Below, one piece after another: positions 1 through 32,000 of a stretch of DNA of 32,000 nt (positions are counted from its first letter, which is position 1; every line of letters begins with the position of its first letter). Source of the DNA: an uncultured Erysipelotrichaceae bacterium (GTDB taxonomy: Bacteria > Bacillota_I > Bacilli_A > Erysipelotrichales > Erysipelotrichaceae). Location of the stretch: NCBI GenBank assembly GCA_942493105.1, contig OW818668.1, positions 1,920,001 to 1,952,000 on the forward strand. The letters run 5' to 3'. Below the pieces are notes generated by a model. The model ran no database searches. It saw only the letters and a program-made list of their open reading frames with translations, and had not been told where the DNA came from. Made by a program: the position numbers and the translations under genes.

Positions 1-2535
1 TTGTGTTGAGACAATTATTGAAGATTTTTGAAGTGACGAAAGCCGATTGTAATCATCGAAACTTATTACAGTATCATAAAGTCCAATATTTTCACCAGAA
101 TGTTTGTTTATTCCAGTATATCCTAAGCTAGCATCTTCGTAGCGCTTAAACTTGTAAATTGCATCATTCATTAACGATGCATTGAATAAGCCAATTGACA
201 CTAGTAGTTCAAAATCTTTAACTTCGAGACCTGTAACTTTTCTAAATAGTCCCGGTTCGAGCTGAACAATTACTTCCTTTAAAGATCTTTCTCTGAAATC
301 AGTAAGGTACATAAAAATTGGTACTCTTGTTGCAAACTTCAACAATTTTTCTTGAATTTGCTTTCGTTTGCTCTTAAATTCCTTTTCATCCTCAGTGAGT
401 TTCCTCTTTTCACTACTTGGCAATTTACCAACACCATCCCTTTTCGCCTTCTTGACACCTTCAGATTTGTTAATAATCGTCTGAATCTCGGAATTTAGAT
501 TTCGGAATCCCTCGATTTTTAAAAGTGCTGCCATCGCAACTGGGTTGGCCATAAGTCTTTGAAGAGTATCATTATCAACGTTTACTAAAAGTGCACTCTC
601 CCAACGTCTTGCTAATAGTGTAGCCGATGTTCCAGCCATTGTGATATCTAAAATATCAGCTGCATCTACTTCTTTCATAGAACTACCATCATATGCAAGA
701 ACAGGTAAAAAACTTATAAACTCACTTACTTTTTTTTCTGGATTATTCTCATTTATATTCAATCGACAACTATAATCCGCAATTTGCTTAAGCGCTCGAT
801 CAAGCGCAAAATCAAATATATAGCATTCATGCTTTATGATCTCAAATTGTCCATTCTCGGTCGGAACTATCCATGGACTCTGTACTCGAAATGCCGCTTG
901 GAAATATGTTTCAGGACTTGAAAGATTACGAAGCATAAATATGCCCGACCATGGTCTTACAGTAATTCCAGTGGTTAACTTTCCACACGAAAGAGTTATA
1001 GTCTTTGATTTCAAAGGATCTGCCATTGATTTTTGTACTGGCACTAATGCTGCTACACCAATCCCTGCACTTGAGCCCGCAGCGACATTTATCGAATAGT
1101 CTTTATAAAATGTGTTTTGTTTCTTTCTTAGTAAATTCCTCATAGCATAGCATGATGCCACATTAGGCAAGAACCATAATGTATGTGATAGTATATTTAG
1201 TAATCTAATATCGGAAAACGGCATTGGGGGTTTCTGATTTTTAAGTTTTAAATCTGCAATGGATGTCTCCATGTATGATCCTCTGATCAAATCAAGCCAT
1301 TTCTGAACATATTCTTCATAAACAAAGCAAGCATCATTTCCTTTTCCTTTAGCAGAAAAGAAGACATTCAAATCAAATTCATTGAACTCTCCCTGTAACG
1401 CGATTTGCCTAATACTTTCAGGTATTTTATAAGTTAAAAGAACCATTCTAGGCAAAATTGCATATGGATTACCAGTACCAATCCAATTGTTCTTTGCTCT
1501 TTGCTCATCAGAGTATGTCCAATTATATATTTGATCTTCAATAAATTCTCCTGAGTTTAATGCTCTAAATGGGGTCCCAGACAAGAAAAGGTAATATTTA
1601 GTTGTTATTGGTAGAAAGGTTTCGTTATATGCATTATCTGCTTCATCCTTTTTATATTCTTCTATGTTCAGTGAGTCATACTCATCTTCGTCTTCAATTT
1701 CGAATAGTTTCTTTGCATTTTCCCGCCATGCACCAAAATGATATTCATCGAACACAACTAAATCCCAATTTGTAGTATGAACCCATTCATTCTTAACTTT
1801 TATGCCCCCCGTTTCTCGATCGACTCCTAAATAATCTTGAAATGAGCCGAAACAGACGATTGGTTTGTCTTTATTCGATTGCTCATAAGTTTGCCCGTCG
1901 CGGCTTATAAACTGCCAACCTTCGAAATCTAGATGCGTCAAAAGGTCTTCTTCCCAAGCAACCTCAACTGCAGGTTTGAATGTTAAGACAAGTACTCTTT
2001 TACATCTAAGTCTCTTCGCAAGTTGATATGCTGTGAAAGTTTTCCCGAAACGCATTTTAGCATTCCATAAAAACTTTGGTGTACGATTTGGTTCAGAATC
2101 AACAGATTTCCGATAATAGTCAATCGTTTTACAAATTGCCTCTTCTTGTTCTGGTCTCAAAGCAAAGTCATTAATTCTATTCTCTACATTATAAGTTCTA
2201 TTCTTTACAGCCAATATAGCTGCTCTGAGTTCATCAACAGAACATTGAAACCACTCCCCACCTGCCCGATGAATATGTTTCTTTATCAACATTCGATGAA
2301 TGTCGTGATCAGTAAAGGATGTACCATCATCATACATAGCTGATTCATTTAATACTATTCTAAAAGGTAATTTACCATTTGGCCTTTTAGTTGGGTATTG
2401 TTGCGCAATTCTATGCTCAACATCAACCTCGGTATATCCGATCTTCAGCAAACCCAAGTATTCAGGATTTGATTCTTCGTACGCATAGATTCTCGGGTCA
2501 ATTTTCGGACGTAAGGGAAAGTACTCATTGTTCAT
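1..2535 (-). CDS. T5orf172/GIY-YIG-like domain fused to DExH (ResIII/SNF2-type) helicase; putative nuclease-translocase subunit of the adjacent methylase system; 3' end lies outside the window
   Basis: My hand translation of the minus strand finds no stop from the ATG at 2535 to base 1 (845 codons). It is absent from the ORF track because it runs off the edge. The start overlaps the upstream methylase stop by 11 nt. The N-terminus (MNNEYFPLRP...LGLLKIGYTEVDVEHRI...AGGEWFQC) resembles T5orf172 domains. Helicase motifs follow: AKMRFGKT (motif I), VVFDEYH (DExH), LSGTPF and QAAFRVQS. Confidence 0.7.
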   Translation of the reverse strand, partial: MNNEYFPLRPKIDPRIYAYEESNPEYLGLLKIGYTEVDVEHRIAQQYPTKRPNGKLPFRIVLNESAMYDDGTSFTDHDIHRMLIKKHIHRAGGEWFQCSVDELRAAILAVKNRTYNVENRINDFALRPEQEEAICKTIDYYRKSVDSEPNRTPKFLWNAKMRFGKTFTAYQLAKRLRCKRVLVLTFKPAVEVAWEEDLLTHLDFEGWQFISRDGQTYEQSNKDKPIVCFGSFQDYLGVDRETGGIKVKNEWVHTTNWDLVVFDEYHFGAWRENAKKLFEIEDEDEYDSLNIEEYKKDEADNAYNETFLPITTKYYLFLSGTPFRALNSGEFIEDQIYNWTYSDEQRAKNNWIGTGNPYAILPRMVLLTYKIPESIRQIALQGEFNEFDLNVFFSAKGKGNDACFVYEEYVQKWLDLIRGSYMETSIADLKLKNQKPPMPFSDIRLLNILSHTLWFLPNVASCYAMRNLLRKKQNTFYKDYSINVAAGSSAGIGVAALVPVQKSMADPLKSKTITLSCGKLTTGITVRPWSGIFMLRNLSSPETYFQAAFRVQSPWIVPTENGQFEIIKHECYIFDFALDRALKQIADYSCRLNINENNPEKKVSEFISFLPVLAYDGSSMKEVDAADILDITMAGTSATLLARRWESALLVNVDNDTLQRLMANPVAMAALLKIEGFRNLNSEIQTIINKSEGVKKAKRDGVGKLPSSEKRKLTEDEKEFKSKRKQIQEKLLKFATRVPIFMYLTDFRERSLKEVIVQLEPGLFRKVTGLEVKDFELLVSIGLFNASLMNDAIYKFKRYEDASLGYTGINKHSGENIGLYDTVISFDDYNRLSSLQKSSIIVSTQ

Positions 2536-4063
2536 TTGAATTTACACCTGAGTTACTAATCCTAGAATCAATGTATTCCCATTCATCTTTTGTTATATTC
2601 CACATTTTGCATAAAACATCATCAGTGAAGATTTCATTATACTTCTCAAGATCCGGGATAAAGCAGAACTTTTTTCTTAATACGTCCTGTGAAACTACTG
2701 TTTGAAGTAGTAAGAATCTAACAGTCTTCGTGAAAATATAGGATTTATAAGATAATACTTCATTCTCTGTTCTAAATGCCCCAGCTACTATCCAGGACTC
2801 GGTGCAACATTCCCCCGGTTTTGCAATTCGTGTATTTCCATCATAATAAAACCCAACTGGTTTCGTGAAGTCTGTTTGACCAGCAATTGGAGCCTTAGGC
2901 AAAAGCAATTTCCATTTATCAAGATATTTACCACTATCCGAAACATCTTTCGGATCTGCGAATTTCAAACCAATTCTTTGTATAAACCAACACGGAATTC
3001 CAGATTTACTCGGCTCATAATTTGTCGGTAAACCAAATGGCTTTTGAGGGGAAACAATATCTGCAAGTGTCTTTTTGGTCGGAGATGCATCTAGGACTTT
3101 ACGTACGATTGGGACAGCGAGACTACTTCTGATGAATGTTGGAAATTCATCAAGACTACGAGTTGTTGATACTGCCTTTCCATCTGTGATATTAGTGATC
3201 TCACATTCACCAGGATTATCCCTATCCCAAAGGAAATAGCATACACCACCAGCAATGTCTACTCCAGGAAAGCATTCTTGGGCGTTAGGAAAGTCAACTA
3301 TTTTTCTAAGTCTCTTATCGCTAAGCATCTCCGTGCGAAAATCATCCAGTCCAAACCCACCTGCAAACCATCGAGAGGGAATGATCATCGTTATATATTT
3401 AGGATTTAGCTTTTTCGCTTGTTCAATGAACTTATTATAGATTGGTTTTGCCTGTCTTCCATATCCACTGGTCTCAAGTTGGTATGGAGGATTTGATACT
3501 ATGACGTCAAATTTCATTTTGAATATCTCCTCAGCTTTATTTGTGTGTATCCACTCATATGCATATTTCTCCATATTCTCATCTTGGTTTAGCGAACTCT
3601 TAGTAATCCCGCAAAACTTACATTTATCATTTTCCCAAGAGTGGTTAGGTGCTTTGTATCTAACATTTCCTTCAACATTACTAAACAATGAAACCGAGTA
3701 GATACTATTAGGATATTTTGTACAATATAAGCTTCTTCTTGTAAGTAATGAAGTTAACTCGGTTAAGGCGATGCCATAAACTTGTTTTTTTAGAATATGG
3801 TCGATTCTTTGGTTCAAGTCTGGTATTTTATCCGCAAGACCCTCTATGAGCCTTTTTGTTATCTCTCGCAGAAATACTCCAGATTTACATCCTGGATCTA
3901 GAAATGTTATTGTTTCATCTTTCCATATTGAAACTGGCAATTGGTCTAACATCATATTTGCAAGTTCTGGTGGTGTAAAAACTTCATCACTACTTAAGTT
4001 TGCAATACAAGAGAGGACGTCAGGATTATAGATATTTGAAAAAAATGTTTCACTCATTTTCAT
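2525..4063 (-). CDS. N6-adenine DNA methyltransferase, Eco57I-like (NPPY class) with a long C-terminal region that could serve target recognition
   Basis: 512-aa ORF. It has SSDEVFTPPELANMML, then FLDPGCKSGVFL (SAM motif I), then VIVSNPPYQ (catalytic motif IV). About 250 aa follow motif IV. It is translationally coupled to both neighbouring genes. Confidence 0.85.
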   Translation of the reverse strand: MKMSETFFSNIYNPDVLSCIANLSSDEVFTPPELANMMLDQLPVSIWKDETITFLDPGCKSGVFLREITKRLIEGLADKIPDLNQRIDHILKKQVYGIALTELTSLLTRRSLYCTKYPNSIYSVSLFSNVEGNVRYKAPNHSWENDKCKFCGITKSSLNQDENMEKYAYEWIHTNKAEEIFKMKFDVIVSNPPYQLETSGYGRQAKPIYNKFIEQAKKLNPKYITMIIPSRWFAGGFGLDDFRTEMLSDKRLRKIVDFPNAQECFPGVDIAGGVCYFLWDRDNPGECEITNITDGKAVSTTRSLDEFPTFIRSSLAVPIVRKVLDASPTKKTLADIVSPQKPFGLPTNYEPSKSGIPCWFIQRIGLKFADPKDVSDSGKYLDKWKLLLPKAPIAGQTDFTKPVGFYYDGNTRIAKPGECCTESWIVAGAFRTENEVLSYKSYIFTKTVRFLLLQTVVSQDVLRKKFCFIPDLEKYNEIFTDDVLCKMWNITKDEWEYIDSRISNSGVNSNEQ

Positions 4064-4736
4064 ACACCTTTTGATAATCTATTAATGGAAATACTTTTAC
4101 AGGCATTGGTATAAACGCTTTGATTTCATCATCATATTCCCAATCTGTTCTAAAAATCGACAATTGTTTCTCATGTCCGTCCAACATTTCATCGAGCCTA
4201 AAGTCTCGCCTTTGAATCAATCGTTCAGACACAAGCGACCATTCTGAGAAAATTAACGGATAATTTGAGGAGTTCCTTAGTGTGAGCGCATCTCCTGATT
4301 GTATATTTTTCTTCAGAATAAATTTCGCCGATTCCCTACACTGATCATTTGAGATTGTTTCACAATAGCGAGAATATTGCTTGTTAAAGATGTCAAAAAG
4401 TCTTTGGCGGCAGATATCAATATTGTCTTCAAGTAAATCCACTCCATAAATACTTGATACTGCCAGAATTGCATATTTTTCAAACTCTGATTCACTTTTC
4501 TGGTATCTCGCCTTAACAGTAGAAAGTTTCCTTTCGAGTATATTACTTAAAAAGTTTCCATCACCGCATGCAGGTTCTAGGAATCGACTATCAATGCGAG
4601 TAGATTCATCGTCCACCAAATCCAACATATTATCTACTTCACGCTCATCTGTAAAAACTTCAGCGTGATCAGTTACCCTTTTTTTCGATTTAATTTGGGC
4701 GTTTCTTCTTTTAGGTTGATTGATGCTCATTCGCAT
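4050..4736 (-). CDS. SAM-binding methyltransferase-like protein lacking a recognisable (D/N)PP(Y/F) catalytic motif
   Basis: 228-aa ORF overlapping the next gene by 14 nt. It has HAEVFTDEREVDNMLDL, FLEPACGDGNFL (motif I) and YGVDLLEDN (motif II-like). I find no motif IV anywhere in the protein. The ATG at 4730 is better spaced from the GGGGG RBS than the one at 4736. Confidence 0.55.
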   Translation of the reverse strand: MRMSINQPKRRNAQIKSKKRVTDHAEVFTDEREVDNMLDLVDDESTRIDSRFLEPACGDGNFLSNILERKLSTVKARYQKSESEFEKYAILAVSSIYGVDLLEDNIDICRQRLFDIFNKQYSRYCETISNDQCRESAKFILKKNIQSGDALTLRNSSNYPLIFSEWSLVSERLIQRRDFRLDEMLDGHEKQLSIFRTDWEYDDEIKAFIPMPVKVFPLIDYQKVYENE

Positions 4737-4826
4737 CCCCCTTTTCTTACTTAACTACATTTTACTTCATACGAACACTGCTAGTGCAATTAATGTATAT
4801 TTACATTGATTTTTTGATCAATTGCA

Positions 4827-4849
4827 CAAAAAAAAGGGCAATTGCCCTT
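4827..4849 (-). terminator. Rho-independent terminator after the lysis genes
   Basis: Perfect palindrome aagggcaattgccctt (4834-4849). On the minus strand it is followed by a T-run (plus-strand A-run 4827-4835). It lies just downstream of the stop at 4860. Confidence 0.6.
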
Positions 4850-4859
4850 CGAGCACTCA

Positions 4860-5141
4860 TCATTTGCTCTTTAATTCATACGCATCAATCCTTTTATGCG
4901 CTGCTTTCGTCGATTCTTCTACTCTACCAACCCTTTCAGTAATTGAGTTGTGTTTTTCTTCAAGTTCGTTATGATCCTTTCGAAGACCAATTGCCATATC
5001 AAGTTTAGCATTCACCATACCTTTCCACTCAGCATCCTCACTGATCTTTGTGTCTCGAGAATGCAGCCAACCAGCTAAACCTACAAAGCAACCGGCGATC
5101 GCTATGAGGACCGATAAACTAAATGTAGTATCTGGGGACAT
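4860..5141 (-). CDS. Small membrane protein with coiled-coil tail; holin-like or lysis accessory protein
   Basis: 93-aa ORF. One N-terminal hydrophobic helix (FSLSVLIAIAGCFVGLAGWL) is followed by a charged helical tail. It starts 2 nt after the endolysin stop. Confidence 0.5.
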   Translation of the reverse strand: MSPDTTFSLSVLIAIAGCFVGLAGWLHSRDTKISEDAEWKGMVNAKLDMAIGLRKDHNELEEKHNSITERVGRVEESTKAAHKRIDAYELKSK

Positions 5142-5142
5142 G

Positions 5143-5922
5143 CTACTCCTTTTTCACTGAGCTGCTTTTAAAGTATGCAGTGATGAATTTAGAGCCTTTG
5201 TCATCTGTAGTTGCAGACAGATTTGTCGAACAACCATACCCATTAGGTACGTTTTGGATCAGCTTAATGACTTTCATTCTTCGATTCTTGTAGATTGCAG
5301 TGGATCTACCGGTCCCAAGGCTCGATGATCTGCCAATACCCGATACATAGACGATGTCGCCAACCTTTATCTCAGAATGATCTGATTGAGGTTGTGGGAC
5401 AACATACTCGATGTAACTGTATTTACCCCAAAATGCCCATTTACGAATGGTGTCATTGCTTTGAGTTACTCCCCACTTTTTCCAGGCGGGAGTGGATTCG
5501 ATGTATTGACGTTTCCCAGCTGTATCCTTACCGATATAGATCCCGACATGCCCAAGGTCTTGAGTAAATACTAGCACGCCTGGAAGGTCTGGGATCGGCT
5601 CAAGCAGACCCTTTTCAGTCGCGTGGTTATACATACCTTGAGAGTTTTGATCGGATCCTTTTGGATCATTATAACGAACTTTTCCCTGCGCATCTTCCCA
5701 CAGAAACCCCTTGATCAAACCACAACAGTCATAACAATATTTGCCAATACCAGTTGCGATGATCGCTAAGTTTTTGATGGTGTGAGGACACTTCATGACA
5801 TTGACTCTTTTATCAATGTTGGCTTGAGTTAGTACCCTTCCAAAGCCACTCAGCATATAGATGGTGGGCAGTGTCAATTTTGATTTTGCGTATTCAACAA
5901 ACTCAAGGTTAGTTTTGGACAT
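5143..5922 (-). CDS. Phage-type endolysin: NlpC/P60 (C40) peptidase with SH3-like C-terminal domain
   Basis: 259-aa ORF with no signal peptide. It has a Cys nucleophile context (YDCCGLIKG) and a His context (LGHVGIYIG). The C-terminal segment IKVGDIVYVSGIGRSS...RRMKVIKL looks like an SH3b wall-binding domain. Confidence 0.7.
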   Translation of the reverse strand: MSKTNLEFVEYAKSKLTLPTIYMLSGFGRVLTQANIDKRVNVMKCPHTIKNLAIIATGIGKYCYDCCGLIKGFLWEDAQGKVRYNDPKGSDQNSQGMYNHATEKGLLEPIPDLPGVLVFTQDLGHVGIYIGKDTAGKRQYIESTPAWKKWGVTQSNDTIRKWAFWGKYSYIEYVVPQPQSDHSEIKVGDIVYVSGIGRSSSLGTGRSTAIYKNRRMKVIKLIQNVPNGYGCSTNLSATTDDKGSKFITAYFKSSSVKKE

Positions 5923-6067
5923 TTTGGTCTTCTTCCTTTTCTTGAGCTTCTAAGAAGGCTAATTCTTTGGAGAGATCGAATTCTTCGACTATTTCGATTT
6001 GTGGTTGTTCTTTTTTCATGTTTTTCTTAATTACTTTCTTTCCAGGATGTCATCCGCCATAGTGAAT

Positions 6068-6092
6068 AAAGTCCTGATAGAATCAGGACTTT
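6068..6092. terminator. Hairpin downstream of the ATPase/HMA operon (weak bidirectional terminator)
   Basis: An 11-bp perfect stem, aaagtcctgat (6068-6078) pairing with atcaggacttt (6082-6092), with a 3-nt loop. It is flanked by short T/A-rich tracts. Confidence 0.45.
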
Positions 6093-6178
6093 ATGATGTT
6101 CTTATTGATTAGTGATCATAAAAATTACTTTTCACTTTCCCAACATGTCTTACGCAGATATGAAACCATAGCTACAGA

Positions 6179-6409
6179 TCACTCTTTTACTTGAGATTTC
6201 AAGACTTCATATCCCAGCACAGAAATGGTTTTCGTAATCTCTTCGATCGAAAGCTTTGCATTATCAAAGTCCAATTTAACTTTGCTAGAGTTGAACAAGA
6301 CGTTAACGCTATTTTTTTCTACCCCTCTTAGGGATTTGACTGCACTTTCGATTTTTAATGCACAGGACGGACAAGTTAATGTCTCAAGTTGTATGATTGC
6401 TTTTTGCAT
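6179..6409 (-). CDS. Heavy-metal-associated (HMA) domain metallochaperone, CopZ-like
   Basis: 76-aa ORF with the LTCPSCALKIE metal-binding motif (CxxC) in a typical HMA-length protein. It lies immediately downstream of a P1B ATPase. Confidence 0.8.
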   Translation of the reverse strand: MQKAIIQLETLTCPSCALKIESAVKSLRGVEKNSVNVLFNSSKVKLDFDNAKLSIEEITKTISVLGYEVLKSQVKE

Positions 6410-6458
6410 TTCTATTTCTCCTTGTTTATTGAGTTCATCAATATTTTTTATTACATCG

Positions 6459-8310
6459 CTATTTCAAATTATATCGAATTAGTCTCATTCCGTTAAGAAT
6501 AACTGCAAGGATGCTGATTTCATGAACCAACATACCAATGGACATGTTCATCCAACGACTGAAGAAAACACTTGCTAATAGGAATAAGACCACTCCAACC
6601 GCAATAACGATATTTTGACGCATGTTGTTGGCGGTTGCTTTAACCAGGCCTAAGGCGTGCGGTAAACGATTAATATCTGAATTCATCAGGACAACATCTG
6701 AGGTTTCAATAGCAACATCTGTTCCGCTTCCCATCGCTATTCCGATATCTGCTAAAGCCAATGAAGGACTGTCATTGACCCCATCGCCGACAAATGCGAC
6801 GATCTCTCCTTTGGCCTGAAGTTCTTCAATGTATTTTGCCTTATCTTGAGGCAGCATGTGTCCGTGTGCTTCGGTTAACCCAAGGTCGTGGGCAACCAAA
6901 TCAACCGTACCTTGATTGTCACCAGACAAGAGCACCAGCTTTTTAACACCCATCTTTTTAAGTTTCTTAAGAACTTCTTTGACACCGGGACGAATTTGAT
7001 CTCGGACCCCAACAAGAAGTTTGATGTCACCATCAACAGAAGTCAACACCAGCGAATTACCGTTACCTGCGAATTGGGCTATGTCGACAAGCATTTTTTC
7101 ACTAAGAATACTGTTTTCTTGTTTCATCAGTGAAACGTTACCCACTGCGATACGGCGACCATTGACGATCGCAATAATACCTCCGCCTTTGACAACATTG
7201 GTCTTCTCAACAGGATAGGTTTTTATTTCTCCCGCATATTCCGCAATCGCTTTGGCTAAGGGATGATCAGATTCATTTTCGACACTGACAAGATAACTCA
7301 ACATTTCATTCTCTTGATCCTTATACAGTGCGACGTCAGCAACCTTTGGATTCCCAATGGTTAAGGTACCTGTTTTATCAAATATGATGGTATCGACTCG
7401 ACTGAAATCTTGAATAACCTCACTGCCTTTGAGTAAAACTCCATGAGATGCTCCATTCCCGATTCCAGCCACATTGGAGACAGGAACTCCGATAACTAGT
7501 GCACCTGGACAACCCAATACTAAGATTGTGATCGCCAGACTCCATGTCTTTTGAGATCAGTCCCACCAAAACAGAAAGTAACAAAACGATGGGAGTATAG
7601 TATTTGGAGAATCGGTCAATGAATCGCTCTGCTTCCGATTTTGAATCTTGAGCTTCCTCAACCAACTCGATGATTTTGCCGAAGGTAGTATCCTCACCAA
7701 CGCGTTCAGCCGAAATCTGCACAGTACCGTTCTCAAGGATCGTTCCGGCATAGACACCTGAACCTTTCGATTTATTGATTGGCATGGATTCACCGGTGAT
7801 GGTGGCTTCATTGACATAGCCTTCACCGGTCAATACGGATCCATCAACCGGAATTTTCGCTCCGGTTTTAACCAATAATACATCGCCGATATCAACATCC
7901 TCGAGGGCAACTTCAATAAAATCTCCATTAGACATCTGTTTCAACGCACTCCCCGGCGCCATATCAATAAGTGCTTTGATTGCGGAACGGGTTTTGTTTA
8001 GAGTACGTTGTTCAAGGTAAGCTCCAAACAAGAATAGGAATGTAACGATGGCTGATTCTTCAACTTCTTTGATGAAAAAGGCACCAAGGACAGCAATCGT
8101 AACCAGCACATCGATACTAACGACCTTGAACCTTAAGGATTGAAACGCTTGAATCGCGATGGGTGAAAGTCCAAAGATCGAAGCCACCGTCAAGGTCCAA
8201 AAGAACACACTATCATTACCTAATCCGAATTTGGCGGTATATCCAAGGATGATTAAGATACCACTGATCAAAGTGATTAAATTCTTTCTGCTCAACACAA
8301 ACTTCTGCAT
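6459..8310 (-). pseudogene. P1B-type heavy-metal-translocating ATPase, split by a 1-nt frameshift
   Basis: Two track ORFs (7420-8310 and 6459-7517) together carry TGES, DKTGTLT and GDGVNDSP. Reading across 7536-7556, removing one A from the AAAA run (plus-strand tttt 7549-7552) gives a continuous GLISKTWSLAITILVLGCPGALVIG. There is a strong RBS (GGAGGTGA) before the start at 8310. Confidence 0.85.
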
Positions 8311-8337
8311 ACGTTCACCTCCTATCAGTTTGCCTGA

Positions 8338-8640
8338 TTAACCTTGATAAGCCTCATTAATCTCTTTGAGCATCGTATAGACTGCTTCATAAGTTTCACA
8401 GACATCACCAGGAATGGTGTAATCCTGCGTTATCTTACGTAATTGAGCGAATTCTTCGTTCAACTCTGGTTTGACTTGATTATTGGCTTTGGTCTTCTTA
8501 ATGATCGTATCGAAAAGACGGCGCACTTCATGGAACTCCGGATGATTGGTGCCATGTACCCGATCGACAACAGGAACATATTGAATCAATAACGGAAATA
8601 TTTTTTGACCTACTTCTTGGTATTTTGAATAGACTGACAT
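8338..8640 (-). CDS. Hypothetical 100-aa protein; first gene of the ATPase operon
   Basis: ORF with a GAAGGA RBS. The segment VHGTNHPEFHEVRRLF is reminiscent of di-iron/hemerythrin-like repair proteins, but I cannot assign a family. Confidence 0.5.
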   Translation of the reverse strand: MSVYSKYQEVGQKIFPLLIQYVPVVDRVHGTNHPEFHEVRRLFDTIIKKTKANNQVKPELNEEFAQLRKITQDYTIPGDVCETYEAVYTMLKEINEAYQG

Positions 8641-8728
8641 TGCTTATCCTTCTTTCTTGTTCATCAGGGATTTTGATTTAATCTTTTTCCCTGTGTCACC
8701 ATTATCTATCGCTCCAAGTAAAAATTCC

Positions 8729-8742
8729 TTGATGCAGATCAA
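8729..8742. promoter_or_regulatory. Perfect Crp/Fnr-type box TTGAT-N4-ATCAA with class II promoter geometry
   Basis: ttgatgcagatcaa is a perfect 14-bp palindrome. On the minus strand a GATAAT -10 (plus 8701-8706) places the box centre at about -41.5. The Crp/Fnr gene lies directly upstream. Confidence 0.6.
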
Positions 8743-8795
8743 GTTTTATCCAATTCATAACTATTTTAAATTGGTTTATATAAACTGGCGGGGCT

Positions 8796-9512
8796 CTAGA
8801 TTAGCAGCAAGCCATCCACATCGATAATCTGAATGCGTTTATTGCTTTTCTGCTTGATCAAACCGGCATCTTCAAATTCAAAGAGCTTGCGACTAATGGT
8901 TTCAGGGGTCGTTCCAAGATAAGAAGCCAAGTCTTTTTTACTCATCGGTAAAGTCACCTCATCAGAACCACTCTTAAGATCCATGGACTCAACAAGATAT
9001 AAGGCAATGCGCATTTCTACCCGTTCTGTCGCAAAACGCGTTGTTTGTTTTTCGGATTGTTCAAGCCGAGAAGAGAACTCAGAGAGGATATTCATGGCGA
9101 TGGCAGGGTACGTCAACATTAATCTATGAAGATCTGCGCGCTTGACGATGCAGACACTGGTATCTACCATGGCACTCGCATAAGCTTCATGGACGGATTC
9201 ATTAAACAAAGCCAACTCACCGGTAAATTCACCAGGATTGAGAAATCGCAACAATTGTTCCTTCCCCGATTCAGAAAGCCGGTAGATTTTTACTCTGCCT
9301 TCAGCGACGATGTAGAGCGCATCAGATTGGCTGCCGGGGTGATAAAGATCTTCGCCTTTTTTATAAAATACTGAATGGGTCAAAGCATGTATTTCTTCCA
9401 TTTGATTTTTTTCCAGATGATTGAAAATTGGAACTAAAGAGACGCATGTATCGTGGTCTACACTTTCGTGGTTATGATGCTGATTGCAGGCTTTTGGTGA
9501 TTTCTCTTCCAT
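8796..9512 (-). CDS. Crp/Fnr-family transcriptional regulator with Cys/His-rich N-terminus
   Basis: 238-aa ORF. It has a cNMP-binding-like barrel (GEFTGELALF) and a C-terminal HTH (KKDLASYLGTTPETISRKL). The N-terminus is CNQHHNHESVDHDTC. RBS AAAGGAG. Confidence 0.9.
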   Translation of the reverse strand: MEEKSPKACNQHHNHESVDHDTCVSLVPIFNHLEKNQMEEIHALTHSVFYKKGEDLYHPGSQSDALYIVAEGRVKIYRLSESGKEQLLRFLNPGEFTGELALFNESVHEAYASAMVDTSVCIVKRADLHRLMLTYPAIAMNILSEFSSRLEQSEKQTTRFATERVEMRIALYLVESMDLKSGSDEVTLPMSKKDLASYLGTTPETISRKLFEFEDAGLIKQKSNKRIQIIDVDGLLLI

Positions 9513-9553
9513 TTGAGCGCTCCTTTAACTTCAATGAGTTTATTCATAGACTC

Positions 9554-9562
9554 ATTATAACA
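9554..9562 (-). promoter_or_regulatory. Extended -10 (TGTTATAAT) upstream of the Crp/Fnr gene
   Basis: Minus-strand TGTTATAAT lies about 45 nt upstream of the start codon at 9512. Confidence 0.4.
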
Positions 9563-9627
9563 AATAGCATTCCAGTTACTTTGTTCCACTACTTTTCTAT
9601 TGTGGATCCTCTAGTTCAAATCTGCAA

Positions 9628-9696
9628 GGCATTTTTTTCTCCTATTGTACGCATACATCTTTAACATTGTAGCCCTACAAAAGTCGACCTATTCCA
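9628..9696 (-). mobile_element. Truncated copy of the IS3-family left end (terminal repeat, 5' UTR and start codon only)
   Basis: ggcattttttt-ctcctattgtacgcatacatctttaacattgtagccctacaaaagtcgacctattcca aligns with 14631-14697 of the full IS, in the same orientation. Homology stops at the ATGCC start. Confidence 0.65.
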
Positions 9697-10088
9697 ATCT
9701 TACGTTTGCGGGGATATGCCAACGCTTTTTCTGTTCGTGGGAATATATCAATGTATGTTAATAACAGTTGCTATAAATTGTATCTTATAGCATTTCATAG
9801 AGTTCATCCACCTCTAACCAGTTTGGTCTTTTAGTCCAAATAAAAGCCCACCGACTATTTAGACTAATTCAATTTGAGTTTAGACGGATTTTATGATGTT
9901 CTGCGACAAGGTAAATAATTGTCCAAAACCAAGTAAGGTGCTCTACGAGTTTAAACGTAGAGTGCCTAGCTTGGTTCTTCTGTTTATAAAAGATAGAAAT
10001 GATTTCATGAACTGCTAATTGGCTCCAGCCCTGAATAATTGAAGCTTTTATCAAGAATAATTGAGATCGAACGCCGGAGTGTACAGTA

Positions 10089-10466
10089 CTATAGAGTTTG
10101 CTCTGCCGACTCAATTGTTATTATTAATGCTGCCCTTGCCCACGGAAATCTCTTTTTAATTGCCTCAAAATCCGCGCCTTCTTTTTTAAACACAGCAATA
10201 CCTTTAATTAAGAACCCTGTCCCTTTATAGGCTTTTCCCTCAACTTCTCTATTTGCTATTGTTAACTGGACCTTATTGTTTCTAACGATATTCCTTTCCG
10301 TTTCAGTCATTCGACCTGCGGGGATAATCAGTTTTTCTTCGTCAGTCACCTGCACGTAGCTATTCCATGAGTTTATTACATGTGGTTCATTAAAGCCCTG
10401 TGTAACAATTGCCAAGGCGGCATCGGGAGGGGTAGTAAGCACTTCCATAAGCTTTTTGTTGATCAT
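10089..10466 (-). CDS. Pyridoxamine 5'-phosphate oxidase-family (FMN-binding split-barrel) protein
   Basis: 125-aa ORF of typical length and pattern for this family (AIVTQG...PHVINSW...IPAGRM...GTGFLIKG). Confidence 0.7.
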   Translation of the reverse strand: MINKKLMEVLTTPPDAALAIVTQGFNEPHVINSWNSYVQVTDEEKLIIPAGRMTETERNIVRNNKVQLTIANREVEGKAYKGTGFLIKGIAVFKKEGADFEAIKKRFPWARAALIITIESAEQTL

Positions 10467-10524
10467 TTTTACACTCCGATCATTTCGTTTAATTGTGATT
10501 AATCACTAAATAATGTATTGTTGT

Positions 10525-11175
10525 CTACTTTAATCTAAGACAAGGACCATGCCCTGCAGCTATCAAATCAGGGCTTAACTGAGACAAAGTTTCCTGCATT
10601 TGACTATATAGCAATGGGTCGGGTATCTGAGTTGGACGGATGTTGCTAATTTCGGTATTCCAAGTTGAATCTACTATGATTCCATCAACCTCTCCTGGCC
10701 TTATCATTATATCGCTGCTAAAGAAAATGCCCCGTTGATTTTCTATAACGAATAAGCCTTCCCAAAGGTGCATTTCAGAGGGATAACCAATAAATTCTAA
10801 CTCACATGAATTAGAGCTAAGTTTTTCACCAGACTTTTTAATTATAACTTCGTTTTTATACCCGAACCCACCAAGTTGACGTGCAGTTATTTTCGAACAA
10901 ATCGTTTTAGCCTCAGGGAAATTATCTAAAATTATAGATAACCCGCCACACTCGTCTGATTCAAAGTGGGAAACAAAAATATATTTTAGTATTTTGCCAT
11001 TAAGTGCTGTTTTTAATTGTGGTATCAAAGCGGTAGCCATATGGATATCACCCGTATGAAATAGAATAGGTCCATCTGCCAAAAGTAAATATTGATTAAA
11101 CGAAAGATTGATTGGCTGAATGTATGTGCTAAATTGATATAAATCCTGTCCAATTAATAACATTTGCGTTTTCAC
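10525..11175 (-). CDS. Metallo-beta-lactamase-fold protein resembling the di-iron domain of flavodiiron/ODP proteins
   Basis: 216-aa ORF. It has SHFESDECGG (an H-x-E-x-D pattern like the FDP metal site) and a C-terminal GHGP. It has no flavodoxin domain. Confidence 0.65.
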   Translation of the reverse strand: MKTQMLLIGQDLYQFSTYIQPINLSFNQYLLLADGPILFHTGDIHMATALIPQLKTALNGKILKYIFVSHFESDECGGLSIILDNFPEAKTICSKITARQLGGFGYKNEVIIKKSGEKLSSNSCELEFIGYPSEMHLWEGLFVIENQRGIFFSSDIMIRPGEVDGIIVDSTWNTEISNIRPTQIPDPLLYSQMQETLSQLSPDLIAAGHGPCLRLK

Positions 11176-11352
11176 CTTTGTAAAAACTATTAAATTTGTA
11201 AATTAGTTCTCTCCGATAATATGATTAATATACTTCATTTATCTTTTTGCAATTTAAACCTTGAAAAAATAACATTCAAACAGTACAATGACTTCAAAAC
11301 AATCATTTGGAAATCAGCTGTCCATTTGTCTGATACCAATCGCTTAAACTTT

Positions 11353-11472
11353 ATGATAAAAAAGGTTAGAAATAATAGAAATGCTATTATTGTACAGCAT
11401 GAAGTATACGGGGTAAACAAATTTATTGAAGATATTTGTGAAGAGTATCATGCACAGTTTATCTTCGATTGA
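11353..11472 (+). pseudogene. Short N-terminal relic resembling a dienelactone hydrolase
   Basis: Only about 30 aa (NAIIVQHEVYGVNKFIEDICEEY) match the usual xxVxHExxGxNxHIxD start of that family. The ORF then stops. Confidence 0.3.
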
Positions 11473-11538
11473 ATCAAAATCCCCAATAAGACTGTCAACT
11501 CATCTATTGCAGCAAAACACACTTTTTTTGATCAGTTA

Positions 11539-12093
11539 TTATTTCCTTGCTTTCAGATATTTTTTTTCGAATCTATGGAGGGTTTCATGTAATTTCTCAT
11601 GGGTATCTTTCCCCATAACTTCTTCTTCAAACACTTCAAATTGATTCAAAAGATGTTCCTGTTCATTCATCGGTAGCATCTTATCGCCCATCGGAAACAG
11701 CACCGTATTTTCCTTTTCAATGTGAGCACGCATCAAGTTGATATAGCCTGTTGCAGCTTCTGTAAACCTGTCTGCATGCAATATACCGCTTGAAATGGAA
11801 GCTTCCATTTCAGCAATATACTGCCTGCCTTGATTGTGTTCAATAAGCATTTGTCCGATAGGACCTCCTTTGTTAGGAATACCAACCATTTCCATCGCTG
11901 GGAACATTAGATTCTCTTCTTTTCCGTGATGGCACTTGTCAGCAAACAATCGCAAGAAGTTTACCATATCATCAATATCCTTGGGATCAACCGCGCGTGA
12001 TTGCTTGACTGTGTTGGCCATTTCTTCCAAAATATCAAGTCCAAAAAGAACGCCCTCATGTTCATTCCTCAAATCTTCACTAGCATACTTCAT
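11539..12093 (-). CDS. Hemerythrin (HHE cation-binding) domain protein
   Basis: 184-aa ORF with spaced His/Glu motifs (NEHEGV, CHHGKEE, IEHNQG, HIEKEN). RBS GAGGAGG. Confidence 0.8.
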   Translation of the reverse strand: MKYASEDLRNEHEGVLFGLDILEEMANTVKQSRAVDPKDIDDMVNFLRLFADKCHHGKEENLMFPAMEMVGIPNKGGPIGQMLIEHNQGRQYIAEMEASISSGILHADRFTEAATGYINLMRAHIEKENTVLFPMGDKMLPMNEQEHLLNQFEVFEEEVMGKDTHEKLHETLHRFEKKYLKARK

Positions 12094-12146
12094 TTATTTT
12101 TCCTCCTCGTGTAATATTTTTGTCACTTCTCGACAATTTCTAATAT

Positions 12147-13342
12147 TTATTTACAAAGAGCATTTGCAACTTCAGTGGCCTTGCTATAATCCTCTTCAGT
12201 GGGATTCCAATAACATTTGATTTCCGGCTCCACAACTTCAAAGCCAGCATCATGCAGTCTTTCACGAAGGACTTTGGTAGATTCGCCGCTCCAGCCATAG
12301 CATCCGAAAACGGCTGCTTTCTTATTTTTGAATTTAGTTCTTTTAGAAAATCAAGCCATCCTCCCACAGAAGATAATACATTCTGCCCGACAGTTGGGCT
12401 ACCCACGACAATTGCCTTTGACTTAAAAACTTCTGTCATAATATCGTTTTTGTTGGTTTTGGAGATATTAAAAATCTTCACTTTTGTGTCGGGTGATATA
12501 CGAGATATTTCTGCACCGATTTTATGTGCAAGCAGCATTGTGCCCTCCCACATGGTGTCATAGGCAATTGTAATCTGATCTTCCTGGTAATCCTTAGACC
12601 ACTCATAGTATTTCTCGATAATTTGAACGGGGCTATCCCTCCATATCGCACCATGGCTGGTCGCAATAATGTCAAATTGGAGATTGAGTGCCAGAATTTC
12701 TTCGATCTTCTTTTTTACAAGCAGCGAGAACGGATTTAAGATATTTGCGTAGTATTTGAGCGCCTCAGCCCAAAGCAGACACGTATCTGCCTTGTCATTA
12801 AATAATTCCTCTACGGCATAATGCTGACCAAACGCATCATTTGAAAATAGGATATTGTCGCCTGTCATATAAGTCGCCATACTATCCGGCCAGTGCAACA
12901 TTCTCATTTCCACAAAAACAAGTTTCTTTCCGTTTCCAATATCAATCGAATCTCCTGTTTTAACAATCTTATAATTCCATTCAGGATGATGATACTGCCC
13001 GGTCAGGGACTTAACGGCATTGGCTGTGCAGTAAATGGGGGTATTCGGTATTTTCTCCATGAGTGCGGGTAGGGATCCGCTATGATCAACCTCTCCATGG
13101 TTTATCACGATGAAGTCGATTTTATCAAGATTAACTTCACTTTCCAAATTACTAACAAACTCTGAAGAATGTGGCTTCCAGACGGTATCGATGAGCACAG
13201 TCTTTTCTTCAGTAATCAGGTAAGCGTTCTGGCTTGAGCCGTGGTTGATCGAATAATCAGCACCATGGAAAGACTCAAGCTCCCAATCGATTTTCCCGAC
13301 CCAATACACATTGTTTTTAACAAGCTTTTTCATTTTTTCCAT
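12147..13342 (-). pseudogene. Flavodiiron protein (FprA-like O2/NO reductase) with a 1-nt frameshift in the flavodoxin domain
   Basis: NHGEVDHSG is the di-iron motif. After ...WLDFLKEL the track frame turns non-homologous. Shifting frame at the A3 run (plus-strand ttt 12333-12335) gives KFKNKKAAVFGCYGWSGESTKVLRERLHDAGFEVVEPEIKCYWNPTEEDYSKATEVANALCK, ending at TAA 12147-12149. Confidence 0.85.
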
Positions 13343-13414
13343 CCATTTCTGTTGTCAGTCGTAATATATTTCTCGTATTGGAATAGTCCTTATTTTGTAG
13401 AGCCATTATTTCAC

Positions 13415-14634
13415 TCATATACGCATACCCAATTCGTTTGTTTTCACGGTTTTTCCCACCTTATATCTCTTATAATACTCTGCCGGCGATAAGTTATCAA
13501 ATCGACTATGCATACGTTTGCGATTATAAAAAAAATCAATATATTCAAATAAACTTCGTTCTAACTATTCTGGATTTTGATACTTCCGATGATGGACCCA
13601 TTCTTTCTTCAGTGTCGCAAAAAAACTCTCTGCACAGGCGTTGTCATAGGGATTTCCGCCACGGCTCATGCTGCTTTGGATGAGGTGTTCTTCGAGATAT
13701 CGATGGTAAGCTTTACTGCTGTACTGACACCCGCGATCACTGTGAAACAGTAAACTCTCTTGGGGTTTGCGATTCGTCAAGGCGATGGCTATCGCTCTCA
13801 TCGTCAGTTGACTGTTTGATTTCTTGCTTAAGGCATAGCCAACTACTTCTCGATTGAAAAGATCAATCACCGTTGCGACAAAGACCCATCCTTCGACCGT
13901 CTTGACATAAGTGATGTCCCCGCACCAGACTTTATCGGGTTCATTCACGTTAAACGAGCGGTCTAACGCATTCTCACTATATCTTTTCTCAATGTCTTCT
14001 TTCGGATAAGGAGTGAATTTCTTCCTGGATATACAATAAAGTCCGTTTTCTCTCATAAATCGCCGGATTCGTCCCAAACAACAGTGAATGTCCTTTAGGA
14101 TTAATGCATCCTGGATCCTTTTGGGTCCATAGGTTTCTTTATTCTCAATATGTATCTCTTTGATCACTTGAGTCAATGCTTCATCCTCGATTTGGCGAAC
14201 TGTCTTCTTCTTGTTTCTCCAACGGTAGTATCCGCTTTCCTTAACCCGAAACGCTTTGCACATCCTTACTACCACGAACTCTGAGCGATATTCTTCCATA
14301 AACTCATACTTCATCACTTGGGTTGCATAAAGATGCGCATGGACTTTTTTAAGACACTCACCTACTCTTCTAATTCTCGAATTTTTTTCTCTTACTCTTT
14401 TAATATCGCAGCGAGTTCTTTCTCACTTTTAGACGCGATCGCTTTATGACCTTTTGTTTCATGGTAGGTAGGCAACTGATTACTTCTTCGATGTTCTCTC
14501 ACCCACTTACAGACCGTATTCGTATCGATCCCCATTTCCTCTGCGACGCTGGTGGCGGACTTCCCACTTTCTAAAATATAGCTCACGGTTCGTTAACGTA
14601 TTTCAGGGGTATATTTACTATTATTGCTTGGCAT
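13415..14634 (-). pseudogene. IS3 transposase orfAB interrupted by four in-frame stop codons
   Basis: orfA reads MPSNNSKYTPEIR*RTVSYILESGKSATSVAEEMGIDTNTVCKWV...LKE*EKKIRELEE*VSVLKK. orfB reads ...[40 protein letters not shown]. The stops are TAA 14593-14595, TAA 14392-14394, TAG 14362-14364 and TAG 13565-13567. The frame is preserved across every stop. Confidence 0.8.
14344..14350 (-). other. Programmed -1 ribosomal frameshift heptamer A_AAA_AAG of the IS3 transposase
   Basis: In orfA frame the sequence is TTA AAA AAG. A -1 slip reads KKVHAHLYATQVMKYEFMEEY, which continues into orfB. Confidence 0.7.
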
Positions 14635-14758
14635 TGGTGCTCCTTTTGTACTCATACAACTTTAACATTGTGGCTCTACAAAAGTCGACCTATTCCAAAT
14701 CGTGATATGTTTTAATTTCTAATTAAGTTATGATAAACGCTTAAACCTATGAATTTGT

Positions 14759-15103
14759 TTATTTGATTTTAGCTTCTTCGATGGTTTGGTTGACAGCATC
14801 CAAGATTGCGTTATAAGTATACGTAGCCCCAGCATAGGTGTCTAAACCTTCAGTTGATTGAGCTGTGACGATCTTCGCTGGCAATTGTGCCAAAACATCT
14901 GCAGCAATCTCCTCAGTTTCGACTTGACTGATGATCGTGACGGTAACGATCTTGTCGTTTTTGAATTCAACTGATACAACGACAGGTCCTTTTTTACCTT
15001 CACTGGTTCCTTCATAAGTTCCGTTTTTATAGATCTTCGGGCCTGATGCACAAGCGCCAAGTAAGAGCGTGCCTATGATGGCCAATAGTAATAATTTCTT
15101 CAT
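14759..15103 (-). CDS. FMN-binding domain lipoprotein
   Basis: 114-aa ORF with a lipobox (LLLGAC). The FMN_bind pattern is present: GTYEGTSEGKKGPVVVSVEF...ETEEI...YAGATYT. Confidence 0.8.
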   Translation of the reverse strand: MKKLLLLAIIGTLLLGACASGPKIYKNGTYEGTSEGKKGPVVVSVEFKNDKIVTVTIISQVETEEIAADVLAQLPAKIVTAQSTEGLDTYAGATYTYNAILDAVNQTIEEAKIK

Positions 15104-15297
15104 GAGTCTCCTTTCAGAACATGTTTTAACATGTCCAAAGACAACTACACTCTAGAGTTGAAGCATCCAATAGTCAAGCGATGTTATCTATTGATTTGCA
15201 CCTACTGATCTTTTTCGAAAGATGCTTCCTAGGATCAAATCATAAACAAACATAAAACATATATCTTCACAAAATATGATTACTTTTCATGAAATTT

Positions 15298-15331
15298 CCC
15301 AAAATTTGGTCCGAAATATTGAAATTTTGGG
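15298..15331 (-). terminator. Perfect 10-bp hairpin downstream of the HNH gene (terminator or element-end structure)
   Basis: cccaaaattt (15298-15307) pairs with aaattttggg (15322-15331), with a 14-nt loop. There is no strong U-tract. Confidence 0.4.
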
Positions 15332-15370
15332 CTGCGTGCATCCGTTGACCCTTGTCCAGTTCCCAAGCGT

Positions 15371-16096
15371 TTACCCTAAGTTTCGACCGGGGGGGAGGCT
15401 CGGACGAAACTTAAGGAACCACTCGTGGATATATCGCTGCCATTCGACTTGATATGGCAGTTTATCCTTATCGTTATAGAGTCTTGCGAGGCATTCTTCT
15501 TCAGATGCCTGAATGAAGATCAGCTCAGCCCCAAGACTAGTGGCTAAGCGATCTCTGTCTGTATTGAGTGGATATCCACCGATGATCCAGGCTTGTGTCC
15601 ACTTTCCTGTTCGAGTTCTGATTTGATCTAGTAAGGCATCTCTGAGTAGGAACACATTGGTGGATAGTTCAAGTGGCTTGTCATAAGCTGGTAGTAGAGT
15701 TATGGCTTGATAGAGTTCATCTAGATCCAGGACCAAGTCACTACGCCTCTTATGAGCCTTAACATAGCTTGTTTTGCCTGAGAGTGGTGCACCATAGACT
15801 AGATAGACTTTTTGTCCTGATCCTTGCCCGAAGCGTTCATGGATCTGGTTATGGCACAGGTGATGAACCAGTAAGATGTTGTTTGGATTGAAGCTGACTT
15901 TAACGTCATTCACATTCATTGAAGTTAACTCAATGATGTGATGTGCAATACATTCATGATCCTTTAAGATCGGTTCATGACATTTCTGACAAAGCAGTCC
16001 CTTTTCCGGAGTGCTACGTTCAATCATCAGTCGTTTTCTCAATGTGATCCATTCTGGTGATTTATAGAAGTCTGACAATGTCTTATATTTAGCCAT
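15371..16096 (-). CDS. HNH endonuclease fused to a P-loop NTPase/kinase-like domain
   Basis: 241-aa ORF. The HNH part is CQKCHEPI...HHIIEL...VHHLCHNQIH. A Walker A follows (YGAPLSGKTSYV). The start overlaps the terS stop (TAATG). Confidence 0.7.
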   Translation of the reverse strand: MAKYKTLSDFYKSPEWITLRKRLMIERSTPEKGLLCQKCHEPILKDHECIAHHIIELTSMNVNDVKVSFNPNNILLVHHLCHNQIHERFGQGSGQKVYLVYGAPLSGKTSYVKAHKRRSDLVLDLDELYQAITLLPAYDKPLELSTNVFLLRDALLDQIRTRTGKWTQAWIIGGYPLNTDRDRLATSLGAELIFIQASEEECLARLYNDKDKLPYQVEWQRYIHEWFLKFRPSLPPGRNLG

Positions 16097-16551
16097 TACC
16101 AGTTGCCTTCTTTAGCCAATCTTTCTCTAAGTTCCAGCTCTTGTTTCTTTAGCTGCAACATTTGAGGATTATCGGAGTAGTGTTCGGGATCTTTATTTTT
16201 CAATAGCCCAAACAAGGCTCCGGTATCCGGTGGTTGATGCTTCTTGGTGATCTCTGTATAGGTGACAGCTTGACCATTCTCAGTCTTGGTGTAGACTTTC
16301 TTTTCTTCATAGTCATACCCAAGCGCCTTTTTGATTAAAGCATTCTCAAGTTCAGTGATCAGTGATTCCTTCCCTTTTTTAAGGGCCTTCAAAAACTCAG
16401 GATAATCTTTCTTGTATAACTCGAGAGTCGTTACTGAAATACCTAAGGTTTTAGCGATCTTTTCTTCACTGATTCCATCTCTCGCCCACTTCTCGACCAG
16501 GTGCAATTTGGCTTTGACAGATTCCCATTTACTCTTGGCCAACTTGATCAC
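16096..16551 (-). CDS. terS: Phage terminase small subunit
   Basis: 151-aa ORF. It has an N-terminal HTH (ISEEKIAKTLGISVTTLELYKK) and the pattern ALIKKALGYDYEE...PPDTGALFGLLKNKDPEHY, which is typical of Firmicute-phage TerS. Confidence 0.75.
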   Translation of the reverse strand: MIKLAKSKWESVKAKLHLVEKWARDGISEEKIAKTLGISVTTLELYKKDYPEFLKALKKGKESLITELENALIKKALGYDYEEKKVYTKTENGQAVTYTEITKKHQPPDTGALFGLLKNKDPEHYSDNPQMLQLKKQELELRERLAKEGNW

Positions 16552-16602
16552 CTCTTCACATCAAACCTTACCAAATAAAAAAACTTCGGTAAGTACCGAA
16601 GT

Positions 16603-18684
16603 TTAGCTAACTTGCATGATTTTATCACATATAGCGATAATGTAGTTTGGGATCTGATTAAAGTGATATTGGTTTAGTGAATATAGATAATCATTCTCTA
16701 TATGATACGATTCATCAATATATTTCCAAAGTATTTTGTTCTCCTCACTTGAGCCATTCTTTGCGCCGTAAAATCGAGTTAAGTGAATCTTGCTAATATC
16801 AGCACTGGTCAAATACAGTTGAAGAATTACATCATTATTAGAATAATTTTTGATAAAGACATCATAATCGAACTCTTTAATGAACATTCTAATCGAATTC
16901 TGCCCTTCTCTAAGTTCAACTTCAGTAAGGTCTCTATTATTCTCATCACTAATTCTCCAATATGGCTTTTCGCTATGTTTCAGAAAACTTGAGATAAGAT
17001 GATATTCAGGTGTATTCAACTTATTGGTTAATTCTAGATATTTTCTCAGATGAACCAGTCTGCTAACCATATTTATCGAGGAATCCTTTGAATTTGCTTC
17101 TTCACTTTTCACGATATTCATTAAACAATCCTTGCTAATCTCAAGTTCTTGAATATCATTGTTATTCAAAACTAAGTATGTAGCCACACATAAATCCCTG
17201 CTAGGTCTTCCAATATAGACTAGATCTATAACCGGAACTAGATCATGTGTAAGCAATAAGACAGTCTTATTACAAAAATTCTCATGACGACTGCTTTTAA
17301 ATAAGTGGTGGAATATTGCGTATTTTTTATTTGTATCAAATGAAGATACTGGGTCGTCAAGAATAACTAAATCTGGCTTCTTTGCATTTGCTTCAATTGA
17401 AAACAAAATTAGTGATATCGCATTAAACTCTCCATAACTCAAACTCGATGAACTAACAATAACCTCACTTTGTCGTTTTGGTCTCAAAACTGTTTTGAAA
17501 ATAGTGTTATTCTCTGGTAAAACAGCAATCTCATATGGTATTCCTGATAAGGTCAAGAACTCATTAACGTATATTAGAGCCTTATCAATGTTTGATGACA
17601 ACACCGAATTGAGAGCTCCGAGACCTATAATTAGATCATCGATAATTTTGATTGTTTGTTCGATATTTGTGTTAATATCAACTGACAATTGAAACATATT
17701 TTCATTAATCTCTTCAAATAGACTAGTGTTAAGCTTTTGCTGTTCTAGATAAGTCTTTAGTGTTCTTTCTTTCAGATTATCTAGTAACTTTATTGGAGAC
17801 AGACTTTTTAAGCGATTCAACTTGTCTTTCTCGTTTTTGAGGATTTCAAGGTGAGACTCAATTAGTCTCGCTTTGTGATTTGGAATTTGAGTTGTTAATG
17901 CTGCAATTTCCCTTAATTCAGACTTCAACATGGGTGTCGAATAATATGTAAACTTCCCCAAGATCTCCTTTGAAGTAATGTTGTTCTTAACAACCGTATT
18001 GTCAAAAGTCGCCTTAATTTGATTTCTTTGTTGTGGAAACGCAGCATTTAGCTCCCCGAGACAAAAAGGGCATTCAGTCTCATCAATAATCACTGAATCA
18101 GCCTCTTTAAACCACTTGCTCCAACTAGCTACTTTATCAGACAAGATATATTTTCTATAGGGTTCTACCAAATCGGTTATTAATTGATCGAAGTTCCCGC
18201 TTTTATATCCTTTTCCAAACTTAGTTCTTGAATCAACGTCATGATTACCTGTGAAACTAATATCGGTTGAAAAGGATTCCACAGTTGTGATAAATTGTTG
18301 AATTTGATCAATAGATACTAAACTAATAATGCCATTCAATTTTCCTTCTATTTCGTTCTTCTTTTGCTCATAATTCGGGGTTTTTACCACTAATTCATAG
18401 GTATTGTTAATTACATCATTCTTGTATAAGCAATTGTCAATGTACTGTTTATCAAATATCATGCAAGTTTTAATAAGATCAGGAATGTCTACAGTTGGAA
18501 TTATCTGAGATCCATATTTTTTTAGTTCTGTAAGCTTATCAGGATTATTCAATTGTGCACTAATAGCTTTTCCTATAGTGGTTTTTCCAAGGCCATTGCA
18601 TCCTAATTTAAGATTCAGTTTGTTTGGCACAACACTAATCAATGCACAATCGAAGTTCCCTGCTTTCTTTACTTTAATATCCAT
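16603..18684 (-). CDS. ABC/SMC-type ATPase of the AAA_13 (PrrC/RloC-like) kind with an uncharacterised C-terminal domain
   Basis: 693-aa ORF. The ATPase motifs are Walker A GCNGLGKTT (aa 28-36), signature-like LSYGE (415-419), Walker B LVILDD (439-444) and LLLTHD (476-481). A roughly 370-aa insert between Walker A and the signature contains CPFC (205-208). The C-terminal 200 aa contain RKYLE and ESYHIEN. RBS GGGAGGGG. Confidence 0.75.
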   Translation of the reverse strand: MDIKVKKAGNFDCALISVVPNKLNLKLGCNGLGKTTIGKAISAQLNNPDKLTELKKYGSQIIPTVDIPDLIKTCMIFDKQYIDNCLYKNDVINNTYELVVKTPNYEQKKNEIEGKLNGIISLVSIDQIQQFITTVESFSTDISFTGNHDVDSRTKFGKGYKSGNFDQLITDLVEPYRKYILSDKVASWSKWFKEADSVIIDETECPFCLGELNAAFPQQRNQIKATFDNTVVKNNITSKEILGKFTYYSTPMLKSELREIAALTTQIPNHKARLIESHLEILKNEKDKLNRLKSLSPIKLLDNLKERTLKTYLEQQKLNTSLFEEINENMFQLSVDINTNIEQTIKIIDDLIIGLGALNSVLSSNIDKALIYVNEFLTLSGIPYEIAVLPENNTIFKTVLRPKRQSEVIVSSSSLSYGEFNAISLILFSIEANAKKPDLVILDDPVSSFDTNKKYAIFHHLFKSSRHENFCNKTVLLLTHDLVPVIDLVYIGRPSRDLCVATYLVLNNNDIQELEISKDCLMNIVKSEEANSKDSSINMVSRLVHLRKYLELTNKLNTPEYHLISSFLKHSEKPYWRISDENNRDLTEVELREGQNSIRMFIKEFDYDVFIKNYSNNDVILQLYLTSADISKIHLTRFYGAKNGSSEENKILWKYIDESYHIENDYLYSLNQYHFNQIPNYIIAICDKIMQVS

Positions 18685-18808
18685 TGTCCCCTCCCGGTTT
18701 TGGTTATCATTTTCATATTCTAAATTATTTGCAAGATAACCTTTACATTATAATTCACATCAATTGTCATCATTATACCGCTTATTTACTAGAGATTTTG
18801 TTAGATTT

Positions 18809-19564
18809 TTACTGCCAATACTTTTTGGGAGAATCGACCACTTTTTTCGGCTCTTTAGAGATCGGTTTTTGTATCTTTTTTTTCTTATCTTGAATCTTTT
18901 TTTGTGGTTCCTGTTTCTTTACTGGTGGTTCATAATCAACTAGAAACCATTCGATGTCAATTCGTCTTTCGTCCAGAATCCTATAGTATATGTATTTATC
19001 GAAATATTTCTTTATCTGATCAACGATTTCGTCATTAATCTGCTTTAGTCCAGAAATCTTATACACCCATTCAGGTTCCATGTCCTTTTCAACTGCTTTT
19101 TCTGTTGTTGGGACTTTGCCTGTATGATCAAAACCACCGTATTCCTCATTCCAGAACGGCTTCATTTCAATAATCTTCTTTCCTCTATTCTTGTTATAAA
19201 GTGTTGTTGCTATTAAATATATAGGTCCACGGATCCCTTCAGTTCTTTGTTTGGATATATCCTCATGGGCCACTTCCCATGTTATGGCTCTGCATAATGA
19301 GGTATATTCTACATCGGATTGATCTTGAGTCTTTTTGGGATACTTAGGAAGAATTTTCCTATCAAACAATTCAACTATCATGTAGTTAAACCCTGACCGG
19401 CCATAGCTTCTTGATCTATAATCATACCCAACAACATCGATCCACTTCGATTTTGTGTCAAGATCATTCACATTAATTTTCACAAAAAATACGACTTGTG
19501 ATTCTTCAGTCTTAATGTAGGTAGAATATCGCTTAAGAAGTGATTTGTAATTGTTGTCAATCAT
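18809..19564 (-). CDS. Hypothetical protein with lysine-rich C-terminal tail
   Basis: The ORF starts at the ATG at 19564 (MIDNNYKSLL) behind GGGGGAAAG. I recognise no motif. The tail is PPVKKQEPQKKIQDKKKKIQKPISKEPKK. Confidence 0.6.
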   Translation of the reverse strand: MIDNNYKSLLKRYSTYIKTEESQVVFFVKINVNDLDTKSKWIDVVGYDYRSRSYGRSGFNYMIVELFDRKILPKYPKKTQDQSDVEYTSLCRAITWEVAHEDISKQRTEGIRGPIYLIATTLYNKNRGKKIIEMKPFWNEEYGGFDHTGKVPTTEKAVEKDMEPEWVYKISGLKQINDEIVDQIKKYFDKYIYYRILDERRIDIEWFLVDYEPPVKKQEPQKKIQDKKKKIQKPISKEPKKVVDSPKKYWQ

Positions 19565-19649
19565 ACTTTCCCCCAAAAATGCTCGCTAATACAAATATTA
19601 TCACTTAATGTATTCGTGGTAAACAAATGTTTATTGTATTCTGATTTGA

Positions 19650-19874
19650 TTATGAAACAACTTTAATTTCTTTTGTATACAAACCAATTAAGAAATCTTC
19701 ATACTGCATTTTGAAACCCTCAAATTCGATTGTTATGTCAGTGTTGGCGAGTTGCTCCTGGGTGATCTCACCAAGTACTTCCATAATGGCTTGTTCCTCT
19801 ATTCCTTCAATCGTAATAATTTGTCCACTTCGTTTACCAGTATGATATTGAATAACAACTGTATATTGATCCAT
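19650..19874 (-). CDS. Hypothetical small acidic protein
   Basis: 74-aa ORF with a GAGGTG RBS. It is the first gene after the terminator at 19922-19980. Confidence 0.55.
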   Translation of the reverse strand: MDQYTVVIQYHTGKRSGQIITIEGIEEQAIMEVLGEITQEQLANTDITIEFEGFKMQYEDFLIGLYTKEIKVVS

Positions 19875-19921
19875 GTTTCACCTCAATTCTTTATTCGCAT
19901 AGGATTTGGATGTTCCTAAAA

Positions 19922-19980
19922 TAAAAAAAGAACTCGCTACTGGGGGATAATGGGGGATCATCTGGTAGCGGGTTCTTTTT
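19922..19980. terminator. Bidirectional rho-independent terminator separating the ParB-methylase from the accessory cassette
   Basis: A 12-bp stem, agaactcgctac (19929-19940) pairing with gtagcgggttct (19965-19976), has one mismatch or wobble. It is flanked by an A8 run and a T5 run. The loop carries tggggga twice. Confidence 0.6.
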
Positions 19981-20003
19981 GATTATAAACTATTTTTAGT
20001 TAT

Positions 20004-21320
20004 TCAATCCTGAAACTTTATTGCTTTTCGTTTAGTATGATCTTCCCATCGGGTTACAATCACATCCACATATCTTGGATCCAGTTCCATGGCATAGCAG
20101 GTCCGTTCTAATTGATCTGCAGCTATGAGAGTTGAGCCGCTGCCAGCGAAGGGTTCATACACGAGTTGACCCTTTATACTGGAATTCTTAATCAGCTTGC
20201 CAATCAGCGGGATGGGCTTCATCGTTGGATGCAGATCACTCTTGAGTGGTTTGTTTTCATAGAGGACTGTAGATTGTTGATCATCCATGATTCTCTTCAG
20301 GATCTCGACGAGTTCCTCTTTCTTCATCTTCTCGATGCTTTGAGTATCATCGAACACAGTTGCCTGGGTTCGGTCATCCACGAAGTAGTGTCCTACCCCT
20401 TCCTTCCAACCATACAAGATCGGCTCATGTCTCCAATGGTAATCATGCCGGCTGAGATTGAACGAATTCTTTACCCAGATTAGATTCTCTGAAAACTTGA
20501 ATCCGGCTTTCTGAAATGCATACTCGAAGCTCAGACGCTCTACATCACTGTGGAAGACATAGATGACTCCCCCGATCTTCAGGTGCTCATAAGCGTTGGT
20601 ATACATTGCCAAGAGGAAATGGTAGAAGTTGTTGCTGTCCATGTGGTCATTGAGGATCTCGTTGTTCTTCCGTTGGCCATTCTTGAACATCTTGTGGTAG
20701 TCAATCTTATTCTCATAATTCACATTGTAGGGTGGATCGGTGACGATCAAGTCAGCGAGCTTTCCTTGCATGAGCATCAGCACGTCATTTGGATCCGTAC
20801 TATCGCCACACATCAACCGATGTTCTCCCAGCTGATAGATACACCCTCTCTTTGACTTCGGTTCTTCTATGGCTTCTAAAGCGCCTTCCACATCGAATTC
20901 ATCATCAGTAGCCACACCGGTATCCATTTTGGCCATGAGCTCTTTGATCTCTTCATCATCGAAGCCGGTCATCCCAACATCGATCTGGTTCTCCAGCTCT
21001 AGGAGAAGATCCTTGAGCTTGTCCATCTGCCATTCCCCAGAGATTTTATTGAGGGCTATATTGAGGGCTTTCTCTTTGACCTTGTCAACATCCACGATGA
21101 TGACATCGACTTCCTGGTAGCCCATGTCTTTGAGTACTGTGGCTCTTTGATGACCCCCGATGATGGTCAGGTCATGATTGACGATGATCGGATCCACATA
21201 GCCGAATTCCTGGATACTGCGTTTGATCTTTTCGTATTCCGGATCCCCACTCTTTAGAGCTTTCCTGGGGTTGTAGTCTGCGTATTTAAGGTCTGTAATG
21301 ACCATTTTATTAAGTTGCAT
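20004..21320 (-). CDS. ParB-like nuclease domain fused to N4/N6 DNA methyltransferase (phage orphan methylase type)
   Basis: 438-aa ORF. It has an N-terminal ParB-N pattern (YNPRK...IIGGHQR), LIVTDPPYNV (motif IV) and EPFAGSGSTLIAA (motif I), in beta-class order. Confidence 0.85.
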   Translation of the reverse strand: MQLNKMVITDLKYADYNPRKALKSGDPEYEKIKRSIQEFGYVDPIIVNHDLTIIGGHQRATVLKDMGYQEVDVIIVDVDKVKEKALNIALNKISGEWQMDKLKDLLLELENQIDVGMTGFDDEEIKELMAKMDTGVATDDEFDVEGALEAIEEPKSKRGCIYQLGEHRLMCGDSTDPNDVLMLMQGKLADLIVTDPPYNVNYENKIDYHKMFKNGQRKNNEILNDHMDSNNFYHFLLAMYTNAYEHLKIGGVIYVFHSDVERLSFEYAFQKAGFKFSENLIWVKNSFNLSRHDYHWRHEPILYGWKEGVGHYFVDDRTQATVFDDTQSIEKMKKEELVEILKRIMDDQQSTVLYENKPLKSDLHPTMKPIPLIGKLIKNSSIKGQLVYEPFAGSGSTLIAADQLERTCYAMELDPRYVDVIVTRWEDHTKRKAIKFQD

Positions 21321-21330
21321 TGAGTTTCCT

Positions 21331-21625
21331 TTAGAATGGCTTTATCAGTCTTAGATAAGCTGCCTGGAGGGTGATCTCATTGACCAATCGGTTTCTCCAG
21401 ACATAGTAGGTCGTCTTCTCAACATTTAGCATTTCGAAGATGTTTTGTTCTGGTAGCTTTTGAACATATTTTAGCTGCATGAGCTTGCCAATTTCAGTTC
21501 CCTCATACTTCTGAAACATGCCTTCAATGATGGTGGGACCATCTCTGATCATCCAGCACCTTGGATTCTTTGACTTTCTGGCGGTTGTAGAGGTAGTATT
21601 CGACGCTTTCGCGATATTTATTCAT
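21331..21625 (-). pseudogene. Phage late-regulator-like protein (sigma-70 region-4-like HTH, ArpU/RinA-like) with its reading frame split
   Basis: The ATG at 21625 overlaps the DnaC-like stop (ATGAATAA) and reads MNKYRESVEYYLYNRQKVKESKVLDDQR before stopping. The track ORF 21331-21552 continues in another frame (IRDGPTIIEG...LPEQNIFEMLNVEKTTYYVWRNRL). Confidence 0.45.
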
Positions 21626-22428
21626 ATTTTTCCCTTTCTCTCATACGGATATTCATGTGTTGATTCTGGTTGAGCTGAGTACAGTACCCCTTTGTCTTCT
21701 CGAAGATCCTAGAGGCAATGGCTTCATCGATGGCCATGAGTTCTTTTATGACCTTCTCACTGCTGATGATGGTAATCAAGTCTTTATTCTGGTACCTCGC
21801 ATTGAGGATCTCAAAGGCGATGGTGATGTCAGTGGTTGATGGTGACTTCCCTTTCTCGGTTTTGAAGAGGTCATCGATATACAAGACTTCCTTCGTTTTG
21901 AACGGTTCAATCACTTTCATATACTCTTTTCCATCAGCAACAAATGATTTGAGTTTGACAACTTCTTCTCGCCAAAGCATATATAGCGCCTGTTTCCCTT
22001 GCTTCATCAGCTCATTGACGATTGCGGTACAGATGTGGGTCTTGCCGGCTCCAACTTGGCCACCAATGAAGAACCAATGGGCTTTATCACTCACAAAGGC
22101 TTGAGCTGATTCTTTGATGATCCGCTGCCACATCGCTTTTCCTTCAAATGTTTCAAAAGTGTAGTCCTGGATCATCTTTTGCATTCCGCTCTGTTGGACA
22201 TTCACTTTGTTTTGACGTTGCCTTTGGCATTCGCAAGGCTTTAGAGCTTTATACCCTTCATCCAGAATCATGATGTAGCCCTTGTTTTTGCAGGTTCGAC
22301 AATCCTTTCCCTTGAGATACCCTTCCTCTTCGTTATAGCGTTGGATCTGAACTTCTATACTTATACTTTGATTGGAAAGCTGCTGATTTCTGAAAGGATC
22401 CGGCAAACTTTCTTGAATGGATTTCATC
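21618..22428 (-). CDS. DnaC/IstB-like helicase-loader ATPase
   Basis: Walker A GGQVGAGKTH and Walker B EVLYIDDLF, with an N-terminal Cys cluster (CRTCKNKGY...CEC). I prefer the ATG at 22428 (GAGGT RBS) to the track start at 22469. Confidence 0.8.
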
Positions 22429-22478
22429 AGTTTTACCTCGATTTTTATTCTCGGCCTTGATTTACTCAAGTGAACTTA

Positions 22479-22624
22479 AGTGACATGTTTATTTTTCCAT
22501 CAAGGGGGAGGAGTTTATAAGTTTTTCTTTAAGTATTATCTTTGTATTACTTCTATAACTTCTAAATCTTCTTATATATAGAAGGAAAAAGTAGTGACAA
22601 GTATAATGACATTGATAGTGACAT
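22479..22624. repeat. Iteron-like short repeats and AT-rich palindrome; candidate replication origin
   Basis: The motif (a/t)agtgaca or aatgaca occurs at 22479, 22593, 22605 and 22617; the last three have 12-bp spacing. There are three tandem 9-mers, tacttctat/aacttctaa/atcttctta (22548-22574). The palindrome cttct-tatatat-agaag lies at 22568-22584. Confidence 0.5.
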
Positions 22625-22626
22625 TT

Positions 22627-23028
22627 TCAAGAGGATTTGGCGATTTTCTCTCTTAACCTTTTTGCTTTTTGGACATTTTTGTTATCTTCACGGATCTTGG
22701 CCATCTTCTTTGTGCTCTGGTATTTCTCCCAGTTTTTAATTCGAATAACATTATCTTCGATGGTGATCATATCCTGTTGAAGGTATTCATTTAAGACCTT
22801 TTTCATCAAAGCAACTGGATAGCCGAGATACGCGGCCAAGTCTTTAGCATCATAGGGAACGTCTCCTGCCACCATCAGCCTTCCATCCGCGTTGGATTCA
22901 CCTCCAACAAGCAGAAGCAACACCCATATGTAGGCAATAGTTGATCCTTGAGGTAAAGTTTTGAGATACCTCATTTTCTTGTTATGGATGAGGTCAAGAT
23001 GAACCTTGATCCACATTATTTTCTTCAT
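22627..23028 (-). CDS. Phage replisome organizer, N-terminal domain protein
   Basis: 133-aa ORF. WIKVHLDLIHNKKMRYLKTLPQGSTIAYIWVLLLLVGGESNADGRL matches the usual pattern of that family. Confidence 0.7.
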   Translation of the reverse strand: MKKIMWIKVHLDLIHNKKMRYLKTLPQGSTIAYIWVLLLLVGGESNADGRLMVAGDVPYDAKDLAAYLGYPVALMKKVLNEYLQQDMITIEDNVIRIKNWEKYQSTKKMAKIREDNKNVQKAKRLREKIAKSS

Positions 23029-23030
23029 GG

Positions 23031-23894
23031 TTATTCCCCTTTGGTTTTCTGTGATCTAAGCTTTTCCAGCTTGTCACGCTTTTCTTCAATGGAGGATCGG
23101 GTATAGATACGAGTCGTCTCCAAGGAACTGTGACCTAGGATGTCCGCTAGATCCAAGACATTGTTGTATTGAGCCATAAATGACTTCGCAAACAGATGCC
23201 TGAAACTATGCGGATGAACCTTGTTGAGATTCACTCGTGCTGTTCCGGCGATCTTCTTCATCTGTCTCCAGATGGTGGAATAACTGATGGTGAAGATCGG
23301 ACCATCCTGGATCCGGTGATCTCGACAGTATTTCCTCAGTTCTCGGGTCAGTTCCTGAGTTAGGATGATATCTCTTTCCTTACCCTTGTTCTTCACATTG
23401 AAGTGATAATTTTTCAAATTGGCTACAGTAAACCACTCGAGCTCATTGATACGGATCCCGGTGGTTAAAATGATTTTCATGATCAGGTAGAGATCGTCTC
23501 TACCCCTTTTTTTCGCAAATCGTAATAGTCGCTTGGCATCTGCTTCAGTGACCACATTGGAGATGCTTGATTTTTGTTGCGTCTTGATTTGACGGACCCT
23601 AAGGTCGCCTTGACCGCACCACTTCAGAAAGGTATTCAGGATAGTGAGGTAATTATTGATACTGGAGGTCTGGTACCGTCCGTCGCATAGAAGGTCCTTA
23701 TACTCCAGAATATGTTCTTTCGTGATTTCCAGGTCATCGGGAATGAAGTCAATGAACTTCTGGACATCTCTTGTGTATTTCGAGAGTGTCTTTTTACTTT
23801 TCTCATTGAGTCTTTGTTCCTGTATGAATTGGGACTGCTTATCAACATAGTCTTCCTTACGCATGATCGATTGACCTGCTTGGGCAAGATCCAT
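23031..23894 (-). CDS. Tyrosine recombinase (XerC/D-like), second recombinase of the element
   Basis: 287-aa ORF with TGIRINEL, HSFRHLFA and LGHSSLETTRIYT (R..HxxR..Y pattern). The start codon is uncertain because there is no clear RBS at 23894. Confidence 0.8.
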   Translation of the reverse strand: MDLAQAGQSIMRKEDYVDKQSQFIQEQRLNEKSKKTLSKYTRDVQKFIDFIPDDLEITKEHILEYKDLLCDGRYQTSSINNYLTILNTFLKWCGQGDLRVRQIKTQQKSSISNVVTEADAKRLLRFAKKRGRDDLYLIMKIILTTGIRINELEWFTVANLKNYHFNVKNKGKERDIILTQELTRELRKYCRDHRIQDGPIFTISYSTIWRQMKKIAGTARVNLNKVHPHSFRHLFAKSFMAQYNNVLDLADILGHSSLETTRIYTRSSIEEKRDKLEKLRSQKTKGE

Positions 23895-23932
23895 GAAGTG
23901 ACTGTGTCAAATGAAATTTGTCTCTTGAGACT

Positions 23933-24187
23933 TTAATTGGACAGTTCACCGGTCTCCTGGTACTGGACAGCGTTTTGTTCTTTATATTGCTTCAGTGCGA
24001 AACTATAATTGAGTCCTAAGACCTTGAACACCAGTTGTGAAGGGACCTTGTTGGGACGGATGTTCATAGGATCGTTTTCCAGCTTCTTACAAGCTTCAAA
24101 CACCTTAGACACATTCTCCCATCTAGTACCGCCTAACAGCTCTCTTATGTCGCTTTTGGTCGCATAGGGGCTAAATAGTATCTTCAT
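23933..24187 (-). CDS. Hypothetical early-region protein
   Basis: 84-aa ORF with a GGAGGT RBS, directly downstream of cro. No family recognised. Confidence 0.5.
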   Translation of the reverse strand: MKILFSPYATKSDIRELLGGTRWENVSKVFEACKKLENDPMNIRPNKVPSQLVFKVLGLNYSFALKQYKEQNAVQYQETGELSN

Positions 24188-24225
24188 AAGCCGACCTCCG
24201 ATTCATCAATGCACAATACGTGATT

Positions 24226-24426
24226 TCATTCTGTGAAGAACAACAGATCGACACGAGTGTCATAGAATTTGGATATTTGTGCCTTCACAGCATCTCTGGG
24301 CACTCTGGTTCCATTCTCATAGGATTCCAGTGCTCTGATCGTAATTCCAATCGCTTTGGCTACTTCTTCTCTACTTTTACCTCCTCTCAGTTCTACAAGT
24401 CGTTTGGCAATGTTACTTCGTTCCAT
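24226..24426 (-). CDS. Cro-like XRE-family HTH regulator
   Basis: 66-aa ORF with the HTH SREEVAKAIGITIRALESYENG. It is divergent from the cI-like gene. RBS GAGGAAGG. Confidence 0.8.
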   Translation of the reverse strand: MERSNIAKRLVELRGGKSREEVAKAIGITIRALESYENGTRVPRDAVKAQISKFYDTRVDLLFFTE

Positions 24427-24581
24427 GCCTTCCTCATTTCTCCCATACCTCGGGGTCCATGCGGTGTCCTCACCGCACTGTGATTATATGCTAGAATATT
24501 TCTTAACCAGTGTCAACTCATTAAGTGAATTTCACAATCACAGCACATTTAGTGTGTTATACTGTTTTTGAGGTAAATATC
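24427..24581. promoter_or_regulatory. Divergent cI/cro switch region
   Basis: On the minus strand, TTGACA (plus 24511-24516) is followed after 17 nt by TAGCAT. On the plus strand there is TGCTAGAAT (24489-24497). Other elements are the hairpin gcggtg-tcct-caccgc (24461-24476) and TGTGATT / AATCACA half-sites at 24479-24485 and 24535-24541. Confidence 0.5.
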
Positions 24582-25217
24582 ATGGCCACATTTGGTGAAC
24601 GTTTACGTGAATTAAGAAAAGCATCAGGTATGATGCAAAAAGAACTGGCAGCTGCCGTTGGGATGGGTGAAAGTACCATCAGCATGTACGAAAAAGAGAA
24701 CCGGGAACCGGACTTCGAAACCCTTGAGATGTTTGCGGATTACTTCAATGTCGATATCAACTACATCCTTGGTCGTACCGAAACAACCACCTACATCCCT
24801 TCTACTCGACCTAGATTCATAGTCAGGAAGGTCCCGGTCTACGGGAGGATCCCGGCTGGTACTCCATTTGAAGCAATCCAGGATACCTATGGCGAAGTGG
24901 ATGTCCCTTCTCAGTTTCAAAACAAGGAAGATCTGTTTGGGTTACTGGTTGTTGGGGACTCTATGAACCGGGTTATTCCGGATGGCTACATTGCCCTTCT
25001 GCAGAAAACCGATGTACTTCAGAATGGCGAGATTGGTGCAGTTATGATAAACGGGTACGATGCGACCCTAAAGAAGTTTTTTAAGTTAACGGACTACGTG
25101 GTTTTAGAACCACTCAGTTATAATCCCGATCACAAGCCAACGATGATCGGATCAGATGGTCCAGAGATCCGCGTGATCGGAAAGCTGCTGTGGGCTTGCA
25201 CAGCAAAGGGGTGGTAA
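24582..25217 (+). CDS. cI/LexA-like repressor (XRE HTH plus S24 peptidase domain)
   Basis: The start is at ATG 24582 behind GAGGT. The HTH is MQKELAAAVGMGESTISMYE. The S24 motifs are VVGDSM (Ser) and TLKKF (Lys). Confidence 0.85.
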   Translation: MATFGERLRELRKASGMMQKELAAAVGMGESTISMYEKENREPDFETLEMFADYFNVDINYILGRTETTTYIPSTRPRFIVRKVPVYGRIPAGTPFEAIQDTYGEVDVPSQFQNKEDLFGLLVVGDSMNRVIPDGYIALLQKTDVLQNGEIGAVMINGYDATLKKFFKLTDYVVLEPLSYNPDHKPTMIGSDGPEIRVIGKLLWACTAKGW

Positions 25218-25218
25218 T

Positions 25219-26148
25219 ATGAAGTATAACAAAGATAAAGTGATTGATACTCTTATTAGAGTTGAAGAAGGCTTGGGCAAAGTTGTACTATTTTCGATTC
25301 TAGTTCTTGAATTTTTAGTGGTAATGAGTTTCTTTGTTGTGGGATTTCCATATGGCATTGTTGCCGCTATCATAACAATTTCACTTGATATAGTTATAGC
25401 GGCTGGTTTCGGAAAACCTAATATCAATCTAACTTTTATTGGGGCAGCGATATTAATAATTCTGTTTGGTACAGTTGGGGTATACTCAATCATTTTTATC
25501 ATACTTAGAAATCCAGATCGTTTTTCAGGTTCAATTGTTGGACATTCATCCGATTGGATTGCATTTTCAGGGTCCATTATTGGTGGAATGATGACAATGT
25601 TGGCAGTTATCTACACGATTCAACATGAGAAAATTCTAAGAAAACAAGAACAAATTGACCAAATCAAGCCATTCATTCACATTGACTTGAAAATGTATGA
25701 GAATAGTCGAAAATATGCATTTAACGATCGTGATGAAATGATAAGTTTATATTTACAAGTAAATAATATCTCGAACAATAATCTCAGAGATTTCCAGATT
25801 AAGGATATTGTTCGTAAATCTAATCTAACAGATGCGTTAGACGATCTGATAATCCAAGAAAGAATTCCAGATAATTATCTCAGCAGCAGTGAGAATAAAT
25901 TAGGGTTAATAAAGGCTAACTCACTTCAAACCTTGTATTTAAGTTTTGTTTATCTTGAAAAAAGTAAAACTATTGGTAATTTATCAAGGAATGTATACCT
26001 AACTATCATTTCAGAATATTTTGATGTTTTTGGTAATGGACCATATAGCCACGAGACCAAGATAAATTTACGACATATATCGAATAATATAAGCGGAACT
26101 AGATATGAAGAATTCTATGTAGACAAGATTGAGAATAATGCAAAATAA
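25219..26148 (+). CDS. Membrane protein of unknown function, co-transcribed with the repressor
   Basis: 309-aa ORF starting 1 nt after the cI stop (TAATATG). It has about 4 N-terminal hydrophobic helices and then a soluble domain of about 170 aa. Confidence 0.6.
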   Translation: MKYNKDKVIDTLIRVEEGLGKVVLFSILVLEFLVVMSFFVVGFPYGIVAAIITISLDIVIAAGFGKPNINLTFIGAAILIILFGTVGVYSIIFIILRNPDRFSGSIVGHSSDWIAFSGSIIGGMMTMLAVIYTIQHEKILRKQEQIDQIKPFIHIDLKMYENSRKYAFNDRDEMISLYLQVNNISNNNLRDFQIKDIVRKSNLTDALDDLIIQERIPDNYLSSSENKLGLIKANSLQTLYLSFVYLEKSKTIGNLSRNVYLTIISEYFDVFGNGPYSHETKINLRHISNNISGTRYEEFYVDKIENNAK

Positions 26149-26150
26149 AA

Positions 26151-26172
26151 CACTCCAGCAGTAACTGGAGTG
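26151..26172 (+). terminator. Hairpin after the cI operon
   Basis: cactccag (26151-26158) pairs with ctggagtg (26165-26172), with a 6-nt loop. No T-tract follows. Confidence 0.35.
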
Positions 26173-26239
26173 CGGTACAACTAACCTTTGCACGGGCTTT
26201 GTTGTGCCTTCATTATAACAAAAATGGAGGAATGTGAAA

Positions 26240-27274
26240 ATGGCTGTTTATAAAGACCCAAGCACTAACACTTGGATGTGTAAAATTAGCATTCGTATGC
26301 CTGATGGGCACATCAAATCGAAAACCAAACGAGGTTTCATTCTTAAGAGAGAAGCTCAAAACTATGAGAGCGATCTCAAGCAATCCAAGATTGAGATCTC
26401 TAATACTACCCTTACCCTTGCTGATGTCTTCAAGGAGTACATGCAGAGTAAGAATGGATCAATCGCAAAGATCACTGAAAACGAGTACAACCGGTACTTT
26501 GAGCTCTATCTTTCTGAACTGGGTCAAAGAAAGATGCTATCACTTTCTCCTAGAGATTTTCTGATGGTTCGTCAAAAGATCGTCAACACAGATTACAGCA
26601 AGTCCTACAAAAACAAGATCATCAAGCTCATAAAATCGGTTGCCAAATTCGGGTATAACTTCTATGACTTTAAGGATTGTGGTAAGCAATTGTCTTTGGT
26701 GCCTTTGAACAGTAACGATATGAAGGACTATACCATATGGTCTCCGATTGAGTTTGAACACTTTATATCATTTATTGATGATTATGTATGCAAGGCTTTC
26801 TTCACTTTCTTGTTTCATACCGGAACTCGACTAGGAGAAGCTAAGGCGCTCTTGGTTAGCGATATTGTCAATGGATCAGTATCGATCTCTAAAAGTATGA
26901 AACACTTTGAAGCCGGTCCACAACCGCTCAAAACAGCATCAAGCAAGAGAATGATCCAACTAGATCGACTTACTATGGAGACTCTCAAACCATTACTCGA
27001 ATCGAGTACAGAGTATCTGTTTGGCGATAAGGAACCAGTGAGTCTCAGTCGCCTTCAACGCTGCTTTAAGAAAGCCCTGGAAGCTTCTGGTAACCCCAAG
27101 ATCACGATCCATGATCTCCGTCATTCCCATGCGAGTTATCTGATCGGTAATGGAGCAAACATTGTGGCAGTATCTAAGCGCTTAGGGCATACCGATGTCA
27201 ACATGACTTTGAAGGTCTACACTCACATCCTGAAGGAATCTGAAGAAAAACTACTGGCTATTCTCAACCAGTAG
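26240..27274 (+). CDS. int: Phage integrase (tyrosine recombinase)
   Basis: The N-terminus MAVYKDPSTNTWMCKISIRMPDG is typical of phage integrases. The catalytic pattern is TGTRLGEA, HDLRHSHASYL and LGHTDVNMTLKVYTH. The ATG at 26240 is well spaced from the GGAGG RBS; the track uses GTG at 26234. Confidence 0.9.
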   Translation: MAVYKDPSTNTWMCKISIRMPDGHIKSKTKRGFILKREAQNYESDLKQSKIEISNTTLTLADVFKEYMQSKNGSIAKITENEYNRYFELYLSELGQRKMLSLSPRDFLMVRQKIVNTDYSKSYKNKIIKLIKSVAKFGYNFYDFKDCGKQLSLVPLNSNDMKDYTIWSPIEFEHFISFIDDYVCKAFFTFLFHTGTRLGEAKALLVSDIVNGSVSISKSMKHFEAGPQPLKTASSKRMIQLDRLTMETLKPLLESSTEYLFGDKEPVSLSRLQRCFKKALEASGNPKITIHDLRHSHASYLIGNGANIVAVSKRLGHTDVNMTLKVYTHILKESEEKLLAILNQ

Positions 27275-27357
27275 TTTTTTTCTCTCAATAAAAATGTTAG
27301 TTTTCCCAATGAACTGATACAACTTTATCATTGCACCTCTGAAAAAATTATTGAAAT

Positions 27358-28575
27358 TCATGAACCTATAATTCCCGGATCATTATCTTCTTTCTCAAGA
27401 TTCTTTGGTACTGAAACTATTGAATGTCTTAGCGCTTTTTTGTATTTTCTTCTCAAAAGTAATGAATTTACAAAAGAAACTATAATGAAAATCGCAATGG
27501 CAACAATATAGGGCAATTCTTCGGATCCTATTGATTTTGTTTCTTTAGGAATAAAAGTCCCAACGATCGAAAAGATCAGCAGGATTGTGATTGTAATATT
27601 GATTCTCCAGTTAATTTTATATGCGCTGATTCGGTAATGATCATCAAGCTCTTTCTTATTCCTCTTAAGTAACCACATTCCTAGTAATCCTAAACATATT
27701 CCTACGATCGTCATTAATAACATTTCGAATAGGTCATCGAGGATAAATTTTTCTCCAGAAATCCAATTAATCACATTTAGTAAAAAGGTAAATAGCAAAG
27801 CACTAATATATAAGGCTAAATACCCAATACCGGCTAATGCTTTATGACTAAAGCGTTGCCAGGTAAAATCCGGTTTATAAGCTCCGTGCTTCTTGATATA
27901 TTTCTTGTATAGTTTTTGCTGATGAGTTGTCAAATCCATATTATATCGATCTATTTCATCCTGGTTGATGGTTTCTTTGCTAAAAAACTGTTTTTTAACA
28001 GAATAGTAGATCGGAATTAGTATTGTGGCGATTGGCCATAAGCTTCCGATATAGTAAGAAACATCAAAATATGGTCCATTACTTAAGCCAGTGTCTCCTA
28101 ATAAATGTAGTAAATTGCGGTAATTAATGTATATCTCAAAATAAATCAAATTAAATATACGACCCGAAGTATAGTAATAAGCATCTTGGCTAGTAATACT
28201 GATGGTATATAGAGCTGTCGCAATGATTATTAGCAATACGGTATTTACGATTAACTTCACAACCGAATGCATTTTGACCTTTGAAGTTGTTAGATCAATT
28301 AGCCAAAATAAGACATACACTACCGCTATGTAACTAAGATTAGCAAATGGGAAGGAAACAAGATAAACCATCGCTAAAAATATCGAAACATTGGGTAATG
28401 TTACGAACATATTACTCATGCTAAATGTATAAACATATTGGATCAGAAATAAAACCAAAAGACACTTTAACAACCCTTTTGGACTAGATCTTAATCTCTT
28501 AAACCTGTTTTTTACTTTTATCTTAAGTTCCCTCATTAATGACTTTTGTTTTTGAGTGTTTTCATTTTTATTCAT
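27358..28575 (-). CDS. Polytopic membrane protein of unknown function
   Basis: 405-aa ORF. It has a basic N-terminus, then about 10 hydrophobic segments with a charged loop near the middle (KKQFFSKETINQDEIDRYNMDLTTHQQKLYKKYIKKHG). Confidence 0.6.
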   Translation of the reverse strand: MNKNENTQKQKSLMRELKIKVKNRFKRLRSSPKGLLKCLLVLFLIQYVYTFSMSNMFVTLPNVSIFLAMVYLVSFPFANLSYIAVVYVLFWLIDLTTSKVKMHSVVKLIVNTVLLIIIATALYTISITSQDAYYYTSGRIFNLIYFEIYINYRNLLHLLGDTGLSNGPYFDVSYYIGSLWPIATILIPIYYSVKKQFFSKETINQDEIDRYNMDLTTHQQKLYKKYIKKHGAYKPDFTWQRFSHKALAGIGYLALYISALLFTFLLNVINWISGEKFILDDLFEMLLMTIVGICLGLLGMWLLKRNKKELDDHYRISAYKINWRINITITILLIFSIVGTFIPKETKSIGSEELPYIVAIAIFIIVSFVNSLLLRRKYKKALRHSIVSVPKNLEKEDNDPGIIGS

Positions 28576-29160
28576 ATTTGTTACCTGGAGATATGGAAAA
28601 GTAGTCTATATTATCGTTCAACAAAAAGACAATCTTAATATCTTGATTACTTCCCCCTATGATTCTCATATTTCCATTATCTTCTAGATGGACGTTGAAT
28701 TCAACAGGAATATAGGATTATTGTAAAACTTTTCAGTTGGTATTTTTCGACTAGCTTGTTTCAATCTAGTTGAATCTGAGTTGACACCGATTACGTTTAT
28801 AAACTATTTTGTAGATTCCTATAAATCGCTGACCATACATTTGACCATACAAAATGTATAAGCCAGGAAACAACTGGAACAATATTGCTGAAATGTGCTT
28901 GAATTATCGGCTTTTAAAGGCTTGGGAAAGGCTTCCCCTTAATCTCATGTCCTCCGCCATAGTGAGTAAAACCCTGATTCTATCGCCGTTTTTTGATGGT
29001 TTCATGCTTTTCTAACCATACAATGACCACACAAATCTATCTTCTATAAAAATGAATTCAAGATGAAGCAGATGATGAGATTTGATGTTTTCCTTTACAT
29101 GCCTTAACCAAGCCCATAAATCTCTAACATATTCTCAAAAACCTTCTACTCTTCTACTGG

Positions 29161-29224
29161 CTCTAACGTTTTGGTTAGTCAGTAGTGTAGCTTGGCAATT
29201 TTTTTCTCCTTTTGTTCCCATATG
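29161..29224 (-). mobile_element. Diverged relic of an IS3-family left end / orfA start
   Basis: gcttggca...ctccttttgt..ccata and taacgt align with 14587-14655 of the full IS at roughly two-thirds identity by eye. The downstream frames are full of stops. Confidence 0.35.
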
Positions 29225-29462
29225 CTACTCAGAGGGCTATCTTATAAATCCACTGCAGTCCAGAATTGCATGTGTTTTTAATCAAGATTAACCCATCTCA
29301 AAACTCTGTGCATTATCTAAACCACTCCTGTAATTCCCTTGCTTTTAAACTGAGTGTAGTTACACTATAGAAAAATGATCTAGACGAATTCCCAATAAAC
29401 CACAATTGCATTCTATAATTTACAACACCTATCTTGCATTTCCCAAATTTCATAATTCTCTT

Positions 29463-29512
29463 TTTGTACTCATACATCCGTAAAATTGTGATCTAAAAAA
29501 GTCGTCTATTCA
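29463..29512 (-). mobile_element. Truncated copy of the IS3-family left terminal repeat
   Basis: tttgtactcatacatccgtaaaattgtgatctaaaaaagtcgtctattca aligns with 14645-14697. The first 15 nt are identical and the rest is about three-quarters identical. Orientation matches the full IS. Confidence 0.5.
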
Positions 29513-29636
29513 ATCCTCAATTTCTTTACAAAGTTGCTTAACTCTAAGGAATCTATGAGTAAGTTGATTACGAAGGCCTTTGAGTTAAAATCATGTACAA
29601 TTCCATATTTCTGAATAAGAGAAAAGTTCATGATTT

Positions 29637-30356
29637 TTATTTTGTCGGTTGAATTGTCCAGAGTTTGATCGTATACAGGATCATCCAGATCAGACTCAAG
29701 ATTCCGCCTGGCGCAGCCAATGCCATGGCAATACTCTGAGCATTGGGATCAAAAGTGACCAAAATAAGATACACCATCAACAGGCTTGCCCCAGCCAAAC
29801 CGATCCAACCTGTCCATTTCCCAAAAGTCTTGGATTGAATCATGAGGATCGACAGCAGGATGGTCGAAATCATCGAAAGCATGAATCCGGTAAACGCCCC
29901 CATACTGCCATGCGCCCCTTTGGCCAATAAAGCTTCACCCGCTGCTTCAATCAAGACCTTTTGGTCTAAAGAAGCCCCAACAACATGTTTGCTGAGCCCC
30001 AACATTGCCAGTCCGGCATTGTTGTTGACAAAGACCGCAGTTCCAATCACAAAAAACACCAAGGTTAAGCGTAATAAGCCGCTTTTTGAAGGACGAAGCA
30101 CACTGGTCAACGCCATGAAAACTGGAATCATTACGATTGACGTGATCATGTTTAGGGTATCCAGATAATACAATCCCAAAAGTGGTTGAGATTGAAGCTG
30201 ATGGAATCGCTCTGCTGCGGTTTTTGGTATTTCATTCATATCACCGCCCAGCATCGTCCCAATCACGATATCCGCAAGGGTCAATGCAATCACGATGATC
30301 GAACAGATGGCTCCCCATCGAGTCATGTTTCTACTAATCCTTTGTTGTTCACCCAT
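29637..30356 (-). CDS. Integral membrane protein, unknown function
   Basis: 239-aa ORF with about 6-7 hydrophobic segments. It overlaps the upstream gene by 8 nt. Confidence 0.6.
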   Translation of the reverse strand: MGEQQRISRNMTRWGAICSIIVIALTLADIVIGTMLGGDMNEIPKTAAERFHQLQSQPLLGLYYLDTLNMITSIVMIPVFMALTSVLRPSKSGLLRLTLVFFVIGTAVFVNNNAGLAMLGLSKHVVGASLDQKVLIEAAGEALLAKGAHGSMGAFTGFMLSMISTILLSILMIQSKTFGKWTGWIGLAGASLLMVYLILVTFDPNAQSIAMALAAPGGILSLIWMILYTIKLWTIQPTK

Positions 30357-30849
30357 TTTGAAGCTCCTTTTTTATCGATAGATTGCGTGTCTTGATATAC
30401 ACAAGGATCCCAATCACAAGCATGATCAGTTCTAGGGCTGTCGCAATCAGCATGCCTGAATTGAGTTGGATCGCATTGAAATCAAAACCGATCTTCGCAT
30501 ACAGACCCAAACCCACCAGTGGTGTTTTCCCAAACGCCAAGGGCAGATTGTCCCAGACGATAAAATCCAAGACCCAGTGACTCAAGACAACAGCCCCCAT
30601 CACTAAGCCTTCCGCTTTGCTTTTCATCAGCACTGCGGTAAGCAGTCCCGCGCAGATCGTATACACCAAAGCCATCAGTAGACTGTGAGAAAACGGATTA
30701 TTGCCGAAACTTTCAATTCCCAGCACTAGCAACACTAAATAAACCAAATCGATCAGATAAGATCCGACAAGTAGCCCCATAAGCGGGATCTTCGTTTTCA
30801 ACTTTCCTTTGGATACAAATCCGATCGCAAGATGTCCTGTCGGTGACAT
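30349..30849 (-). CDS. Membrane-bound metal-dependent hydrolase-like protein (YdjM/DUF457-like)
   Basis: 166-aa ORF with N-terminal MSPTGHLAIGF plus FSHSLL and LSHWVLDF His motifs embedded in TM segments. RBS AAGGAGGAAA. Confidence 0.55.
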   Translation of the reverse strand: MSPTGHLAIGFVSKGKLKTKIPLMGLLVGSYLIDLVYLVLLVLGIESFGNNPFSHSLLMALVYTICAGLLTAVLMKSKAEGLVMGAVVLSHWVLDFIVWDNLPLAFGKTPLVGLGLYAKIGFDFNAIQLNSGMLIATALELIMLVIGILVYIKTRNLSIKKELQNG

Positions 30850-30868
30850 GGTTTCCTCCTTGTGGGTC

Positions 30869-31711
30869 TCACGTATTCACACTGATGTAGTATTCAATCA
30901 ACTTTTCTTTGTTTTTCTCGACAAAGTCATGGTAGTACGCCTTGATCTTGGGCATCGGGTAGTCTTTTGGCAGATGCTTGAGTGGAATCGGTGGCTCACC
31001 GACTTCGCACACACTCCAGTAAATGGCCCCAAAATACAACAAGCGTCGTCCTAGTTCAAGCGCACTGAGACCCGATTCTCCCAGAAAGCCCACCATGTGA
31101 TCATAAAATTGATCCAGTGCTTTACGTCGTGTCTCCACATCAAACAAAGCCAGTATCTTTTTGATTAAGTCAGGGTCATCGAGTTCCGGACACTGAAACA
31201 AATAAATGTTTTTATCCACCCCAAACGCTTTCATCGAGCTCATCAGGTTCTTGGTGTCGATCCGTCCATTGATGTAGGTATTTTGAGCCAAACGTTTGAA
31301 ACCACAATTCTTGAGGGTGTCTCTGACCATGGCGCGCTCCGTTTCCGCATCCTTAGTAAATGAAAACACAGCCAACGTAAACCCTTCTTCGTTTTGACCA
31401 CGGGCCAGGGTATCCAGTCCCATTTCGAAGGTTGACGCTGCGATATGATAACGGGATTTTCCCAGCTCATCTTTGCGCTCCTGGATCGAACCCTCAGCTT
31501 TGGCTCTGGATAAGGCTGTTCGTATCGCACTATCTGAAATCCCCGCAAACTGCGCCATATCGCGGATTCCGTTAAGGGAAGGGTAAGGAACCGACTCTGG
31601 CATTTGAAGCCCTGCGCGATAAATGATGGGCGTATACAAGGCTTCTTTGGCTGCATACGGATACGCTTTTAGAAAGCTTAAACTTTGATTTGTTACAGTT
31701 ATTTCGTACAT
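30869..31711 (-). CDS. PaaX-family transcriptional regulator
   Basis: 280-aa ORF with a winged-helix segment (FAGISDSAIRTALSRAKAEGSI). Length and C-terminal helical region are typical of PaaX-like proteins. Confidence 0.7.
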   Translation of the reverse strand: MYEITVTNQSLSFLKAYPYAAKEALYTPIIYRAGLQMPESVPYPSLNGIRDMAQFAGISDSAIRTALSRAKAEGSIQERKDELGKSRYHIAASTFEMGLDTLARGQNEEGFTLAVFSFTKDAETERAMVRDTLKNCGFKRLAQNTYINGRIDTKNLMSSMKAFGVDKNIYLFQCPELDDPDLIKKILALFDVETRRKALDQFYDHMVGFLGESGLSALELGRRLLYFGAIYWSVCEVGEPPIPLKHLPKDYPMPKIKAYYHDFVEKNKEKLIEYYISVNT

Positions 31712-31719
31712 ATGTATTT

Positions 31720-31747
31720 AATGTAACACAAAAAAGACTATTGTCAA
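31720..31747 (-). promoter_or_regulatory. Sigma-A-type promoter placed for a leaderless PaaX-like mRNA
   Basis: On the minus strand, TTGACA (plus 31742-31747) is followed by a 16-nt spacer and TACATT (plus 31720-31725). Only 8 nt separate the -10 from the ATG at 31711, and there is no RBS. Confidence 0.45.
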
Positions 31748-31761
31748 CCCTTTTTTTACAA

Positions 31762-31807
31762 TAAAAAAACGCCTTAATCATCAATAATTAAGGCGTTGTC
31801 ATTTTTT
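31762..31807 (-). terminator. Rho-independent terminator of the upstream partial gene (bidirectional)
   Basis: An 11-bp perfect stem, aacgccttaat (31768-31778) pairing with attaaggcgtt (31787-31797), is flanked by an A-run (31762-31769) and a T-run (31802-31807). Confidence 0.7.
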
Positions 31808-31826
31808 GATCAAGCCTTTCAGCCAA

Positions 31827-32000
31827 TCAGCGATCTTGGAGTGTTTCCGGCTTCTTGATTTGGGTCAACAAGCGCCATAAGGCATAAACGCCAAACAAAT
31901 CCAAGAACGCAAAGATACCGATTTCGACAAACGACGTTGTAACTCCAGCCAACATCATGTTGATCGCCATGGCGGTGATACTACTCAAAAGCGCTATGCC
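31827..32000 (-). CDS. C-terminal part of a membrane protein; 5' end lies outside the window
   Basis: Hand translation of the minus strand gives IALLSSITAMAINMMLAGVTTSFVEIGIFAFLDLFGVYALWRLLTQIKKPETLQDR*, with the stop at 31827-31829. A terminator follows. Confidence 0.5.
   Translation of the reverse strand, partial: GIALLSSITAMAINMMLAGVTTSFVEIGIFAFLDLFGVYALWRLLTQIKKPETLQDR

Follow-up and report, generated by a model that had tools for sequence, protein, structure and literature searches.

RloC, known from Geobacillus kaustophilus and Acinetobacter baylyi, is an anticodon nuclease that excises the wobble nucleotide. Temperate phages and satellites carry defence and moron hotspots, among them the P2/P4 hotspots and the accessory regions of PICIs. 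PrrC combines an ABC-type NTPase domain with a following C-terminal effector domain, has no coiled-coil or hook insert, is 341–416 aa long, and is always linked to restriction-modification (R-M) genes (PMC2610378). Prophage-borne ABC-HEPN proteins of the APECO1_4465 type have been proposed to exclude other phages (Anantharaman et al. 2013, PMC3710099). In PARIS, Septu and Gabija, proteins with an ABC-type ATPase fold (AriA, PtuA and GajA, respectively) need a second gene (AriB, PtuB and GajB).

In a window of 32,000 nucleotides (the whole stretch of DNA that was analysed) we examined a region that a sequence-only reading had proposed to be an undescribed three-gene anti-phage system. The 693-aa ATPase gene of this region is most likely a defence gene, and probably works by itself as a single-gene cassette of the RloC type for defence or exclusion (PDC-S06 / PDLC04889). 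It adds a member to a known candidate family within a defence and moron hotspot, and the novelty of a three-gene system is not upheld.

Organization of the locus

Three minus-strand ORFs of 74, 251 and 693 aa (p74, p251 and the ATPase) were found by ORF scan between a strong terminator and packaging genes (Table 1). The co-oriented ORFs and all motifs named in the sequence-only reading were recovered where it had put them, and a ribosome binding site is visible 5' of each start (GAGGTG, GGGGGAAAG, GGGAGGGG), as had also been claimed. An alternative TTG start at position 19576 would extend p251 to 255 aa. The terminator that had been noted at 19922–19980 consists of a stem at 19925–19980 and a U-run (-19.8 kcal/mol, z = -6.6 relative to shuffled sequences); the first 67 nucleotides of the spacer between the methyltransferase gene and p74, which include part of this hairpin, are conserved in loci L090 and L091. 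On the other side, the presumed terS flank matches PHROG 309, terminase small subunit (E 1.6e-34), and the HNH protein matches PHROG 4581/119. A further hairpin terminator, detected by the terminator scan at the ATPase stop codon, is absent from the sequence-only reading.

The promoter-like sequences that had been proposed in the gaps hold up in part. The hexamers do occur, but a generic sigma-70 scan gives 19 sites where 18.4 are expected, which is no excess over chance, and the block 5' of the ATPase gene has evidential weight solely through its conservation in related phages.

Table 1. Features of the ATPase locus and its borders (positions in the window)
Feature	Position	Strand	Basis or remark
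151-aa HTH/terS-like and 241-aa HNH genes; backbone, right slot border	15371..16551	-	PHROG
Hairpin terminator over ATPase stop codon; backbone element, right edge of cargo sub-slot	16571..16604	-	Terminator scan (16581-16604)
693-aa RloC-like ABC ATPase, PADLOC PDC-S06 sub-model PDLC04889	16603..18684	-	PADLOC, Pfam, hhalign
Family-specific C-terminal region, residues 496-693, putative effector	16606..17199	-	Three beta strands, then helical domain
Head C-terminal lobe, residues 415-481	17242..17442	-	LSYGE, LVILDD, LLLTHD
CPFC, residues 205-208, putative zinc hook, tip of coiled-coil insert	18061..18072	-	C205 in 208/208, C208 in 207/208 family members
Walker A GCNGLGKTT, residues 28-36 (K34)	18577..18603	-	K34 in 208/208 family members
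58-nt promoter-like block, two TATAAT boxes, directly 5' of ATPase gene; backbone element, left sub-slot edge	18730..18787	-	Conservation in related phages
p251, 251-aa orphan, Lys-rich disordered tail	18809..19564	-	Insertion between p74 and promoter block
p74, 74-aa acidic protein	19650..19874	-	Small gene after methyltransferase terminator in several related phage backbones
Intrinsic terminator after ParB-methyltransferase gene	19916..19980	-	Hairpin and U-run
ParB_N and N6_N4 DNA methyltransferase; backbone gene, left border of variable slot	20004..21320	-	Pfam

A hypervariable cargo slot in a phage backbone

More than 40 related loci retain the terS-like and HNH genes, followed there by genes for terL, portal, protease and capsid. 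These four are absent from the window, and the copy of the element found here lacks all virion genes, either through loss or from the start. At the other border, the ParB-methyltransferase is 72–98% identical in related phages, independent of the cargo. Between these borders, 16 elements carry 46 ORFs, nearly all of them singletons. The region is the accessory slot of a phage-derived element, as the sequence-only reading had suggested. In this lineage of temperate siphophages the hypervariable slot extends between the ParB-methyltransferase gene and the packaging genes, and the ATPase gene takes its last position.

That position is itself delimited on both sides. The promoter-like block has a 50-nucleotide core at 92% in L090, L091, L009 and L122, each time before different cargo, and 79 nucleotides at 99% in L005, again ahead of different cargo; the similarity stops right after CTTGCA. 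At the opposite edge, a stretch of 25–51 nucleotides that holds the hairpin at the ATPase stop codon recurs at 91–100% in over 40 related phage loci, 3' of unrelated cargo. Because the conserved block and the terminator frame the cargo sub-slot, the backbone supplies the expression signals, a feature that distinguishes this site from the P2/P4 and PICI hotspots. The same sub-slot holds a canonical RloC in L009, a 282-aa ORF in L090, and a pair of 199-aa and 166-aa ORFs in L005. In L001, the closest related element with the same ATPase family, a 41%-identical ATPase (1.1e-160 against the PDC-S06 model) stands just before the same terminator, and the genes 5' of it are UzuA (Uzume) and unrelated ORFs.

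As in the P2/P4 and PICI hotspots, the site is fixed between conserved backbone genes and the cargo differs between relatives, with known defence genes among it (UzuA, canonical RloC, GmrSD_N and PDC-S54); PDC-M49A-like genes occur as well. The slot is a defence and moron hotspot. In contrast to the P2/P4 and PICI hotspots, some relatives use it for cargo unrelated to defence, namely a P-type metal ATPase, an ABC/FtsX transporter and a GGDEF-HD protein, and a defence role is consequently not proven by position alone.

The ATPase belongs to a catalogued family by sequence comparison

Residues 1–691 of the ATPase align with positions 1–688 of the 693 in the PADLOC model of PDC-S06 (E 1.5e-151), and Pfam AAA_13 matches with 39 bits; these are the profile searches that had been suggested as a check. 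The matches assign the protein to a family already catalogued as a single-gene anti-phage candidate, with the same length and single-gene organization and no difference at the sequence level, so that it can no longer be called undescribed. Other members carry the RloC label: B. cereus proteins that PADLOC assigns to PDC-S06 are classed as RloC in DefenseFinder (PMC11811056, Supplementary file 6). In the literature we found no functional experiments on PDC-S06, which is listed there as a candidate only.

The motifs show a Rad50-like ABC head split by an insert of ~380 aa, the distance from Walker A to the signature motif, with an invariant CPxC at the tip of the insert. The signature LSYGE (residues 415–419), Walker B LVILDD (439–444) and H-loop LLLTHD (476–481) fall in a stretch, residues 415–481, that is spanned by ABC transporter matches in PDB and NCBIfam, and S416, D443, D444 and H480 are each present in all 208 family members. 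W188 and W191 stand ahead of the CPFC, and the resulting W..G..Y..CPFC block aligns with the equivalent block in canonical RloC-like proteins. Head, coiled-coil insert and hook are homologous to those of such proteins: in an hhalign comparison with six of them, residues 1–494 align at 99.6% probability (E 2.8e-24), from Walker A across the insert with its W..G..Y..CPFC hook to the H-loop. The RloC-type layout that had been read from the sequence (split ABC head, CxxC hook in the insert, extra C-terminal domain) is borne out. The ATPase also falls within the RloC size range (658–897 aa) and, like RloC, is encoded by a single gene that is occasionally found within type I R-M loci (PMC2610378). 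Likeness to the ATPases of PARIS, Septu and Gabija is confined to a distant ABC-type fold, with weak partial PADLOC matches to part of the head (AriA 2e-7, residues 311–463; PtuA 0.03), and no counterpart of their second gene is present or conserved.

A family-specific C-terminal domain

As in RloC, an extra domain of ~190 aa follows the head. All 208 members have R547 and H661, and 207 have R637, so that these residues are kept as tightly as K34, D443 and H480; E663 and N664 are near-invariant. The C-terminal region is modelled by AlphaFold with a pLDDT of 89.9. A Foldseek search of this region against PDB returned no match (best E 1.3), and the structural comparison proposed earlier thus gave no lead. 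A Pfam search found no family similarity, HEPN families included, and the HEPN signature R-x4-6-H was not found in the domain. In this respect the ATPase would differ from the APECO1_4465 type, which it resembles as an ABC ATPase with an extra C-terminal domain in prophages and mobile islands.

The domain also differs from that of canonical RloC, with a probability of 0.2% in an hhalign profile comparison. The sequence-only reading had singled out RKYLE as a possible R-x3-E element. Its arginine, R547 of LRKYLE (residues 546–551), is indeed invariant; however, E551 is replaced by Q or D in ~11% of members, and the triad R-x3-E-x36-52-H is lacking, as the invariant His lies 109 residues past the Glu. 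Moreover, the PADLOC PrrC model matches the canonical RloC of L009, in the same slot, and does not match the ATPase at E values up to 0.1. A profile of the domain retrieved 571 clusters; the 150 of these 571 that were listed either share the layout of the ATPase or are shorter proteins with the domain at the C-terminus, consistent with truncated fragments. Among these 150, the domain thus appears only in the PDC-S06-type architecture, and it is the part in which the protein departs from RloC.

Since the domain has no likeness to a known nuclease, its putative nuclease role rests on analogy and on the invariant Arg, His and Glu. It is conceivable, though rather unlikely, that the domain is not a nuclease at all, and that the protein is an SMC/Rad50-like DNA-binding machine for the exclusion or trapping of foreign DNA, or else that the domain serves as a sensor or adaptor to bring in a host factor. 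The Rad50-like head and hook would suit such a role, as would a domain that is unique to the family and unlike any nuclease by fold, profile or Pfam. However, invariant Arg, Arg and His together with Glu and Asn within 190 aa resemble a catalytic site, no conserved partner gene could supply an effector, and RloC and PrrC, the closest characterised relatives, carry their effector at exactly this position (PMC2610378, PMC3710099).

If the ATPase is an RloC-type cassette with its own effector, as we favour, its action may be sketched by analogy with RloC. Two protomers would pair through the zinc-bound hook, and the head would bind DNA and ATP and sense a cue of infection, for example DNA that is broken or lacks modification, or a failure of restriction. 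Sensing would release the C-terminal domain, most likely a metal-independent RNase acting on tRNA or another translation RNA, and cleavage would halt the infected cell or block a superinfecting phage.

Distribution and association with restriction-modification genes

Relatives of ~690 aa are encoded in at least 531 species genomes, and 815 plasmids carry a relative. No conserved neighbour was found across 83 loci, and homologue genes stand alone in defence islands. The commonest neighbours in these 83 loci are type I R-M genes (hsdM in 12, hsdR in 10); other recurrent neighbours are Dcm/Vsr, type III Res, GmrSD-like and Fic genes.

This distribution bears on a further, unlikely reading, in which the ATPase is a guard in the manner of PrrC that works only with an R-M enzyme, either the nearby ParB-methyltransferase or a host type I enzyme in trans, and becomes active only once that partner is inhibited. 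About 14% of homologue loci lie inside type I R-M operons, several in the prr-like order hsdM-hsdS-ATPase-hsdR; in L003 an N6_N4 methyltransferase gene is directly 5' of the ATPase gene, relatives on IncF plasmids are lone genes adjoining type II R-M, and an interaction with R-M in trans has been proposed for RloC (PMC2610378). Yet ~85% of homologues have no R-M gene within 4 kb, and the copy in the window, unlike PrrC, lies outside any R-M operon. The local methyltransferase gene belongs to the backbone, where it is found irrespective of the cargo, and is separated from the ATPase gene by a terminator and two other genes. The failure of the PrrC model to match the ATPase when it matches the L009 protein also counts against a guard of this kind.

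p251 and p74 are separate cargo

Neither p251 nor p74 has a match at a meaningful E-value in Pfam, PHROGs, NCBIfam or PADLOC, in agreement with the sequence-only reading. p251 has 34 homologue clusters and a conserved, confidently folded core, and a fold search with its model (pLDDT 83.9) gave no significant match. Its insertion site is empty in L090/L091 and occupied by a Sel1 gene in L009; p251 is therefore a separate insertion just upstream of the ATPase gene, between p74 and the promoter block. Homologues of p74 occupy the same position in L009 (59%) and L090/L091 (49%), and others were found in L122 (67%) and L005 (84%), whether p251 or the ATPase is present or not. p74 is thus a small gene that travels with the phage backbone.

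That p74 and p251 form a two-gene module of their own, a toxin-antitoxin or small defence pair unrelated to the ATPase, we regard as improbable. They are adjacent, with a gap of 85 bp, in the window and in L005; the L006 contig holds only the last 21 codons of p74, next to p251, and the neighbours of p251 homologues include Mrr, TIR, Dcm, TA and IS genes. However, L009, L090/L091 and L122 have p74 relatives without p251, and L008, L184 and L185 have p251 relatives without p74 (none was seen in L007, whose contig extends only 199 bp upstream). L005 and L006 share 98% protein identity with the window and a 100% identical spacer; the two genes thus occur together only in near-identical copies from a single lineage, which are not independent evidence of linkage.

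The same limit applies to the three-gene system as it had been proposed, in which the ATPase would be the sensor, p251 the effector and p74 an antitoxin-like inhibitor, and for which the recurrence of p74 with p251 in L005 and L006, the folded core of p251, and the adjacency and common orientation of the genes between two terminators might otherwise speak. The proposed survey of co-occurrence has already largely refuted it. Across 84 ATPase-homologue loci, no relative of p251 or p74 turned up within 8 kb, and the ATPase is in none of seven p251 contexts (L005, L006, L007, L008, L184, L185 and the P0128 contig), of which L006 covers only 994 bp and L007 only 199 bp upstream. L005 has the p74-p251 pair and the same promoter block ahead of other cargo, in L001 the ATPase lies behind UzuA and unrelated ORFs, and the ATPase gene is preceded by a conserved promoter-like block of its own. 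We therefore consider a joint system highly improbable: neither p74 nor p251 is a partner of the ATPase, and each of the three genes is a cargo unit of its own in the hypervariable prophage slot.

Least credible of all is a housekeeping or phage repair or replication protein of the SbcC, RecN or Rad50 kind without a defence role, to which the Rad50-like head and hook and weak precomputed Pfam matches to SMC_N and AAA_21 in some homologues might point, since an SbcD/Mre11-type nuclease partner occurs in no examined neighbourhood, the gene is distributed patchily, as an accessory of plasmids, prophage slots and R-M islands, related phages with the same backbone carry unrelated cargo in its place, and Rad50 and SbcC lack the extra C-terminal domain that the ATPase carries.

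An ATPase of a catalogued candidate defence family

The 693-aa ATPase encoded in the window is, judging by its sequence, a fresh member of PDC-S06, a candidate defence family already catalogued in PADLOC. It matches the PDLC04889 model of this family at E 1.5e-151, with residues 1-691 aligned to positions 1-688 of the 693 in the model, and the label of a candidate undescribed anti-phage system in the sequence-only reading therefore does not hold for it. Pfam AAA_13 barely passes its threshold (39.2 bits versus 36), NCBIfam yields ABC-transporter fragments only, and PHROGs assigns the protein to phrog_2801, a family without annotation. PDB sequence searches with either the whole ATPase or the family profile recovered only generic ABC transporter heads, and the 8-kb region gave no megablast match to phage genomes.

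Homologues of approximately 690-720 aa are widespread and form 220 clusters in a word-indexed search. One is present in at least 531 species-representative genomes, which belong to Bacillota, Bacteroidota, Pseudomonadota, Actinomycetota, Verrucomicrobiota and Chloroflexota, as well as one methanogen. A relative is also carried by 815 of the 72,556 sequenced plasmids in PLSDB, 607 of which are conjugative; these are mostly plasmids of E. coli, Salmonella and Klebsiella, on which the gene is labelled only 'AAA family ATPase' or 'hypothetical protein'. Plasmid relatives such as those of L176 (pOZ172, 6001-8139) and L177 are about 28% identical to the window ATPase over the full length. One plasmid allele, which is not the common one, was searched for at the DNA level and turned up in only two E. 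coli genomes.

The papers that we found report PDC-S06 as PADLOC output only, without a functional test. In S. thermophilus ST55 the PADLOC call is a single ORF, and in a survey of B. cereus the proteins EJR26746.1 and EJR26942.1 are PDC-S06 according to PADLOC and RloC, an anticodon nuclease that excises the wobble nucleotide, according to DefenseFinder. Because PDC-S06 has many sub-models, this overlap equates the group with RloC, but not necessarily the PDLC04889 branch.

Two orphan genes, encoding p74 and p251, lie 5' of the ATPase gene. All three are confirmed by the ORF listing as co-oriented on the minus strand, and the sequence-only reading was also correct in giving each its own ribosome-binding site (visible for all three) and in placing a strong terminator at 19922-19980, where a hairpin 3' of the ParB-methyltransferase (MTase) gene (-19.8 kcal/mol, z = -6.6) is followed by a U-run. 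A second terminator (16581-16604) overlaps the ATPase stop codon. No tRNA genes were found within the window.

Features of the element and its cargo slot, with positions in the window
Feature	Position	Strand	Basis or remark
Element span, terS-like/HNH end to integrase	15371-27274
HNH protein, downstream of the trio	15371-16096		PHROGs
151-aa HTH protein, downstream of the trio	16096-16551		Match to PHROG 309, terminase small subunit
Conserved hairpin terminator, right cargo boundary	16571-16604
ATPase, 693 aa	16603-18684	minus	ORF listing
p251, 251 aa	18809-19564	minus	ORF listing; 255 aa from upstream TTG
p74, 74 aa	19650-19874	minus	ORF listing
ParB_N/N6_N4 DNA methyltransferase (MTase), upstream of the trio	20004-21320		Pfam
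p73, 73-aa ORF	21331-21552
DnaC-like loader	21618-22469
Replication organiser	22627-23028
Second tyrosine recombinase	23031-23894		Inside replication module, between cro-like genes and replication organiser
S24 repressor	24525-25217
309-aa ORF between integrase and S24 repressor	25219-26148		No Pfam/PADLOC match
Integrase	26234-27274

The N-terminal half is related to RloC

RloC proteins are 658-897 aa long and have an ABC head split by an insert that forms a coiled coil with a CxxC zinc hook (PMC2610378). The window ATPase, at 693 aa, falls inside this range and likewise has a split ABC head and a long CxxC-containing insert, a putative coiled coil that may bind zinc. All the ATPase motifs named in the sequence-only reading are present at the residues it gave. 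K34, S416, D443/D444 and H480 (Walker A, signature, Walker B/D-loop and linchpin His, respectively) are invariant in 208 full-length members of the family. C205-P-x-C208, a putative zinc hook located mid-way along the 380-aa insert, is conserved about as tightly (C205 in 208 members, C208 in 207); in RloC, the mutant C291G, equivalent to a change of these cysteines, is hyperactive.

We compared the family with six canonical RloC-like proteins, five encoded on plasmids and one in the cargo slot of a related phage element (L009), all of which carry the motifs ...DW[V]..G..Y....CPFCQ and MRNILE-x40/53-SH. When a profile of the window family, built from 48 sequences, was aligned to the six with hhalign, the probability was 99.6% (E 2.8e-24), and the N-terminal 500 residues of the ATPase are thus RloC-like by homology. 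The alignment spans residues 1-494, passes through the insert with the hook blocks matched, and ends where the head ends. When one single canonical RloC was used instead, only the stretch from the signature to the H-loop was aligned.

PrrC, also an anticodon nuclease, is an ABC NTPase of approximately 340-416 aa that lacks the coiled-coil insert and is embedded in a type Ic R-M locus. In contrast, the window ATPase has 693 residues with the insert, is located outside any R-M operon, and does not match the PADLOC PrrC model. Comparison with PARIS, Septu and Gabija gives weak partial matches to the ATPases only, and neither p251 nor p74 matches a partner model (AriB, PtuB, GajB).

A conserved C-terminal domain

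The C-terminal domain (residues 496-693, 27 aligned homologues) is predicted by AlphaFold with a pLDDT of 89.9 and a pTM of 0.87. The model consists of three strands, which probably complete the ATPase head, followed by about nine helices and a small hairpin. Foldseek gave no match to this model in the PDB (best E 1.3, TM <0.25), and the domain profile has no domain match among PDB sequences. The profile matched no Pfam family, and no family recurred when members were searched individually. The hhalign probability against the C-terminal domains of canonical RloC is 0.2%, although a very remote relationship could escape this comparison, as the canonical alignment has only six sequences.

Searching 1.84 billion representative proteins with the C-terminal profile identified 571 clusters. 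In the 150 of these that were listed, the proteins are of two kinds: those of approximately 690-720 aa have the domain at about 500-700, whereas shorter ones end in it and are probably N-terminally truncated fragments. On the basis of these lengths and of the position of the domain, it appears exclusive to the architecture with the RloC-like head among the 150 clusters. PDC-S06/PDLC04889 is a common family in which an RloC-type sensor half is joined to a C-terminal domain that sequence and fold libraries do not recognise.

Among the residues of the domain, R547 and H661 are present in all of the 208 full-length members, R637 in 207, N664 in 204, E663 in 201, K632 in 199, and E551 in 182, with Q in 16 and D in 7. 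R547, R637 and H661 are conserved as tightly as K34, D443/D444 and H480 of the head. In RloC the C-terminal triad is Arg-x3-Glu-x36-52-His, represented by R692, E696 and H737 in G. kaustophilus (PMC2610378), and a Ser often precedes the His of this anticodon nuclease triad. The RKYLE sequence (R-x3-E) noted as a lead in the sequence-only reading does provide the first part, R547-x3-E551. However, 23 of the 208 members have Q or D in place of E551, and no conserved His follows 36-52 residues on; the invariant H661 is 109 residues past E551, compared to 40-53 in the canonical proteins (E-x40-SH or E-x53-SH). Visually, LRKYLE is similar to MRNILE and WKYIDESYH to YRAINRHSH (K/R-x6-H), a likeness without statistical support.

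By analogy with PrrC, RloC and HEPN enzymes, the Arg/Arg/His/Glu set would fit a metal-independent RNase site, and we tentatively entertain an RNase activity for the domain while considering it somewhat doubtful. A non-nuclease function, either SMC-like or as an adaptor, is also possible. It seems unlikely, at present, that the domain is a new kind of effector and not a diverged HEPN anticodon nuclease; if this were true, PDLC04889 would constitute a widespread RloC-like defence family with a mechanism of its own.

The ATPase gene as stand-alone cargo

The sequence-only reading had proposed that the ATPase, p251 and p74 form one defence system. The co-occurrence data essentially refute this: tblastn found p251 or p74 in none of 84 ATPase-homologue loci (8-kb flanks), and clustering of all neighbours within 4 kb revealed no conserved partner of the ATPase across 83 loci. 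The trio is not a new multi-gene system, so its pursuit as one is unwarranted. The ATPase gene is a stand-alone cargo gene.

The most common neighbours of ATPase homologues are genes of type I R-M systems (hsdM in 12 loci and hsdR in 10), and several operons have the order hsdR-hsdM-hsdS-ATPase or hsdM-hsdS-ATPase-hsdR. Integrases are further recurrent neighbours, along with Dcm/Vsr, type III Res, GmrSD-like and Fic genes. One homologue (L002) is located among genes for a KAP NTPase, a PLD-helicase and an SLFN-helicase, another (L003) adjoins methyltransferases, and on the two IncF plasmids examined the relative is a solitary gene next to those for a Dcm methyltransferase and a type II endonuclease. 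The 14% of homologues located inside type I operons could depend on an R-M partner, as PrrC does. For the window ATPase, however, such dependence is unlikely, because the MTase gene belongs to the backbone and a terminator insulates it. A housekeeping role in repair is contradicted by the accessory distribution of the ATPase and by the absence of an SbcD/Mre11 partner gene, both from the window and from homologue loci; unlike Rad50/SbcC, the protein also has a 190-aa C-terminal domain.

We consider it likely that the ATPase acts as a single-gene defence protein of the RloC type. Members of the family recur beside R-M genes and other defence genes, and both plasmids and prophages carry them. 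Following published RloC biochemistry (PMC2610378; PMC3458546, PMC3874168), the ATPase would dimerise via a zinc hook, and during infection its DNA-dependent ATPase head would sense a cue of DNA damage or failed restriction. The C-terminal domain might then be freed to cut tRNA or another RNA, and the outcome could be abortive infection or the exclusion of superinfecting phages.

The cargo slot and its boundaries

The slot is a typical prophage hotspot, neatly framed by the MTase gene on the left and by the genes for the 151-aa terS-like protein and the HNH protein on the right. A search with the 151-aa protein identified 31 IMG/VR and 55 metagenome loci as relatives. The distance from the MTase gene to the 151-aa gene varies between 1.3 and 6.4 kb, and almost all of the 46 ORFs in 16 elements are singletons. 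Cargo of a defence kind in these relatives includes UzuA, a PDC-M49A-like ATPase, a GmrSD_N protein and PDC-S54; non-defence cargo includes a P-type metal ATPase, an ABC/FtsX transporter, a PocR-GGDEF-HD protein and PcfJ. For mining, the site offers a convenient landmark and a supply of candidate defence genes. The related element L001 has a Uzume gene, UzuA (2342-2995, E 7.5e-85), upstream of a PDC-S06 ATPase 41% identical to that of the window; independent defence genes are thus stacked in the slot.

A 58-nt block containing two TATAAT boxes (18730-18787) recurs directly 5' of differing cargo. Its 50-nt core has a 92% match in four loci (L090, L091, L009 and L122), and 79 nt of the block region have a 99% match in L005. 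The cargo 3' of the block is a 282-aa ORF in L090 and L091, a canonical RloC in L009, and 199-aa and 166-aa ORFs in L005. Between relatives, similarity stops a few bases past the block and resumes at a hairpin, AAACTTCGGTACTTACCGAAGTTTTTTTATT (approximately 16575-16604), which is present in more than 40 related loci directly 3' of whatever cargo is carried. Since the promoter-like block and the hairpin belong to the backbone and frame differing cargo, the ATPase gene is one exchangeable cassette. In this phage lineage the site is a clean natural cassette site, where the backbone supplies the expression signals, namely promoter-like block and terminator, and the cargo between them is swapped. 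The promoter-like hexamers remarked on in the sequence-only reading are present, but a generic promoter scan finds 19 sites versus 18.4 in shuffled sequence, and the hexamers alone therefore prove nothing.

The position of p251, between p74 and the promoter-like block, is a second insertion point, which is empty in L090 and L091 and occupied by a reverse-oriented Sel1 gene in L009. The backbone of L009 is 86-97% identical to that of the window at the protein level (MTase 97%, p73 96%, DnaC 86%). In its ATPase sub-slot (9331-11532), L009 encodes the canonical RloC with a CPFC hook and RYILE-x53-SH, which is approximately 22% identical to the window ATPase. This RloC matches other PDC-S06 sub-models, as well as PADLOC PrrC (3e-14) and Pfam AAA_13 (2e-34). 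As an ATPase gene lies before the terS-like gene in each of the window, L001 and L009, it might be taken for a conserved part of a satellite; we dismissed this interpretation, since about 40 related backbones have different cargo at that position.

p251 and p74

Homologues of p251 form 34 clusters. Neither an ATPase nor a conserved partner was found in the seven p251 contexts (L005, L006, L007, L008, L184, L185 and the P0128 contig). L005 and L006 contain copies 98% identical to the window p251. The other relatives are located near a contig end (L007), adjoining Mrr, SEFIR/TIR and Dcm genes (L008), near MNT/HepT and an IS element (L184), between metabolic operons (L185), and near a Gp49/HTH pair (P0128). 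A conserved small ORF 3' of p251 was considered and dismissed, as the ORFs there are unrelated.

In the structural model of p251 (pLDDT 83.9), six long beta strands are accompanied by several helices and by a Lys-rich tail (217-251) that is disordered. Foldseek returned no significant match for this model (best E 0.1 in the PDB and 0.0097 in BFVD, TM <0.2). Several phage SSB/OB-fold proteins are among the weak top matches and serve as a lead only. Because its homologues tend to sit among toxin-antitoxin, R-M and IS genes, p251 is a lead in itself, a small mobile orphan family with a confidently predicted and apparently novel fold. It could separately represent a new single-gene defence or counter-defence protein, although we regard this as improbable.

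p74 has five clusters. Relatives are found directly 3' of the MTase gene in L009 (59%) and in L090 and L091 (49%), and also in L122 (67%) and L005 (84%), and they occur with or without p251 or the ATPase.

The element as a whole

At least 25 related loci are full siphophages, in which the HNH gene is followed by a 156-aa gene and then by those for terL (547 aa), the portal, the protease and the major capsid protein. The window element and L001 end after the HNH gene (compare L090, 9662-14896). The gene order stops at this point, and the window element is thus approximately 12 kb without virion genes. Given that the genes from terL through capsid are absent while close relatives are full phages, the element is a satellite or else a decayed prophage, the two being equally possible.

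Some further features of the element were observed. L009 and L090 each have a recombinase ORF that corresponds in position, and closely in size, to the second tyrosine recombinase, and L009 also has a counterpart of the 309-aa ORF with similar size (322 aa) and the same position. The element is flanked by a 15-bp exact direct repeat, TTTTGTACTCATACA, at 14644 and 29462, the only candidate att pair found. If real, this pair also encloses an FMN_bind lipoprotein gene (14759-15103) and a 405-aa ORF (27358-28575) with no family match. An IS3-family transposase in two frames (64 and 250 aa, 13565-14586) adjoins the truncated end of the element, and an IS3 transposase also precedes the near-identical p74-p251 pair in L005.
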